Assembly (NCBI GenBank): GCA_963710645.1
Contig: CAVQBD010000002.1
Span: forward strand, 74,828-138,827
From: an uncultured Holophagae bacterium
GTDB taxonomy: Bacteria; Acidobacteriota; Thermoanaerobaculia; Thermoanaerobaculales; Sulfomarinibacteraceae
Reading direction: 5' to 3'
DNA: 64,000 nt
A program made the position numbers and the translations under genes. Below, one piece after another: positions 1 to 64,000 of this stretch. Each line of letters begins with the position of its first letter. Position 1 is the first letter of the stretch. The notes beneath the pieces were generated by a model that was not told the DNA's origin, ran no database searches, and saw nothing but the letters and a program-made list of their open reading frames with translations.

Positions 1-38
1 CGAAGGCGAGCGCTGGTATCCGTCCCATGGTTGTTCTC

Positions 39-608
39 CTAGCGGCCGGTCATTACGAAGTGGGCGCGCCGGTTGAGGGCCCATGCCTCTTCGCTGCTGC
101 CGAGGTCGAACGGTCGTTCCTCGCCATAGGAGACGGTTTGGATGCGCTCGGGCGCCACACCGAGGAAGACCATGTAGTCATGCACCGCGGAGGCCCGTCG
201 CTGGCCGAGAGCGAGGTTGTACTCGCGCGTGTTGCGCTCGTCGCAATGGCCTTCGATCCTGATGGAGACGGTGTTGTACTGCTGCAACCACGCGGCGTTG
301 CGCGCCAGCACTTCTCGGTATTCCGGCTTGAGATCCCAGCGGTCGGTGTCGAAGAAGACGTCTTCGAGGTAGCCGCGGGCGTTGAGCAATTCGAGGTCTT
401 CAGGGAGCTCCTCCTGGACCTCCTCGGAGACGATGGTCTCGGTGACGGTCTCCTCCACCACAACTTCAGGAAGTGTGGACGACGGAGCCGGGACCGGCGT
501 TGGAGTCGGTTCCGGAGGAGGCGGCAACTTGGAGCTCTTGCACGCTCCGAGTGCGACCATGGAAATCACCACGAGCAGGGCGGCGCAAAAACGCAGTGCG
601 GATTTCAT
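39..608 (-). CDS. pal: Peptidoglycan-associated lipoprotein (Pal, OmpA-like C-terminal domain)
   Basis: 189-aa ORF. Signal peptide ends in a lipobox-like LGAC. P/T-rich linker, then an OmpA-like block (FFDTDRWDL ... RIEGHCDERNTREYNLALGQRRA ... NRRAHF). Confidence 0.85.
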   Translation of the reverse strand: MKSALRFCAALLVVISMVALGACKSSKLPPPPEPTPTPVPAPSSTLPEVVVEETVTETIVSEEVQEELPEDLELLNARGYLEDVFFDTDRWDLKPEYREVLARNAAWLQQYNTVSIRIEGHCDERNTREYNLALGQRRASAVHDYMVFLGVAPERIQTVSYGEERPFDLGSSEEAWALNRRAHFVMTGR

Positions 609-753
609 TCCGATCCTCCTTGAGGGTCACTCTAGCAGCCCCGGTGCGGGCTCACAAGGAAGTGAGAGTGGGGTTCCATGGGGAGAGTTCCATAGCCTGT
701 GGAAATGTGGGCGGGATCACTTCTCCGAGAGGCTAGGGGCTGGGGGCGAGGAA

Positions 754-1344
754 CTAGTAGGGCCTGGATCCTTCTTCGTCCACGAGACCGCCATCAGGTC
801 TGTTCAGCAGCCCGCCGGAGTGGAGTTTGGCCAGATAGTCGTAGGCGACGATCGACCCCGCGACCGCCAGGTTGAGGCACGGCACCAGGCCCCACTGCGG
901 TAGTTGAACGATCATCGCGGAGGAGTCGATCAGTTCCTCGGGAACGCCCCCGCGCTCCGCACCGAGGAGGAAACACGGTCGATCGGGATAGACCGCGTCG
1001 AAAAGGTTGACGGCCCGTTCGTGAAGCTCGATGGACACCAGGGTGTAGTGCTTCTCCGCGACATGGGCAATCAGAGAGTCGGCGTCCGGAAGCTGGACGA
1101 CCGACGTGTAGAGTTCTGCCGTTCGGGCGGCTTCCACGTTCCAGTCTTTGGCGCCCACCAGAAGGACCTCGGCAGCCGCGGTCGCATGTGCGGTGCGAAC
1201 CAATGACCCCACGTTGTGTTCCTTCGAGACCTCCCAGCCGGCGATGGCGAACGGCCGGAGTCCTCGCAGATACTCCTGTCGGCGTCGCTTCTGGCGTTCG
1301 ATACGGCGTTGATGGTCCCAGATGTTTTTCTTTGGATCCGGCAT
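754..1344 (-). CDS. SpoU/TrmH-class RNA 2'-O-methyltransferase
   Basis: C-terminal SpoU motifs (FLLGAERGGVPEELI ... IVQLPQWGLVPCLNLAVAGSIVAYD). Start trimmed to the ATG at 1344 (MPDPKKN...). The track ORF extends to 1401 using a non-ATG start that lies inside a heptamer repeat. Confidence 0.7.
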   Translation of the reverse strand: MPDPKKNIWDHQRRIERQKRRRQEYLRGLRPFAIAGWEVSKEHNVGSLVRTAHATAAAEVLLVGAKDWNVEAARTAELYTSVVQLPDADSLIAHVAEKHYTLVSIELHERAVNLFDAVYPDRPCFLLGAERGGVPEELIDSSAMIVQLPQWGLVPCLNLAVAGSIVAYDYLAKLHSGGLLNRPDGGLVDEEGSRPY

Positions 1345-1404
1345 GGTGGACCGAGTGTGCCGCTCCCCGCCCTCGAGGGCAAGTTCGAGCCCGCCGACCA
1401 CGCT

Positions 1405-1613
1405 CGATCGAAGAACGAAGAACGAAGAACGAAGACCCCCACCCGCCCGAAACGAGAGATGGCGCGACCGGCGGGCGTGCAGTCTTCGACATTGTTGGGA
1501 CCCTGAGTGTTGGAGTGGCCATCTCGTGGGATCCCAACAATGTCTAAGGGGGCAACCTCGGGGAGCGCTTGAGGGAGATGGGCGCGTGCGTCCGGAAACG
1601 GAAACGGAAACGG
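1405..1613 (-). repeat. Mosaic intergenic repeat, copy 1
   Basis: Contents in order: (CGAAGAA)x4 at 1409-1435; C-box 1436-1449; module C (reverse complement) 1461-1480; 13-bp-stem hairpin 1488-1500/1532-1544; module B (reverse complement) 1556-1585; (GGAAAC)x3 at 1593-1613. Homologous by direct comparison to 50412-50558, 52880-53146, 29824-29962 and 63893-64000. Confidence 0.85.
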
Positions 1614-1887
1614 GCTGGGGAGGGTTGGGGTTATAGCCCCAAGCCCCGATCCCTGACTCTGACGCTCACTCGGGCGCGGGAAAGGCCGGTGACGTATTGG
1701 GGGGTCCTGGATATACGAAATCCCGCTTTTCGCGGGATTTCGTCGCGGTGGGTATGCCCACCCGAGCTTCCTCAGTTGGTGACGCGGCTGTGAAGTTCGT
1801 TGAACGCCCGCGGTCCCTCAGGACACTACAAATATCCATCGCCTCGGCGACGGTGTCAAGTGGGAAACCACGGGGGCTGGGCTCACT

Positions 1888-2289
1888 TCAAAGGGCGCGG
1901 GCGTCGAAGGCGTTTGGGAGCAACTCGGCCACGGACGTCACGGTGCGCTCATTGTCGGTATTGGCGAGAATCACCGGCATGTCACCGAATTCCGAGAGGA
2001 CTTGCCGGCACGCGCCACACGGCGTCGATGGCGGCGAGGATTCGGTGACTACAGCCAGGGCGAGGAAGTTCTTGGAGCCCGCAGCCACCGCAGCCGCGAG
2101 GGCGTTGCGCTCGGCGCATACGCTCAGCCCGTAGGACGCGTTCTCCACGTTGCAGCCACTGACCAACTCACCGTTCGGGAGCAGCAGGGCGGCGCCGACG
2201 TAAAACCCAGAATAGGGAGCGTGGGCGTTTTTTCGGGCGGTCGCGGCGGCAGCGATCAGGCGCCCAACGGTTTCCAGCGTCAGATCCAT
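1888..2289 (-). CDS. cdd: Cytidine deaminase
   Basis: 133 aa from the ATG at 2289 (MDLTLE...). Zinc and catalytic motifs are present (CAERNA ... PCGACRQ). The 92-codon upstream extension in the track ORF is R/P-rich with no support. Confidence 0.85.
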   Translation of the reverse strand: MDLTLETVGRLIAAAATARKNAHAPYSGFYVGAALLLPNGELVSGCNVENASYGLSVCAERNALAAAVAAGSKNFLALAVVTESSPPSTPCGACRQVLSEFGDMPVILANTDNERTVTSVAELLPNAFDARAL

Positions 2290-2677
2290 GGATTGACTAT
2301 ACCGTGACCGCGAGCAATGGGCCGGGGTCCTGAGGAGTCGAAAGTCGAAAGTCGAATACAACCTCCCGCTTCCCCTGGGCGAGAGGTGGCATCTGTGTGA
2401 TCTGTGGGCTCTCCGGGTGGTCGGGGCTGAACTCTCAACTCGGCCAAGCGGCAACGGCAACGGTAACGGGCTTCCGGCTCCGCCTCTGGCTACGCCGTGA
2501 CAAGCGGGCTCGCGCGGGTGGTGGAGAACGTTTGACGTTTGACTTTTAACGTCCACGCCCTCCACACCTTCTCACCTTGTGTCGGTGGGCGGGCAAAAAA
2601 GTGACCGCCCGGAGGCGGTCGTTGGAGAGAGTGATGTCATGGGCTCGCGCCCGTATGTCCGGTAGTTCTGCGGTTTC

Positions 2678-4864
2678 TCAGTTCCTCCGCGCGCCACCGG
2701 AGGACCTGGAGGCTGACGAAGGTGCCGACCGGGGCGCCGATGATCCGCCGCTTGACCGTCCAGCACTGCTCGATCGTCCGGCACTTGATGAGCGACCGGC
2801 CGACGAACGCGACGGCGCTGAACCCGCCGAGGATCTTCCGGAGGAAGAGGACCGGCCGGTCGAGGCGGTGGGATTGCGCGAGGGGGCGCTGGTCGACCCC
2901 GTGGATCCCCGCGGGGAAGTGGCCGCGGTGCGCGGCACGATCACCGGCCGCGACGTCGTCGCTCCGCTCCTCGTGGTGGATGCCGGGCCCGAGGTGGTAG
3001 GTGTGGAGGGCTGTGACCGGTTGGTTGGTGCTCGGTATACGGAGCCGGACCGAGTGATTCCGGAGCGTCCAGTGACCTGTGTCGTCGAGGACCGAGGTTC
3101 GACAGTGGTGGAGGGCCGGGTCCGGGGCACGAACGGATTGGGGTTACCGGTGTTCTGGCTTCGTGTGCTGTCGGTCGGTCGACCCGGGATCGAACGGTAG
3201 GAGTTGGTTTCTGACCGTCCCTCGGAGCTGTGCAGGGGAGACCCGGATGTGGTCGAAAGGGTTGGTTCTGATCGCCTGTTGCCGTTCGCATTCCGGGTTG
3301 TCTGCGACCGACCGACGTCGCCGGTTGGGGCGGCCGACCGCCGGCTGATATCACTGGTTGTGGTCGGCTCGACGAGCCGGAGGGCGTCCTCGGGACGGAG
3401 GCTGTCGTCGCGCGCCATGATCGGCGTGAGGTCACGATCGGTGGTTCGTTCGATTCCGCGGAACACTCTCTCGAGTTCGCGGGTCGTTTGTTCTCTCGAC
3501 GGCGGTGCGGTTTTCAGGGGGTCGGAAGAAACGATGCCGATGTCGCTTCGGCCGCGCAGCGCATCATCGCCGCGTTTGACAAGGCGTGACAGATTTGGGC
3601 TCGCGAAGTCCCGGTCCGAGACGACGTTCCAGGCCGAGCTGTCCATGTCGGCGATCCTCGTCCGTCCCTTCAGCTGCAGTGCCGAGTCGTCGGGTCTTGG
3701 CAGGCTGGACCGTCGAACGGCGCCACTATCCGCGCCGCTGCCACCGCCCGCGCCTGGCCTCGGAATGACGTCTCGGCGAGGCGTCTGACCGCCGCCGCCC
3801 CCGGGATGACTCGGGTATCCAGGCTGGCTGGGCCAACGGGGATAGCCGTAGAAGTGGCAGTAGCGGGGCCAATACCAACCCCAGTAGTAACCCGAGGGAC
3901 ACCAGCCGACCCAGCCGGGACCCCAGCCCCAGTTCACCCATGCCGGACCCCAGCAGTTTCCCCATCCCCAGACCCACCCGACGCTGGCCGAGAGGAACCA
4001 GGTTCCGTAGTGGTACGGCAACCATCCCCACGGCTCGTAGGAGACCCACGACCATCCGGTAGGGGTCCAGTACCACCGGCCTGCTGTGTAGGGGCGCCAG
4101 GCAGTGCTCACCGTGGGCTGCCACGCCCAGGTGTTGTACTCCTGGACGTAGACCCAGTTGCCGTAGTTGTCGAGCTGGGCTGCCTGTCGTTCGTAGCGAA
4201 CGTCCACATGTTGGCTGCTCTCGCCAAGAAGGACCTGACGCCGCTGTTCGACCCAGGAGGCGAAATCGTCGCTCCAGGTCAGATGGGGCTCTGTGCCGAT
4301 GACCTCGCCGTCTCGCACCTCGGTCGCCGACTCAGCCTGGATCAAGACGCCGCCTGCGACCGTGGCAGCTTCGGCAAGGCCCTGCCACACCTCGAGGCGC
4401 AGGCCGCCCGACGGCAGGGCGAGGATCCGGTAGAGACCGGTGTCGTTGAGGTAGACGGTGGCGGACCTGCCGTCGACCCGAAGGGCTTCCCCGCTCAACC
4501 GATGCTCGTTGATCTCGACCATCATCGTGCCCTCGGCGAGGTACAGCACCGACCGATCAGAGTTGTTGTCACGGCTGAAGGCGACGGCGTCCAGACTCAG
4601 CGTGGAGTACTCGTCAAGCCACACGATGTTGCCGTCTGCGAGGACTATCTCCATGCGGGTTTCGCGAGCGGTATCGATCCGGTCGCCGGCGACCAGGGGC
4701 ATATTGATCACCGCTTCCACCGAATCTTGCTGGGAGGCCGGCTGGACGGTTGCAAAGCGCTCCAGATACGAAATGTAGCTCAGGGAGGTCGGGTCGTCTC
4801 CTTCGGAGGCCACGACAGACACCGCGAGGGCGATGATTGCAGCCGAAATGAGGGTATTTTTCAT
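2678..4864 (-). CDS. Secreted FecR-like domain protein with a W/Y/G-rich central region and an S/R/T/P-rich disordered C-terminal half
   Basis: Signal peptide (MKNTLISAAIIALAVSVVASEG). FecR-like segment (GDRIDTARETRMEIVLADGNIVWLDEYSTLSL). Trp-rich block (WRPYTAGRWYWTPTGWSWVSYEPWGWLPYHYGTW ... YYWGWYWPRY). About 330 aa of low-complexity tail ending in SSAGRS-type repeats. Confidence 0.6.
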   Translation of the reverse strand: MKNTLISAAIIALAVSVVASEGDDPTSLSYISYLERFATVQPASQQDSVEAVINMPLVAGDRIDTARETRMEIVLADGNIVWLDEYSTLSLDAVAFSRDNNSDRSVLYLAEGTMMVEINEHRLSGEALRVDGRSATVYLNDTGLYRILALPSGGLRLEVWQGLAEAATVAGGVLIQAESATEVRDGEVIGTEPHLTWSDDFASWVEQRRQVLLGESSQHVDVRYERQAAQLDNYGNWVYVQEYNTWAWQPTVSTAWRPYTAGRWYWTPTGWSWVSYEPWGWLPYHYGTWFLSASVGWVWGWGNCWGPAWVNWGWGPGWVGWCPSGYYWGWYWPRYCHFYGYPRWPSQPGYPSHPGGGGGQTPRRDVIPRPGAGGGSGADSGAVRRSSLPRPDDSALQLKGRTRIADMDSSAWNVVSDRDFASPNLSRLVKRGDDALRGRSDIGIVSSDPLKTAPPSREQTTRELERVFRGIERTTDRDLTPIMARDDSLRPEDALRLVEPTTTSDISRRSAAPTGDVGRSQTTRNANGNRRSEPTLSTTSGSPLHSSEGRSETNSYRSIPGRPTDSTRSQNTGNPNPFVPRTRPSTTVEPRSSTTQVTGRSGITRSGSVYRAPTNRSQPSTPTTSGPASTTRSGATTSRPVIVPRTAATSPRGSTGSTSAPSRNPTASTGRSSSSGRSSAGSAPSRSSAGRSSSAGRSSSAGRSSGGSSAPRSAPSSASRSSGGARRN

Positions 4865-5115
4865 CGTCCACCTCCATGGACGATTGGAAAGACTGCAACG
4901 GGCGTGCCAGGTTCGATGACCAGGTGCTGAAGATGATCTCGAGGTCCCGAGGTCCTGGAGTTGCGGGGTTTACCAAGACCGCAGGACCAGGTGCCGAGCC
5001 CTTCGCCGCGAATTGCAAAGCACGGCAATCGAGGCACCGGCCAGGATCACAGGCCCTTTTTGCGCGGCGTATCCTGAATCGAAGTGCCCTGCGTTGACCG
5101 TTGGCTGTCCAGACC

Positions 5116-5820
5116 TTACTGGCGTTGAAGCCGGGACATTTCCAGGATCTGCTGGTTCTGCCGAACCTTGACCAATGTGCCGGCGGGGTAATACCCGCCG
5201 CGCAGGGTGGCGTTGGGGTAAGTGACGCAACCGGGCCCGAAAAGGACCCCGGGATTGAGAACGGTGTTGCAGCCGGTCTTGCAGTTGTCACCGAGGATCG
5301 CCCCGAACTTCCGCAGTCCAGTGTGAACCACCGATCCCTCGTGGTGGAAGGTGACCTCGCGACCCACGTTCTTGACGTTGGAGAGGATCGTGCCCGCACC
5401 GAGGTTCACCTGGCGCCCGAGGAGCGAGTCGCCGACGTAGTTCTGGTGGGGGGCCTTGGCGGTGGGCAGCAGGATCGATCCCTTGACCTCACTGTGCGCG
5501 CCGACGAGGCTTTGGTCGCCCAGGATCACGAACTGCCGGATGTAGGCGCCCGTCCTGATGGTGACCCCTTCTCCGATAATGGCCGGTCCGATGATGACGG
5601 CTCCGGGTTCGATACTGCAGCCTGCTGCGATTGAAATCCTGTCGCCGAGCAGGTGCACACCCTGTGGCAGCTCGCTCTGGATGCTCCAATCGCTCCAGTC
5701 GCCCATGTACGCCTTGAGTGCGTCGCCCAGGGCTGACCACACAGGGGCGTCCGACGGGAACGCAGCGCCGTGTTGGAATCCTTTGAGATCGAAGAAAAGA
5801 CCAGGGATCAGCTCGCTCAT
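5116..5820 (-). CDS. Left-handed beta-helix (hexapeptide-repeat) protein, GlmU C-terminal-domain-like acyltransferase
   Basis: Repeated [LIV]-G-x-x-x-x hexapeptide pattern across most of the 234 aa (IIGPAIIGEGVTIRTGAYI ... VNLGAGTILSNVKN ... GAILGDNCKTGCNTVLNPGV). Confidence 0.6.
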   Translation of the reverse strand: MSELIPGLFFDLKGFQHGAAFPSDAPVWSALGDALKAYMGDWSDWSIQSELPQGVHLLGDRISIAAGCSIEPGAVIIGPAIIGEGVTIRTGAYIRQFVILGDQSLVGAHSEVKGSILLPTAKAPHQNYVGDSLLGRQVNLGAGTILSNVKNVGREVTFHHEGSVVHTGLRKFGAILGDNCKTGCNTVLNPGVLFGPGCVTYPNATLRGGYYPAGTLVKVRQNQQILEMSRLQRQ

Positions 5821-6119
5821 GTTTGGGGCTCCTCGAGGTCGGCGGGCACGGTTTGACGATGACTAGTGGTGCGGTACAAGAGGGTTCCGTTGGGCATGGC
5901 CGGATCATGCCACGGGTGGGTGGGAAGGACAAGACCTGGTTGCGATCAGAATGGGCGGACGGACCCGGCGCCTCGTGCGCGGTGTGGTTATCATGTGGCG
6001 ACTGGGCTCAATGATCCTCGAGGAGGTCAGTGGATTCGACTGCTAAATCGCCATAAGGTGATATGATACGACGACTCGCGGAGACCGCGTCCGAGTGCGC
6101 GCCACGATTTGGAGGTTCC

Positions 6120-6608
6120 ATGGTTCGACAACTGTTTCAGCCCGGACTGCTGACCCTTGCGATCGTGGTTTCCCTCAGCTGTGGCGCCCCCCCTCAGACC
6201 CCAGACACCCAACCCGACCAGCTGGCTGTGAGATCCCATTCCGCGGTGGACGTGAAGTGGGAGGACAACTGGGACGATGCCTTCGCCCGAGCTGCCACCG
6301 AAGGCAAGCCGGTGCTGGCAAATTTCTATGCCGAGTGGTGCGTCTGGTGCAAACAGCTGGAAACGGTCACCTACCGCGACCAGAAGGTCGCCGCAATGCT
6401 CGCCGAATCTGTCGTGCCCCTGAACGTGGACATCGAAGGTGACATGGCGGATCTCGTTCGCGATCTCCGGATCCAGGCCCCTCCCACCATCGTCCTGTTT
6501 TCCCAGGGCGGAGATGAGATTGGCAGGATCCCGGGTTATCTTCCGCCCTCGACCTTCCTCACCGTTGTGGAGAAGATCCTGCGGGGGGAACCGGTCAAGT
6601 TCAGTTGA
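6120..6608 (+). CDS. Thioredoxin-fold protein (CxxC), exported, possibly a lipoprotein
   Basis: WCVWC redox motif in a thioredoxin-like context (KPVLANFYAEWCVWCKQLE ... APPTIVLF). Start set at ATG 6120, just downstream of GGAGG (6111-6115). N-terminal hydrophobic segment ends in LSC. Confidence 0.7.
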   Translation: MVRQLFQPGLLTLAIVVSLSCGAPPQTPDTQPDQLAVRSHSAVDVKWEDNWDDAFARAATEGKPVLANFYAEWCVWCKQLETVTYRDQKVAAMLAESVVPLNVDIEGDMADLVRDLRIQAPPTIVLFSQGGDEIGRIPGYLPPSTFLTVVEKILRGEPVKFS

Positions 6609-6633
6609 CGATCGAAGTTCCGAGGTCCGGGTC

Positions 6634-6721
6634 GAATGAGAAATGAGAAATGGGAAGTTGACCGTTTCTTCAGGCCGTTGGGACAAGCAATGTCACATTT
6701 CTGATTTCTGATTTCTCATTC
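6634..6721. repeat. Heptamer-built inverted repeat between convergent genes
   Basis: GAATGAGAAATGAGAAATG (6634-6652) faces ATTTCTGATTTCTGATTTCTCATTC (6697-6721). At least 11 bp pair perfectly at the outer ends, and the stems are made of (GAGAAAT)n / (ATTTCTN)n. Possible bidirectional terminator without a U-tract. Confidence 0.7.
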
Positions 6722-6731
6722 CACGAAGTGG

Positions 6732-9218
6732 CTACGTGGAGTCCCCGGCGCCCTCTTCCTCCTCTTCTTCGTCCTCTGTGATCCGTCCGTCAGCGACCTC
6801 AATGGACTCGACGGTGGGCATGGGCTCGGCAGGCCGCGGGGTATAGAAGGCCAGCTGGAAGGGCCAGGGGAGTTCGTGCAGTGACTCCGGGATCTCGCCG
6901 CACTCGGTGGACGGAGGCTCTGTGCCGTCCAGGAACGCTTCGAGGATGACCTCTCCGTGGTGGGCGCAACGTGGGATCGCTCGCTCTCCGGTGAAGTAAT
7001 CCACCGGGGTGAAGACGACCCCCGGCGGGACCGAGAATTCCTCGGTCCTGGCGGCGTCATCGAGGGTGTCGAGGTATTGTGTGATGAACTGGTTCCAGAT
7101 CGGCTGGGCGGCCCGCGCGCCGGTCATTTTTTTGCCGATGGGGGCTTTGACATCCCTGCCGACCCAGACACCGACCGTGATGCGCGGGGTGAAGCCGATG
7201 AACCATGCGTCGGCGTACTTGTCGGTTGTTCCGGTCTTCCCAGCGAGGTTTGCCTCGATATTGCGCGCCGAAAGGCCGGTGCCGTGGTCGATGACGCCTT
7301 CCAGAACGCTCAGCATGAGATAGGCTGCCGGGGCCGAGATGGCGCGCTGGGTTCGCGGGAAAAAGCGCTCCTCCAGACGGCCGTCGCGATCGTAGATTTC
7401 GGAGATCGAATAGGGTTCAGGAATCTCCCCGAGATTGGCGATGCCCGAGTAGGCGCGAACGAGGTCGATTAGCCGGACCTCCAGGGAGCCAAGGGCGAGG
7501 GACGCGTAGGGATGCAGTTCGGTGCTGATACCGAACCTCTGTGCCACGTCCACCACGGCCGGGCCGCCAACGAGCTGCTGCATCTTTACCGCTGAAGCGT
7601 TGAAACTCAGCTCGAGGGCCCGCCGGATAGTGGTGATGCCGTAATAGCGGTTGTAAAAATTCTTTGGGCAGTAGGTGAGTTCGCCGGAGCTGTCTGGGAG
7701 AAGGATCGGGCCGTCGAAAATGGTGTCGGCCGGCGTGTAGCCCTGCTCGAAAGCCGTCAGGTAGACGAAGGGTTTGAATGCTGAACCGCACTGAAGGGTG
7801 GACTGGATGGCGCGGTTGAACTCGGAGCGTTCGAAGTCGTAGCCCCCCACCAACGCGAGGATGGCGCCGGTGCGGTTGTCCATGGCGATCAAGGCGCCCT
7901 CGATCTCCGGCTCTTGGAAGAGCTCTACAGTAATGGGCTCGTCGCCGGCTTCCGGCAGCTCATCCGGGAGCTCATCCGGGAGCAGGACCGTCACCAGGTC
8001 GCCCTCCTTGAGAATTCTGCGCAGCGAACCGATTCGAGTCCACTTGGCTCCCGATAGCTTGAGAACGGCCGACCGATCACCGATCTTCAGATTGGCTTGT
8101 TTGTCTGTGACATCGAGGACGACCGCCCGAACCATGGTTCCCGGCTGGAGTTCGAGGAGGCGCCACGACGGATCCTCGTGGTCCTGCGGTGTTTCAGCGC
8201 CGAGATCGGCCACCACGTTGACCGGTTTGCGCCAGCCCAGGTAGGTCATCTCGAGGTCGGCGAGCCCGCGTCGGACCGATCGTTCGGCGATGAGCTGCAG
8301 CTCACGGTCCATTGTCAGATGAACCTGGAGCCCGCCGGTGTAGAGAGCGTCGGTACCGTAGCGGTCTTCCACCTCCTTACGGACCATTTCGAGAAAGTAG
8401 GATCCGGTGGAGATCTGGTCTCGGTGGAGGCCGACGTCGAGTGGTTGAGCCACCGCTTCGTCGTACGTCGCCGGGTCGATGTAGCCGAGCTCGAGCATCC
8501 GTGCCAACACCTTGTTCCGCCGTTCGAGGGCCGCCTCTGGTCTCTTGAATGGGTTGTAGCGGTTGTTTGCACTCGGAATCATCCCAGCCAGCAGAGCTCC
8601 TTCAGCGAGCGTGAGTTCACTGGCCGGTTTGTCGAAGTAGAGCTGAGCTGCGGCTTCGACTCCGTACGCCCCGTGGCCCAGGAAGATCTGGTTGGCGTAC
8701 AGGGTGAGGATCTGGTCTTTGCTGTAACGTTTTTCGATGTCTATGGCGAGCAGTGCTTCTTTAATTTTCCGCGTCAGAGTGTGTTCGCGCTGCAGAAAGA
8801 GATTGAGCGCCAACTGCTGGGTCAGCGTGGAGCCTCCCTGCGTGATGAGTCGATCTTGCCGGGTCACCAGGTTCCGTGCGGTGACCAAGGCAGCGCGAGC
8901 GATGGCCTTGGGATCCACACCGCCGTGCTCGTAGAATTCCGCATCTTCGATCGCGACGATGGCTTGCTTGAGGAAGTCCGGAATCTCCTCCGGCTCAAGC
9001 TCCACTCTTCGTTCGAGGGCGTAGGAGGCCACGGGCTCGCCGTCAGCCGCATAGACCTCGGTTGTGGATGCGGGACGAAAGGAGGCGAGCTGGTCGACTT
9101 GAGGGACGTGCAGCCGCTGGGCCACGATCCATCCTCCGAGCGCACCCAGGGCGCCACCGATGAGGACGGCAATCAGAATTTTCATCAGTAGGGAACCCAG
9201 CTTCGGACTCACGGCCAC
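6732..9218 (-). CDS. mrcA: Class A penicillin-binding protein (PBP1A: glycosyltransferase + transpeptidase)
   Basis: GT51 motifs (AIVAIEDAEFYEHGGVD, GGSTLTQQL, RKIKEA), transpeptidase SxxK (QCGSAFKP) and KTGT (AGKTGTT). The alternative start MKILIAV at 9185 is equally possible. Confidence 0.9.
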   Translation of the reverse strand: MAVSPKLGSLLMKILIAVLIGGALGALGGWIVAQRLHVPQVDQLASFRPASTTEVYAADGEPVASYALERRVELEPEEIPDFLKQAIVAIEDAEFYEHGGVDPKAIARAALVTARNLVTRQDRLITQGGSTLTQQLALNLFLQREHTLTRKIKEALLAIDIEKRYSKDQILTLYANQIFLGHGAYGVEAAAQLYFDKPASELTLAEGALLAGMIPSANNRYNPFKRPEAALERRNKVLARMLELGYIDPATYDEAVAQPLDVGLHRDQISTGSYFLEMVRKEVEDRYGTDALYTGGLQVHLTMDRELQLIAERSVRRGLADLEMTYLGWRKPVNVVADLGAETPQDHEDPSWRLLELQPGTMVRAVVLDVTDKQANLKIGDRSAVLKLSGAKWTRIGSLRRILKEGDLVTVLLPDELPDELPEAGDEPITVELFQEPEIEGALIAMDNRTGAILALVGGYDFERSEFNRAIQSTLQCGSAFKPFVYLTAFEQGYTPADTIFDGPILLPDSSGELTYCPKNFYNRYYGITTIRRALELSFNASAVKMQQLVGGPAVVDVAQRFGISTELHPYASLALGSLEVRLIDLVRAYSGIANLGEIPEPYSISEIYDRDGRLEERFFPRTQRAISAPAAYLMLSVLEGVIDHGTGLSARNIEANLAGKTGTTDKYADAWFIGFTPRITVGVWVGRDVKAPIGKKMTGARAAQPIWNQFITQYLDTLDDAARTEEFSVPPGVVFTPVDYFTGERAIPRCAHHGEVILEAFLDGTEPPSTECGEIPESLHELPWPFQLAFYTPRPAEPMPTVESIEVADGRITEDEEEEEEGAGDST

Positions 9219-9282
9219 ACCTTAGCAAAACAAGGTGGGCTCTGGCTGGGCCGCAATGTGGAAATTCCGAGGCGCCGGCTGT

Positions 9283-11238
9283 TTAGTCCGGCCGAAGCGT
9301 TCCTGCACTTGGCATCAGGCGGATCGACCAAGAACCTCGGTTTCCGAAATCGAACCCGTCGGAGAAGAGGACCGGCCCTGGTGTTGGGGTTGCCGTCGGG
9401 GTCGCCGTGGGCGTGGGTGTCGACGTCGGTGGAACGGCCGTCCAACTGGGGGTTGGTGTAGGTGATGGCGGCACCGGCGTGCTTGTCCTGGTTGGAGTAG
9501 CCGTTGGTGGAACTGGAGTATTGGTTTGTGTCCTGGTGGCCGTCGGGGTTCGAGTCGGTGTCGGAGAAACCGGCGTGCCTGTGGAAGTTCGGGTTGGAGT
9601 TGGTGGAACCGGTGTGGCGGAGGGAGTTCGGGTTGGAGTTGGTGGAACCGGCGTGGCGGAGGGAGTCCGAGTTGGTGTGGGAGGAACCGGTGTGGCGGAG
9701 GGAGTCCGAGTTGGTGTGGGAGGAGCCGGCGTGGCGGAGGGAGTCCGAGTTGGTGTGGGAGGAACCGGTGTAGCGGAGGGAGTCCGAGTTGGTGTGGGAG
9801 GAACCGGTGTGGCGGAGGGAGTCCGAGTTGGTGTGGGAGGAACCGGCGTGGCGGAGGGAGTCCGAGTTGGAGTTGAGGTCGGTGTTGGCGGAACAGGGGT
9901 ATTTGTTCTGGTGGGCGTCGGGGTCGGTGGAACGGCGGTCGCCGTGGGTGTGGGTGTCGGCACCGGTCCGCTGGCTACTGTGAGGTCCAACTCATAAAGT
10001 TGCGGCATGTCTGACGTGCCGCCTGCAATTTCGAGGTAGTAGGTTCCGTCGCCGCTGGTCAGGGCGATATTCTCGAGGGTTTCAGGGAGTCCCGCGCCGG
10101 TCGCGTCGGAGGACGCCAACTCGGTGGACCCGTTGACATCCAGCACCCGAATACTCAGATCATGGATGGCCAGGGAATCGAAGGGAGTGCCCGAGGAGCA
10201 ACTCCCGCCGGAGTTCTGAGGGCCGCTCAGATAGGTCCCGCCGACAGGGGAGACGGTCACACTGATCGACGCTCCCGAACCGACTGAGAAGCTGAAATCA
10301 TCGATGTCATAGTTGTCATCGATGGACACGTCAAGAATGGCCATCGATCCTGACGGCGATCCGATATGAGTTGATGACGCGGGCGAGTCATTGTGTTCGA
10401 AGAAGTCACCGTAGCCGCGATTCGCGGCCAGGATGTCGTCGTGCTGTGGGCCCTCGAAAGCACCTGAATAGTACGGCTCCATGAGTTTGGTCTGGTTCAC
10501 CGGACAGACGTGCTGCAGACCGATCCCGTGGCCGTGCTCGTGGGAGACCACGTTGCGCAGGCGGATCGAGTTTCCGGAGGTGTTCGAGAAGAAGGAGTCC
10601 CCGGTGTCGATCACCATGTCTCCGATGTTTGGATAAAAGTTGTAGGCGAGGATGCCTGATCCGCCGTCGATGTTGTGACCCGAAATTCGAACGTCGCCGC
10701 GGCCCCCGATCTGGCCCTCGGCGGCGGTGAACGACGCGCCGTCGTCATTCGGCTCGTAGACGTAGGTGATACCCGTGAGTTCCCCCCAACGGTCAAAGAC
10801 CTGCTGGAAAAGGGGGAGCCAATTGGCTTCGTTGCCATAGACGCCGTCTAGGTAGGCACGAAGGTTGCTCGGGGAGTCGGCCTCACCGGCGTAACCCAAG
10901 ATGATGGTGCCGTCGGGAACGATGCTCCAGGTCAGGGTCGTCGGATCGCCCTGGCCGAGGCCGCTGCCGTCGGTTGCAGTCTGAGACCATCGGAGGTAAT
11001 CGGAGAACTGATACTCGGTCTCGGACCCTCCGGACAGGGAGTGATCGAAGCGCGTGAACGACGCCTTTGTGACGGTCTCCTGGATATACCAATCGGGCGT
11101 GCCTGGTTTGAAGCAGAGCACTGGCCCGGAGCCCTGGTTGCAGGCGGCCGGCGATGAGCCGTGCGCGCTCGACGACATGCTGGACAGAAGTGCGATGCAC
11201 CCGATGGTCCCTGCGATGACTGCAAGATTGATCTTCAT
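9283..11238 (-). CDS. Secreted zinc metalloprotease (HExxHxxGxxH, matrixin/M10-like) with a long P/T-rich repeat linker and a short C-terminal motif
   Basis: Signal peptide, zinc site [14 protein letters not shown], a beta-rich domain, then about 190 aa of PT-rich linker that includes about 7 units of [13 protein letters not shown]. Ends in [16 protein letters not shown]. Confidence 0.75.
9583..9890 (-). repeat. 39-bp (13-codon) in-frame tandem repeat inside the protease gene
   Basis: Near-identical units GGGAGTCCGAGTTGGTGTGGGAGGAACCGGTGTGGCGGA start at 9661, 9700, 9739, 9778 and 9817. More diverged units flank them. Confidence 0.9.
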
Positions 11239-11270
11239 GGCCTCGTGTCACTCCTCACGGAGGGGTCGGT

Positions 11271-12890
11271 TCATGGGTTGTTGGAGGACCAGGCAGCGAG
11301 GCTGCCCGACTCGAATCCGTCTGAGAACAGCGGGTCGACTTGAATCGGTGAGAGACACCCTGGGTAGCTGTTGGCGCGTGATCTCACATGGTCATTCATT
11401 AGGGCCGGGACGCGTTCGGGTTGAACGCCGTATGGGTGGCCCAAACCAAAGGTCAGGCTGATGTTGGAGAGGCCACCGTTCAAGAGGTGGCAGTAGCTCA
11501 TGATGGTGCCGCAACCGGCGCCGGAGGTCGCACAGGGCAGACCGGAGGTGCCGCAGAAACAACCGTTGCTGCCGCACTCACCGGCATAGCAACTGTCCAC
11601 CGGGTTCGGATTGCCGCCGATGCCACCGTAGCAGTGGGTGTGGGGCGAGTTGAAGTTGTGGCCGATCTCGTGGCTGGAGGCCATGATGTCCCAGACCACA
11701 GTGGGATTCGAGATGTGGAAGCTGCCGGAGATATTGCCGGTGAAGCCGTAGGCTCCACCGTAATTGTCGGAAGAGGGTGAGAGACTGCAGCCCCAGCTTG
11801 AAGGAACCGAAGTGTTGAATCCGCCGGAGCACAGCACCCCCACCCATGCGATGCCGCCGCCTGAATTCTTGCCGCTCAGGAAGTGGGCGATGGTCCTCGG
11901 CAGGTGGCCGTTGTGATCGTTCCAATACCGACCGAACTCATACAGACCGCAGCCGCTGGATGTTTGGGTCCATGGGTCCGCCGACGTCGTCCACAGCGAA
12001 ATGTGAGATACGTGAAGCGAGGTGTCGACCTCGCTGGAGTAGTAGCCGGATGCGTAGGCGAAGAGGTCCCCTATGTATTCGATGGCGGTCAACGGATCGC
12101 CGAAGCGCTGGTAGTACTCGTAGTCGGTTTCCACGGCGACCCGTGCGGTGTAGCCAACGGGGATGAACTCCGGCAGGCCATCCACCTGCGGTGGAGCAGT
12201 CCCTTGAGTCCAGGGCCACGGCGGTTTCTCGTCTGGGGCCGACAATCGGTCCGTGCCGCACTCGAACCCCCGCGTCGGATCGTCCAGATCGACTGCTGGG
12301 TCGAGGGCACGGATTTGCGGTCCGAGGTCTCCGACTTCCTGGCTGAAGATCCAATACCTGTTGCCGTCCGAGACAAGACCGCGCACGACACCGGTCTCGC
12401 TCACGGTCATGGATGCCACGGACCTGTTCCGTCCCTGGATCAACCCTCGCAGGTACTCATTGCGTGGTGGGGCTGTGGTGGTATCGCCGTCGGGACCGTG
12501 GATCACGACCTTGGCGTCGTCGGTGAAGACCCGAACCCGATTCAGAACCAGGACCGAAGTTGGACCGTCCGCCTCCAGTGGAACATCTGACACGCGAATA
12601 GAGGCGTCCTTCGAAAGGCTGCGGACGGCTTCGATGGTCGGCGGGGCGTTCCAGGACGTTTCGAGCACAATTGGGGACGAGCCGTGGCCGGGGGCGGCCG
12701 CCAGGATCATTGCGGAAAAAACCAGCAGGAAGAAGGTTGCCTGGATTGGGTGGTTGAATGGTGATTCCAGAGGTAAGCAGATTTTTTTGGGAGTGCTCAA
12801 AAACGGATTGACTGATGATCGTCGGATCTGCTTGCAGGTCAGAGCCGTAACAACGCGATGCTGTGGTGCACGCATATCAACCGCCTTCAA
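11271..12890 (-). CDS. Secreted reprolysin-like (M12B-type) zinc metalloprotease
   Basis: Zinc site SSHEIGHNFNSPHTHC and a Cys-rich region. Hydrophobic signal-like segment (ATFFLLVFSAMILAAAPGHG). C-terminal DPLFSDGFESGSLAAWSSNNP. The true start is uncertain because the signal-like segment begins about 50 codons after the first ATG. Confidence 0.7.
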   Translation of the reverse strand: MKAVDMRAPQHRVVTALTCKQIRRSSVNPFLSTPKKICLPLESPFNHPIQATFFLLVFSAMILAAAPGHGSSPIVLETSWNAPPTIEAVRSLSKDASIRVSDVPLEADGPTSVLVLNRVRVFTDDAKVVIHGPDGDTTTAPPRNEYLRGLIQGRNRSVASMTVSETGVVRGLVSDGNRYWIFSQEVGDLGPQIRALDPAVDLDDPTRGFECGTDRLSAPDEKPPWPWTQGTAPPQVDGLPEFIPVGYTARVAVETDYEYYQRFGDPLTAIEYIGDLFAYASGYYSSEVDTSLHVSHISLWTTSADPWTQTSSGCGLYEFGRYWNDHNGHLPRTIAHFLSGKNSGGGIAWVGVLCSGGFNTSVPSSWGCSLSPSSDNYGGAYGFTGNISGSFHISNPTVVWDIMASSHEIGHNFNSPHTHCYGGIGGNPNPVDSCYAGECGSNGCFCGTSGLPCATSGAGCGTIMSYCHLLNGGLSNISLTFGLGHPYGVQPERVPALMNDHVRSRANSYPGCLSPIQVDPLFSDGFESGSLAAWSSNNP

Positions 12891-12976
12891 TTTTGGAGAA
12901 TGGCGCCCTCCATCCCCCTCCGGAATAGAGTTCCCCCGGGATTGAAATTCGTAGTGACCGGCCTCACAATCTTCCC

Positions 12977-13486
12977 GTGCAGGTCGTCATCGGTCTCGGC
13001 GGGAATTTGGGCGACGTGGAAGCTGCCTTCCATGCCGCACGTCGAAGCCTTGCCCGGAGGTGGCGTATCGTGGTTTGCGCGAGGCTCTACCGGACCCGGC
13101 CCATGGGCCCGAGACAGCCGGATTTCCTCAATTCCGCGGTGAGTCTCGAAGGCGATGGCGGGCTGTCCCAGCTGCTGGATGAGTGTCGAGTCGCCGAGTC
13201 GGCCGCTGGCAGGAACCGAGCAGCAGAGCAACGATGGGGCCCGCGGACTCTGGATATCGACTTGCTGTTGGTTCGCAACGGCGTCCACCGAGGACCTCGG
13301 CTGGAAGTGCCCCACCCCGGATTTCACGAGCGGGCTTTCGCGATCCTCCCGGCAGCCGATGTCGCGCCAGGGTGGATCCACCCGCTGCTGGGACGGACGG
13401 TGGGCCAGCTCGCCCAGTCCCTGGGGCCGAGTGCCCTGAACGGGGTCGAAGTCATCGATTCAGATGGTTGGTTGGATCGGAAATAG
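12977..13486 (+). CDS. folK: 2-amino-4-hydroxy-6-hydroxymethyldihydropteridine diphosphokinase (HPPK)
   Basis: GTG start. HPPK motifs (IGLGGNLGD ... YRTRPMG...QPDFLN ... RWGPRTLDIDLL ... LEVPHPGFHERAF). Confidence 0.85.
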   Translation: MQVVIGLGGNLGDVEAAFHAARRSLARRWRIVVCARLYRTRPMGPRQPDFLNSAVSLEGDGGLSQLLDECRVAESAAGRNRAAEQRWGPRTLDIDLLLVRNGVHRGPRLEVPHPGFHERAFAILPAADVAPGWIHPLLGRTVGQLAQSLGPSALNGVEVIDSDGWLDRK

Positions 13487-13557
13487 TCCTTGGCACGTCA
13501 CGGCCCACGCGCTACACTCCCTCCCCGCGACGACAGACTTCTGTGGAGGTTTCCCCA

Positions 13558-15138
13558 ATGATAAAAGGTGTCTTCGATGAATTCAGGAAGATCAGGAACG
13601 ACGCTGAGGCCTTCCTCAAGGAGATCGGCGTGGGTCTCGAACTGGGGCTGAGGCCCACCAACGATGGAGCGTGCACCGGCAACTGGATTTCCTCGGAGGG
13701 CGGTCAGGAGCTGGTATCGGTCAGCCCCCTCGACGGCGAGCCGTTGGCGTCGGTGAAGCAGGCCGACGAAGCGGCCTACGAACAGGTGGTGTCGACCGCG
13801 GCAGAAGCGTTTGTCGACTGGAGAATGGTGCCGGCACCGGTTCGCGGTGAGGTGGTGCGAGAGCTCGGGAACGAGCTGCGCGCCGTCAAGGAACCTCTGG
13901 GAATGTTGGTCTCCCTCGAGATGGGCAAAATCCTCTCCGAGGGTCTGGGCGAGGTCCAGGAGATGATCGACATGTGCGACTTCGCCGTCGGGTTGTCCCG
14001 TCAGCTCTACGGACCGACAATGATGTCAGAACGGCCGCTTCATCGCATGTATGAACAGTGGCATCCGCTGGGGGTTGTGGGCATCATCACGGCCTTCAAC
14101 TTCCCGGTGGCGGTGTGGGCGTGGAACGCGGCGTTGGCCGCGGTCTGCGGCAACACCATGGTGTGGAAGCCGTCGTCGGATACCCCGCTGACCGCGATCG
14201 CGATCCAGAATATCTGCAACCGGGTGATGGATCGCCATGGTTTGCACGGCATCTTCAATCTGGTCATCGGTCCGGGACGAACGATTGGTGAACTGATGAT
14301 CAACGACCCGCGGGTGCCGCTGATTTCGTTCACCGGTTCCACCGGAATGGGTCGGCACGTCGCCGAGGCTACCGCCAAGCGCTTCGGGAGGAATATTCTC
14401 GAGCTTGGAGGCAACAATGCCATCATCGTCGAGCCCGATGCGGATCTCGATCTGACCCTACGCGCGGTGCTCTTCGCCGCCGTCGGGACGGCGGGTCAGC
14501 GCTGCACGAGTCTGCGTCGGCTCTTCCTCCATCGGAGCATTGCCGACGATTTTGTGGCCAAGCTCGTCAAGGCCTACGGCAGCGTGACCATCGGAAATCC
14601 GGTGGAGGACGGCGTGCTGATGGGACCGTTGGTCAACGAGCGAGCCGTTCGTGACCACTTCGCGGCCATCGAAACCATCAAGCAGCAGGGTGGAGAGGTT
14701 GTTTGCGGCGGCGGAAAAGTCGACGGTCCGGGTTTCTTCGTGGAGCCGACGATCGTTCGTCTGACCGAGCAGATTCCCGTCGCCTGCGAAGAGACTTTCG
14801 CTCCGATCCTGTACGTTATGGAGTACGACACGCTGGATGACGTGATCGCAACCCACAACGCGGTGGATCAGGGGCTGTCGTCGGCGATTTTCACCTCGAA
14901 TCTGTACTCTGCGGAGACCTTCTTGTCGCACCGCGGATCGGATTGTGGCATCGCCAACGTCAACATCGGCACCTCTGGTGCGGAGATTGGTGGAGCGTTT
15001 GGTGGCGAAAAGGAGACCGGCGGCGGTCGCGAGGCCGGCTCGGATTCCTGGAAGGCCTACATGCGTCGTCAGACCTGCACCATCAATTGGAGCAAAGAGC
15101 TGCCGCTGGCACAGGGCGTCGAGTTCGACGTCGAATAG
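13558..15138 (+). CDS. ALDH7-type aldehyde dehydrogenase (aminoadipate-semialdehyde / piperideine-6-carboxylate dehydrogenase-like)
   Basis: 526 aa from ATG 13558, with GGAGGT 7 nt upstream. Catalytic motifs LELGGNNA and GTAGQRCTSLRR. The upstream 125 codons of the track ORF overlap folK out of frame and are R/P-rich. Confidence 0.85.
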   Translation: MIKGVFDEFRKIRNDAEAFLKEIGVGLELGLRPTNDGACTGNWISSEGGQELVSVSPLDGEPLASVKQADEAAYEQVVSTAAEAFVDWRMVPAPVRGEVVRELGNELRAVKEPLGMLVSLEMGKILSEGLGEVQEMIDMCDFAVGLSRQLYGPTMMSERPLHRMYEQWHPLGVVGIITAFNFPVAVWAWNAALAAVCGNTMVWKPSSDTPLTAIAIQNICNRVMDRHGLHGIFNLVIGPGRTIGELMINDPRVPLISFTGSTGMGRHVAEATAKRFGRNILELGGNNAIIVEPDADLDLTLRAVLFAAVGTAGQRCTSLRRLFLHRSIADDFVAKLVKAYGSVTIGNPVEDGVLMGPLVNERAVRDHFAAIETIKQQGGEVVCGGGKVDGPGFFVEPTIVRLTEQIPVACEETFAPILYVMEYDTLDDVIATHNAVDQGLSSAIFTSNLYSAETFLSHRGSDCGIANVNIGTSGAEIGGAFGGEKETGGGREAGSDSWKAYMRRQTCTINWSKELPLAQGVEFDVE

Positions 15139-15165
15139 CGACAGAATCAATCACAGCTTCAATCG

Positions 15166-15191
15166 GCGGGCCGGCAACGGCCCGCTTTTTT
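15166..15191 (+). terminator. Rho-independent terminator after the ALDH gene
   Basis: GCGGGCCG-GCAA-CGGCCCGC stem-loop followed by TTTTTT. Confidence 0.75.
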
Positions 15192-15363
15192 GGTCTTGGG
15201 GTCTCGAGGTCCTGTGGCCAGACCCCGAGACCTGTTGTTGAAGAAATTCGGAATTCGAAATTCGGAATTCGAAAACCCTCCCACCCGTGTGTGAACAAGG
15301 AATATGGAGCACCGCCGCCCACCCGGGATAGGGAGTCGTTACACGTTCAACGTTAAACGTTAG

Positions 15364-16289
15364 GTTCATCCGGGGAATCGTGAGGTGGGGTTTCTGCGTG
15401 CCCGTCTCCGTGCGGGGATTCAGGCGGCAGGGGCAGCGACGGCAATCAGGGACAGCGTCCGTGATCGGCGGCTGCGTCAGCGATCAGGGGCCGCGGCAGT
15501 GATCAGCTGGGATTGCTCCGGGTTGCGGTCGCTGTCCACCGATACTGCCATCTGCCCCGGACGCCGGTTGCTGTCCCTGTCCCGGCCGCTGCCGACTGCC
15601 GCTGATAGCTGTTCCTCAGAGCGCATCGTGATCACCTCCGGGTCGTTCGCTCGGAGGGAATCGTCGATCTGTCTCCGGATGTCAAGGGCAAGACAAGTCG
15701 TCGGACGACCCTTGACATCCGGAGAAAGATCGACGTCGAGAGAGTTTCATGGACGACCCGGAGGTGATCATGATCGACGCGTGCCAAGGCAACCAACTCA
15801 TCGTCTACGGCAAGGCCATCGAGGCGGCCGGGGAAGCCATCTCCCTCGTCAAACGAGTGCCGGCTCCCGTCAAGAGCCTCGCCGATCAGGTGATCAGATC
15901 GGCGTCATCGGTTCCCGCCAACATTGCAGAAGGCCACGGCCGAACGGGCCGGGATAGACTCCATCATTGGCGAATCGCCTACGGCTCCGCGAAGGAGGTC
16001 GATTGCCATCTTCGCCTCCTGGTTCATGCTGGGGCGATAGACTCCACTCGCGTGGGCGATTCGCTACAGCTCTTCGATCAGGTCCGTGCCATGATCTGGC
16101 GTTTGCTGAACCCAAGGCCCTGATTGGGGCTCCTCGCACGAGCAATTCCGGATGCTGGCGCCGGGTCTACCGCTGGTAGGCTCCGGAACCGCACATGACG
16201 TCGGTGCGATGGAACATCTCGAATATCACATTTCTCATTTCTCATTTCAAATTCAACCACTGCCCATCTCACGGAAATCCGGATGAACC
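15364..16289 (+). repeat. About 0.93-kb unit bounded by imperfect 27-bp inverted repeats
   Basis: Left end GGTTCATCCGGGGAATCGTGAGGTGGG (15364-15390). Right end CCCATCTCACGGAAATCCGGATGAACC (16263-16289), which is its imperfect reverse complement. ACGTT-type short repeats lie just outside both ends. The unit contains module A, nested hairpins and the four-helix-bundle ORF. Module A (15382-15662) is homologous to 52621-52835 and, inverted, to 63645-63891. Confidence 0.8.
15749..16123 (+). CDS. Four-helix-bundle protein (23S rRNA intervening-sequence protein family; same fold family as DGR Avd)
   Basis: 124 aa with family-typical segments (IRSASSVPANIAEGHGR ... AYGSAKEVDCHLRL). The family assignment is from memory of this family's conserved NIAEG and E..yhL pattern. 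Confidence 0.75.
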   Translation: MDDPEVIMIDACQGNQLIVYGKAIEAAGEAISLVKRVPAPVKSLADQVIRSASSVPANIAEGHGRTGRDRLHHWRIAYGSAKEVDCHLRLLVHAGAIDSTRVGDSLQLFDQVRAMIWRLLNPRP

Positions 16290-16496
16290 AAACGTTAAAG
16301 GTCCGGACATCTCGACGTCTGATGAGGACCCCTAATATTAACGTGTAACGTTCAACGTTGAACTTCGCCGAGTCCCGAGTCCCGAGTCCCGGGTTCGGTG
16401 CTGATGTTCGGGACGGGCTGGGGGGGTCGACATTCGACATTCGACATTACCTTTCGACCGGCTGGGCTGGCGGGCTACCGCCCACCGCCTGCTACC

Positions 16497-17849
16497 ATGA
16501 TCGCCATGGAAGGTCGAATTCTCATCGTTGACGATAACCCCGGTGTGCGCAAGGTTCTCAACCGCATTCTGGCCGGAGCCGGCTATGGGATTCAGGAGGC
16601 CGGTGACGCGTTCCAGGCCCTGGATATGCTCGATGCTCAGCCTCCGGATGCGGCACTGCTCGACATCAAGATGCCCGGCATGGACGGTCTCGGGCTGATG
16701 GATAACCTGCGGCAGCGCGGACTGGAGATCCCGGTGGTGGTGCTGACAGGGCATGGGGATGAGTTCACGGCCCAGCAGTGTCTCGAAGCCGGAGCGGCAG
16801 CCTATCTGACCAAGCCGCCGGACCGCGCGGATCTCTTGCTGGCGGTTCGGGGCGCCGTGGCCCAGGGTCGCGTGGCCAGAGAACTGAAAACGACCCACGA
16901 ACCACCGCCGCTGTTGGGTACTGGTGCCTCCATGGAACGGTTGCGCGAACAGATCGCGCGGGTCGCTCCCTCGCCGGCGACCGTGTTGATTCAGGGCGAG
17001 TCGGGCACCGGCAAGGAACTGGTGGCCCGGCGGCTGCATCATTTATCGGACCGGGCGCTCCAGTCGTTCATCCGTGTCAATTGTGCTGCGATCCCAGAAG
17101 AACTGATCGAGTCCGAGCTCTTCGGGCACGAAAAGGGCTCGTTCACCGGAGCCCACCGCCGCCAGCTCGGAAAATTCGTCCAGGCGGACGGCGGAACCAT
17201 CTTCCTCGATGAGGTGGGAGACATGAGCCTGAAGACCCAGGCGAAGGTCCTGCGCGCTTTGCAGGATGGCGAGGTCGAACCGGTGGGTGCGGGACGGCCT
17301 TTCCAGGTGGACGTGAGGGTCATCGCGGCCACCAACAAGGATCTGGCGAACGAGGTGGCGGAGGGTAGATTCCGCCAAGACCTCTACTACAGGCTCGCGG
17401 TGGTCATGCTCCCGACACCGCCCCTTCGGGATCACCGCGAGGACATCCCCCTGCTCGTGGAACACTTCACCGGGCAATACTGTGAGGAGTACAACCGCCG
17501 TCCCAAGAATTGGAGCGTGGACGCCATCGAACAGATGCAGCGCCACGGTTGGCCCGGCAATGTGCGTGAACTCAAGAATGTGGTCGAGCGGGCGGTCATC
17601 ATGGAACTCGATGACACCATCGATCGCATCACCGTGATAGGCGGTCCGGGCATCGACTCCGGTCTCGACGGTCTGCTCGACGCGCAGACTTTGTCAGACT
17701 TCCAGCGGTCGTCCGAGGTTGCCTACCTGCGCCATCAGCTCGACCGCAACGGTTGGAATGTCGCCGCCACTGCGCGGGCCATCGGGACCCCGCGCTCCAA
17801 CCTCTACAAGAAGCTCCAGGCCTACGGAATCGAACGGGAGGACTCGTGA
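16497..17849 (+). CDS. NtrC-family sigma54-dependent response regulator (REC + AAA+ + Fis-type HTH)
   Basis: REC domain (ILIVDDNPGV ... LLDIKMPGMDG), Walker A GESGTGKE, GAFTGA-like loop (GSFTGA), and C-terminal HTH (ARAIGTPRSNLYKKLQAYGI). Start trimmed to ATG 16497. Confidence 0.85.
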   Translation: MIAMEGRILIVDDNPGVRKVLNRILAGAGYGIQEAGDAFQALDMLDAQPPDAALLDIKMPGMDGLGLMDNLRQRGLEIPVVVLTGHGDEFTAQQCLEAGAAAYLTKPPDRADLLLAVRGAVAQGRVARELKTTHEPPPLLGTGASMERLREQIARVAPSPATVLIQGESGTGKELVARRLHHLSDRALQSFIRVNCAAIPEELIESELFGHEKGSFTGAHRRQLGKFVQADGGTIFLDEVGDMSLKTQAKVLRALQDGEVEPVGAGRPFQVDVRVIAATNKDLANEVAEGRFRQDLYYRLAVVMLPTPPLRDHREDIPLLVEHFTGQYCEEYNRRPKNWSVDAIEQMQRHGWPGNVRELKNVVERAVIMELDDTIDRITVIGGPGIDSGLDGLLDAQTLSDFQRSSEVAYLRHQLDRNGWNVAATARAIGTPRSNLYKKLQAYGIEREDS

Positions 17850-18430
17850 TCAATCGCCTCTCCCTCGCCGACTTTGCGGCCCACGGTTCGCACCAGAAGG
17901 GCCACTTCAGACTCTCTTCGGGTCTCCACTCGGGGGATTATTTGCAGTGCGCTTTGTTTCTCGCCAACCCGGTGAGAGCCGAACGTGCCGGCCAGCAGTT
18001 GGCCGAGGCCATCGGCTCCGCGATGGTCAAACCCGACGTGATTGTGGGACCCGCGTTGGGTGGACTCATCATTGGGCATGAGACCGCCCGTGCGTTTCGA
18101 TGTCCATTCATTTTCACCGAACGTGTTGATGGACGTATGACCCTGCGGCGGGGATTTGGTATCGGGCCGAAGATGGGCATCGTCGTCGTGGAGGACGTCG
18201 TGACCACGGGCGGGTCCACAAAAGAGGTCATCGAAATCATGCGGTCCCTTGGCGGTTATGTGATCGGTGTCGCTTCGCTGGTGAATCGGTCAGGCACCGC
18301 CAATCCCTTTGATCCGTTGCCCTACGTCGCGCTGCTCGAGGCGGACTTCCCCACGTGGGATCGATCTGAGTGTCCGTTGTGCAAGAGGGACCGGCCGATC
18401 CAGAAACCCGGGTCGCGACCGGTCAAATAG
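17846..18430 (+). CDS. pyrE: Orotate phosphoribosyltransferase
   Basis: PRPP-binding motif (VVVEDVVTTGGST). HFRLSSGLHSGDYLQC is typical of the short PyrE class. The GTG start overlaps the regulator stop (GTGA). Confidence 0.8.
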   Translation: MINRLSLADFAAHGSHQKGHFRLSSGLHSGDYLQCALFLANPVRAERAGQQLAEAIGSAMVKPDVIVGPALGGLIIGHETARAFRCPFIFTERVDGRMTLRRGFGIGPKMGIVVVEDVVTTGGSTKEVIEIMRSLGGYVIGVASLVNRSGTANPFDPLPYVALLEADFPTWDRSECPLCKRDRPIQKPGSRPVK

Positions 18431-18533
18431 TCCCCGCCCACCCGCATGCCCGGAGAGGAACAAGGAACAAGGATCAAGGAACAACCCCCACCCGACCGGT
18501 TGGCGGGGATCAGGGGGTAGGGAGCAGAGTGAG

Positions 18534-18986
18534 ATGCCGATTCTGGTGGACGGCAATAACCTGCTGTTTCGGCTGCCTAGGGGGTCGCGGTCCCGTGCCG
18601 AGGTGCGCCGTCTGGTATTGGAGACGACTCGCCATGAACGGATGGCGGTGGTGGTGGTCTTCGACGGACCGCCTCCGGCAGGTTCGCCGGCCGCGGAATC
18701 TCTGGGGTCGGTGACGGTGGTTTACGCGGGCGCAGCCATCGCCGACGACGTCATCATCAAACGACTGCCGTCGGGCCGCGCGGCCGGCCAGTGGGTGGTC
18801 GTTACCGATGATCGGGCTTTGGCCGACCGAGCCCGGCAACGCGGAGCATCCGTCCGCGGGATCGCCGAGTGGCAAAGCAAACGCCAGCCGACACCGAAAC
18901 GGGTTTCCAGGGAACCAAGGCTCTCGTCCAACGAGGTTCGAGAGTGGGAGGAGTTTTTCTCCAGCGACGGCACCAGCGACGATTGA
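18534..18986 (+). CDS. NYN/PIN-like (YacP-type) predicted RNA-binding or ribonuclease protein
   Basis: MPILVDGNNLL ... VVVFDG ... DDVIIKRL ... VVVTDDRAL pattern. Start trimmed to ATG 18534. Confidence 0.6.
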   Translation: MPILVDGNNLLFRLPRGSRSRAEVRRLVLETTRHERMAVVVVFDGPPPAGSPAAESLGSVTVVYAGAAIADDVIIKRLPSGRAAGQWVVVTDDRALADRARQRGASVRGIAEWQSKRQPTPKRVSREPRLSSNEVREWEEFFSSDGTSDD

Positions 18987-19303
18987 CGACACCTTCTGGT
19001 CCGTGAGCCACCGACCGTTGAGTTGAGAATCAAGAGTCAAGAGTCGAAGGTTGTCCTGGCCACTGGCCACTCGCTGGTGACGGCTGGTCACCGCGGCCGG
19101 AGGCCGCGAGTAACCGCGGCGAACGCGGTCCGAAAATTGGCGCCACGAGTGTCACCGAACCGCCCGCAGACTGCCAATAATGTCTGGGTCTGTGAGCCGC
19201 AAGCCGTGAGGCGCGAGCCTCGCAAACGGGGATCTTCGTTCTTGGTTCTTCGATCTTCGTTCAGGTGGGCGGGTGGGGGATCCGGCATCCGGCCGGGTGG
19301 GGG

Positions 19304-20863
19304 TCAGCTTCCCCGCTGCTGGTGGGCGCGACGGAGGAGACGTTCGAGTTCCCGTTTGCCGACCAATTCCTTGTACATCTGCTTGGCGCGGGGGTTGTCC
19401 GGATCGGCACCGAGGGCCTTCTCCAGCGCTTTGCGTTCGCGCTCGGAATTGCGGCGGCGTCGCCAGAACAATGCCAGCTCCAGCCAAGCATCGATGTAGT
19501 CCGGATCGATTTCGATGGCTCGCCTCATGCAACCGAGGGCGCGGTTGGTCCACAGCGGGTTGCGCAGGAGGAGTTGCGACAGCTTGACCAGTTCCTTCGG
19601 CCGGGGGTCAAGCTTGCAGGCGTGCTCGAGAAGTTGAATTGCGAGATAGAACTCGCCTTCGCGGATCAGCTCGTCGGCCCGTTTGACGTTGGCCTGGACG
19701 ATAGCGCTGCGGGCATCGACGTTGGCCGCCACGCGACCCTCAGTTTCCTCCACCAGGTCTTCCCGTTCGTGCTCGACCTCGGCCAGGATCTTGTCGTAGC
19801 GTTCCCGGTTCTTCCAGTCGGAGAGCACCTGGTGGGCTTCCACGGCACGCTCGTAGATCGCGTCGAGTTCCGGTTTGAGGTCGCGGAGCCAGGCGTCCTT
19901 GCGCAGCTCCGTCGAGTACCGTTCCTTGATGCGTTGCAGGGCCCGGTTGATCTCGTCCCGGTCGGCGCCCTGCCGGAGGCCGAGGGCGCCATAGTGGTCG
20001 GTGCGGCGTGCTTCCTCGGCGAGCCGCCTGATGTTCTGGCGCTCCTGGCGTTGAATTTCGCCAATGGTTTCTTCGTCCACCGGTCTCGGTTGGTTCGAGG
20101 TCGGCTCCTTGGACTTCTTTTTCGACGGCTGGGAGGGCCCCTCGGCCTCGGCGAGCGTCACCACCCCGGCCACCAGCAGCGGATACAGGGTTGCGATCGC
20201 CTGCTCGTCGGGCAGAGCCGATACCTGGAACAGATTCGAAATGGTGCGCGCGCCCTCGAGTCGGCTGATCAGGAATCCTTCGGTAGGGGTGAGGTTGTAG
20301 TCCTGCAAGAGGTGATCGATCTCTCGCGACCGGCTGACCAGTTGGTTGAGAGAGCCGAGGGCGGTGAGCTTGGCCTTGTGGTCGTCGCACGCGCGGGCCG
20401 CGATCAAGATGATCTGCGATGTGAAGAGATTGGGCAAGGTGTCCGGTTGGTCCGGATTCTGTCCATCCAGAAACTCGTAGAACAGAGCCGGTTCGGCTGC
20501 GGACCTGCGAATAATGGCCAGAGTGAGTTCCTGCAACTCAGCTTCCAGGGTGGAACCATCCAGACAGCCGCGCGTCACAAGGAGGTGTCCCAGAGGAGGG
20601 GCGTTTTCGCCGCCCTGGGACAGCAAAGACAATGCGCGGTCGTCTTCGCTGATCTTGCCCCTATCCACAAGCCACATGCCGAGCTTCTCTTCTTCGGACG
20701 ACGATCGCGCGGCACGAATTTCACCGTTGACCCAGAGGATCTCGCGTCGCGCGCCATCGGTGGCTGTCGCCAGAACACCGGTCGCGGTTTGGTTGGCGAG
20801 TCGTGCCATGTGGCTCGGTAACGCGGTGCTTGTCTCCAGCCGGGTCGCCTCGTCACCGCTCAT
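19304..20863 (-). CDS. DUF4388-like N-domain + J-like domain (no HPD) + TPR protein
   Basis: N-terminal segment GVLATATDGARREILWVNGEI. J-like helix pattern DHYGALGLRQGADRDEINRALQRIKERYSTELRKD, with STE where HPD is expected. C-terminal TPR-like helices. Confidence 0.6.
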   Translation of the reverse strand: MSGDEATRLETSTALPSHMARLANQTATGVLATATDGARREILWVNGEIRAARSSSEEEKLGMWLVDRGKISEDDRALSLLSQGGENAPPLGHLLVTRGCLDGSTLEAELQELTLAIIRRSAAEPALFYEFLDGQNPDQPDTLPNLFTSQIILIAARACDDHKAKLTALGSLNQLVSRSREIDHLLQDYNLTPTEGFLISRLEGARTISNLFQVSALPDEQAIATLYPLLVAGVVTLAEAEGPSQPSKKKSKEPTSNQPRPVDEETIGEIQRQERQNIRRLAEEARRTDHYGALGLRQGADRDEINRALQRIKERYSTELRKDAWLRDLKPELDAIYERAVEAHQVLSDWKNRERYDKILAEVEHEREDLVEETEGRVAANVDARSAIVQANVKRADELIREGEFYLAIQLLEHACKLDPRPKELVKLSQLLLRNPLWTNRALGCMRRAIEIDPDYIDAWLELALFWRRRRNSERERKALEKALGADPDNPRAKQMYKELVGKRELERLLRRAHQQRGS

Positions 20864-20867
20864 CCCA

Positions 20868-21983
20868 TCAGCCCTCGATTTCCGAAGGAAACGAATCGGA
20901 GGTGCCGATGGGGATTTCGATGGAGTGGGGCTCGAAACCGTCCATCAGCAGATCCTCCGGAATTTCCGATATGGCTGCGTCGGCGGCCTCCCGGTCTGGA
21001 AACTGTCCCCACACCAGACGCCAGCACGGGCTGCCATCACCGGCATCCGCCGCCAGGGGTTTGAGTTCTTGAGAATTCTCACGGAACTTTTTGAGGACTC
21101 TCTGGAGTTCCTGGGGTTCACAACCCATATCCACGACCAGGGTCCACTCTGGACCGGCCACAGCGGTAAGTTCTTCGTCCTGTTTTGGTGAGTGATTCCA
21201 CCAGGCGGCCAGGAGAACGATCACCACCAACAGCGCCGCGAGCGCCGCCAGCAGCGACCAGATCGGTATGGTCCGTCGCTGTGCATCCGGATCCGGGAGA
21301 ACAAACCGCGAGGGCTCGGGGTCGTGGGTCGCATGTTCCAATGATCGCGGCTCGATCATTCCGGTTGCGACCAACGCTGCAAGGAGGTTGACCACCTCGG
21401 CGGGACCCGTGGATGAATGGCCAGAAATCTCTCTGGCGGTGCGCTGACCGGTGACCTTGGCGGCAATCAGATCGGCCTCTTCCGACAGCCTGAGGGGAGA
21501 GTACAGTTCGAGAAAGTCCTCGTTTCGGCAAAGAAGGACGTCGAGGTCCGGCAACACGACGCTCGCCAGGCGGCCGTCGGGGTCGGACAAGATCAGCTCG
21601 ACCACCGCATGTTTCATTGAAATGGTAGGCCGGCCGTCGATGACAAGCTCGGTGGCCCGCACCTCTGCATCCCGGTCGGTGGCCCGTAACCACTGTGACA
21701 CCGCGTCCTGCAAGATTTCTTTGACCGTGCCCACGGCCTGCGCCTGAGACAGGCCGTGCCGTTCGGCGATGGTTGTCGCTTCATCCAAAAGGTCGTCGTG
21801 CCCGGTCGGCGCAACACCTAGGCGGCGCGCCACCTCTGCGGAATCGAGCCCGCGGATGGACACGACCTTGCCGTCCGCCAACCCGAGAACCACGTCCAAA
21901 CCGGGCGCGGTCAACCGCACCTCTCCGCTCTGCCGCTGGGCGATCCATTGACCGAACCGCCAGATCACGTCTGGGTCATGCAT
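20868..21983 (-). CDS. Membrane protein: DUF4388-like N-domains, one TM helix, SPOR-like C-terminal domain
   Basis: N-terminal segment GEVRLTAPGLDVVLGLADGKVVSI. TM helix IWSLLAALAALLVVIVLLAAWW. C-terminal WTLVVDMG...CWRLVWGQFPDREAADAAISEIP resembles a SPOR repeat. Only 4 nt separate it from the downstream J-like gene. Confidence 0.5.
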   Translation of the reverse strand: MHDPDVIWRFGQWIAQRQSGEVRLTAPGLDVVLGLADGKVVSIRGLDSAEVARRLGVAPTGHDDLLDEATTIAERHGLSQAQAVGTVKEILQDAVSQWLRATDRDAEVRATELVIDGRPTISMKHAVVELILSDPDGRLASVVLPDLDVLLCRNEDFLELYSPLRLSEEADLIAAKVTGQRTAREISGHSSTGPAEVVNLLAALVATGMIEPRSLEHATHDPEPSRFVLPDPDAQRRTIPIWSLLAALAALLVVIVLLAAWWNHSPKQDEELTAVAGPEWTLVVDMGCEPQELQRVLKKFRENSQELKPLAADAGDGSPCWRLVWGQFPDREAADAAISEIPEDLLMDGFEPHSIEIPIGTSDSFPSEIEG

Positions 21984-22056
21984 ATCAAGCTACATGATAA
22001 ACGGTTCGGGGCGTCAGAAGTAGTGATCCACGCCGAAGATCTGTCTCTAACTGAAG

Positions 22057-22085
22057 GCTTGACAGTCGTGGGAAAGCTCCATACC
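22057..22085 (+). promoter_or_regulatory. Candidate sigma70-type promoter for the tRNA pair
   Basis: TTGACA (22057-22062), 17-nt spacer, TACCAT (22080-22085), about 27 nt upstream of tRNA-Val. Weak -10 element. Confidence 0.3.
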
Positions 22086-22111
22086 ATGACCCTCCCAACG
22101 GTGATCCGTTT

Positions 22112-22188
22112 GGGAGGTTAGCTCAGCTGGTTAGAGCACCTGCCTTACACGCAGGGGGTCGTGGGTTCGAATCCCCCACCTCCCACCA
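22112..22188 (+). tRNA. tRNA-Val (anticodon TAC)
   Basis: Cloverleaf folded by hand. Acceptor GGGAGGT/ACCTCCC, anticodon arm CCTGC-CTTACAC-GCAGG, T-loop TTCGAAT, encoded CCA. Confidence 0.9.
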
Positions 22189-22212
22189 TCTAACCGAGAG
22201 CCATACGACTGC

Positions 22213-22289
22213 GGGGTCGTAGTTCAGTTGGTTAGAACGCAGGCCTGTCACGCCTGAGGTCGCGAGTTCGAGTCTCGTCGGCCCCGCCA
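22213..22289 (+). tRNA. tRNA-Asp (anticodon GTC)
   Basis: Acceptor GGGGTCG/CGGCCCC, anticodon arm CAGGC-CTGTCAC-GCCTG, T-loop TTCGAGT, discriminator G, encoded CCA. Confidence 0.9.
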
Positions 22290-22301
22290 CTTCATTTCAC
22301 G

Positions 22302-22330
22302 GCCGCCCTTTTCGGGCGGCTGTTTCATTT
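22302..22330 (+). terminator. Rho-independent terminator after the tRNA pair
   Basis: GCCGCCC-TTTTC-GGGCGGC stem-loop followed by the T-rich tract TGTTTCATTT. Confidence 0.6.
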
Positions 22331-22488
22331 CGTGTCGGGGCCTCCGTGACTCGCGGCACCGTCACCTGGGGGCCGTCACGGACTGCCCGCCTTGCGGCAA
22401 GCCCGTTTCGGGCTGCCGTAGCAGGCGGTGGAGGTCGATATCCGCTCGCAATGCAGGACCGGAGAGGCTAAGGTCTTCTGGCCTGAAC

Positions 22489-23334
22489 ATGATCTACCTC
22501 GTCATCGTCTCCGTGGTCTGGGCTTTTTCGTTTCCCCTGATCAAGCTTCACCTGACCGGCTTGGATCCGAGCCTAGTGGCCTTTGTCAGGATGGCGCTGG
22601 CGCTGTTGGTGTTGGCGCCGTTCCTGCGCATGAAGGGTATGGACAGGGGCCTGGTCTTTCGGCTTGCCGCCATCGGGGGACTCCAGATGGGCGTGATGTA
22701 TGTAGCCTACATCCGGTCCTTCCGGTTCCTCCAATCCCATGAAGTGGCGCTTCTGACTATTTTGACGCCGCTGTGGGTCACCCTGATTTCCAGCCTGTTG
22801 TCTCGGCGACTCAACCTGAGGTTTCACCTGGCCGCTATTCTGGCCGTCTCCGGACCGGCCTTGATCGTCGCGAAGTCAGATGCTTTGGGACCAGCGGCGA
22901 TAGGCGTCGTCCTGGTGCAGATCGCGAACTTAGCGTTTGGGGCAGGCCAGATCTTCTTCAAACGGACCATGGCTGCTCATCCCGAACTCAAGAGCTTGAA
23001 CGTCATGGCCATTCTCTTTGCCGGAGCGTGCGTCGTGACCATGGCGGCCACAGCTCTGACCTTCGACGTGGATTCGTTCGAAATCACCTCCACCCAGGCG
23101 TGGGTTCTGGTGTATCTGGGGGTGGTGGCGGCCGGACTCGGATTTTTGCTGTGGAATCACGGCGCCACAAAGGTCAGCGACGGGGTTCTGGCCGTCATGA
23201 ACAATGGTTACATACCGATCGCGGTCGTGGCCGGGCTGTTGTGGCTGGGCGAAGAGGCCGATCCGGTTCGCCTGGTGGTGGGTACATCGCTCATGATCGC
23301 TGCCCTGCTCGTCGCTCGTCCAGAATCGGTGTGA
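22489..23334 (+). CDS. EamA/DMT-family transporter
   Basis: 281 aa with about 10 hydrophobic helices and two EamA-like halves (VVWAFSFPLIK... / ...GFLLWNHGATKVS). Confidence 0.75.
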   Translation: MIYLVIVSVVWAFSFPLIKLHLTGLDPSLVAFVRMALALLVLAPFLRMKGMDRGLVFRLAAIGGLQMGVMYVAYIRSFRFLQSHEVALLTILTPLWVTLISSLLSRRLNLRFHLAAILAVSGPALIVAKSDALGPAAIGVVLVQIANLAFGAGQIFFKRTMAAHPELKSLNVMAILFAGACVVTMAATALTFDVDSFEITSTQAWVLVYLGVVAAGLGFLLWNHGATKVSDGVLAVMNNGYIPIAVVAGLLWLGEEADPVRLVVGTSLMIAALLVARPESV

Positions 23335-23386
23335 ATTCGAGCGTTCCCCGCGGCGATCACCGTCGTTCGGATGGGCCGGCTGGTTC

Positions 23387-24733
23387 TCACGTGGAATCCG
23401 CCTCGGGTTTGTCTTCGGCCCGCTCGAAGCGCAGTTTCAGAACTCGCCTCTTGGAGACTTGGGTGACGGTCACGCGGTGGCCGCCTATGGTCATTTGGTC
23501 GCCCTCCATCGGCAGCCGGCCCAACAGGGATACGACGTGACCGCCGATGGTGTCATCGGTGGTGACCTCTTCCAGGCCCAGCAGATCGGCGGCCTCGGGA
23601 AGGGGAAGATCGCCGGCCATTTCAATCACGTTCAGCTCGTCGGTGCTGACGGACGGCTCCTCGTCATCGAATTCATCCTGGATAGGGCCGACGATTTCCT
23701 CGAGCGCGTCCTCGAGAAACGCCATGCCGATAGCCGTGCCGTGATCGTCCAGGACGATTGCCGACTTGGCCCTGGCCCGTTGCAGTTCAACGATCATCCG
23801 CCCCAACGACTGGGTGTCGGGTATGTACACGGGATCACGCGCGATGGCCTCGAGATCGACGGTTTGGCCCTCGGAGAGAGACGCCATGACGTCCTTCGCG
23901 TGCACGATTCCCGTGACCGCGTCCAGGTCGTCCTCGCACAGCGGGAATCGGGTGTGGCTGCTTTCGCGAATGATCCGCAGATTTTGCTCCACCGGCTGTC
24001 GGATGAAAAGCCGCACCACATCCACCCTGGGAACGAGGATGTGGCGCACTTGGAGGTTCACAAAGCCGAGGATGTTGTCGGCGAACTGGCGTTGACGGGC
24101 GCTGATGGTGCCGGCCTGGGCCGAGGCCGCGAGAACCGCCTTCAGCTCGTCCGCGCTGAAGGTCGTCTCGTGTTGCCCGGCCACGTCGATACCCACCAGC
24201 TTCAGCATCCAGTTTGAGATGTGGTTGATGACCCAGATGAGAGGGCCGAAAACCAGGGTGAACACACGCAGGGGATACGCGACCGCGACGGCGGTAGCCT
24301 CTGCCCGTTGGATGGCCCAGATCTTGGGAGCCTGCTCACCGAGGGTCATGTGCAGGGTCGTCACAATGGTCAGCGCCAAGGCGAGGGACACAGCGTGCAA
24401 CAGGGCACCTTCAGCAACCGGCCACCCCAAGGCCGTGGCCCCCGCCGCCAGCAAGTGGGCCACCGCCGGTTCAGCAAGCCACCCGAGGATCAGGCTGGAC
24501 ACGGTGATGCCGAACTGGCAGGCTGAGAGATAGAGATCCAAGTGGTCGAGCATCTTCCCGGCAACCCTGGCGCCTCCGCTGCCGCTGTCTCCGAGGCTTC
24601 GAAGGCGGCTGCTGCGGACCTTGACGAGAGAAAACTCGGCCGCCACGAAGAAGCCGTTGAGCAAGACGAAGAAGATGGTGACGCCAAGGCGCACCAGAAT
24701 CGTTGTCGCTTCAAAGGCGGGCGGGTGGTCCAT
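23387..24733 (-). CDS. DUF21-CBS-CorC/HlyC family transporter (CorC/TlyC-like; divalent-cation efflux candidate)
   Basis: 448 aa from ATG 24733 (MDHPPAF...). DUF21 membrane domain (NGFFVAAEFSLVKVR), CBS pair, and CorC_HlyC C-terminal domain (GHVVSLLGRLPMEGD). The upstream 88 codons in the track are R-rich with no support. Confidence 0.85.
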   Translation of the reverse strand: MDHPPAFEATTILVRLGVTIFFVLLNGFFVAAEFSLVKVRSSRLRSLGDSGSGGARVAGKMLDHLDLYLSACQFGITVSSLILGWLAEPAVAHLLAAGATALGWPVAEGALLHAVSLALALTIVTTLHMTLGEQAPKIWAIQRAEATAVAVAYPLRVFTLVFGPLIWVINHISNWMLKLVGIDVAGQHETTFSADELKAVLAASAQAGTISARQRQFADNILGFVNLQVRHILVPRVDVVRLFIRQPVEQNLRIIRESSHTRFPLCEDDLDAVTGIVHAKDVMASLSEGQTVDLEAIARDPVYIPDTQSLGRMIVELQRARAKSAIVLDDHGTAIGMAFLEDALEEIVGPIQDEFDDEEPSVSTDELNVIEMAGDLPLPEAADLLGLEEVTTDDTIGGHVVSLLGRLPMEGDQMTIGGHRVTVTQVSKRRVLKLRFERAEDKPEADST

Positions 24734-24792
24734 TCTGGTCCTCCGTTTGTGGGATTCTATATGTAACAGATTGATTCTGAAAGGGGCTACAC

Positions 24793-25611
24793 ATGTGGTA
24801 CGACGTTTGGATCGGCGCCCTGCGCAGTACGGTGATGAAGGTTCACCAAAATGCACCGGCCGTCGTTGCGGCCGTATTGTTGGTTCTCTTGGGCTGGGCC
24901 CTGGCCTGGCTCTTGGCCCGCGTCGGGAAGAGGGTCGCTGAACGCATCCTCGACGCGCTGTCGTCGAGCCGGTTCGTGGACGACGCCATCGACTCAAGCG
25001 GAGTGCGCTCCACGGCCCCGCGGGTTTTTGCGGGAATCGTCTCCTGGGCGGTTTTTCTGTTGTTCTTGGCGGCGGCGGTGGAGGTCCTTGGCCTTCCAGT
25101 CATGACGAACCTGGTTGGGCAGGTTGCCGCGTATCTCCCCAACCTCCTGGCGGCGGCCGTCATCTTCCTCGCTGCTGTGATCGCGGCGAGGATCGCGCGC
25201 GCAGCGGTGACGAAGGCCGCCCGGGCGGCCGGCATTCCCCAGGCGACCGGAATTGCAAACGTCGTCCACGGCACAATCTTCGTCATCGCGGTTGTCATCG
25301 CTTTGGAACAGCTCGGCATCAAGGGCCGAGTGCTCGAACTGACAGTGGCCGTTACGGTGGGGTCGACCCTGGCTGCCGCGGCACTGGCGTTTGGATTGGG
25401 CGCTCGCCAATCGGTGGCGAATATCATATCGGCTCGCTACGTGGCCCAGTTCTGCCGGGTCGGCCAGGCTGTCAGGATCGATGGTATCGAGGGGACCGTG
25501 GTCCAACTGACGACCACGGCGGTGATTGTAGAGGCGGAGGAGGGTAGGGTCGTCATCCCGGCAGCCCATTTCCACGATTCCCTCTCGGTCATGCTGTCGG
25601 GAGGGCCGTGA
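24793..25611 (+). CDS. Small-conductance mechanosensitive-channel-like membrane protein (conserved TM-helix repeats + beta C-terminal domain)
   Basis: Repeated TM segments with LPNLLAAAVIFLAAVIAARIA-type helices. C-terminal segment VGQAVRIDGIEGTVVQLTTTAVIVEAEEGRVVIPAAHF resembles the MscS beta-domain. Its stop lies 1 nt before the next start. Confidence 0.55.
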   Translation: MWYDVWIGALRSTVMKVHQNAPAVVAAVLLVLLGWALAWLLARVGKRVAERILDALSSSRFVDDAIDSSGVRSTAPRVFAGIVSWAVFLLFLAAAVEVLGLPVMTNLVGQVAAYLPNLLAAAVIFLAAVIAARIARAAVTKAARAAGIPQATGIANVVHGTIFVIAVVIALEQLGIKGRVLELTVAVTVGSTLAAAALAFGLGARQSVANIISARYVAQFCRVGQAVRIDGIEGTVVQLTTTAVIVEAEEGRVVIPAAHFHDSLSVMLSGGP

Positions 25612-25612
25612 A

Positions 25613-26449
25613 ATGGAGGCGACCGGTCAACTGGCGACCAGATTCGCCACGGAGCATCCCGATGAGGTTTCGCGCAGGCTCGAGAGTCTGGAGCCGGCGG
25701 TGGTGGCGCGGTTCCTCGAAGGGGTTACTCCCGCCACGGCGGCGAGTCTGATCCACCGAATGGCCCCCGCGATCGTGGCTGGATCTGTCGAGGTCATGGA
25801 AGACGGGCCGTGTATCGATATGCTCGTGCTCGTGCCCGTCCAGCGCTGCGTGCAAGTGTTGCGGCACGTCGACCCCCAACGTTGTGGCCATATCCTCAGC
25901 CACCTCCCGGAGCCTCTGGAGACGAAGGTTACCCGGATCCTGCGTTACCCGGACGGTTCGGCTGGGGCGATGGCGGACACTTCGGTCGACCCGTTGCCTG
26001 CCGACATGACCGTAGGCGACGCCTGCAAAATCTCTCAAGACCCACGTGTCCCATACGTCTACGTGGTTGGTCGCGACCACAGGCTCGCAGGAGTGGTCCA
26101 CAGACGCGACGCGAGGGCAGCGGATAAACAGTCGACCCTCGAGGCGATCATGACCACGGACGTGATTCGGATTCCCGCCCGCGCCTCGGTCGCTGCGGTT
26201 CAGAAGCACAGCGCCTGGCGCGATCTCGACGCTCTGCCGGTGGTCGATTCGTCGGGCGTCTACGTCGGGACGATTCGCCACAAATCGCTTCGGGAACTCC
26301 GGGAATCTCCGCCGTTGGCGGCTGGACCGGAATCACCACTTTCGACACTGCTCGACCTCGGCGAGTTGTATTGGGTTGGTTTGGACTCGTTGGTCGCCGT
26401 GCTCGCGGCGAAGGCGGGGGACTCTCCGGCCGGAGGGGTGGAACAATGA
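25613..26449 (+). CDS. Soluble MgtE-like protein: MgtE N-domain + CBS pair, no membrane domain
   Basis: Aligns by eye with the N-terminal 270 aa of the following MgtE (both carry the LESLEP/LESVAP ...RFL... ILRYPDGSAGAMAD / LMSYPADTAGSIMD pattern). It stops before any TM segment, and the stop overlaps the mgtE start (ATGA). Confidence 0.7.
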   Translation: MEATGQLATRFATEHPDEVSRRLESLEPAVVARFLEGVTPATAASLIHRMAPAIVAGSVEVMEDGPCIDMLVLVPVQRCVQVLRHVDPQRCGHILSHLPEPLETKVTRILRYPDGSAGAMADTSVDPLPADMTVGDACKISQDPRVPYVYVVGRDHRLAGVVHRRDARAADKQSTLEAIMTTDVIRIPARASVAAVQKHSAWRDLDALPVVDSSGVYVGTIRHKSLRELRESPPLAAGPESPLSTLLDLGELYWVGLDSLVAVLAAKAGDSPAGGVEQ

Positions 26450-27753
26450 ACAGTGATTTCCACGGGGCGACCACATCTTTGGCTGCAGACTACATTGCCC
26501 TGTTTCCGGAAGAGGCGGCGGCCGAACTGGAAAGTGTGGCACCTCCTGAAATAGCGCGATTCCTTGCCACATGTCCCACGGAAAGAGCGGCAGCCGTTCT
26601 CGGGCTGCTGCGGTCGGACATTGCCGCTGCGACGGTCACCACGATGGGGGAGACGGAGTGGAAGAGGTTGCTCCCTGTCGTCGATCCTGCCCGCGCCGTG
26701 GTGTTTCTGGCGCGGTTGGATGATTCCGTTCTCAACAGCATCCTGAGCGAGGTGGATCGCGGCACCGCGCGCGAACTCGAGACGCTCATGAGTTATCCAG
26801 CGGACACAGCGGGCTCGATCATGGACCCGCGCGTCGCCATGTTGCGGGCCGATGCGACTGCGGACCATGCACTTCAGTACCTTCGCGGTCTTCGCAAACA
26901 GAGGATCTACAACGTCCACGTGGTTGACCGTGGCGGAAGATACATCGGGAGCGTGCCGCTGCTTGAACTCGCCATCGCAGATCCCGAACAGGAGCTTCAA
27001 GGGATGATCGCAAGCCCGCCGGTGGCCGTCCAGGCAACCGCATCGCAGACCGAAGTGGTCGAGTTGATCGAGAAGCTTCGGATTCCATCGTTGCCGGTGG
27101 TGGACTTTGATGGCCACCTGATCGGACTCATCCGCTCCCAGGCCCTGACCGCCGCGGTGGAACAGGAGGCAACCGCCGACATTCAGAGCATGGTCGGTGC
27201 CAGTCGGGACGAACGCGCCCTGTCGCCGGTCCCCTTTGCCGTGCGAAAGCGGCTGCCGTGGCTCGAGGTCAACCTCGCGACGGCTTTTCTCGCCGCGTCG
27301 GTCGTCGGGTTGTTCGAAAGCACGATCGCGCGTTTTACGGCGCTGGCCGTCCTATTGCCGGTGGTGGCCGGGCAGTCGGGCAACACGGGAGCGCAGGCTT
27401 TGGCGGTGACCATGCGCGGTCTGGCCTTGCGGGAGATTGGGGTGCGCCATTGGCTCAGAGTCGCCGTGAAGGAGTTCAAGGTGGCATTCATCAACGGGAT
27501 CGCCGTCGCCGTCACCACTGCTGCGGCTGTCTTCCTGTGGAGCCGTTCGTCCGGGCTGACCCTTGTTATTGGAGTCTCCATGGTCCTGTCCATGGCTGCC
27601 GCCGGTCTCGCAGGGGCTGCGATCCCGATGTTTCTGACGGCCATCCACCAAGACCCCGCACAATCGTCGTCGATCATTCTCACCACCATCACCGACGTGG
27701 TTGGTTTCTTCAGCTTTCTGGGGATCGCCACCCTTCTCGCCGGAATGTTGTAA
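26446..27753 (+). CDS. mgtE: Magnesium transporter MgtE
   Basis: N-domain + CBS pair + 5-TM domain with family motifs (LPVVAGQSGNTGAQALAVTMRGLAL ... DPAQSSSIILTTITDVVGFFSFLG). Confidence 0.85.
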   Translation: MNSDFHGATTSLAADYIALFPEEAAAELESVAPPEIARFLATCPTERAAAVLGLLRSDIAAATVTTMGETEWKRLLPVVDPARAVVFLARLDDSVLNSILSEVDRGTARELETLMSYPADTAGSIMDPRVAMLRADATADHALQYLRGLRKQRIYNVHVVDRGGRYIGSVPLLELAIADPEQELQGMIASPPVAVQATASQTEVVELIEKLRIPSLPVVDFDGHLIGLIRSQALTAAVEQEATADIQSMVGASRDERALSPVPFAVRKRLPWLEVNLATAFLAASVVGLFESTIARFTALAVLLPVVAGQSGNTGAQALAVTMRGLALREIGVRHWLRVAVKEFKVAFINGIAVAVTTAAAVFLWSRSSGLTLVIGVSMVLSMAAAGLAGAAIPMFLTAIHQDPAQSSSIILTTITDVVGFFSFLGIATLLAGML

Positions 27754-27805
27754 GACGCGGGGCCGGTATTCTTCACCCGACACTTCAGGGTGCTAATCTC
27801 TGAGG

Positions 27806-28216
27806 ATGACTGACGCGAGCGTGGGGTTTCGTGAGGTCGAGCATACTGCGGACCTCGAGTTGGAGGTGTGGGCCTCGAACATGACGGAGCTGCTCTCGGC
27901 GGCAGCGTCGGGGATGTACCGGCTGATGGGGGTCGCCATCGAGGGTTCGAGGGTGCGGCGTCGAATCGAACTCGAAGCGGACGACCCGGAGGCGCTGCTG
28001 GTGGATTTCCTGGCCGAGCTCCTCTATCTCGGCGAGTCTGAGGGTTACGCGTTTGACGAATTTGATCTGGCAGTGGCCGGCAATCGTCTGTCGGGCACGA
28101 TCGGCGGGGCGCGAATGGCGTCGCAGAAAAAGGAAATCAAGGCGGTGACCTATCACCGGCTGCGGATCAATGAGACCGAGCGGGGCCTGGTCACGAGGAT
28201 CGTGTTTGATGTGTGA
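27806..28216 (+). CDS. Archease (RtcB activator)
   Basis: 136 aa with the conserved FREVEHTADLELEVWA start and KAVTYH near the C-terminus. Lies immediately upstream of rtcB. Confidence 0.85.
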   Translation: MTDASVGFREVEHTADLELEVWASNMTELLSAAASGMYRLMGVAIEGSRVRRRIELEADDPEALLVDFLAELLYLGESEGYAFDEFDLAVAGNRLSGTIGGARMASQKKEIKAVTYHRLRINETERGLVTRIVFDV

Positions 28217-28249
28217 CACGTCGCTCGATGTCACGGGATTGGGGACAAC

Positions 28250-29701
28250 ATGGTCGACTTGAACCAGTTGCGACGCATCTCGGATCACGAGTGGGAGATC
28301 CCGGTCTCGGTGCGCGACGACATGCGGGTGCCGGTGCGTCTCTTCGCCAGCCGGAAGATCTTGGAGGAGATCCGCGGCGACGCCTCACTGGAGCAGGCGA
28401 TGAACGCCGCGACTCTCCCCGGGGTCGTGGGCCACGTGATGGTGATGCCCGACGTCCACCAAGGCTACGGCTTCCCCATCGGCGGGGTGGCCGCCACCGA
28501 GCTGCCCGGCGGTGTGATTTCCCCCGGCGCCATCGGTTACGACATCAACTGCGGCGTCCGACTTCTGGCGTCGAGGGTCACCCTCGACAATGCGAAACCG
28601 GCTCTGGACGATCTGGCGTCGGCGCTGGACGCCGCCTGCCCGAGTGGGGTCGGTCGTGGCGGCCACCTTCGACTCGATGATCGCGAACTCGAGCGGGTGT
28701 GCCGAGAAGGAGGCCGGTGGGCGAAGAGAAGCGGTCGGGCCACCGAGTCCGACGTCGCCCGCACCGAGGAGGACGGGAGCCTGGCCGGCGCGGACTTCGG
28801 GGCGGTCGGCCCGCGAGCGCGAAACCGCGGTCGCACCCAGGTCGGCACTCTGGGAGCGGGCAACCACTTTGTCGAGGTGGAGGTGGTGGAGGAGATTTTC
28901 GATCACGGTGCCGCCCGAACCATGGGTCTCGAGGAGGGTTGCTTGACGGTGATGATCCACTGCGGTTCGCGTGGATTCGGCCACCAGATCTGCACCGACT
29001 ACGTGAAGTCCTTCCAGGGGGCGGTGAAGCGGTACGGCATTCGGCTGCCGGACCGAGAGCTCGTCTGCGCACCCCTGGATTCGCCCGAAGGGCAGGACTA
29101 TCAGGCCGCCATGCGGTGCGCTGCCAACTACGCCTTCGCCAACCGGCAGGTGTTGGCGCACTACGCCCGTGAAGCCTTCGCAGAGGCGCTTCGGGGACGG
29201 GCGCCGGACGCGCATCTGCATCAGGTTTACGACATTGCCCACAACATGGGAAAGACCGAGGACCACACCGTTGATGGCCGCCGAGTCAAGGTGTGCGTCC
29301 ACCGGAAGGGCGCCACCCGGGCCTTCGGCCCCGGCTTCGAAGGCCTGCCCCCCGAGTACAGGACCATGGGCCAGCCGGTCCTGGTGCCGGGCAGCATGGG
29401 GACCGCGTCCTGGGTGCTGGTGGGCACCGACGGCAGCATGGAACGTTCGTTGGGGTCCTGTTGTCACGGCGCCGGCCGCACCATGAGCCGGCGGCAAGCC
29501 AAGCGGTCGATCGACGGCGGATCGCTGCGTCGTGAGCTGGAGGAGCGAGGGATCCGGGTCCGCGCCGGGTCCATGCCGGGCCTGGCCGAGGAGGCGCCGA
29601 CAGCTTACAAGGACGTGGACGAGGTGGTGGACGCTGTGGTTGACGCCGGGATCGCCTGCAAGGTGGCGCGGCTGCGTCCGGTGGTGGTGGTGAAGGGATG
29701 A
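28250..29701 (+). CDS. rtcB: RNA 3'-phosphate ligase RtcB
   Basis: 483 aa with metal-site and GMP-histidine motifs ([45 protein letters not shown]). Confidence 0.9.
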
Positions 29702-30030
29702 CCCCCGCCCGCCCGATCCAAGATGCAAGATTCCCCGCCCGGCCGGAACATCAGCTCGGGACTCGGGACTCGGGACTCGGGCCCCGTCCCAGCCGGATAC
29801 GAGATGCGAGATCCGAGATACATGATCCCGCGCCCACCCGGAGAGGGATAAGCGCGATGGGCGGGCGTGCCAGGGGTGGCTCCCTCGGGGAGCGCGGTTG
29901 GGAGATGGGCGCGTCGGAGTCAGCAATTCGAAGCGAACGCGCGGGTCGGTGCCCGGCGCCGACTCGCACCTGCCACACCCTCTACACTTTCTACACCCTC
30001 TCCACCGGGCGCGCGGGTGTGGGGGATAAT
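29702..30030 (-). repeat. Mosaic intergenic repeat copy lacking the hairpin
   Basis: Heptamer tracts (CGGGACT)x4 around 29755-29785 and (CGAGATN)x3 around 29797-29820. C-box 29824-29841. Module C (reverse complement) 29852-29871 directly abuts module B (reverse complement) 29883-29912. GTGTAGA-type repeats around 29975-30005. Confidence 0.8.
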
Positions 30031-30052
30031 GTGTTTCGACGGGAGGTGCGGG

Positions 30053-30691
30053 ATGGAGATATTGCACCACATCAGCGAGGGCCTTCAAGCCGGAGACAAC
30101 GCGGGTGTTGCCGAGCTCACCCAACAGGCCATCGATGCCGGGGTTCCGGCGGAGCGGATTCTCGAAGACGGACTCCTCGCCGGCATGGATGTGGTGGGTC
30201 GAAAGTTCGGTGCCCACGAGATCTTCCTCCCTGAGGTCCTTCTGGCCGCGCGGGCGATGAACGCCGGGGTGGACCTGCTCAAACCGTTGCTCATGGACCA
30301 GGACGTCCCGTCACGGGGCAAGGTGGTTATCGGGACCGCCAAGGGAGACCTCCACGATATCGGTAAGAACCTGGTCGGCATCATGCTCAAGGGAGCCGGA
30401 TTCGAGGTGGTGGATCTTGGCAGCGATGTTTCGGCGGAGCGGTTCGTCGACGCCGCGGTGGCCGAAGGGGCTTCGGTCATCGGGCTGTCCGCATTGCTGA
30501 CCACGACCATGATGGGAATGAAAGACGTGGTTGACCAGGTCAACGACCGTGGACTGTCGCATTCGATCAAGGTCGTTGTCGGGGGTGCCCCCGTGTCTCG
30601 GGACTTTGCGGCGGAAATCGGGGCCGACGGCTACGGCTACGACGCCAACAATGCCGTCGAACTCATCAAAGGGCTGGTTGGAGCGGACTGA
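30053..30691 (+). CDS. Corrinoid (B12-binding) protein, methyltransferase-cognate type
   Basis: N-terminal B12-binding cap helices plus a Rossmann domain with the DxHxxG motif (GDLHDIGKN), SALLTTT and VVVGGAP. Start ATG 30053 with GGGAGG 6 nt upstream. Confidence 0.8.
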   Translation: MEILHHISEGLQAGDNAGVAELTQQAIDAGVPAERILEDGLLAGMDVVGRKFGAHEIFLPEVLLAARAMNAGVDLLKPLLMDQDVPSRGKVVIGTAKGDLHDIGKNLVGIMLKGAGFEVVDLGSDVSAERFVDAAVAEGASVIGLSALLTTTMMGMKDVVDQVNDRGLSHSIKVVVGGAPVSRDFAAEIGADGYGYDANNAVELIKGLVGAD

Positions 30692-31581
30692 TGTTCGGTT
30701 TCATTGATCGGCTCCAGGGGGGAGAGGTTCTGGTGGGTGACGGCGCCTGGGGCACCATGCTCATGGCCCGCGGTCTCCAGCCCGGAGAGAGCCCCGAGGC
30801 ACTCAACCTTGCAAACCCCGCGATGTTGACCGAGATCGCCGAACTCTATCTCGATGCCGGTGCGGACCTCATCACCACCAACACCTTCGGGGCGTCGGCC
30901 CTCAATCTCAGGGCTTACGGGTTGGAGGACCAGATTGAAGAAGTCAACCGGGCTGCGGTGGAGGCGCTCGCGACGGTCGTAGCCGGTCGTGGTTATATCT
31001 CGGGGTCGGTGGGCCCCTCGGGCCGGATCTTGACGCCCTACGGAGACACCGAGCCCGGCGAGGTCTTGGAGTCCTTCGTCCGCCAGGTGGGGCCGCTGAT
31101 CGAGGCCGGGGTCGATCTTGTCTGCGTTGAGACCATGATCGACCTGAGGGAGGCCGAGTTGGCCATCTCGGCCATCCGATCCATATCCCGAGAGATTCCC
31201 ATCATCGCCACCATGACTTTCAATCCGACCCCTCGGGGGTACTTCACGGCCATGGGTGAGACCGTCGAGCGGGCGGCGGCCGGACTCGAGGACGCCGGGG
31301 CCGATGTCATCGGCTCCAACTGCGGCAACGGCATCGACCGCATGGTGGAGATCGCCCGAGAGTTCAAGACCCACACGCGGCTGCCCGTGATCATCCAGAG
31401 CAACGCGGGGCTGCCCGGACACCACGATGGACGGCTCGTTTTTCCCGAGTCGCCGGATTTCATGGCTCGCCGCGTCGATAAGATGTTGGATCTCGGCGTC
31501 GCGGTGATCGGTGGTTGCTGCGGCACTGGCCCCGACCACATCCGTGCCATCCGGGACGCGGTGGACCAACGGATGGAGTGA
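30691..31581 (+). CDS. Homocysteine S-methyltransferase domain protein (MetH N-terminal-module-like)
   Basis: Motifs LVGDGAWGTML and ADLITTNTF, with zinc-ligand cysteines in GSNCGNG and GGCCGTGP. Its start overlaps the corrinoid gene stop (TGATG). Confidence 0.8.
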   Translation: MFGFIDRLQGGEVLVGDGAWGTMLMARGLQPGESPEALNLANPAMLTEIAELYLDAGADLITTNTFGASALNLRAYGLEDQIEEVNRAAVEALATVVAGRGYISGSVGPSGRILTPYGDTEPGEVLESFVRQVGPLIEAGVDLVCVETMIDLREAELAISAIRSISREIPIIATMTFNPTPRGYFTAMGETVERAAAGLEDAGADVIGSNCGNGIDRMVEIAREFKTHTRLPVIIQSNAGLPGHHDGRLVFPESPDFMARRVDKMLDLGVAVIGGCCGTGPDHIRAIRDAVDQRME

Positions 31582-31604
31582 CCGATCGCCCAGCCGCGGT
31601 CGAT

Positions 31605-33761
31605 CTATTGCACGTCGGTGAGCGCCAGGTAGAGCGTGAGCAACCCGATGGGATCGCGGACCTCCTGTTTCACCGGGAGGCCGGATTCGACGTCGAGCCA
31701 CAGCGTGTTGGTGCTCCCCGCCCTGTCACCCGATGTGGTGGTCACGGTGTACCAGACCGTGGTGAAGGTGCCGGCCGGCACCGAGATCACTTCGGTGATG
31801 GAGTGGACCTCTCCCTCTTCGGTGGGCGAACTCGACTGCTCGGGTGGGTCGTCGTCCACCTCGGTGGTCACATTCACGGAGGGGGCCATCCAAGTCGCTC
31901 CCTCGCACCAGGTGGCGGAAGGACCCGAGACTTTGGCCGGGTCAACCTTGGCGGGGTCGTAGGTGGTGACGGTGTCCGTCGTGGTGGTGTTTCCTATGAA
32001 GGTGTACTCGAGGTGGTTGGAATCACGGTCCAGGCCCAGGTATCCGGAGGGGTCGTCAAGAATGTGGAACTCGAACTCCAGGGTCGCTTCGGCCGTGGCA
32101 TCCACGGTGGAGCCTCCGAAGGTCACCGACAGCTCGTCTTGGATGTCGATGGTGTTCTCCGTCGCTGTTGTCTCCACGTAGGTCGTACGATGCTCGCCGT
32201 CGAAGGGTAGGTTTTGCCCGAGGAACTCCTGCAGACCGGAGATGTTGTGTGTCGTCACCGTGCCGTCGGGGATCTGAGGGAGGGTGACACAGGGGCCGCC
32301 GCCACCGCCGCCCCCACCTCCACCGGCGGTTCGGACCTCACCCGGTTGGTAGACCGGGTCGTTGGAGATGTTGTCGATGATCGAAACGAAGGCGATGACG
32401 TCGCTCTCGCCCATGATCCGCAGTGAATAATAACCGTTCGCGCCATCCAACCCGATCCAGTCGAACACATCGTTGATCTGGTTCATCTCGTCGGGGCCGA
32501 TGTTATAGAAATCGGCCACACCGGTGCCGGTTTCATCAACCATCGACAGCAACAGAGTGGTCTCCTCGTCTTCGAGATTGAAGAACCCCACGTTGGATCG
32601 GAATCCGTTGTCGCTGAGGCCGGTGTAGATCAATGTCTCGTCGTCGTGCAGCTCGAATTGGGCAGTTTTCGCAGGGATCGACTGACCAAAGGTGCCGTTT
32701 TCGCTCTGGTTGTAGGTCCGCGACCACACCATCACCGGCTGATCAGCCAATACCCGCACCGCGCCGTTGGCGGATTCCAGCCCGAAAGCGGTCATCATGG
32801 CGTCATCCAGGGCGAGGATGCTGCCCGGACCAACCGTGGAGCTCGAACTGTTCTGCGGTCCGTTGTTGGTTCCCTTTTTGTAGTAGTCCAGGGAGACCGT
32901 CCTAGAGGTGTCGGTCGGGTTGAATATTCGGATGTCGGTGCGCCAAAGGCTGCCCTCGGCACCCGTAGCGCGGGCGGCTGCCGATATGACCGATTCTCCG
33001 AATGCAATGTTCTCGTACACCTCCGCCGTCACTGCCACCGGATCACCGGTGCGTTCGTCCACCACTGAACCGTAGGCCACGATCGGGGAGGAGGCCATGA
33101 TCACCGCCCGGGCGGCGGTGGATGGCGCCGATCCGGTGACATCGAAGATGTCGTTCCACTGGAACTGGCCGAAACCCTGGTACGTCCGGGTTGCGGTTCC
33201 GGTCTGCACGCCGCTTTCGTCATACATGTTGACGGTCGCCGATCCGGCTGCGGCGCTCGCGGCGCAGAAGCCGACATTGCTTCTGAAACTGTCGGATTTG
33301 GCGAGGTAGATGATGTGTCCCTCATGGGAGGCCGGGAGGGCATCCCCCACCTTGACACCGGGGATGAACTGGCCGTAGGTGCTGTGGTCGTCGAGCAGAT
33401 TGTAGGTCCGTGATGTGACCACCAGATCCGGATTGTCGCATTCCACCAGCAGGCCGCCGGTCCCGGAGTAGGAGAAATCCGAGAAAAAGATATCGCCGAC
33501 CACCACCTGCCCATTGGCGATGACAGTGTGGGTCGAGGACTCGCCGAGGTTTGAATTGTCCTGGTTCTTTCTCAACAGGTACACCGTCGCCGTCGCATCA
33601 CTGCTCGTCGGGTTCACCAGTTGGAGATCGGTGCGCCAGTTGGTGTCCTGGGCGCCGGTGGCGTGGGCTCCCGCTGGGATCACCCAGCGTCCGGCGACCG
33701 CGGTCCCAGCCACGAGACATGCAAGCGCCGACATCGTCACGACCCGAATCACTGTTTTCAT
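31605..33761 (-). CDS. Secreted protein of unknown function with a duplicated about 220-aa domain, a poly-Gly linker and a distinct C-terminal domain
   Basis: Signal peptide. Two paralogous domains start with GA..T.WRTDL/I.. .NP (aa ~30 and ~265) and share RTYN...G.FGQ.IP and FRSNVGF. G11 run at aa ~475. I recognise no known catalytic motif. Confidence 0.6.
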   Translation of the reverse strand: MKTVIRVVTMSALACLVAGTAVAGRWVIPAGAHATGAQDTNWRTDLQLVNPTSSDATATVYLLRKNQDNSNLGESSTHTVIANGQVVVGDIFFSDFSYSGTGGLLVECDNPDLVVTSRTYNLLDDHSTYGQFIPGVKVGDALPASHEGHIIYLAKSDSFRSNVGFCAASAAAGSATVNMYDESGVQTGTATRTYQGFGQFQWNDIFDVTGSAPSTAARAVIMASSPIVAYGSVVDERTGDPVAVTAEVYENIAFGESVISAAARATGAEGSLWRTDIRIFNPTDTSRTVSLDYYKKGTNNGPQNSSSSTVGPGSILALDDAMMTAFGLESANGAVRVLADQPVMVWSRTYNQSENGTFGQSIPAKTAQFELHDDETLIYTGLSDNGFRSNVGFFNLEDEETTLLLSMVDETGTGVADFYNIGPDEMNQINDVFDWIGLDGANGYYSLRIMGESDVIAFVSIIDNISNDPVYQPGEVRTAGGGGGGGGGGPCVTLPQIPDGTVTTHNISGLQEFLGQNLPFDGEHRTTYVETTATENTIDIQDELSVTFGGSTVDATAEATLEFEFHILDDPSGYLGLDRDSNHLEYTFIGNTTTTDTVTTYDPAKVDPAKVSGPSATWCEGATWMAPSVNVTTEVDDDPPEQSSSPTEEGEVHSITEVISVPAGTFTTVWYTVTTTSGDRAGSTNTLWLDVESGLPVKQEVRDPIGLLTLYLALTDVQ

Positions 33762-33883
33762 TGATTTCCCCTCCAGGAATCGTGAACTCGCGCAACCATC
33801 CTAGACTATGCCGATCAGGGTCGGTGTTGCCCCGATCTCGCGCTGGTAGAGTGGCGAGATCGAAGGCGAGGAGTCAGAGATCC

Positions 33884-35281
33884 ATGAAGAAGTGGGATCC
33901 CGCTGGGTTGCTCCATGAGGTGGCGAAGGCCCATGAAAAGCGTTCACCCCGGTCGGCTGCGATCAACCGTGAGGCGGGGGAGTTCCTCGTGGATGGCGGC
34001 AGCCACACTCTGAGGCTGCTTCAGCCGTTCCCACCGCGGATCGTCAAGGCGGCGGGCGGATGGGTCACCGACGAGGACGGACACTCCATCCTCGATTTCT
34101 GGCAGGGCCACATGGCCAACATCCTCGGGCACAATCCTGCGGCCGTCACAACCAAGTTGGCACGGGCATTCGCCGACGGGTTCGGACTGCAGAGCGGCCT
34201 GGTGGACCGGCTCCAGGCCGACGTGGCGGAGATCATCTGCCGGCGGACAGGGGCGGATCGGATTCGACTGACCACCAGCGGCACCCTGGCCGACATGTAC
34301 GCGGTGATGCTCGCCCGTGCCTTCACCGGGCGGAACCTGGTGATGAAGGTTGGTGGTGGCTGGCACGGTGCCCAGCCATGGTCGTTGAAGGGGATTCGAT
34401 TTCGGGACGATGGATCTGGGTTTGGTGGCGTCGACACCGAGGGTTTGGCTCAGGCAATGACCGACGAGGTGATCGTCACCGGATTCAACAACCCCCAACG
34501 TCTGGCCGACGACTTCCATCGCTTCGGTGATCGAATCGCATGTTTCGTGGTGGAGCCCCTGATCGGTGCCGGCGGGACGATTCCGGCGACCCGCGAGTTC
34601 CTGGGCCTGGCCCGAGAGCTCAGCGGTCGGTACGGCGCGGTGTTGATATTCGACGAGGTCATCTCGGGCTTCCGGTTTCACGCCGGCAGCCTCGGCACGC
34701 TCTACGGGATCGAGCCCGATCTGACGGTGCTCGGCAAGATCATTGGCGGTGGGATGCCGGTGGCCGCGGTGGCCGGCCGTGCCGAGATCATGGCCCAGTT
34801 GGGTCGGGAGCAGGGTTGCCGCGTCAATGTTTCGGGCGGGACCTATTCTGCCCACCCTGGCTCGATGCTGGCCGCCAAGACCCAGTTGGAGTACCTGGTG
34901 AAGCATGAAACGGAGATCTACCCCCGGCTCGGCCGTCTCGGAATGACCATGCGCCGGGCAGTGGAGTCGGGTTTCGCGGATGGGGGAGTGCTGGCGCGCT
35001 GCACCGGCGACAGCGCTGAACTTCCCGGAGGCAGTTCGCTCTTCATGGTGCACTTTCCCCATGACGAAGCGACCACTCTCGACACACCAGAGGCGGTCTT
35101 CGACCCTTCGTCGTGCGACCAGGTCCTGCGCGAGAAGGTGCTCGGGCCGGCGCTGCTGCTCGAGGACGTCAACCTGGTGCTCGCGCACGGCGCCGCCGCC
35201 AACGCCCACACGAACAGCGACATGGAATTCCTGGAGACGGCCTGCCGCCGGGTCGCGCGTCGGATCAGCAGATTCAGATAG
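33884..35281 (+). CDS. Class III (GSA-aminomutase-like) PLP-dependent aminotransferase
   Basis: 465 aa from ATG 33884. Motifs TSGTLADMYAVMLAR, LIFDEVISGFR and the PLP-lysine context LGKIIGGGMP. The upstream 111 codons in the track are antisense to the previous gene. Confidence 0.8.
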   Translation: MKKWDPAGLLHEVAKAHEKRSPRSAAINREAGEFLVDGGSHTLRLLQPFPPRIVKAAGGWVTDEDGHSILDFWQGHMANILGHNPAAVTTKLARAFADGFGLQSGLVDRLQADVAEIICRRTGADRIRLTTSGTLADMYAVMLARAFTGRNLVMKVGGGWHGAQPWSLKGIRFRDDGSGFGGVDTEGLAQAMTDEVIVTGFNNPQRLADDFHRFGDRIACFVVEPLIGAGGTIPATREFLGLARELSGRYGAVLIFDEVISGFRFHAGSLGTLYGIEPDLTVLGKIIGGGMPVAAVAGRAEIMAQLGREQGCRVNVSGGTYSAHPGSMLAAKTQLEYLVKHETEIYPRLGRLGMTMRRAVESGFADGGVLARCTGDSAELPGGSSLFMVHFPHDEATTLDTPEAVFDPSSCDQVLREKVLGPALLLEDVNLVLAHGAAANAHTNSDMEFLETACRRVARRISRFR

Positions 35282-35305
35282 AATGAGACAGGTTCTCTGA
35301 GATCA

Positions 35306-35794
35306 ATGTCAGCGCCCCGTCCCCGTCCCGGTTTCGAGCTCGTGCTCGAAGACCCGCCCGACCAGGTCATGCAGCGCCTGCGGGACCGGTTGAGGGACTG
35401 CCCAGGCTGTACCGGCGCTTCGGTGGGCAACCATGCCGAGCTCTTCGTTGGCCCATCGGAAAAACACCTGTGGTCGCCATGGCTCAGCGTGACGGCGGAC
35501 GATGGCGCCGACGGCGGTACCGCGCTGCGAGGCCGGTTCGGTCCCCACCCCACCGTGTGGACGCTCTACATGTTTCTGTCGTTCGCCCTCGGCTTCGCCC
35601 TGTTGGTGGGCGCCACCTGGGGCTATGCCCAGTGGGCCATGGACGTCACCCCATGGGCGCTGTACAGCGTGCCCCTGATTTTGGTCCTCGCGATGCTGCT
35701 CTTCGGGGTGAGCCTCGTCGGTCAGCGCCTCGGCGCGGAACAGATGGCGTCACTCCGCACAACTCTCGAAGGACTGGTCACGCCAGGCGGGTAG
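35306..35794 (+). CDS. Hypothetical membrane protein (soluble N-domain + 2 TM helices)
   Basis: 162-aa ORF with two clear hydrophobic helices (VWTLYMFLSFALGFALLVGATWGY, ALYSVPLILVLAMLLFGVSLVG). No family recognised. Confidence 0.45.
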   Translation: MSAPRPRPGFELVLEDPPDQVMQRLRDRLRDCPGCTGASVGNHAELFVGPSEKHLWSPWLSVTADDGADGGTALRGRFGPHPTVWTLYMFLSFALGFALLVGATWGYAQWAMDVTPWALYSVPLILVLAMLLFGVSLVGQRLGAEQMASLRTTLEGLVTPGG

Positions 35795-35963
35795 GGTTGA
35801 GGCCCGCTTTGGGGAGCGGGCGTCTCGCCTGCATGTACACGATCAATCAAGGTGAGAATTGCAGCCGGGACGGCTGCGCTACAACGCCGCTCCGGGTGGG
35901 CAGGGGGGGTCGAATTCTGAATTGGCCGGGCTGGTGCTGTCCCTAGCCCCTAGCCCCTAGTCC

Positions 35964-38900
35964 CTAGCTTTGTCCTCGAACAAACTGTGAAATGTCGACA
36001 TCGTCGATCTGCTCGGGCCGGAGATGCTGTCTGGCATAGTCGAGATACGCGCCGGAAGTGAGAAACAGATCAAAGAGCTCGGGACAGATGTGGCCGCCGT
36101 CGCGGAAGAAACCCATGATCCTCAGTGACTGGCTCAGGGTCTTTGGCGGTTTGTACGGCCGGTCGGCCGCAGTCAGCGCCTCGAAGACGTCGGCGATGGC
36201 CATGATTCTCTCCGGCATGGAGAGGTCGCCTGCTGCCAGACGTCTCGGATATCCGGTGCCGTCGAGCTTCTCGTGGTGGTTGCCGGCCCATTCGGGCACT
36301 CGGCGCAGCTCTTTTGGGAAGGGCAGCTTACCGAGCATGTGGATGGTCTGGATGATGTGTTCGTTGATCTTGAAACGCTCTTCCTGGGTGAGGGTGCCGC
36401 GGGGAACGCTCAGGTTGTGGAGCTCGCCAAGATTGTAGAGATGCTCGGGCACCGGCATCTTGAAATCGTGACGGTTGTCGGCGAAGGGTGAGCCGACCCG
36501 CTCGATGATGTGTTCTGGTCTGTCGGCCAGCAGAGGTTCGAGGACCGGCAGCCGGGGTGGCGGCTGCCGCCGTTTCCGTTCGAGCTCATCGTGCGAAAGA
36601 CCGATGCGGTCGTCGAGATGTCTCTTCCAACGCTGGCCCCCGATATCCCGGAGCCGTGCGATCGTACCCTCGTCCATGACAGTCTCGCCTGAGTTGCACT
36701 CGGCCACGAATTCGAAGTCCGATCGGATCTGGTTGAGCCGGGTTTCCAGCCTATTCCACAACCTCTCCTGGTCCTCCGGTGTGCTCGCGAGCGCGCTGTA
36801 ATACTCGATCCAGGCGTCGCGCCACAGCACCTCGAATCGGGTGCGGATCTCGTGGATCCGGTTGTAGATCGTCTCCAGGCGGGTGGCCTTGTCCACCACG
36901 TACTCCGGCGTGGTGACCTTGCCGCAGTCGTGGAGCCAGCTGGCGATGTGGAGTTCGAACCACTCGTCGTCCGTCAGGTGAAAATCTGCAAGCGGCCCAT
37001 CGGTCGCTTTGTGGGCAACCTCGGCCAGCATCCGGGCGATCTCGGGCACCCGCTGGCAGTGACCGTGGGTGTAGTGGGACTTGGCGTCGATGGCGCCCGC
37101 CACCACGTGAATGAAGGACTCGAGCAGATCTTTCTGCGCCTTCAGGAGCCGGCGAAGATCGAGGGCCACGGCGGCGTCGGAGGAGAGGGCCTCGATGTAC
37201 GGCACCACCTCGGGATCGAAGCCTGTGATCGAGCCTTCGGCGGATCGCGAATTGACCAGCTGGAGCAGACCCACCGATTCACCCTTCTGATCGGTGAGGG
37301 GCACGCTGAGCAGGGAACGGGTCTCGTAGCCGTCGCGATCAAAGCGTTCGTGGGCGACGGCGAGATCGAATTCCTCGTCGGCGCCAACGTTGTCAATCGA
37401 GATGGTCGTGCCCCGCCGTGCGGTCTCGCCGTCAATGGGCAGACGTCCCCATGCGTCCGGTTCCGAGTAGACTTTGACCGGCGCGAAGGGCGGTTCGACG
37501 CCGCTGGTTCCGCCGTAGTGCACGCCGGTTCGATCGTTTTCTAAAATCGCAACTTCCAGCTCGGTTTCGTCCTCCGTTTCCATCAGAATGGCCCCGCCGT
37601 CTGCGTGTGAGACCTTGACGGTTTCCCGGAGGATCATCTCCAACAGTCGTCGTCGGTCCTTCTCTGCCGAAAGCGCCCGCGAAATATCGAAAAATCGCTG
37701 GAGCGAGGACTTCATGACACCCATGGTCTTGGCCAATCCGTCCACTTCGGCGATCCGTGAACGCGCCGCCATGGGCGTCTCCAGCTTGAAACGCCGGATC
37801 TGTTCCGCCTCCCGCGCCAGTTCGCGGAGCGAACCCGAAATTCCGCGCGACACCCAGAGCACGAGGCCGACGGCCGCGAGCATGAGAGCTGCCGACAGAG
37901 CGAGGCTTCGGTTTCGAAGGCGGTTCACATTGGAGAGCAGCTCGTTGTGGGGAATCAGAGTCGCCAGGTATACCTGCTCTCCCGACTGTGTGGGGAGGTT
38001 GGTAATTGAGGTGAGCCATCTTGCGCCCTCAACCTCGAGTCCTGAATGGTCGAAGCCCCCGCCGCCGTCAAGACTCTCGGCCAGGGCACGGTATGCCGGG
38101 TGGTCCAGGTCGGCCAACCGCGGCATTTCAACCTCACCGGATGAACGGCTGCCGACCAGAGGTACGTCCCGATCGTGGTCTGAAAGGGCAACCACACGAC
38201 CCTGGCCGTCGAAGATGGCGATGATCGTCGAGGCCGTGACCCGTTCCCGGGCGACGGCGGCGGACAGATCGCGAAGGGCAAGATCCACTCCCACGACACC
38301 TCCTCCTGCGGCCAACTGGCGGGCGAAGGTCAGCCCGACCTCACCGGTCGTGAAGAAGGTGTAGAAATCGGTGGTGATCTGATTTTGAGTGGCCATGGCC
38401 TCCGAGTACCATTCGCGAGACCTGGGATCGAAATCGGTGGCCGACACCGGCCGGCGTTCCACTAGGTCGAGCTCTTCGTCGAAGAACAGCAGCGCCTCCT
38501 CAGCGGGTGCGTTCGGCGCGTGGTCGATGCTCTGGATCGCGTAACGGCTGGTGGGCGGTGCGTTCAGGGCGACTCCGGCGGCGTCGAGTCGTTGGAGAGA
38601 TCTGATGAGGAAAAAATCGCCGTCATCGTAGCCGACATAGATCGCCGACAGGTCGGGGTTGAGGTGCAGGGCCTCGGCGACAGGCGCAAGGGCCGGTAGG
38701 CGTTGGTCCAGCGAGGATCCGGCCCAGATGGCGCTCTTTGACGTGATGTCCACCAGGCCCTGGGCGGGTTGGTAGATCTCCGCGATGCTGGTCTGCATCT
38801 GGCGGCCGATCCGTTCCATCAGGTCGTGAGCGCCGAGAAACTCGGCCCGGCGGCTCTCGACGTAGTTGAACGCGATGAGGGCCAGGCCGAAGATCACGAA

Positions 38901-39059
38901 GAGGCTGATGAAAACGGCGGCCAGCGTGACGTGGAGGGGGTATTGGCCCCGGGACGCACCACCGCGCTCGAGCGACTCGGATGATCTGTTGGACATGAGT
39001 CCATTAAAGCAGACCCCAGCTCCGCGCGAGGGTGAGTTCTCGGTGTCTGGTGGATACAC
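35964..39059 (-). CDS. Membrane sensor: Cache-like periplasmic domain + HAMP + GAF + HD-GYP (c-di-GMP phosphodiesterase-type output)
   Basis: TM-flanked extracytoplasmic domain, GAF region, then the HD (ASWLHDCGKV) and GYP (HHEKLDGTGYP) motifs. Alternative start MSNRSS at 38996. Confidence 0.8.
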   Translation of the reverse strand: MYPPDTENSPSRGAGVCFNGLMSNRSSESLERGGASRGQYPLHVTLAAVFISLFVIFGLALIAFNYVESRRAEFLGAHDLMERIGRQMQTSIAEIYQPAQGLVDITSKSAIWAGSSLDQRLPALAPVAEALHLNPDLSAIYVGYDDGDFFLIRSLQRLDAAGVALNAPPTSRYAIQSIDHAPNAPAEEALLFFDEELDLVERRPVSATDFDPRSREWYSEAMATQNQITTDFYTFFTTGEVGLTFARQLAAGGGVVGVDLALRDLSAAVARERVTASTIIAIFDGQGRVVALSDHDRDVPLVGSRSSGEVEMPRLADLDHPAYRALAESLDGGGGFDHSGLEVEGARWLTSITNLPTQSGEQVYLATLIPHNELLSNVNRLRNRSLALSAALMLAAVGLVLWVSRGISGSLRELAREAEQIRRFKLETPMAARSRIAEVDGLAKTMGVMKSSLQRFFDISRALSAEKDRRRLLEMILRETVKVSHADGGAILMETEDETELEVAILENDRTGVHYGGTSGVEPPFAPVKVYSEPDAWGRLPIDGETARRGTTISIDNVGADEEFDLAVAHERFDRDGYETRSLLSVPLTDQKGESVGLLQLVNSRSAEGSITGFDPEVVPYIEALSSDAAVALDLRRLLKAQKDLLESFIHVVAGAIDAKSHYTHGHCQRVPEIARMLAEVAHKATDGPLADFHLTDDEWFELHIASWLHDCGKVTTPEYVVDKATRLETIYNRIHEIRTRFEVLWRDAWIEYYSALASTPEDQERLWNRLETRLNQIRSDFEFVAECNSGETVMDEGTIARLRDIGGQRWKRHLDDRIGLSHDELERKRRQPPPRLPVLEPLLADRPEHIIERVGSPFADNRHDFKMPVPEHLYNLGELHNLSVPRGTLTQEERFKINEHIIQTIHMLGKLPFPKELRRVPEWAGNHHEKLDGTGYPRRLAAGDLSMPERIMAIADVFEALTAADRPYKPPKTLSQSLRIMGFFRDGGHICPELFDLFLTSGAYLDYARQHLRPEQIDDVDISQFVRGQS

Positions 39060-39158
39060 TCCGTGAAGGCCGGAGTTGGTCCGGGTTCCAAGTTCCGCGT
39101 TCCGGGTTGATACTCAGGGCGGGTGGGGGTTCGAATTTCTAATTTCGAATTCTCCGGG

Positions 39159-39554
39159 CTACTGCCTCATCAACACCATTGCTGACCGTATGTGCTCCAT
39201 GTGGCCCTTGACCCAGGACTCTATCCGAGCGAGGTCGTCGGCGCCGACGCCCATCTCGCGAGCGACCTCGGACACCAGAGAGCGCTCCGTGCCGCTGAAG
39301 GAGGTGTCGGAGTAACCCAGCCCGACGAGTTCGAGAAGAACGACGATCTTCGATCTCCGGTCGGAAAAGGCGGCTGCGAGATCGGAGACCGTTGTCCCGC
39401 CGTCGGACGGATTGGCCGAAAGCCCCATCTCGCCCCGGAGGGCGCCGAGGGTGGCGGCCTCGCGGCCGACCACGATGCCATCAGACTCAATCATCATTCC
39501 GGCCAAAGCGGAAAAGGCGAGTTTTTCATCCTCGTTGAGGAGATTCAGGAACAT
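39159..39554 (-). CDS. TerB-like small helical protein
   Basis: 131 aa with two repeats of the L..E..AF..L...M...DG.....E pattern seen in the TerB/DjlA N-domain fold. Weak assignment. Confidence 0.45.
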   Translation of the reverse strand: MFLNLLNEDEKLAFSALAGMMIESDGIVVGREAATLGALRGEMGLSANPSDGGTTVSDLAAAFSDRRSKIVVLLELVGLGYSDTSFSGTERSLVSEVAREMGVGADDLARIESWVKGHMEHIRSAMVLMRQ

Positions 39555-39727
39555 AAGGGTCCTCCTGTGTGTTGCTTCGCAAGGATTCGTGCAGGTACAA
39601 CATCAGGATACACTGGCTCGCCTTGGCCGTGGTCATGTGCAGAATGCTTGAAACGGTTGGAAGTGTGGCTGGGAGGAGATACAATCTCAACCCAGGTCAA
39701 TCCCGACTCCGGGTGAAAGGGGACACG

Positions 39728-40180
39728 ATGAGCGACGAGATGCGTCGCTGTGAATTCGACAGGGACGAGATGGTGGTGCGTTTTCAGGCCACCATCCCGG
39801 GTTCGGTCGACGCCATCCCGCCCGTGGTCGAGCAGGTCATGGGCGTAGTACAGGAAATGGGTTGTGCCGACGGTTCCGAGTTCGAGATCGAGGTGGCGGT
39901 CAACGAGGCGCTCGCCAACGCCGTCGAACACGGCTGCGGGCACGATCCCTCGAAAGAGGTCACCGTGACCGTCGAGTGCGATCCGAGACACGGGATGCTG
40001 ATCATCGTCCGTGATCCGGGGACCGGATTCGCACCGGCGGAGATTCCCAGCCCCATCGTCGGGGAGCGAATTTATGCGGACCATGGGCGCGGCATCTTCC
40101 TGATCAACGAGCTCATGGACGAGGTCCGGTACGAAAAGAACGGCACCGAGATCTGGATGATCAAGAAGCCCGGGGAATGA
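39728..40180 (+). CDS. RsbW/SpoIIAB-like anti-sigma-type serine kinase (HATPase_c_2), orphan
   Basis: N-box (EVAVNEALANAVEHG) and G-boxes (VRDPGTGF ... HGRGIFLINELMDEV). Start trimmed to ATG 39728. Confidence 0.7.
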   Translation: MSDEMRRCEFDRDEMVVRFQATIPGSVDAIPPVVEQVMGVVQEMGCADGSEFEIEVAVNEALANAVEHGCGHDPSKEVTVTVECDPRHGMLIIVRDPGTGFAPAEIPSPIVGERIYADHGRGIFLINELMDEVRYEKNGTEIWMIKKPGE

Positions 40181-40299
40181 TCAACTGTCGAGTGACCGCG
40201 AGATTCACTCCGCGGACTTTGTGAATCGCGAAGAGACGGAAAGCTCAGGTTCACACCGACTGTCGAGATTTCAGCCTGGGTACGGCCGACGGCTGGCAG

Positions 40300-41655
40300 T
40301 CATTCGAGGTAGCCCAGCGCTCGGAGCTGCTCTAACGTCTCGTCATCCATCTGCTGAGTCTTCAGTCGGTCCATGCTGCCGAGACTCTCGCTGATTTCTC
40401 CCACACACTGGACGAGTTCGGCGGAGGGCGGGGATTTCGGATCCACCAGTGATTTGAGTTCGCCAGGATCCGTTTCGAGATTGAAGAGCTGGCGAGAGTT
40501 GTCCTTGAGGACGATGATCTCCTTCATATTGCCGTCGATACGACCGACGGCAAGTAACCCCTTCGATCGGGCACGTTCCGATTCGTGTGTGTTGTGGACC
40601 GCGCCCTTGTGGGCCTGATAGCAGTAGGCTCCATCCACAGTCAGGGTCTGTCGGCGAAGCGCCTCGGACCAATCCACTCCGCCAATGGAAGCTGGGGTGT
40701 CGATGGACAACAGCCCGAGCACCGTTGGGCCGAGGTCCACGATGCGCGCCTGAGCGTCCATAACCCCCTGCTCGATGTTTCCCGGCCAGGTGATTCCCAT
40801 TGGAATTCTCAGGTTCGGTTCAAAGAGGTTGCGACCGTGGCCCCACACACCATGCTCGCCCAGGCTTTCGCCATGGTCAGAGGCGAAGAAGGTGATCATC
40901 CTGTCGCCGTCGATGTGTTTTGAGAGCCACGTCTGCAACCGGCCGATTTCTGCGTCGACGGCGGCGATCTCGGTGTCGTATTTGTCGCTCCGTGATGGAT
41001 TGCTCCCTGAGATGCCAAGGTTGGCTGCAAAGTCCTCATGGAAGAGGTACGGGGAATGCGGCTCGATGTAGTGAATCCAGATAAGAAACGGGGTCTTCGG
41101 ATCGGTGTCGAGCTGTGAATCGACCCAAGCGATGGCCGCGTCGGTCACGTCTCTCCCGTGGGCCTCGCTGTTGATGAGCCCGAAGTACCTCCGTTTGGTG
41201 AAGATCTCGAGGTAGTCGTCGAAGTGTTCCCCCATGTTTGACACGTTGTCTTTGAGCGTCCAGTTACTGACCACCGCAGCGGTCCGCCAACCGTCGCGGG
41301 CGAGCACCTTCGGCAGCGAGTCAAGCCCCTCCCGCATCCGCACGCCGTTGCGTGAGGCGCCGTGCTCGTGCGGCAGCATTCCGGTGATCATGGATGCCAG
41401 GGCGGGGTTGGTGAGTGGTTCCACGGTCCATGCCCGGGTGAAACGGGTGCCCCTGGAGAGCAGTTTGTCGATATTTGGCGAGGTGGGCCGGTCGTAGCCG
41501 TAGCTGGAGAGCCGATCGGCACGCAGTGTGTCGACTGTGATCAGGACGACGGACGGCCGGGGTTCGCCCGCGTATCCGGAGACGGCCATCAATGAGGTGG
41601 CAACCACCAAGAGCGCGTGACCAAGAACTGCCCGTGTGTCCGACCCTGCCTTCAT
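40300..41655 (-). CDS. Sulfatase-fold (alkaline-phosphatase superfamily) exported enzyme with Thr at the nucleophile position
   Basis: Signal peptide and metal site VVLITVDTLRADRL. The usual C/S-x-P-x-R is replaced by T-N-P-A-L (EPLTNPALASMITG). C-terminal sulfatase-type motifs (FASDHGESLGEHG). Confidence 0.75.
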   Translation of the reverse strand: MKAGSDTRAVLGHALLVVATSLMAVSGYAGEPRPSVVLITVDTLRADRLSSYGYDRPTSPNIDKLLSRGTRFTRAWTVEPLTNPALASMITGMLPHEHGASRNGVRMREGLDSLPKVLARDGWRTAAVVSNWTLKDNVSNMGEHFDDYLEIFTKRRYFGLINSEAHGRDVTDAAIAWVDSQLDTDPKTPFLIWIHYIEPHSPYLFHEDFAANLGISGSNPSRSDKYDTEIAAVDAEIGRLQTWLSKHIDGDRMITFFASDHGESLGEHGVWGHGRNLFEPNLRIPMGITWPGNIEQGVMDAQARIVDLGPTVLGLLSIDTPASIGGVDWSEALRRQTLTVDGAYCYQAHKGAVHNTHESERARSKGLLAVGRIDGNMKEIIVLKDNSRQLFNLETDPGELKSLVDPKSPPSAELVQCVGEISESLGSMDRLKTQQMDDETLEQLRALGYLE

Positions 41656-41707
41656 GTGCCTCGCTTCCTTCGTTCGCGGCTAGTGATGATAACGGCCCCG
41701 GGTGAAT

Positions 41708-41796
41708 ATGTGAAATGTGAAATAAAATTCTGGCAACCCCCCACGCCCGAGCGAATGGCTGGAGTTCATTGGCGATTTCAATTTCACATTTCACAT
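41708..41796. repeat. Heptamer-built 16-bp perfect inverted repeat with a C-box-containing loop, in a divergent promoter region
   Basis: ATGTGAAATGTGAAAT (41708-41723) faces ATTTCACATTTCACAT (41781-41796). The 57-nt loop contains CAACCCCCCACGCCCGAGCG. It ends 5 nt before the ATG at 41802. Confidence 0.85.
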
Positions 41797-41801
41797 TTGT
41801 C

Positions 41802-43319
41802 ATGTGCGGGGCCTCGCTTCGGTACACTGATTCCAGCGTGAGCACCTTTGATCGCAACTGGCGCGAACTCCAACTGGAGACGCTCGTGGACATGTCCCTC
41901 ACCATCGGGGGCGTGCGTCCGGAGGAGGAACTGGTCGAAGAGCTGCTGCAGCGAGCGGTGGGTACTCTGGATGCGGGATCGGGATTGGTCGCGACCCATC
42001 ATCCGGGAGGCCATGAGGCTATCGTGCGGGCGATCCGACTGCCCGAGAGCCTCGAAGCCATCCGCGATTTCTTTGATGCTGATTTGCTGGAGGAACTTGC
42101 GGCCGGGCGTGTCGTGCGCGCCATCCGGGAGGGTCCGGAACCTCCGTACGAGCTCCTCGCAGCGCCCTTGAGAGCCGGCCAGGACACGCTGGGCATGCTG
42201 GTGATCGGAGACAAGGAAACCCGGGTCGGCCGAATTCCGTTTTCTGAGAGCGACGCCCGGTTCCTGTTGTCATTGGCCACAATGGTGGGGCCCGCGGTGG
42301 CGACGTGGCGCCGGATGACCGCCATCGAGAGAGACCGACAACGACTCCGGGAGGAGAATCTGGCCCTTCGAGACGTTGCCCGGCGTGAAGGGTTCATCGG
42401 CGAATCGTCACAAATTCGGGAGGTCCTCGACCTGGTGCGCAGGGTGGCACCCACCGGGGCGAACGTGATGCTCCGGGGTGAATCGGGAGTCGGCAAGGAG
42501 CGGGTGGCCCGGTTGCTGCACAATTCCTCGGGTCGAACCGGTGGCCCCTTCATCCCGCTCAATTGCGCGGCCCTGCCGGAGGGCCTGTTGGAGGCCGAGC
42601 TTTTTGGTATCGAGGAAGGCGTGGCAACGGGAGTGCAGCGTCGAATGGGCAAGATCGAGCTTGCCAACGGCGGGACGTTGTTCCTCGACGAGGTGGGCGA
42701 CCTGACTCTGGCCCTGCAGGCCAAATTGCTTCGGGTCGTTCAGGAACGGGAATTCGAGCGGCTCGGCGGACGCGAACGGGTGCCGGTGGATATCCAGCTG
42801 GTGACCGCGACCAACCAGGATCTCGAGGCAATGGTGGAAAGCGGAACATTCCGGCGTGACCTCTACTACCGTCTCCGTGTGGTCGTGGTCACGGTGCCTC
42901 CGCTCAGAGAGCGCAGGGGAGACATTCCGCTGCTTGCACGTCATTTCCTCGAGATGTACGGCGAGCGCTTCGGTAGACCGGGGGTGCGGCTGTCCCGAGA
43001 CGCACTAGCGGCGCTGATGAACCATCCGTTTCCGGGCAACGTACGCGAGCTCGAGAACGCCATCCAGGCCGCGCTGGCGCTGGCGCCTGGAGAGGTCATC
43101 ACCGAGCAGGACCTTCGGCTCGACACCGCGGATCCAGATCCGGTCTGGTCGCCGGTGGACCTGTCCCTGCGAGAGCTGGAAAGCCAGCATATCCGTCGTG
43201 TGCTGCGGGCGGTGGGCGGGAATCGGCAGGAGGCTGCCCGAATTCTTGGGATCGATCGCAGCACCCTCTATCGAAAGATGCGGCATAATGCGACAAATGA
43301 TGCAAATAGCGACAACTGA
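41802..43319 (+). CDS. GAF-domain sigma54-dependent transcriptional activator (GAF + AAA+ + HTH)
   Basis: GAF region, Walker A GESGVGKE, ESELFG-like EAELFG, R-finger region and C-terminal HTH (AARILGIDRSTLYRKM). The start is uncertain (ATG 41802, or downstream GTG/ATG). Confidence 0.85.
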   Translation: MCGASLRYTDSSVSTFDRNWRELQLETLVDMSLTIGGVRPEEELVEELLQRAVGTLDAGSGLVATHHPGGHEAIVRAIRLPESLEAIRDFFDADLLEELAAGRVVRAIREGPEPPYELLAAPLRAGQDTLGMLVIGDKETRVGRIPFSESDARFLLSLATMVGPAVATWRRMTAIERDRQRLREENLALRDVARREGFIGESSQIREVLDLVRRVAPTGANVMLRGESGVGKERVARLLHNSSGRTGGPFIPLNCAALPEGLLEAELFGIEEGVATGVQRRMGKIELANGGTLFLDEVGDLTLALQAKLLRVVQEREFERLGGRERVPVDIQLVTATNQDLEAMVESGTFRRDLYYRLRVVVVTVPPLRERRGDIPLLARHFLEMYGERFGRPGVRLSRDALAALMNHPFPGNVRELENAIQAALALAPGEVITEQDLRLDTADPDPVWSPVDLSLRELESQHIRRVLRAVGGNRQEAARILGIDRSTLYRKMRHNATNDANSDN

Positions 43320-43435
43320 TATTTAATTCCAAATACAATAGACTTAGATCTACGAGAACCGTTGAGTATTGGTCATTAGATTTGTGGTACGTTGCATTTT
43401 GCAACTTGAGGTCAACGCCGAACGGAGGTTAATTC

Positions 43436-43450
43436 TGGCACGATCTTTGC
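43436..43450 (+). promoter_or_regulatory. Sigma54 (-24/-12) promoter
   Basis: TGGCACGATCTTTGC matches the consensus TGGCACG-N4-TTGC exactly. It lies in an AT-rich stretch, 188 nt upstream of the rsbW-like ATG and 117 nt downstream of the activator gene. The 15-bp palindrome GTTGCATTTTGCAAC (43391-43405) just upstream is a candidate activator site. Confidence 0.65.
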
Positions 43451-43474
43451 CTTACAGACGGGTGGAGGTTGTTG

Positions 43475-43630
43475 ATGAGGTCCTTGGCGCTACTCCGCCT
43501 GTCCGCGGCGGCCTGTGGTTTCGCAGCATTGGCTGCGGCCGCGGCCCAAATGACCAGCCTTTCGTTACAAATCCCCGATCATCAATTGAGGCTTGCCTGG
43601 ACGCTTGCTCGAGTTCTGATACAGTTGTAG
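43475..43630 (+). CDS. Candidate small ORF (51 aa) with a signal-peptide-like N-terminus in the sigma54 leader
   Basis: GGAGG 7 nt upstream of the ATG. Product MRSLALLRLSAAACGFAALAAAAAQMTSLSLQIPDHQLRLAWTLARVLIQL. Not in the supplied track because it is under 60 aa. Third-position GC is lower than in neighbouring genes, so coding status is uncertain. Confidence 0.3.
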   Translation: MRSLALLRLSAAACGFAALAAAAAQMTSLSLQIPDHQLRLAWTLARVLIQL

Positions 43631-43637
43631 GCTCACC

Positions 43638-44054
43638 ATGGAGGTCGTTCTGTACCTGCCGGTGGTGCCTAATGTGGAGCTGGTGGCCGCCAAGGCAGTT
43701 GAGGCCTTGGGTGCTTCTCTGGGAATGCCCCAGACCCGCGTGGAGGCCGCGAGCGTAGCCATCGTCGAGGCGTGCCTGAACGCCATGGAACACGGCGGCG
43801 GCAGGATGTCGGTGCGTGTCGCCGGTGAGGGTGCCAGCGGGCGCGAACGACTGGTGGTGGTGGTCGAGGATCACGGGCGCGGCTTCGATCCCTTGACGGC
43901 GCCCAGAAATACGGCATCGCAGGTCTTGGGTTGTGCCTCCAAGAGGGGCTGGGGTCTGACGTTGATCCACGAGCTCATGGACGAGGTGGAGATTCATTCC
44001 GAACCGGGGCAGACGATCGTGCGAATGTGCAAGTACGTGGAGAACCACTCATGA
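43638..44054 (+). CDS. RsbW/SpoIIAB-like serine kinase
   Basis: N-box (VAIVEACLNAMEHG) and G-boxes (VEDHGRGFD ... GWGLTLIHELMDEV). Its stop overlaps the next start (ATGA). Confidence 0.75.
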   Translation: MEVVLYLPVVPNVELVAAKAVEALGASLGMPQTRVEAASVAIVEACLNAMEHGGGRMSVRVAGEGASGRERLVVVVEDHGRGFDPLTAPRNTASQVLGCASKRGWGLTLIHELMDEVEIHSEPGQTIVRMCKYVENHS

Positions 44055-44419
44055 ATGAGGATCAGATCAGGCTCGAAAAGAACGTCCTCACCGAGGACCT
44101 CGGGTTGATAGCCGCGGCGGGATACATCAACAATGAGGGCGGGCAGGCCATCGCCGACGCTGCAACAGATCTGATGGAGAAGGGGTGCGGCACCCTTCTG
44201 ATTGATCTTGACGGAACACGGATCATCAATTCGATCGGCGTGTCCATTCTGTTGGAGATCATGGAGAAGCTGATTGAACAGCAGGGCCATTTGGCCTTTT
44301 GCAGTTTGACTCCAACCATCTCCAAGACTTTCGAGATCATGGGTCTTGTTCAGTACGCCACAATCTACCCGGATCAGGAGACCGCGAGGGCAGAGCTCGA
44401 GGGCCATGCCACGAGGTGA
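44051..44419 (+). CDS. STAS-domain anti-anti-sigma-type protein (RsbV/SpoIIAA-like)
   Basis: 122 aa with the STAS pattern (LLIDLDGTRIINSIGVSILLEI ... LAFCSLTPTISKTFEIMGL), including the phosphorylatable-Ser context INSIG. Confidence 0.8.
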   Translation: MNEDQIRLEKNVLTEDLGLIAAAGYINNEGGQAIADAATDLMEKGCGTLLIDLDGTRIINSIGVSILLEIMEKLIEQQGHLAFCSLTPTISKTFEIMGLVQYATIYPDQETARAELEGHATR

Positions 44420-45911
44420 TCTGCTCCAACTCGCGGAGCTCGCCCTGGCCGGTCATGTCAGTCCACAGCTCGTCGAGGATCTTCTGAGGGCGGTGGTTGA
44501 AGACTCCGGCTCGAGAGCCGGGGTGTTCCGCCGGGCGGATGAAGTTGAGGCGCGGTGGCCGAGGACAGTGTCGGCCCAGGTGGAAGAGGCCACCGACGGG
44601 TGGACCGAGGTGCCCTTCGGATCTGACCACGGCGCGTGGTGTCTTCGGCTATTGCAGCCGGAGCGACTCGACGAAGGGGTGCTCGGCGCCGCCCGAATTG
44701 TGCTGCGCTCCATGGCCCTCAGGGACGAACTCAAGCGGACACGCTTTGATGAGCGGTTCCACCTCTGGGAGCTGGAGACCATTCGCTCCATCGCCTCGGA
44801 CATCGGCGGCATCCTCGAGGTTTCCGGGATTTCCCAGGAGCTCATCAACCACCTGGTGGCCCTGCTGGGCGTTCGCTCGGCCCAAATCTACCTCGGTGTT
44901 GACGCCGATCAGGCGGAGATCACCGGGGGGTTCGGGCCCGAGGTGCTGGATTCGGGTCAGCAGGCACACGCCTGGCGGCAGGGTCTCTACTCCGACGACG
45001 TGGTAGCTCTGCCTCTTCAGTCGGAGAAGGGAACTCTCGGAATCCTGGTGGCGGCGCACAAGGAGGCTCGGGCTGGGACCGAGGCCTTCGCCGGCAACGA
45101 TGTCCGGCTCTTGGAGCTCTTCGCCATCCAGGTCACCATGGCCCTGGATTTCGCTCGGCTGACGCAGGAGTCCCTCGAGAGGGAGCGCCTGAGGCGCGAA
45201 CTCGAGGTGGCGGCCGAGATCCAGTCCCACCTCTACCCGCAGGAATTTCCTCAGTTCGAGGGTTTCAGGCTGGCGGCCAGGTCTCTGCCGAGCCGGCACG
45301 TGGCTGGAGACACCTACGATGTTCTGTTGGACAGGGGCCATCTCATTGCCACGGTCACCGATGTGTCGGGTAAGGGCGTCGGGGCGGGCATGATCGCTGC
45401 CGGAATCCACTCCGCTGTGCGGCTGCTGTCGGAAACCGAGGGGTCGCTCGACGGACTGGCAATGCGGATCAATACCTACCTGGCAGGAGCCACTGAGGAC
45501 AACCGGTTTGCCACCTTTGCCATGGTCCGCTTGGCTCCCGACGGTCGTCTGACGGCGGTGAACGCCGGCCACTGCCCGGTGTTGATCAGGAGACGGGACG
45601 GCACCATTGAACAGATCCAGTCCAGCGGCCTGCCGCTGGGAATTTTGGAAGCCGCCCGGTACACCCAGTCGGTCAGCCAGCTCGATCCCGGCGATCTGCT
45701 GCTGCTTTATACCGATGGTCTCACCGAGGCGGAGAACCCTGCGGAAGAGGAGTTCGGAGTCCCTCGAGTGGAGCAGGCGGTGGCGGTCTTGGACGATCCC
45801 ACTGCCGAGTCTTCCTGCGGCGATCTCATGCGCGCGGTGAATGAGTTTGCCTGCGGCAAGCCGCTGGTTGATGACGCGACGCTGCTCGTTGTTGAACGTC
45901 TTTCCGAGTAG
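44406..45911 (+). CDS. GAF + PP2C (SpoIIE/RsbU-like) serine phosphatase
   Basis: GAF region followed by PP2C motifs (VAGDTYDV ... VTDVSGKGVGAG ... LLLYTDGLTEA ... DDATLLVVER). Overlaps the end of the STAS gene by 14 nt. Confidence 0.8.
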   Translation: MPRGDLLQLAELALAGHVSPQLVEDLLRAVVEDSGSRAGVFRRADEVEARWPRTVSAQVEEATDGWTEVPFGSDHGAWCLRLLQPERLDEGVLGAARIVLRSMALRDELKRTRFDERFHLWELETIRSIASDIGGILEVSGISQELINHLVALLGVRSAQIYLGVDADQAEITGGFGPEVLDSGQQAHAWRQGLYSDDVVALPLQSEKGTLGILVAAHKEARAGTEAFAGNDVRLLELFAIQVTMALDFARLTQESLERERLRRELEVAAEIQSHLYPQEFPQFEGFRLAARSLPSRHVAGDTYDVLLDRGHLIATVTDVSGKGVGAGMIAAGIHSAVRLLSETEGSLDGLAMRINTYLAGATEDNRFATFAMVRLAPDGRLTAVNAGHCPVLIRRRDGTIEQIQSSGLPLGILEAARYTQSVSQLDPGDLLLLYTDGLTEAENPAEEEFGVPRVEQAVAVLDDPTAESSCGDLMRAVNEFACGKPLVDDATLLVVERLSE

Positions 45912-45917
45912 TAACAA

Positions 45918-46047
45918 GCGAATAGTAAATAGTAAATAGTGAATAGTAAATAGTGAATAGTGAATAGTGAATAGTGAATAGTCCCCCTCCCGCCCACCAC
46001 GATCGTGGGGAGCACTTACTATTCGCTATTCACTATTCGCTATTCAC
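45918..46047. repeat. Heptamer microsatellite hairpin between convergent genes
   Basis: (RAATAGT)x9 at 45918-45982 faces (ACTATTC)x4 at 46016-46047, with about 28 of 30 positions paired. The loop carries CCCCCTCCCGCCCACC and the 12-bp palindrome CCACGATCGTGG. Confidence 0.9.
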
Positions 46048-46073
46048 TTTGCGGGCTACAGCCCGAACAGACC

Positions 46074-47843
46074 TCAATTTGCGTACATTGACTCTATGAG
46101 TTCGGTGTAATCCTTCTCCACCGCCCGGCGCTTGACCTTCAAGGTCGGCGTCAATTGGCCGGATTCGATGGACAGCATCAGCGGCAATACCTCGAACTTC
46201 TTGATCTGTTCGTAGCGCGCCAGATCCTTGTTGGTGTCATTGATGACCCGAGCGAACTCGGCCTTGAGATCGGGATGGCGGGTGAGTTCCTTGAACGAGG
46301 TGTGGGTGTAGCCCTTGCTCACGGCCCACTTCTCGACCTCCTCTTCATTGGGGGACAGGAGGGCGATGATGAACGGGCGGCGATCGCCGATCAGGACCGC
46401 GTTGTCCACCAAGGGCGAACGTTTGAGTTCGTTCTCGATGGGCTGCGGCGCCACGTTTTTTCCGCCGGCGGTGACGATCAGGTCTTTCTTGCGATCGGTG
46501 ATGCGGATGAATCCGTCGCCGTCGATTTCCGCGATGTCCCCGGTCAGGAAGAACCCCTCCTCGTCGAAGACTTCGGCGGTCTTCTCGGGGAGGTTCCAGT
46601 AACCCTTCATGACGTTGGGTCCACGACAGCAGAGTTCTCCATCGTCAGCGATTTTCACCTCCACGTCGTCGATGGGTTGGCCCACTGTGCCCAGACGCGT
46701 CATGTTGGGCGTGGCTCCGTTGACTGCGATCACCGGCGAGGTCTCGGTCAGGCCGTAGCCCTCGAGGATCCAGATTCCCAAAGAGTGAAAGAATTCGTTG
46801 ACGAAGAGCGGCAGCGGGGCGCCGCCGGAGACACAGAATCGAAGCCGTCCGCCGAGGGCCTCACGTACCTTGGACAACACGATCTTGTCGGCCACGGCGT
46901 GGCCGAATCCGAAGGACTCCTTGCCAGCCAATCGCTGAGGGTAGGCCTTGCGGCCCGCTTCTAAAGCCCAGTTGAACAGGGCGCGCCGGACCGGCGGCGC
47001 AGAGTTCACCTTGTCCACGATTTTGTCGTAGACCTTCTCATAGAAGCGCGGCACGCCGGCGAAGACGGTGGGCCGGATCTGGGCCACCAGATCGCCCACG
47101 TGGTAGACCGAGCAGTAGGCCTTGGTGGTGGCCACCGACATATAGAGATAGCCGAGCATCCGTTCGAAGACGTGGCACAGCGGCAGGAACTCGAGAGCGA
47201 AGTCGTCGGGGGCGATGGGCGCTCGACCCACGGAGGCCCTGACGTTTGACAGCAGGTTTTCGTGGGTGAGCGACACCCCTTTCGGGTTTCCGGTGGTGCC
47301 GGATGTGTAGATCAGGGTCAGGACGTCGCTTCCCTGAACGCGTTCGGCCCGCTGCCAGAAGAGGTCCCCCGCGTCAGGCGAGTCACCGGATGAAATCACA
47401 TCTCCAAACATCAGAACCCCGTCACCGGGTTCGCCGTCAATCTGGATGAGATGTTTGAGATCAGGGCACTCGCCCCGAATTTCGAGGAATTTGGCCATCT
47501 GATCGGCGTTTTCGACCACCGCAGCCACGGCCCCGCAGTCCTTCGCCTGGTAGGCCACCTGCTGAGGGTTCAGGGTGCCGTAGACCGGGACGTCAACCCC
47601 GCCCAGGTCCATGGTCGCGAGATCGGTGACGTGCCACTCCGGGCGGTTGTCCGACATCAGCATGACCCGATCGCCTTGGCCGATGCCGAGCTTCTCGAAG
47701 CCGGCTGCCAGCCCGGAGGTCATCCGAAAGAACTCGGCCGTGCTGATTGTTCGAGTCCCCTCGAGCGTGTAGTGGTAGTAGTGTTTGTCTCTCGGTGCGT
47801 CGACCTCGTGCCGGTACAGGTCCAGGATATTTCTTTCCGTCAT
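46074..47843 (-). CDS. fadD: Long-chain fatty-acid--CoA ligase (AMP-forming)
   Basis: AMP-binding motifs (IYTSGTTGNPKGV, GYGLTETS, TGDI, DRKKDLI). Confidence 0.85.
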   Translation of the reverse strand: MTERNILDLYRHEVDAPRDKHYYHYTLEGTRTISTAEFFRMTSGLAAGFEKLGIGQGDRVMLMSDNRPEWHVTDLATMDLGGVDVPVYGTLNPQQVAYQAKDCGAVAAVVENADQMAKFLEIRGECPDLKHLIQIDGEPGDGVLMFGDVISSGDSPDAGDLFWQRAERVQGSDVLTLIYTSGTTGNPKGVSLTHENLLSNVRASVGRAPIAPDDFALEFLPLCHVFERMLGYLYMSVATTKAYCSVYHVGDLVAQIRPTVFAGVPRFYEKVYDKIVDKVNSAPPVRRALFNWALEAGRKAYPQRLAGKESFGFGHAVADKIVLSKVREALGGRLRFCVSGGAPLPLFVNEFFHSLGIWILEGYGLTETSPVIAVNGATPNMTRLGTVGQPIDDVEVKIADDGELCCRGPNVMKGYWNLPEKTAEVFDEEGFFLTGDIAEIDGDGFIRITDRKKDLIVTAGGKNVAPQPIENELKRSPLVDNAVLIGDRRPFIIALLSPNEEEVEKWAVSKGYTHTSFKELTRHPDLKAEFARVINDTNKDLARYEQIKKFEVLPLMLSIESGQLTPTLKVKRRAVEKDYTELIESMYAN

Positions 47844-48478
47844 GTCCCCTCTCCCCCGTGTTGGTCGGGGACAACCATTCCGTGGGTGAGCAGGTTCATG
47901 AGCGGGGTGCTCAAACGTACGAGATCGCCGGGATCGTCCGCCAACAGCCAGCTGTTGACGAGCTCGTCGACCGCCCCGAATACAAGGCTGGTCGCCAGGC
48001 CAGGGCTCAGATCGCGGCGAAACACCCCTTTATCCTGTCCCTCTTGAATGATTGCCCTCAGCAGATCGAGATACTCGCCAAGTCTACCACGCATGAGCAA
48101 GCTCATGAACCGCCTGGAATGACGAGTCTCGATTTGCAGCACGTGGGCGAGAGAACGATCCCTGGCCAGGGTCTGGAGGTGGAGTCGCACCATGATCTCC
48201 AATTTGGCGATCGGGTCCTCCACATCTTCGATTTCCGCCTTGAGCTGTGAGATGAAATGGCTGAGGACGTCGTCGAAGATGCTGATGAGGAGGTGCTCCT
48301 TGCCCTCGAAGTAGAGATAGAGCGTGCCGTCCGCCACCGACGCGGCGGTGGCCACGTCCGACATCCGGGACGAGAAATAGCCCTTCATGGCGAACTCGTC
48401 GATGGCGGCCCTCAGGATCCGTCGCCGCTTCTCCTCGCGCTGGGAGTCGTTGTTGCTGCCGGAGTCGTCTTGAGTCAT
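47840..48478 (-). CDS. TetR-family regulator (FadR-type, coupled to fadD)
   Basis: HTH region (RRILRAAIDEFAMKGYFSSRMSDVATAASVADGTLYLYF). Its stop overlaps the fadD start (ATGA). Start chosen at ATG 48478 so that the palindrome at 48491-48508 lies upstream. Confidence 0.8.
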   Translation of the reverse strand: MTQDDSGSNNDSQREEKRRRILRAAIDEFAMKGYFSSRMSDVATAASVADGTLYLYFEGKEHLLISIFDDVLSHFISQLKAEIEDVEDPIAKLEIMVRLHLQTLARDRSLAHVLQIETRHSRRFMSLLMRGRLGEYLDLLRAIIQEGQDKGVFRRDLSPGLATSLVFGAVDELVNSWLLADDPGDLVRLSTPLMNLLTHGMVVPDQHGGEGT

Positions 48479-48490
48479 TCTGCCCCCGAC

Positions 48491-48508
48491 TGAATGAATG
48501 CTCATTCA
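48491..48508. promoter_or_regulatory. Candidate TetR/FadR operator palindrome
   Basis: TGAATGA-ATGC-TCATTCA is a perfect 7-bp inverted repeat 13 nt upstream of the tetR ATG. From memory, the half-site resembles the Bacillus FadR (YsiA) box; this needs verification. Confidence 0.45.
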
Positions 48509-48718
48509 AATCTCTTCCAAGCGAGCCGCCGTGTCAAGTGTCCCGCCCGTCCACCCGCCAACCCGGATGCTCGATGCTGGATACTGGATGCTCGATCCGC
48601 CACCCACCCGGATACGAGATACGAGATCCCCCGCCCACCCGGGGAGGGGTGGGAGAAGAGGTGGGGAATTCACCATTGCCGAGGCTTGACAAGAAACCCA
48701 GGTGACCGATCATCTCGG

Positions 48719-48861
<143 letters not shown>

Positions 48862-48928
48862 CTCAACGGGCTCCTTGTCGCCCGGTCGGGCCCGAAGTAC
48901 CATTGGCCAGATCAGGACGGAGGTGGAC

Positions 48929-50362
48929 ATGACCGCACACGATAGCGATCCGCTGGGAGAGCGGATTCGGGTCTTCAACAGCTACCGCGAGCAATTCGCC
49001 AGCGCGCCCATCCGGCTCATGAGCCGAACCGTCAGTGCCATGAGGGCCATGGGATACGACGACTTGGCCACCGCCATCGGCGATCTCGATTGGCGGACTG
49101 TCCCTTCGGACGACCCCGAAGATCCGACCCTGCGAGAGGACTGGGGGCGCATGCTGGAAGCAGCCTTCAGCAATGTGGGGGGGTGGATGGAGCAGCTCGG
49201 AGCCCAGCCTCTCGGATACAACCTCGATTCCATAGGCTACCCAGCGGTGACCAGGGCCTGGTCCGGCATGTGGTCAAAACAGCTTGGAATCGATTTCGAA
49301 AACGCGCCCCAACGGCCCGCGCAGGTCTATATCTTTCACGGCGGAAATCAGGCGGTTCAGGCTGCGCTCCTGGGACTGGGCGAGGCCCACCGGGAGCGCT
49401 GCGGTACGCAGAAACCGCCGACGGTGATGGTTCCGCTGCCCACTTTTTCGTGCCCCATGGACCAGATCGCTCTTCAGGGAATGCAGGCTCTGCTGCTGCC
49501 GCCGGTAAGTCGGGGGATGGACCCCCATCCGGATGATCTGATGGGGGTACCGGACGATGTGGACATCGACGGTGTTTACATGATGCCGGTCAACAACCCG
49601 ACCGGACGAACCGTTCCGCCGGAACAACTCAGCGCCTTCATCGCGGCGGTACTTGACCGGTGGCCCCATGCCGGGATCATCCTCGACTCCGTCTATGTGA
49701 GGTTGCATCCCCGATATCGGGATCTGGTCGCGTTCTACGACACTGACGCTCGGTTCTCTGATTCCGTTGTCGTTATCGATTCGCTGTCAAAGACCCATGG
49801 CGTGACGGGTCTGAGGTCGGGAGCGATTCTGACCAGGGCCGAGAGATTCTGCGGTGGTATCACGCGGTACGCCCAGAATATCCTCGCCGGACCGTCGTGT
49901 GCCATGCAGGCGGTGGTTCTGTCCCTGTTGGCGCCCTTTTCCACGTGCGATGACCTTGCTAAGTACAGGATTCGACTCCAGCTTCGTATCGGGCGGCATT
50001 TACAGCGTCGGCGACGGCTTTTGCTCGAGAGGATTTTCGCCGACTGCGGGACGCTGCTCCACCCAGATCAGCCGCTGCTTCCCGACCCCGTCACCTTCGA
50101 CTGGGAGGGCTCCATGTACGCCGACCTCCAGCTCTCGGATCACTGTTTCGAGTTGGCGGCCCGGCACGGGGTGTCTCCCACCGTCGGTTTCTACCTCGAG
50201 ACCGGGGCCGCTGGGGTGCCGTTGGACGGATTTTGCCGAAACCCGAATCTCGAGAAGCACGGTCTGGTGGTCAACGGTGATTCTCCGAAGTTGAAGGAGT
50301 TCCAGGATCACACCACCCGCTTCGTTCGACTCTCCTTCGGGATGACTCCGCCCCCGGCGTAA
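48929..50362 (+). CDS. Class I/II PLP-dependent aminotransferase-like protein
   Basis: 477 aa from ATG 48929 with GGAGGTGG upstream. Motifs NNPTG and the PLP-lysine context [15 protein letters not shown]. The upstream 145 codons of the track ORF merely translate the repeats. Confidence 0.7.
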
Positions 50363-50365
50363 GTT

Positions 50366-50590
50366 CCGGGTTCCGAAAAAGTCGGTGCCAGGCACCTCCG
50401 AGAGAAGCATCTTTCTCCCCATGCGCTCCCCGAGGGAACCACCCCTGACACTTTTCGGGACTCATGGATTTGGAGAAGAGCCTCGATGCGATCAACCCGA
50501 AAGTGTCAGAAGTGGCACGCCCGCCCGTCGCGCCCTCTCGCTTCGGGTGGGCGGGCAGCGTTGCTGTCTACTGTTTACTGCCAACTGCCT
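50366..50590 (+). repeat. Mosaic intergenic repeat copy between convergent genes
   Basis: GTTCCGG GTTCCGA at 50366-50379. Module B core 50421-50437. Hairpin 50445-50459/50496-50509. Module C 50514-50534. G-box 50544-50555. CTACTGT-type heptamers at 50565-50590 run into the 3' end of the symporter gene. Confidence 0.8.
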
Positions 50591-52217
50591 GGCTGGGTGG
50601 GGGATTCGGAAACAGGAAACTCACCGCCACGGCGGCACCTGCCGCCAGGAAAAACGCCGGAACCAGCTCGTAGAGGAAGTGGAGTCCCCATTGTTGCACC
50701 AGCCACCATGACGTCAGGGTGAGGGCTGCGGCGGCGAGGGTGGCTGCGCTGTGACCCACATCGAATGAGTCGGTGATGCGCCCGATGATCAGAATGGTCG
50801 CGGCCAAGACGATCACCGCCCATGGCACTTTGGCAAATGCCTCAGGACTCTCCGCCGCCGTTCGCCCCAGCTTCCAGGCCACGGTCACGCCGACGCCGGT
50901 CAGCATGCCCGCGAGCGCACCGAAGCGACTCATCTTGGTGTCGAAGGCCGCGAACAGCACCAGGGGAGCGAAGGCTGCCCCAAGCCCGGACCACGCGAAA
51001 AGTACGAACCAGAACACGAGCCTGACCTCGGTCAGGGCGACCAGGACACCGAGGATGCCGATCACCACCACCGTCCAGCGGCCCAGGCGAAGGCTGCGCC
51101 GATCGTCGGTCTCACGGCCAAGGGTCTCCTCGACGATGTCATAGGAGACCGCCGATGCCGCCACCAAAAGTTGCGACGAAACAGTGGACAAAATGGCCGA
51201 GATTACGGCAGCCAGAAGCAGGCCCGCGAGGACCGGGTGGACGAGCTCGAGGGCCATCACCATCAGGGCCTGCTCGCCATCTGCCAGAGTGGGCAGCATG
51301 ACCCGTGCCGCCAGGCCCACCAGCCCGGCGCCGTAGAAGACGGCGATGCCCCACAGCATGGCGATCACTTTGAGGCGCCGGATTTCGGTCTGAGATTTCG
51401 TGGCCATGTAGCGGGTCACCACGTGCGGCATGCCCGGATAGCCGAGGCCGATGCCGAGCTCACCAACGATGAACCCCCACAGGGCGGGTCCGACCCGGTC
51501 TCCGCCGACGGTCAATAGGTGGGGGTCGATGGCCCCGAGTCCGTTGATCAGAGCACCAAACCCGCCGAGCCGGGCGATGGCATACAGCGGCAGGGCGATC
51601 AGGGCGAGCGCAACGAGCAGGCCTTGGAAAAGGTCGGTCCAGGCCACGGCGCGGAATCCGCCCATGAAGGTGACCGTGATAATGACCAGGGCACCGATCA
51701 TGACACCGAGCAGGTAGCCGGAACGGCCCTCCATCCCCAGACTCGACGAGAACGCCTTGCCGGCGGCGGTCATCTGGGCCGCGACATAGCCCAACATGCA
51801 GACCAGAATGATGGTGGTGGCGGTCACTCTGAGCACGTTGTGGGGGTCGCCCCAGCGGCGGGTGATCACATCGGTCATGGTGATCGAACCTTGCTGTGCC
51901 GACAGCTTTCGAAGCCGCGGGGCCACAACGTACAGGTTCACCAAATAGCCCAGCAGGCAGCCTGGCGCATACCACAGGCCTGCGAGGCCATGGGTGTAGG
52001 TCATCCCCACCGCGCCGAGGGTCACCCAGCCGGATTCTGAGCTTGCGGTGGAGGAGATCCCCGCTGCCCACGCTCCGAGCGATCGTCCGGCCAGGTGGAA
52101 GTCTTCGCCGCCGTGGGTGCGCCGACCGGCGCGCCAGCCGATGATCAGGAGGATGCCCAGATAGACCACCATCACCGCGCCGACGGTTGAGATCGTCGAA
52201 GGAGTGAGGGCGGTCAT
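50568..52217 (-). CDS. Sodium:solute symporter (SSS) family transporter
   Basis: 549 aa with about 13 TM helices and an SSS-type N-terminal region (HLAGRSLGAWAAGISSTASSESGW). Confidence 0.85.
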   Translation of the reverse strand: MTALTPSTISTVGAVMVVYLGILLIIGWRAGRRTHGGEDFHLAGRSLGAWAAGISSTASSESGWVTLGAVGMTYTHGLAGLWYAPGCLLGYLVNLYVVAPRLRKLSAQQGSITMTDVITRRWGDPHNVLRVTATTIILVCMLGYVAAQMTAAGKAFSSSLGMEGRSGYLLGVMIGALVIITVTFMGGFRAVAWTDLFQGLLVALALIALPLYAIARLGGFGALINGLGAIDPHLLTVGGDRVGPALWGFIVGELGIGLGYPGMPHVVTRYMATKSQTEIRRLKVIAMLWGIAVFYGAGLVGLAARVMLPTLADGEQALMVMALELVHPVLAGLLLAAVISAILSTVSSQLLVAASAVSYDIVEETLGRETDDRRSLRLGRWTVVVIGILGVLVALTEVRLVFWFVLFAWSGLGAAFAPLVLFAAFDTKMSRFGALAGMLTGVGVTVAWKLGRTAAESPEAFAKVPWAVIVLAATILIIGRITDSFDVGHSAATLAAAALTLTSWWLVQQWGLHFLYELVPAFFLAAGAAVAVSFLFPNPPPSQAVGSKQ

Positions 52218-52336
52218 TCTCCGGCCCTATTGCGCAGAGTTTCGCGAGCGGCGCTGACAGCGACGATCAGGGTCAGGGCGAGGGGGAAGCCCCACAACAG
52301 GAGGTGGGCGCCAAGAGTCAGGGAGTGCTCTTCCAT
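52214..52336 (-). CDS. Candidate 40-aa hydrophobic peptide coupled to the symporter
   Basis: Product MEEHSLTLGAHLLLWGFPLALTLIVAVSAARETLRNRAGE. Its stop overlaps the symporter ATG (ATGA). Small membrane ORFs upstream of SSS genes are a known arrangement. Not in the track because it is under 60 aa. Confidence 0.45.
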   Translation of the reverse strand: MEEHSLTLGAHLLLWGFPLALTLIVAVSAARETLRNRAGE

Positions 52337-52384
52337 ATCGTCAAGCCTACCAGCGTTGTCCGCTGGTGGTCAGGTCGCGCATTT

Positions 52385-53146
52385 CGAAATTCGATGTCCC
52401 CCAACCCACCCATGAGTCCAATGTCCAAAGTCGAAAGTCGAAAGTCGCCATCACCCACCCGACACGGCTGGGGCTTTGCTCTCGGGGCCCCTTGTCGATA
52501 CCAGGTGCCGCCACGGACACTGCAATCTCGCTGGGTTCAATCTACCGAATTTCGAAGCGCCGATTCTCCGACCGCGCTCCCCGTGAGGATGGGAAGGAAC
52601 TTTCAACGTTTGGTTCATCCGGGAAAGCGTGAGGTGGGGTTTCTGCGTGCCCGTCTCCGTGTGCGAAACAGCGACGGCAATCAGGGACAGCGTCCATGAT
52701 CGGCGGCTGCGTCAGCGATCGGGGGCCGCGGCAGTGATCAGCGGCGATTGCCCCGGATTGCGGTCGCTGTTCACCGATGCTGCCATCTGTCCCGGACACC
52801 GGTTGCTGTCCCTGCCCCGGCCGCTGCCGACTGCCCGTGACGCGGATTGCTGGCGCGGACGCTGACGCCGGAATCCGGGCCCCCGCGTTCGCTTCGATGC
52901 ACTGACTTCGACGCGCCCATCTTCCAACCGCGCTCCCCGAGGTTGCCCCCTTTAACATTGTTGGGACCTCAACGAGGTGGATTTCTCAATGCCTTGAATC
53001 CCAACAATGTTAAAGACGGCACGCCCGGTCAACGCGCCCTCCCCGCCACCGGGTGGGCGGGTGGCAAGGTTCAACGTTTAACGTGCAACTCTCATCAACG
53101 GCACGCCCGCCTATCGCGCCCCCGTTCCGGGCGGGTTGGTGGGTGC
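52385..53146 (+). repeat. Largest mosaic intergenic repeat array
   Basis: In order: (AGTCGAA)x3 around 52430-52450; left-end motif GGTTCATCC at 52612; module A 52621-52835; module B 52913-52942; 16-bp perfect hairpin 52951-52966/52999-53014; module C 53018-53038; G-box 53049-53064; a second module C 53100-53120; a second G-box 53128-53146. Confidence 0.85.
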
Positions 53147-53174
53147 TAAACTCCGGCGACTCGAAGGAGGAGCT

Positions 53175-54059
53175 ATGTCGCGGCGGATTTTGCTGACTGT
53201 GATGGTGGTTGCGATGGTCGCCGGTCCGGCGACCGCGGAGGATACGGCAGGTCCATTTCACGTGATGGTGGCCAATGACGACGGCATCGACGCGCCGGGC
53301 ATCGCGGCGATCGTCAAGGAGTTGGCAGCGGATCCGAGCTACCGCGTGACCGTGGTGGCGCCGGCCGAGCAGCAGAGTGTCACCAGCCATTCTCACGTGA
53401 CCAGACGCGAGGTTCCCGTGCGGCCCCATGCTCCGATGTCCGGGGCCACGGCGTGGTCGGTGGACGCCACCCCGGCGTCTGTGGTCCGCATTGGCCTGAC
53501 CGCGGTGCTCGCCGACGATATGCCCGATCTCGTGGTGTCGGGCATCAACCTGGGCGAAAATAATGGTCTGGGCGCATGGACCTCCGGGACCGTGGGAGCG
53601 GCTCGTGAAGCCCTTCTGGTGGGGGTGCCCAGTATTGCGCTGTCGCTGCAGCTCGACTGGGACGATCCGCAACCAGACTTCGAGACGGCGGCCCGGTGGT
53701 GCAAGCCGATCATAGATGCTGTCCGGCAGGACGGCCTGCCGAGAGGGGTCCTGCTAAACGTCAACGTGCCGCGAGACACCGAGGCCATCCGCGGCTACCG
53801 GTTGGCGCGAATGGGTCTGACCCCTCCGGAAATTGCGCGTTTCGACCTGGTTCGAACTGAAGACGGAACCACGTGGTACCGCAGCCGCTGGCGGCCTGCG
53901 CCCACGGCGGAGGCGGGAACCGACACCCGCGCCCTGCTCGATGGCTGGGTCGCGATAGCGCCCATCGGCCTGGATCAGACGGATTACAGTTCGTTCCCGT
54001 TGATTCAGGGCCTCGAAGAGGCCGTCATTCCGGCCGTCAGCACCGTTGGAATTCCCTGA
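53175..54059 (+). CDS. surE: 5'/3'-nucleotidase SurE with an N-terminal signal peptide
   Basis: SurE motifs (VANDDGIDAPGI, SGINLGENNG, SGTVGAAREA) preceded by MSRRILLTVMVVAMVAGPATAED. GAAGGAGG lies upstream of ATG 53175. Confidence 0.8.
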   Translation: MSRRILLTVMVVAMVAGPATAEDTAGPFHVMVANDDGIDAPGIAAIVKELAADPSYRVTVVAPAEQQSVTSHSHVTRREVPVRPHAPMSGATAWSVDATPASVVRIGLTAVLADDMPDLVVSGINLGENNGLGAWTSGTVGAAREALLVGVPSIALSLQLDWDDPQPDFETAARWCKPIIDAVRQDGLPRGVLLNVNVPRDTEAIRGYRLARMGLTPPEIARFDLVRTEDGTTWYRSRWRPAPTAEAGTDTRALLDGWVAIAPIGLDQTDYSSFPLIQGLEEAVIPAVSTVGIP

Positions 54060-54076
54060 GAGCGGGACCACGGCCG

Positions 54077-55876
54077 ATGCGAGACCGAGCCGTAAATCAC
54101 TGGATCGGCGGACTCGTGCGGTCGGAGCCATGGGAGACCGCGATTGCCGGTCTTCTGGCCTTCGTGCTGTTTTTCGTGGGCACCGCCGCAACGCCGATCC
54201 TCGGCCGTGACGAAGGCCGCTTCAGCCAGGCCTCGCGTGAGATGCTCGACAGGGGTGATTTGGTGGTGCCGACATTCGTCGGCGAAGGCAGATACCACAA
54301 GCCGATATTGATCTACTGGTGCACCATGGCGAGCTACGCCGTGTTCGGGGTCAACGAGCGTGCGGCGCGGCTGCCGGCAAACATGGCCGGTGCCTTGTCG
54401 GTCATGCTCCTGGCCTGGTCCGCCCGCCGTCGATTCGGTGCGGGCGCCGGACTCCTGGCCGGCTTGTTGATGGCGGTGACTCTGGTTTTCCATGTGGAAG
54501 CCCGGGGTTCCACCGCCGACATGGTTCTCTTCCTGCCCACCCTTGCGGTCATGCTGGCCTTCGAGAGGCTTCTGGCGGGCGATAACCGATGGCGTGCGCC
54601 CTTCGTGTTCTGGACAGCCATGGGCGTTGCCATCTTGGCCAAGGGGCCGGTGGCGCCCATGTGGGTGCTCTGCATCGGGATCGGGCTGTGGGCCCTGAAC
54701 CGGCGGTGGACGCGATGGGAATGGTTGAGTCTATTGGTGCTTCTGGTGCTCGGCCTGTGGTTTCTCGGACCGGCCGCCCTCGTGCCACCGGCGTGCATCG
54801 CGGGCTGGCAGCTCATTCGCTCGACCGAGGGGCGCGCGGTCCTGGCCCGGTTCCGATTCGGGTGGGGTGTGCCGCTGCTGCTGGCGGTGACGTTGCCGTG
54901 GGCCATTGCGGCCACCGTGGCCACCGACGGGGCTTTTCTCCGTGAAGCCATCGGAGAGCATGTGGTGAACCGTTCCTTCAGCGAGTTCGAAGGCCACGGG
55001 TTCTTCCCCGGCTTCTACGTCGTGACCGCGGTCATCGTCGCGTTCCCATGGTTCGCCTGGCTCTTCGATGGGCTCCGCACGGGTCGCGAGGTGATGGGCG
55101 AGCTCCAGTTCCGATTCCTCGCGGCATGGCTCTTTGGGCCCCTCGTGCTGCTGGAACTGGTGCAGACCAAGCTCGTCCACTACTGGATGCCGTCCTACCC
55201 GGCGGGCATTTTTCTGGTCGTTGCTTGGGCCGTCACCGGTGATCGACTGGGGCCGTCCGGCCGTGGTGTAACGCGCGCCCTGCTGCTGACCGGCGGCCTG
55301 CTGGTGGCTGTGACGCCACTCGCGCTCGCCACATTCCTGGAGGTGCCGTCGATCATGTTTCCCGCCTCCTTTGCCGCCGCCATTTTGGTGGTCGCTGTCT
55401 CATTGGCGCTGGTGTCCGATGCCAGAGGGCGGTCGGTCGGTGCGCTCGGCTGGACGATAGGGGGGACGGCGGCCTTTCTGTTGGTCCTGGTCGGAGTCTA
55501 CCTCCCGCGTTTGGGTTGGGAGTCCCTGGCCCCCAGGTCAGGTCGCCTCGCCACCGGGTTGGTACGGCCGGAGGAGACAGTCGTGGTCTTCAAACCCCGC
55601 GATGATGAGATCTTCTTCTATCTCCCGCTGGGGAGCGAGGTCTGCGGCGGTGCCGGATGTATGGCTCGGCTTATGGATTCCAGTAGCGAGGTCCTCGCCC
55701 TCGCGAGGGTCGGAGACTTTGATCTCCTGAAGACGGAGTGGCCCGGGGGGGTCTTCGACGAGGTCGCGCGAGTCAGTGGCATCGACCTCGGTCACTTCAA
55801 GAGGGACGAGGTCGTGCTGTTCAGGATCCGTCGCCAAAGCCCCGGCGACATTGACAGGCACAAGGCTCCCTCCTAG
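54077..55876 (+). CDS. GT39/ArnT-like (PMT_2) polyprenyl-phosphate-dependent glycosyltransferase
   Basis: Multi-TM protein with an N-terminal DEGRFSQASREM (DE motif in the first loop) and KPILIYW. The upstream 68 codons of the track ORF overlap surE. Confidence 0.75.
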   Translation: MRDRAVNHWIGGLVRSEPWETAIAGLLAFVLFFVGTAATPILGRDEGRFSQASREMLDRGDLVVPTFVGEGRYHKPILIYWCTMASYAVFGVNERAARLPANMAGALSVMLLAWSARRRFGAGAGLLAGLLMAVTLVFHVEARGSTADMVLFLPTLAVMLAFERLLAGDNRWRAPFVFWTAMGVAILAKGPVAPMWVLCIGIGLWALNRRWTRWEWLSLLVLLVLGLWFLGPAALVPPACIAGWQLIRSTEGRAVLARFRFGWGVPLLLAVTLPWAIAATVATDGAFLREAIGEHVVNRSFSEFEGHGFFPGFYVVTAVIVAFPWFAWLFDGLRTGREVMGELQFRFLAAWLFGPLVLLELVQTKLVHYWMPSYPAGIFLVVAWAVTGDRLGPSGRGVTRALLLTGGLLVAVTPLALATFLEVPSIMFPASFAAAILVVAVSLALVSDARGRSVGALGWTIGGTAAFLLVLVGVYLPRLGWESLAPRSGRLATGLVRPEETVVVFKPRDDEIFFYLPLGSEVCGGAGCMARLMDSSSEVLALARVGDFDLLKTEWPGGVFDEVARVSGIDLGHFKRDEVVLFRIRRQSPGDIDRHKAPS

Positions 55877-55921
55877 AGTTGGAGCCTCGTGTGGGACCTC
55901 GATGGTCCCGGGAGGATATCC

Positions 55922-56593
55922 ATGGGTCGGCGGATCACCCGCAAACAACTGAAGCAGGATGAGTTCGTTTCAACCGCGGATACCTTTATCCGTTGGTTCC
56001 TCGACAACTGGAAGCCGTTTGCATTCGGCCTTGGCGCAGTCTGTCTGCTGGTCGTCATGTGGTGGACAGCGGGTCGCTGGAGTGCATCGAGGGCCGACCA
56101 GGCCTCACTCGAGCTGCACCAGGCGGTGGTCGCATTCGATGAAGCGAGCCAGGGCGGCGACGCGGCTGCGGCCGAGCAGGGCCTGCAGACCTTCATCGAC
56201 GACCACGGCCGCGACGACCAGGCTGACATGGCCAGGGTCTATCTCGCTCGCCTCAAGATGGATCAGAAGGACCTCGAAGGGGCTCGAGATTTGCTGGTGG
56301 AGGTCACCGGTCGTCACCGAGACGATGCCGTGGGCCGGGTCGCCATGCTCGATCTGGTACATCTCAAGGTCGCTTCCGGTCAGGGTGCCGAGGTGGCTCC
56401 GGATCTGGAGATGATGGCCCTCGGCCAGGATCCCAGATTGCCCCGCGATGTGGCGCTTTGGGAGCTCGGCGAACTCTACCGTGGCGAGGAGAACCCCGAC
56501 CAGGCTCGCACCTACTATCAGAGGTTGGTGGACGAATTTCCGGAGTCGCCGTATCGGGGATTCGCCAGTCAACGCCTGACCGAGCTCGGCTGA
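55922..56593 (+). CDS. Single-TM TPR protein with YfgM-like architecture
   Basis: N-terminal RKQLKQDEF, one TM helix, then periplasmic TPR-like helices. GGGAGG lies upstream of ATG 55922. Confidence 0.5.
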   Translation: MGRRITRKQLKQDEFVSTADTFIRWFLDNWKPFAFGLGAVCLLVVMWWTAGRWSASRADQASLELHQAVVAFDEASQGGDAAAAEQGLQTFIDDHGRDDQADMARVYLARLKMDQKDLEGARDLLVEVTGRHRDDAVGRVAMLDLVHLKVASGQGAEVAPDLEMMALGQDPRLPRDVALWELGELYRGEENPDQARTYYQRLVDEFPESPYRGFASQRLTELG

Positions 56594-56614
56594 TCGCAGT
56601 GATCGGCGGGCCCA

Positions 56615-57937
56615 TTGCCCGGTGAGCCGGGACGTCGGCCGGTGAATTTCGTCGAAGCCATCATCTCGAAACGGGACGCCGGAGCCCTCACCCGCGAGCA
56701 GGTCTACGCCTTCGTGGCCGGCGCGGCTGAGGGTACCTTGCCGCCGGAACAGCTGGCCGCCATGTTGATGGCCATCTGCGTCCGCGGCATGGACGACGAG
56801 GAGACCGGATGGCTCACCAATGCCATGCTGCATTCGGGTGAGACCTGGAATCTGGCTCATGACGTGCCGGGAGCGATGGACAAGCACTCCACCGGCGGCG
56901 TCGGCGATACGGTGTCTCTGGTGCTCGCTCCACTGCTGGCGGCGGTTGGCGAGCCGGTGGCCATGATGGCGGGACGAGGATTGGGCCACTCCCAGGGGAC
57001 TCTCGACAAGCTCGAGGCGATTCCGGGATTCCAGTGCAACCGGAGCAGGTCGGAGACAGTGGGTCTCATTGGTAGATGCGGTGCCGCCATCGTCGCCCAG
57101 AGCGAGAGCATCGCACCTGCGGACAGGGCACTTTATGCGTTGCGCGACGTCACCGGAACGGTGCCGTCGTTGCCCCTGATCGTGGCTTCCATCATGTCTA
57201 AGAAACTTGCCCTGGGTGCATCGGGCCTGGTGCTCGACGTGAAGTATGGACGGGGCGCGTTTCGCCAAACATTGGCCGAGGCCGTCCAGTTGGCGTCCGC
57301 CTTGCGGGGTGTGGCCCGCGGGATGGATCTCTCCTGTGAGGCTCTGATAACCGACATGAACCAGCCTCTCGGACCGTCCCTCGGGACAGCCTGCGAGGTG
57401 CGATCGGCGCTCGCCGTGTTGGAGAATTCCGGAAGCCGACCCCTGCGTGAGGTCTCGGTGCACCTGGCCCGAGTTGCCATGGAGCTTGGGGGCCGCGAGT
57501 CCGCCCACGCCGCTGAGGTGCTCGAGAGCGCGCTGTCGGACGGATCCGCGCGGGCGGCCTGGGACCGCATTGTTGAAGCCCACGGCGGAGATCCCGACCC
57601 CGGCCTGCTTGCCCGACCGGCGTCTCAGATCACGATCACGGCCGAGGGCTCCGGATGGCTGGCGGGTGTCGAAGCTGCCGCCCTCGGTTGGGTGGCGGTG
57701 GACCTGGGTGCCGGTCGCCGCACCCGCGACGAGGCCATCGATCACGGCGCGGGACTCGAGGTCCATGCCCGGATCGGCGATCGAGTGGATTCCGGCCAAC
57801 CGCTGGCGACAGTCCTTGTGGGTGAGCGACCCGTGGATCGTGATGCCGTGACAGCCCGAGTCCGTAACGCCTTCGAGATCACCGACGAGCCCGTCGAGCC
57901 ACCCCAGTTGATCCTCGGCACCATCGAGGACATTTGA
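56615..57937 (+). CDS. deoA: Thymidine/pyrimidine-nucleoside phosphorylase
   Basis: Motifs KRDG..L, DKHSTGGVGD and SGRGLGHSQGTLDKLE. The start is ambiguous (TTG 56615 or GTG 56642). Confidence 0.85.
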   Translation: MPGEPGRRPVNFVEAIISKRDAGALTREQVYAFVAGAAEGTLPPEQLAAMLMAICVRGMDDEETGWLTNAMLHSGETWNLAHDVPGAMDKHSTGGVGDTVSLVLAPLLAAVGEPVAMMAGRGLGHSQGTLDKLEAIPGFQCNRSRSETVGLIGRCGAAIVAQSESIAPADRALYALRDVTGTVPSLPLIVASIMSKKLALGASGLVLDVKYGRGAFRQTLAEAVQLASALRGVARGMDLSCEALITDMNQPLGPSLGTACEVRSALAVLENSGSRPLREVSVHLARVAMELGGRESAHAAEVLESALSDGSARAAWDRIVEAHGGDPDPGLLARPASQITITAEGSGWLAGVEAAALGWVAVDLGAGRRTRDEAIDHGAGLEVHARIGDRVDSGQPLATVLVGERPVDRDAVTARVRNAFEITDEPVEPPQLILGTIEDI

Positions 57938-58039
57938 GACAGCTAATAGTCGCAATTCGCAATTCGAAATGTGTGCGATCCAGCATCCAGCATCGGCCGG
58001 GCGGGGGTATGGTACCTTTCCCGCACGGAGGCGAAACAG

Positions 58040-58987
58040 ATGGATACACCCAGAGCGATGGTCACCGGAGGTGCGGGCTTCCTCGGTTCCCACCTATGCG
58101 AGCGGTTGCTTGGCGAGGGCTTTCATGTGGTCTGCATGGACAACCTCATCACCGGCTCCTTGACGAATATCGAGCACCTTTTCGGTCGTGAGGGGTTCAC
58201 CTTCGTCCAGCACGATGTGACCAACTTCATCCATGTGCCCGGGCGTTTGGACTACATCCTCCATTTCGCCTCACCGGCGTCGCCCATCGACTATCTGAAC
58301 TTGCCGATTCAAACCCTCAAGGTCGGTTCCTTGGGAACCCACAAGGCGCTGGGGCTGGCAAAGTCCAAGGGCGCCAGGTTCTTGCTCGCCTCCACGTCGG
58401 AGACCTACGGCGATCCGCTGATCCACCCGCAGCCCGAGAACTATTGGGGCAACGTCAACCCGGTGGGACCGCGGGGAGTCTACGACGAAGCGAAACGGTT
58501 CGCCGAGGCCATCACCATGGCCTACCATCGCCACCATGGCGTGGATACCCGGATCGTGCGCATTTTCAACACCTACGGTCCGAGGATGCGGGCCAACGAC
58601 GGCAGGGTGGTACCGACATTTATTTGTCAGGCGCTGGATGGCGAGCCGCTGACCGCATTCGGTGACGGATCACAGACGCGGTCGTTCTGCTTTGTGACGG
58701 ACCTCATCGAGGGCATTTGGCGGCTGCTCAACAGCGACTACAACGAGCCGGTGAATATAGGGAACCCGGCCGAGATGACGGTGCTGGACTTCGCGAAGGA
58801 GATCATCCAGGTCACCGGCTCGACCTCGGAGGTTGTGTTCAAACCGCTCCCGGAAGATGACCCCAAGGTGCGCCAGCCCGACATCACCCTGGCCCGCAGG
58901 CTGCTCGACTGGGAGCCTGAGGTCACCCTGGCCGAGGGGCTCGTGCCCACCGTTGAGTTCTTCGCCAACAATAGAATCGAAGAGTAA
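58040..58987 (+). CDS. UDP-glucuronate decarboxylase (UXS-type SDR)
   Basis: [10 protein letters not shown] Rossmann motif, STSETYGDP, and catalytic YDEAK. Start ATG 58040 with GGAGG upstream. Confidence 0.9.
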
Positions 58988-58999
58988 ATCGCCCTCTGT

Positions 59000-59085
59000 C
59001 TCGATTCTCGGTCCTGGAACATCGGTTCCGGACCTCTGCCATATCCACCAAGACAAGATTCGATGTTCCAGGACCGAGAATCGAG
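59000..59085. repeat. 25-bp perfect inverted repeat between convergent genes
   Basis: CTCGATTCTCGGTCCTGGAACATCG (59000-59024) faces CGATGTTCCAGGACCGAGAATCGAG (59061-59085), with a 36-nt loop. The right arm ends at the nrdR stop codon. No U-tract. Confidence 0.9.
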
Positions 59086-59559
59086 CTACGAGGAAGAACC
59101 GTTGTCTTCTCGAAGGAGCAACTGTTTGAGTTCGTCCATGAATTGGTTCACGTCCTCGAACCGACGATAGACGCTGGCAAACCGCACATAGGCCACCTGG
59201 TCGAGCCCACGGAGCCGCTCGATGACCCAGTTGCCGATGTCCTGGGTGGACATCTCCCGGACGTCCTTGGACGCGATGCGGGACTCCACCGAATCCACTA
59301 TTTCCACCAGATCGCGGCGCGGGACCGGCCGTTTCTCGCACGCTATGAGCAGGCCGTTGAGGAGCTTGTCGCGGTCGAAGCTCTCGCGCCGCCCGTCCCG
59401 TTTGACCACGCTGGCCGGCAGCTCGTCGATTCTCTCGTAGGTGGTGAAACGCTGATTGCATCCGTCGCACTCGCGGCGCCGGCGGATCTCGACCCCGTCC
59501 CGGACGTCGCGGGAATCCACCACGTGGTTGTCCGAACTGCCGCAGAACGGGCAGTTCAC
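59086..59559 (-). CDS. nrdR: Transcriptional repressor NrdR
   Basis: 157 aa from GTG 59559. Zinc ribbon (NCPFCG...ECDGCNQRFTTYE) plus ATP-cone. The 440-aa track ORF is an unsupported upstream extension that runs out of frame through the neighbouring gene. Confidence 0.9.
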   Translation of the reverse strand: MNCPFCGSSDNHVVDSRDVRDGVEIRRRRECDGCNQRFTTYERIDELPASVVKRDGRRESFDRDKLLNGLLIACEKRPVPRRDLVEIVDSVESRIASKDVREMSTQDIGNWVIERLRGLDQVAYVRFASVYRRFEDVNQFMDELKQLLLREDNGSSS

Positions 59560-60587
59560 GACGGATCCCCCTTCTCCACCGCAACGGCGTCCACCTGTCC
59601 CAGCTTGAGACCAAACACCGGCAGGCACAGCAGACCGAGAATCGTGATTGGGACGAAGCAAATGGCGTGGTAGACGATGGCGATGGCCGTGGCCGTATTG
59701 AGGTCTACGGCGAAGAAGGCAGTGAGTCCGATTTGCATGGCCTTGTGAATACCGCCGATGCCGCCGGGGGTGGGAATCGCCATGCCGATCACAGACAGGG
59801 TCACCAGAAAATAGTTGACACGGAGTGGCAGGTCCACGCCAAAGGCAAGGAGCGCAAATTTCATCTGCCAGTAGATGACGTACCAGGTCACCAGGGATGC
59901 GACCATCGTGATGACGAGATCTCGCGGCCGCTGAAGGACCCGGAGCCCATCGAGGAAGTGCCCCAGAAAATTCGCGAGCGGCTTCTTCCACGACTCGCGA
60001 ATCCGTCCGATCGGAGCGGTGACCAGGGCGATGAAGCGGTCCTGGTATCGAAACAGACCGAGCAGCACGAGGGTGCCGATGATCAGTCCCGCGCCCGCGA
60101 CGTAGCCCGAGAAGCTGAGGATGTCGAGGTTTCGCCGGGCGTGCTCGTCGAGCTCGGCCATCTGCGGCGGCCAGATGACGAAGAAGAGGAAGAACAGGAC
60201 CACGGTCCAAAGATCGAAGAGTCGTTCGGTGACGATTGATGCGAGGGTGGCCGAGAAGGGGATGCGTTCCCTCTTTGCCAGGACCAGCGGTCGGACCAGG
60301 TCTCCCATCCGCGCCGGCAGCAGGGTCATGGCGGCGTACCCGACCGCGGTGGCGAGGACCGCCGAGAGGTGCCCCACGTGTGCCACGGGGCGAAGGATGA
60401 GCTGCCAACGGATGGCCCGGAACCAGTAGCTCAACAGGGCCGTGGCGGCGGCTGCAAGTATCAGGACGGGGTTGGCACGTTCGAGAGCCCGTTTGACCTC
60501 GTCGAGGTCCACATTCCAGAAGAAGACGGCGAGCAAGATCGCCATCAGAACAACTGAGACCACGACGCGGACAGCGTTTTTGCTCAC
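59556..60587 (-). CDS. Flippase-like / lysylphosphatidylglycerol-synthase-TM-region family (UPF0104) membrane protein
   Basis: About 8 TM helices with an N-terminal family pattern (FWNVDLDEVKRAL ... YWFRAIRWQLIL). GTG start at 60587. Its stop overlaps the nrdR start (GTGA). Confidence 0.7.
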   Translation of the reverse strand: MSKNAVRVVVSVVLMAILLAVFFWNVDLDEVKRALERANPVLILAAAATALLSYWFRAIRWQLILRPVAHVGHLSAVLATAVGYAAMTLLPARMGDLVRPLVLAKRERIPFSATLASIVTERLFDLWTVVLFFLFFVIWPPQMAELDEHARRNLDILSFSGYVAGAGLIIGTLVLLGLFRYQDRFIALVTAPIGRIRESWKKPLANFLGHFLDGLRVLQRPRDLVITMVASLVTWYVIYWQMKFALLAFGVDLPLRVNYFLVTLSVIGMAIPTPGGIGGIHKAMQIGLTAFFAVDLNTATAIAIVYHAICFVPITILGLLCLPVFGLKLGQVDAVAVEKGDPS

Positions 60588-60612
60588 CCGCCTAGAGTAG
60601 TATGATGCTCTG

Positions 60613-61641
60613 GTGCGCACAACCAAAGCGATGCCCACTGGCAGTTTGGCTGATGCTGGCGTCGAGGTGCGGTCCCATCCGGACTGTCTTCTCCACGTCC
60701 CTGGGCTTGGCCACCCGGAGCGACCCGAACGCCTGACGACCGTGCTCGGTGCGCTCGAGGCGTCGCCAGAAGGGCGGTGGCGTGTGCTGCCCGAAAGCCC
60801 TTTGCCGCCATCGGATGACACCCTTGGTGTGCTGAAGTGGGTGCACGGCCCGGACTACATCGACAGTGTCCGACAGGCTTCCGTTACCGGATCGGGGTGG
60901 CTTGACAGTCCGGACTGTGCGGTGTCTGAGGGGACCTTCACTGCCGCGGTCGCCGCCGCGGGCCTCGCCCTCCAGGCGGGTCTGGACATGGCCAATGGAA
61001 GGATCTGGCGCGCGTTCGTGGCCGGCCGGCCACCTTCCCACCATGCAGAGCGGGCCCGGGCTCGCGGCTACTGTTTCTTCAATTCGGTGGCCCTGGCGGC
61101 CGAGGTCCTTGTTCGCTGCTGGAACCGGCCCGTGCTGATCGTCGACTTTGACGCGCTCCACGGCAACGGCACCCAGCACCACTTCTGGTTGCGCGGTGAT
61201 GTGGCCTATCTTTCGGTTCATCGCTGGCCCGGATTTCCGGGTACCGGGGCTGCGGACGAGTTGGGCGAAGGCGAAGGGTTCGGGACCACTCGCAATATTC
61301 CGCTGGCCATAGGGTCGGACGACGACGTGGTCGTCACGGCCTTGGAGAATGGGCTTGAAGAGATCGCTCCCTTCGTCCAGCCGGCTGCGGTGGTTGTATC
61401 GGCGGGTTTCAGCGGCTATGCCGGCGACCCGGTGGGCGAGTTGGCGATGACGGAATCCGGATTCCGGAGGATGACATCGGCGATCGTCGCCGTTGCCGAA
61501 CGCTGGTCCGAGGGGAGGGTTTTGTCCTTTCTCGAGGGGGGATTCACAGACCTCGGGCTTGCCGCCGGGGCTCTCGCTCACGTCGAGGAATTGTCGCGAA
61601 TAGGGAAGCTGGGAACGACTGCTGGAATGCCAGTGAATTAG
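60613..61641 (+). CDS. Histone-deacetylase-family (HDAC/AcuC-like) amidohydrolase
   Basis: Motifs RPPSHHAE, GYCFFNS, DFDALHGNGTQ and GFSGYAGDP. An alternative ATG start is at 60631. Confidence 0.8.
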   Translation: MRTTKAMPTGSLADAGVEVRSHPDCLLHVPGLGHPERPERLTTVLGALEASPEGRWRVLPESPLPPSDDTLGVLKWVHGPDYIDSVRQASVTGSGWLDSPDCAVSEGTFTAAVAAAGLALQAGLDMANGRIWRAFVAGRPPSHHAERARARGYCFFNSVALAAEVLVRCWNRPVLIVDFDALHGNGTQHHFWLRGDVAYLSVHRWPGFPGTGAADELGEGEGFGTTRNIPLAIGSDDDVVVTALENGLEEIAPFVQPAAVVVSAGFSGYAGDPVGELAMTESGFRRMTSAIVAVAERWSEGRVLSFLEGGFTDLGLAAGALAHVEELSRIGKLGTTAGMPVN

Positions 61642-61770
61642 TGGCCAAATGTGATCAAAAAAATACCGATTCTTAGGATCGAGATTTCTGATCACATTTC
61701 GTACAGTTGAGCCCCGTCACATTTCGCCCCAAATGGTTGATGTACTGTATGATTGGTGGTAGATACGTGT

Positions 61771-61798
61771 TTGACCACGATCTTTACTGTGGTATATC
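61771..61798 (+). promoter_or_regulatory. Candidate sigma70 promoter with an extended -10
   Basis: TTGACC (61771-61776), 16-nt spacer, TGgTATATC (61790-61798). It sits in a locally AT-rich leader about 55 nt upstream of ATG 61853. Confidence 0.35.
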
Positions 61799-61852
61799 AT
61801 ACTGTTGAACGGAATCGATTGCGCCGAAGATTGTCTCCTAGGAGGATTAGCA

Positions 61853-63487
61853 ATGCGACGGAAATTGATCGGCGTGGCACTCACAGTGGCGGCCCTTGTG
61901 TTTCCCGTATACGCGATGGCCGACGCGATGGTTTGGCTGGACACCCCGCAGCCCGATGCCACGGTTTTCGGACTGGTGGAGGTTTCCGGCTATGTCCTTG
62001 GTGATGGGTCCGACTGCGGTCCGCCATGGACATGGGCGACCTGCGACTGGGATGACGGGGCGGTGACGGCCGTCGAACTCTTCGTCAATGGTGACTCTGT
62101 CGCCTCGGCGGACCTCAACCAGCCGCGCTACGACATTCTGCAGGCCTTCCCGTGGTATGCGGGAACACCGTTCGCGAATCCCGGATTTGCGACCTCATTC
62201 GATTCCGGCAACTACTCCAACGGTTCGGTCGAGCTGTTTGTCAGAGTGACCTTCGCCGACGGGACGCACGGCGACTACGGGACCCGGTCGGTGACGGTGA
62301 ACAACGATCTCAACCAGGCGCCCTTTGGCGACCTGGATCTTCCTGGGCCCAATCAGCCCATGAACGGAGTGTTCCCCGTGACCGGGTGGGCGCTTGATAA
62401 CGGGGACATCGCCGTTGTCGAGCTGGTGGTGGACGGGCTGTCGGCGGGCAACGCCGTGATGGGCGTGCACCGTCCGGACATCGGGCATCGTTACCCGAGC
62501 GATCCTGACGCCGAGTTCGCAGGTTTCGTGCGGATGTTCAACACCACGGTCCTGACAAACGGCGTGCACTCCATCGCGATCCGACTGACGGACGACGAAG
62601 GAGTCTCGACGGTCATCGGTCGTCGTTTCGTACAGACATTCAATACAAGCTACAACCTGCCGCCCTTCGGCGGCATCGACTGGCCGATTGCCAATCACAT
62701 CATGTTCGCCAAGGGCTGCGCCGATCCGGGTGGTTACTCCACACCCCCGTTTGAAGATCCGCAGGTCACCGAGCTGATCACCGGTTGGGCGCTCGATGTG
62801 GGCTCCCGGACCGATTTCGGCGGCGTGGCCTATGTGCAGATGTTGATCGACGGCGTGATCCTGGCCGACACCTACGAGGGCAGTGACTACTGGCCTTGGC
62901 TGCGGCTCGACGTCAACTACTACGGCCACCCGAGGATGGATATCCAACGGCTGTTCCCGGACGTGCCGAATTCCAAGGATTCGGGCTTCGCGTTTCGGGT
63001 TGACGTGTCAGACCTGATCATCCGACAGGGCTACCGTCAGGGGCTCCATTACCTGAAGATCCGGGCCGGCGACTTGGAGAACAACGTCGCCGATATCGCC
63101 CAGATCCCGGTGATATTCGACTGCGACGACGACCCCGACCGGCCGTCCTTCGGTAACATCTACACCCCCACCAACATGGAAATGGTGGCGGGTATGGTGG
63201 AGCTGACCGGCTGGGCCATCGATTACGACGACCCCGAGATTGTCGAAATCTGGATCGACGGCAACTTCGTGTCCGTGGTCGACGAGTTCGGCCTCGAGAC
63301 GCCCGAGGTCGAGGAGATGTTCCCCTGGCTGCCGCGGTTCATGACCGCCAACGCAGGTTGGATCTATAACCTGGACACGGTTTCCGAGAATCTGGCGGAC
63401 GGTCAACACTCGCTGGTGGTGTGGACCGAGGACTACTTCGGCGGCCGGACCATCATCGGCGAGCGCCAGTTCGTGGTCGACAACTGA
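61853..63487 (+). CDS. Secreted protein with four tandem Ig-like/beta-sandwich repeats
   Basis: Signal peptide (MRRKLIGVALTVAALVFPVYAMA). Four paralogous about 120-140-aa units each carry the G.V.(V/L)(S/T)GWA.D.....V.....DG pattern. GGAGG lies upstream. Confidence 0.6.
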   Translation: MRRKLIGVALTVAALVFPVYAMADAMVWLDTPQPDATVFGLVEVSGYVLGDGSDCGPPWTWATCDWDDGAVTAVELFVNGDSVASADLNQPRYDILQAFPWYAGTPFANPGFATSFDSGNYSNGSVELFVRVTFADGTHGDYGTRSVTVNNDLNQAPFGDLDLPGPNQPMNGVFPVTGWALDNGDIAVVELVVDGLSAGNAVMGVHRPDIGHRYPSDPDAEFAGFVRMFNTTVLTNGVHSIAIRLTDDEGVSTVIGRRFVQTFNTSYNLPPFGGIDWPIANHIMFAKGCADPGGYSTPPFEDPQVTELITGWALDVGSRTDFGGVAYVQMLIDGVILADTYEGSDYWPWLRLDVNYYGHPRMDIQRLFPDVPNSKDSGFAFRVDVSDLIIRQGYRQGLHYLKIRAGDLENNVADIAQIPVIFDCDDDPDRPSFGNIYTPTNMEMVAGMVELTGWAIDYDDPEIVEIWIDGNFVSVVDEFGLETPEVEEMFPWLPRFMTANAGWIYNLDTVSENLADGQHSLVVWTEDYFGGRTIIGERQFVVDN

Positions 63488-63506
63488 TCAACGATCGATT
63501 CGATTC

Positions 63507-63536
63507 AACGCCCCGCTTCGGCGGGGCGTTTTTTTT
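63507..63536 (+). terminator. Rho-independent terminator
   Basis: AACGCCCCGC-TTCG-GCGGGGCGTT stem-loop followed by T8. Confidence 0.85.
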
Positions 63537-63542
63537 GGCATG

Positions 63543-64000
63543 ACGTATGAGGTATGAGGTATGGAGGGTGGAAGGCGAGTACAGACGGTTACAGGTCATT
63601 CGATATTCGAAAATTCCATCGCACCGGCCTCGTGTGCATTTTTGGATTCCCTCCCAGCGAACGACCCGGAGGTGATCACGACGCGCTCCCAGGTACAGCG
63701 ATCAGCGGCAGTCGGCAGCGGCCGGAACAGGGACAGCGACCGGTGTCCGGGGCAGATGGCGGCATCGGTGATGGGCGACCGCAATCCGGGGCAATCCCAG
63801 CTGATCACCGCCGCGGCCCCTGACTGCTGCCTCTGATTGCTGTTCCCGGCCGCTGTCCCTGAACGCCATCGCCGCCGCTGCCATTCGGGCACGGGCGTTC
63901 GCCTCGATTCGTTGACTGAGACGCGCCCATCTCCCAACCGCGCTCCCCGAGGGAGCCCCCCTTAACATCGCTGGGACCTCAATGAGGTAGATTCCCCAAT
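63543..64000. repeat. Mosaic repeat copy truncated by the window end
   Basis: (GAGGTAT)x3 at 63545-63565. Module A in reverse orientation (63645-63891). Module B forward (63923-63952). Left hairpin arm TTAACATCGCTGGGA at about 63962-63976; the right arm is beyond the window. Confidence 0.8.

Follow-up and report, generated by a model that had tools for sequence, protein, structure and literature searches.

The intergenic DNA at positions 52385-53146 of the 64,000-nt stretch analyzed here (the window) raises the question of what kind of element has filled this and other long gaps with the same few motifs. A sequence-only reading had seen in them a mosaic of boxes and modules, named A, B and C, that recalls the BIME/REP elements of E. 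coli. The modules, including the G/C boxes, were confirmed where that reading had placed them, and the different module combinations found at each locus support a genuine modular mosaic of intergenic repeats. What occupies the gaps is a real family of small, modular DNA repeats able to form hairpins, one that has not been described before and whose nearest counterparts are the selfish REP/BIME elements of E. coli.

Distribution of the repeat family

The strict pattern GCGCTCCCCGAGGNNNCCNCC-N50-80-GCACGCCCG gave three matches in the window versus none expected (100 shuffles) and was found in at least 120 metagenome contigs, in whose loci a covariance model detected further, non-exact unit copies. 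With this model (R1) and 114 high-GC control loci, true units were confined to Holophagae- or Sulfomarinibacteraceae-labelled MAGs; the family is lineage-wide, and its hosts are many uncultured sediment Acidobacteria of the Thermoanaerobaculales type. A planctomycete (Isosphaeraceae) host, suggested by GC content and the heptamers, was rejected, as true units were found in no MAGs other than Acidobacteriota and a SurE homologue is labelled Thermoanaerobaculales. A match to a looser pattern (17 specified bases) inside an aconitase gene (locus L006) was discarded as a chance hit. An assembly or chimera artefact restricted to the source contig, in favor of which no point was found, is refuted, since the same units recur at syntenic positions in the related locus L239, in several MAGs and in at least 120 independent contigs that stem from many samples and assemblers; its probability is close to nil.

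The sequences had not been recognized as a named family, and their absence from Rfam was borne out. At the gathering threshold, the whole window yielded two tRNAs only, region 52300-53200 gave nothing but sub-threshold miRNA noise at E values up to 10, and 11 related loci gave no match. A plasmid blastn had no match, and literature searches retrieved no description of these elements.

Architecture of the unit

B and C had been taken for separate modules; they are the feet of one long hairpin. In 5' to 3' order, a unit comprises a doublet of the palindrome X, a linker, the B-hairpin-C core, a small GC hairpin with the G-box CCGGGTGGGCGGGG at its end, and an array of three to five copies of a 6-7-nt unit, and blocks of C/G-box plus array can be stacked. 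The core is an irregular hairpin of ~130 nt with the conserved B and C motifs at its feet and 93-100 nt between them, outside the REP size range. Complete copies start with a REPIN-like doublet of the 13-nt palindrome X, a module that the sequence-only reading had missed (arms at 29945-29963 and 50381-50399), and type-2 copies are enclosed by inverted hexamer arrays, (CCGYNN)n … (NNRCGG)n. The stem is preceded by CGAGG(TT/GA)GCC and X by (CAT)GTCGG; a GTAG/CGTC tag is absent from the palindrome end, CGTC occurring before B in some type-3 copies only. Neither a sharp right-hand unit boundary nor, at the empty site of the related locus L240 or at module junctions, a target-site duplication was found. 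The idea that C, which contains TGGCACG, represents a sigma-54 promoter was rejected because the obligatory GC ten bases past the GG is missing in every subtype (alignment A3).

Selection acts on the structure of the hairpin. Its stem is variable in sequence yet paired, with compensatory changes keeping it: 96.4% of the cells were paired versus 87.5% in shuffles and 34-49% in slid controls, and 195 cells showed changes on both sides versus 64 in shuffles, a value reached by 0 of 500 shuffles, these covariation counts being overestimates, since inheritance within subfamilies turns a few events into many copies. For the small C/G-box hairpin, covariation was judged by eye, and the box looks conserved as sequence. 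B, C and the G-box are kept as sequence across what look like several genera; the invariance of B and C in the alignments arises partly by construction, since the search pattern fixed their positions. Conservation of the three motifs exceeds the expectation for decaying selfish DNA, which could mean a host function.

Nearly all units (123 of 131) are intergenic. Convergent gaps hold 22 units and divergent ones 8, the gene 5' of a unit runs in the same direction as the unit in 56 cases and in the opposite one in 34, and between co-directional genes 19 units are sense and 16 antisense. Clustering of flanking ORFs revealed no protein family enriched beside units. Thus placed, the units behave like dispersed DNA rather than like a cis-regulator. 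Cores that are 99% identical, loop included, lie between flanks of only 57-70% identity, and cores move separately from their flanks.

Compensatory hairpin change fits an RNA role equally well. The units might function as RNA, either as a small RNA with many copies or as hairpins that are co-transcribed and act in termination or in the protection of 3' ends of mRNAs, a possible if rather unlikely reading; similarly tentative is the extension by which the pyrimidine-rich arrays would be unstructured protein-binding (e.g. Rho-loading) tracts. The strong covariation of the stem, the high conservation of B, C and the G-box, the preference for co-oriented 5'-side genes and convergent gaps, and the G-U (G-T) wobble required on the + strand by the C/G-box hairpin (CCCGCCC with GGGTGGG) all agree with this reading. 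The nearly balanced orientation between co-directional genes does not, nor do the missing Rfam match, the lack of any consistent promoter or U-tract terminator attached to units, and the canonical T-run terminators seen at the ends of two neighbouring genes. Wobble counts (7 G-U on the + strand versus 10-30 C-A) pointed to no clear strand.

Composition of region 52385-53146

The focal region, whose modules all lie on the + strand, was compared with orthologous loci of two relatives, L239 and L240 (SurE 85% and 83% identical). It opens with a C-box/tandem array stack (52385-52462; from sequence, TRF and the box list) made up of C-box 52399-52412, (AGTCGAA)~4.7 at 52415-52447 and C-box 52448-52462, which is absent from the orthologous gap in both relatives. 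The B-like module GCGCCGATTCTCCGACCGCGCTCCCCGTGAGG at 52551-52590 (repeat family D10) is a degenerate unit start, with a weak R1 match at 52552-52654 (19 bits). Module T (52598-52661), the inverted-repeat end of the four-helix-bundle cassette described below, is 92% identical to 15349-15412 and 80% complementary to 16263-16302, and has copies of 81-88% identity in metagenome loci L158, L207, L213 and L237. Module A (52669-52850) is an imperfect long palindrome of ~19-nt repeats (TRF period 19) and represents a cassette leader without its gene; 52669-52840 is 92% identical to 15434-15605, a segment also found in reverse complement at 63645-63829 (185 nt, 89%), and has a homologue in L127.

The linker (…GGCCCCCGCGTTCGCTTCGATGCACTGACTTCGA) at 52860-52907, a conserved consensus 5' of B in type-1 units, belongs to family D5 and is 81% identical to 63870-64000. 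It leads into core unit U4 (52908-53041; R1 123 bits, E 4e-25; RNA fold z = -4.6), composed of the B foot GCGCTCCCCGAGG, the stem-loop 52949-53015 and the C foot GGCACGCCCG-N5-CGCGCC; an orthologue of U4 is present in L239 and absent from L240. G-box GGGTGGGCGGGTGG and a degenerate AACGTT-type heptamer array follow at 53049-53099, the orthologous array being of the AACTTTC type in L239 and of the AACGTTC type in L240. Half unit U5 (53075-53146), a C foot (from 53100) plus G-box, ends ~30 nt upstream of the SurE start codon at 53175 and is kept in all three genomes, and a block of array plus second G-box present at this site in L239 and L240 is missing in the window. No X arm occurs within 52385-53146.

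Other units and arrays in the window

Unit U1 (1405-1632, - strand; core 1458-1590, R1 109 bits) is flanked by (CGAAGAA)3.9 with a C-box at 1409-1449 and by (CGGAAA)3.5 with a G-box at 1593-1632. The hairpin-less unit U2 (29848-29917, - strand, within 29702-29963; R1 65 bits) neighbours an X arm with two mismatches (29945-29963) and, at 29702-29841, four boxes alternating with three different heptamer arrays. At 50381-50610 (+ strand), an X arm (50381-50399), unit U3 (50402-50537; R1 97 bits) and a G-box (50545-50555) are followed by array-like sequence that supplies the last codons and the stop of the symporter gene. Unit U6 (63918-64000, + strand; R1 23 bits) is cut by the window end; the surrounding stretch 63540-64000 (+ strand) contains (ATGAGGT)3.4 with a G-box, then a four-helix-bundle cassette in inverted orientation and with an internal deletion (63614-63882), and lastly the linker and U6.

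Further blocks lack a unit core. Positions 48540-48861 (+ strand) hold two C-box/array blocks closed by a third C-box, a promoter-like TTGACA-16-GATCAT (48686-48713) and (TGCCTAC)~21. This array begins directly 3' of the promoter-like site, which places it in a 5' leader and adds to the case for an RNA role. A box-array-box at 18431-18497 lies inside a same-strand gene pair; arrays with two G-boxes at 19026-19305 end on the stop codon of a DnaJ/TPR gene; an array, G-box GGGCGGGTGGGGG and a further array occupy 39080-39152 (+ strand); and inverted arrays, (GAATAGT)9 and (CTATTCG)4 with a C-box between them, lie between convergent genes at 45906-46053.

A co-located PF05635 cassette

Region 15247-16289 had been assigned to the same system and module A regarded as free-standing. 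The region is without B or C, and its modules A and T are parts of another repeat found alongside the units, a multi-copy cassette built around a PF05635 four-helix-bundle gene, with A as its structured leader; gene-less deletion derivatives of this cassette occur in the same gaps as the units. The full cassette (15243-16448, + strand; PF05635 E 6e-20; TIGR02436; fold z = -8.8; delimited by repeats and TRF) consists of an array with C-boxes (15243-15326), an AACGTT array with T-left (15337-15412), module A (15426-15610), a leader stem burying the start codon (15620-15777), the PF05635 CDS (15749-16123), (CATTTCT)3 (16229-16248), T-right (16263-16302), and arrays with a G-box (16338-16448). T-left pairs with T-right (15349-15390 with 16263-16302). 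The cassette neighbours are genes for an aldehyde dehydrogenase and a sigma-54 activator, and no rRNA was found in the window with Rfam.

This arrangement invites the reading that the small, Avd-like nucleic-acid-binding protein of the PF05635 family, rather than RayT, drives the mosaic as the element's own factor, which we consider improbable; equally improbable is its corollary that hairpins, G-boxes and arrays serve the protein for binding or attachment and are cassette ends in decay. Several copies of the gene exist (at least 10 paralogues at 92-98% amino acid identity are attributed to the source genome), and the cassette has ~40-nt inverted ends (T) and a fold-back burying the start codon, as in IS elements. 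In agreement, the gene-less internal-deletion copy 63614-63882 adjoins a unit, the cassettes of relatives are also bracketed by arrays and G-boxes, and T, by our own sequence reading, resembles the 3' part of the unit. This similarity is weak, however, and a 124-aa helical bundle is without known strand-transfer chemistry. Most units have no PF05635 gene nearby (tblastn gave one fragment in the 120 loci listed), whereas L115, L116 and L118 have the gene and no unit.

Turnover at orthologous loci

Comparison with L239 and L240 revealed that units, hairpins and cassettes of G-box plus array are present or absent independently at orthologous loci. The amt-SSF gap holds a full unit in the window, a hairpin-less one in L239 and none in L240. 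Upstream of SurE, the window has an extra ~480 nt, and B plus hairpin occur there in the window and L239 but not in L240. The gap downstream of the Big_7 gene measures >513 nt in the window and 199 nt in L239, where it is without any of the modules of 63540-64000. Over the syntenic stretch, the last ~21 kb of the window carry three full units and a half unit, versus one unit above the model threshold in L239 (20.9 kb) and none in L240 (8.6 kb). Such presence and absence without loss of the neighbouring genes argues against a functional RNA.

Arrays turn over as well. Although described earlier as locus-specific, the same heptamers recur in other genomes, and orthologous arrays keep place and period and change their unit sequence: the array orthologous to (TGCCTAC)~21 is (CTGCTCC)~18 in L239 and has ~8 copies in L240. 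At 48540-48861, the window has one extra block of array plus C-box compared with the relatives, and the gap orthologous to 45906-46053 holds an X doublet in L239. The last ~7 codons and the stop of the symporter gene differ in the two genomes that carry the unit.

X palindrome and a RayT-like transposase

In X, the palindrome GGTGCCWGGCACC is present twice, in inverted orientation and with a spacing of 54 nt. The arm is a 13-17-nt palindrome with 34 occurrences in 860 kb of related loci; doublets with arms exactly 54 nt apart were found in 10 loci, with three doublets in L239, and the window has two single arms and no doublet. In at least 10 type-1 units, X lies directly upstream of linker and B.

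A search for a RAYT gene, which the sequence-only reading had suggested, identified in relatives L165 and L243 a gene for a Y1_Tnp protein (PF01797, E 1.8e-5) flanked by X-like repeats. The protein matched the NCBIfam model 'REP-associated tyrosine transposase' (NF047646) with E 1e-19 and 70.5 bits, below the cut-off of 80, and its homologues are named RayT by JGI. The gene adjoins ksgA and is flanked by 2+2 copies of GGTGCCAGGGCCGAC, a repeat that is similar, not identical, to the dispersed X arm (14 of 17 positions; the 11-mer CCTGGCACCGG is common to both). At a more distant RayT locus, L244, the same flanking repeat was found and no X, B, C or G-box in 21 kb. The involvement of RayT is inferred from these relatives, as the 64-kb window itself has no transposase.

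We favor, with a probability of roughly 0.55, the reading that the units are composite, non-autonomous intergenic repeats, selfish DNA of the REP/BIME-REPIN type, moved by a host HUH Y1 (RayT-type) transposase. The elements would be copied or moved through single-stranded hairpin DNA by this host-encoded enzyme. Reshuffling, gain and loss of modules are seen as outcomes, and we tentatively ascribe them to the many short G-boxes, arrays and palindromes, between which recombination or replication slippage may occur. Effects on neighbouring genes (new stop codons, altered 5' leaders, possible 3'-end hairpins) are probably by-products.

G-boxes and short tandem arrays

A box lies within 15 nt of 12 of the 31 short tandem arrays, versus 1.0 expected from random placement over the whole window, genic DNA included. 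About 30 of the 69 TRF rows in the window have period 7, which is also the commonest period in 762 kb (306 of 1246 rows). The window contains more than 20 different heptamer units, and 122 canonical ones were counted in the 762 kb. The boxes had been described as having four G-runs; most have three, and a few, e.g. 19264-19283, have four.

Rather than by passive slippage, blocks of G-box plus 6-7-nt array might arise as cassettes through an active process that makes or inserts them specifically at G-boxes, an unlikely reading in our view. It would explain the constant 7-nt period, the length of three to five units and the bounding of arrays by the same box, as well as the gain and loss of whole array-box blocks between close relatives and the replacement of unit sequences at the same site. 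Candidate agents could be cleavage and rejoining of the RayT type or a process with the Avd-like four-helix-bundle protein.

The boxes could instead be sites of host DNA-binding or nucleoid proteins (IHF and gyrase are bound by BIMEs) or G-quadruplex/i-motif switches, which is quite improbable, as is the attendant notion that the repeats persist by organizing the chromosome or transcription. The G-box is kept as sequence and not by covariation, it recurs beside arrays and in relatives, and four G-runs do exist in those few boxes. Most have three, however, boxes are gained and lost between close relatives, and the long hairpin and X are left unexplained. That GGGTGGGCGGGTGGGGG and its C-strand form a G-quadruplex or i-motif is pure speculation.

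Implications

These data add a large, well-defined repeat family to the Thermoanaerobaculia, barely studied sediment Acidobacteria, and they provide a usable covariance model together with clearly delimited modules. The repeats are relevant to annotators of these MAGs in that they inflate intergenic DNA, rewrite gene ends and change 5' leaders, as with the 8 to 21 heptamer copies that follow a conserved promoter-like site. In this family, a module of the REPIN/RayT type is linked to heptamer arrays, a conserved G-box and a long covarying hairpin, a combination that may shed light on the construction of REP-like mosaics and on the purpose of heptamer tandem repeats. If the modules prove to act as RNA or to bind proteins, ready-made probes are at hand in B, C and the G-box, all of them conserved. 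Should the active insertion of box-array blocks be real, the heptamer repeats carried by cyanobacteria and giant sulfur bacteria might be explained in the same way.

Comparison with known systems

The 23S rRNA intervening sequences of Leptospira and Coxiella carry a PF05635 gene bracketed by stem-forming inverted repeats. The cassette described here likewise has a small PF05635 gene between inverted repeats able to form a long stem; it differs in being multi-copy, in lying between protein-coding genes rather than in rRNA, and in having a long structured leader (module A) and gene-less derivatives. Pneumococcal BOX (boxA-boxB(n)-boxC), ERIC and the Correia elements of Neisseria are modular or ~100-150-nt hairpin-forming intergenic repeats without coding capacity, with variable internal modules, and often co-transcribed with neighbouring genes. 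Their likeness to the units lies in this modular, hairpin-forming, intergenic nature, whereas sequences and hosts are unrelated and heptamer arrays, a G-box and an associated RayT are not known from them.

Intergenic arrays that have a 7-nt period, run from a few up to tens of copies and lie close to the starts or ends of genes are shared with the heptamer STRR of cyanobacteria and the TAACTGA repeats of Beggiatoaceae. A genome with those repeats is marked by a single fixed heptamer or a small number of them (PMC4679880), whereas the present arrays comprise dozens of different heptamers, as a rule joined to a G/C-box, and orthologous arrays keep place and period and change the unit. TIRtrons/TIRYT have been reported from Acidobacteriia (Koribacter, Terriglobus) with the motif GGGGWSAS, with no composite units or arrays described (PMC3733652). 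They resemble the present system in the IS200-like Y1 transposase with terminal inverted repeats, some double, in the related repeats dispersed in the genome, and in the host phylum; they differ in that GGGGWSAS is absent from the flanks here and in that the host belongs to the Thermoanaerobaculia.

REP palindromes comprise 20-40 nt and a GTAG or CGTC tag (Di Nocera et al. 2013, PMC3733652). The likeness to BIMEs/REPs claimed by the sequence-only reading therefore fails for the defining REP features, as the tag is absent and the core measures ~95-130 nt, the main unit being a ~130-nt irregular hairpin rather than a 20-40-nt palindrome. Module order here is fixed, stacking is direct and not in alternating orientation, and heptamer arrays and the G-box are integral parts; in comparison with REPIN-RAYT systems, the repeat at the RayT flanks and the dispersed X arm are not identical, and the RayT homologue scores below the NCBIfam equivalog cut-off (70.5 vs 80 bits). 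The likeness stands for the mosaic layout, the extragenic location and the preference for convergent over divergent gaps. As with REP/BIME and REPIN-RAYT of E. coli and Pseudomonas, high-copy extragenic hairpin repeats are combined in mosaics with other motifs and are more frequent close to the 3' ends of genes, inverted doublets are formed by a short palindrome (X in our case, with 54-nt spacing), and a single RAYT-like Y1 gene with related-repeat flanks occupies a conserved chromosomal site, here in relatives.

Anatomy and structural constraint of the repeat unit

Comparison of the window with itself recovered the modules of the sequence-only reading, which had proposed a BIME-like mosaic repeat system in most long intergenic regions, among them 52385-53146 (upstream of SurE); the modules are genuine. 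Segments bearing the conserved foot B (1527-1587, 29874-29945, 52860-52990, and 63870-64000) resemble one another at 79-89%. A pattern of 26 specified bases running from B across the hairpin to the second conserved foot, C, gave three matches in the window versus none expected in 100 shuffles, and R1, a covariance model of this core, identified six oriented unit copies. Where B, hairpin, and C had been listed as separate modules, alignment of the copies revealed one object, a long irregular hairpin in whose foot part of B (CGAGG..GCC) pairs with C (GGC.ACG.CCCG). Located 3' of C are N5-CGCGCC, ~10 nt, and then the G-box CCGGGTGGGCGGGG (C-box on the other strand), for which pairing with CGCCCGCCC of C is possible via G-T/G-U wobble; a short array of 6-7-nt units comes after the G-box. 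Upstream of B lies a conserved linker, GCGTTCG.TTCGA…CGCGCCCATCTCCC, preceded in many copies by the X module, GTCGGTGCCAGGCACC-N41-GGTGCCTGGCACCGGCCCGCG, in which a 13-nt perfect palindrome occurs twice in inverted orientation at a spacing of exactly 54 nt. The window carries single X arms only (29945-29963 and 50381-50399). The 21 kb of the closest syntenic relative, L239, contain three complete X doublets (3253-3319, 7604-7670, and 9590-9656), every one flanking a unit or unit remnant on its 5' side; the corresponding window places have single arms only.

Among 85 distinct cores, standard pairs occupied 96.4% of the cells of the proposed stem, versus 87.5% in shuffled and 34-49% in slid controls. 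Cells changed on both sides numbered 195 versus 64 in shuffles, and 0 of 500 shuffles reached 195; many of these changes were inherited within subfamilies, and the search pattern itself set the positions of B and C. Examples of pair columns are U-A 46/C-G 30, A-U 44/G-C 40, and U-A 40/C-G 39. Because both pairing and both-side changes exceed those in shuffles, the core hairpin is under selection as a structure. Wobble counts in the same cores pointed to no strand for the hairpin, and units between co-directional genes were oriented sense in 19 and antisense in 16 cases. The units may act at the RNA level.

A gene-carrying cassette in the same gaps

Modules A and T belong to a second, separate repeat, which occupies the same gaps and carries a gene. 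Module A had been taken for a free-standing module. It is indeed repeated (15434-15605 and 52669-52840 are 92% identical; 63645-63829 matches 15434-15605 in reverse complement over 185 nt at 89%), as is the 64-nt piece T (15349-15412 versus 52598-52661, 92%; complementary to 16263-16302), but it forms part of a cassette at 15243-16448 around a 124-aa PF05635/TIGR02436 four-helix-bundle gene (15749-16123). The cassette ends in T (~40 nt, inverted), and module A, inside it, is built of ~19-nt repeats that make up a long imperfect palindrome. In the leader (15620-15777), the start codon and the initial ~27 nt of the gene are paired with sequence 5' of them in a ~28-bp stem, which encloses a 27-bp hairpin (15662-15735). 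A 441-nt cassette stretch gave a fold z of -8.8, and relatives showed compensatory differences in the leader, those of the inner hairpin in the related locus L115. The start-codon stem resembles the fold-back by which IS elements silence read-through translation.

The gene has 3745 homologues at E ≤ 0.001. Of its near-identical paralogues (92-98% aa), at least 10 are spread over contigs assigned to the source genome by their lengths (1.88 Mb and 889, 660, 490, 412, and 241 kb), one of which is the length of the window's own contig; the source genome therefore has several copies of the gene. The cassette's left end without the gene is found at 52598-52850, and an inverted, internally deleted copy at 63614-63882. 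The four-helix-bundle protein may play a part in the repeat system.

Tandem arrays and boxes

Of 69 tandem-repeat rows in the window, ~30 had period 7, which was also the commonest period across 762 kb from related loci (306 of 1246 rows). The flanking tandem repeats had been considered locus-specific, which does not hold, as the same heptamers recur across these 762 kb (AACGAAG 21 times, AAATTCG 17, AATTCTC 14, AGATCC(C/T) 20, and AATCTGC 8). A G/C-box lay ≤15 nt away in 12 of 31 window arrays versus 1.0 at random placement, a control that ran over the whole window and overstates the enrichment, since intergenic DNA contains most of the boxes as well as most of the arrays.

All three genomes compared share a conserved promoter-like TTGACA-16-GATCAT with a heptamer array directly after it: (TGCCTAC)~21 in the window (48686-48861), and (CTGCTCC)~18 and (CTGCTCC)~8 in the syntenic relatives L239 (5930-6080) and L240 (420-495), respectively. 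Place and period are constant, unit and copy number vary, and the array may be an expression-tuning leader.

Inverted arrays with long-hairpin potential, (GAATAGT)9, C-box, (CTATTCG)4, occur at 45906-46053 between convergent SpoIIE-phosphatase and AMP-binding genes; L239 holds an X doublet in this gap instead. At 41702-41798, just upstream of a gene starting near 41769, (GTGAAAT)3 and (ATTTCAC)3 surround a C-rich box. A 39-nt unit repeated ~8 times with 91% matches (9401-9925; local GC skew 0.33) is a 13-residue coding repeat inside a matrixin/PPC protein gene (9283-11238, minus strand).

Genomic placement and turnover

Units were intergenic in 123 of 131 cases, with more in convergent (22) than in divergent gaps (8), and no flanking protein family was enriched beside them. 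Units or boxes may be host protein-binding sites.

In the syntenic relatives (SurE 85% identical in L239, 83% in L240), modules have been gained and lost independently of each other at orthologous gaps, and presence/absence turnover is rapid. The amt-SSF gap contains half an X and a full unit in the window, a full X and a hairpin-less GCGCTCC-agaac-GGCACGCCCG in L239, and is empty (78 nt) in L240. Upstream of SurE, C with its G-box and an AACGTT/AACTTT array are present in all three; B and the hairpin are absent from L240, an ATCTYGC array with a second G-box is absent from the window, and a ~480-nt stretch made up of box/array, B-like, A, and T sequence is absent from both relatives. The TetR-amt gap has two array/C-box blocks in the window and one in each relative. 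Cores 99% identical, loop included, lie between flanks of just 57-70% identity. The G-box/array blocks would turn over by recombination or slippage.

The repeat had been read as running into the symporter gene. Compared with the unit-less genome, the two that carry the unit have a different symporter gene end, comprising the last ~7 codons and the stop. The sodium:solute symporter ends with SQAVGSKQ (window, 50568-50610), GQAVGSEQ (L239, 7755-7800), or QPDVGRG (L240, 2053-2095) before the stop. In the window and L239, the repeat's array appears to supply the last codons and stop. A G-box-like run encoding PNPPP in the symporter is native coding sequence kept in all three.

Distribution and a RAYT-like transposase in relatives

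The modular repeat family is real and widespread: the strict B-C pattern matched sediment, wetland, and sludge metagenomes at a minimum of 120 loci, with at least three subtypes distinguished by their flanks among the matches listed. Type 2 units are enclosed by inverted hexamer arrays. R1 added non-exact copies in metagenome loci, with up to three strong matches in one 12-kb locus. In a set of 114 high-GC genome loci, most of them unrelated, strong R1 matches (74-118 bits) fell solely in MAGs labeled 'uncultured Holophagae' or 'Candidatus Sulfomarinibacteraceae' (Acidobacteriota, Thermoanaerobaculales); two others, outside these MAGs, scored <35 bits and were chance-like. The window SurE has a 100% identical counterpart on a 660,187-bp NCBI/ENA contig, and a 65% homologue of it bears the label Thermoanaerobaculales; a planctomycete host is rejected. 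The suggested Rfam check found no family matching the units in the window and related loci, and the family is undescribed in the literature as far as searchable. The sole Rfam matches in the window were two tRNA genes (22112-22185 and 22213-22286).

The sequence-only reading had also called for a RAYT gene search, and in relatives a motif screen of all loci examined turned up a gene for a RAYT-like Y1 transposase that has X-like repeats on either side. In L165, whose sample also holds the closest relatives, a 365-aa ORF (2956-4053) matched Pfam Y1_Tnp (E 1.8e-5) and the NCBIfam 'REP-associated tyrosine transposase' (E 1e-19; 70.5 bits, below the cut-off of 80), and its homologues carry the JGI name RayT. 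The gene adjoins ksgA in L165 and in L243 (579-1607; 85% homologue), and in both is flanked by GGTGCCAGGGCCGAC/GTCGGCCCTGGCACC with two copies per side. This repeat is identical to the X arm at 14 of 17 positions, with the 11-mer CCTGGCACCGG common to both. A 58% homologue in L244 (10001-10975) has the same flanking repeat in 1+1 copies; X, B, C, the G-box, and R1 matches were all absent from this 21-kb locus. Hexamer arrays and module-A-like sequence are also present upstream of the gene in L243.

Comparison with REP/BIME-REPIN systems

We propose that the units are selfish, non-autonomous DNA and that a RayT-type enzyme would mobilize them via hairpin ssDNA. The earlier likening to BIME/REP elements stands for behavior, since the repeat system works alike, but not for the defining GTAG tag and 20-40-nt size, both of which this family fails. 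Unlike REP/BIME-REPIN systems, it has an obligatory G-box with heptamer arrays, a long covarying hairpin, and a link to PF05635 cassettes.
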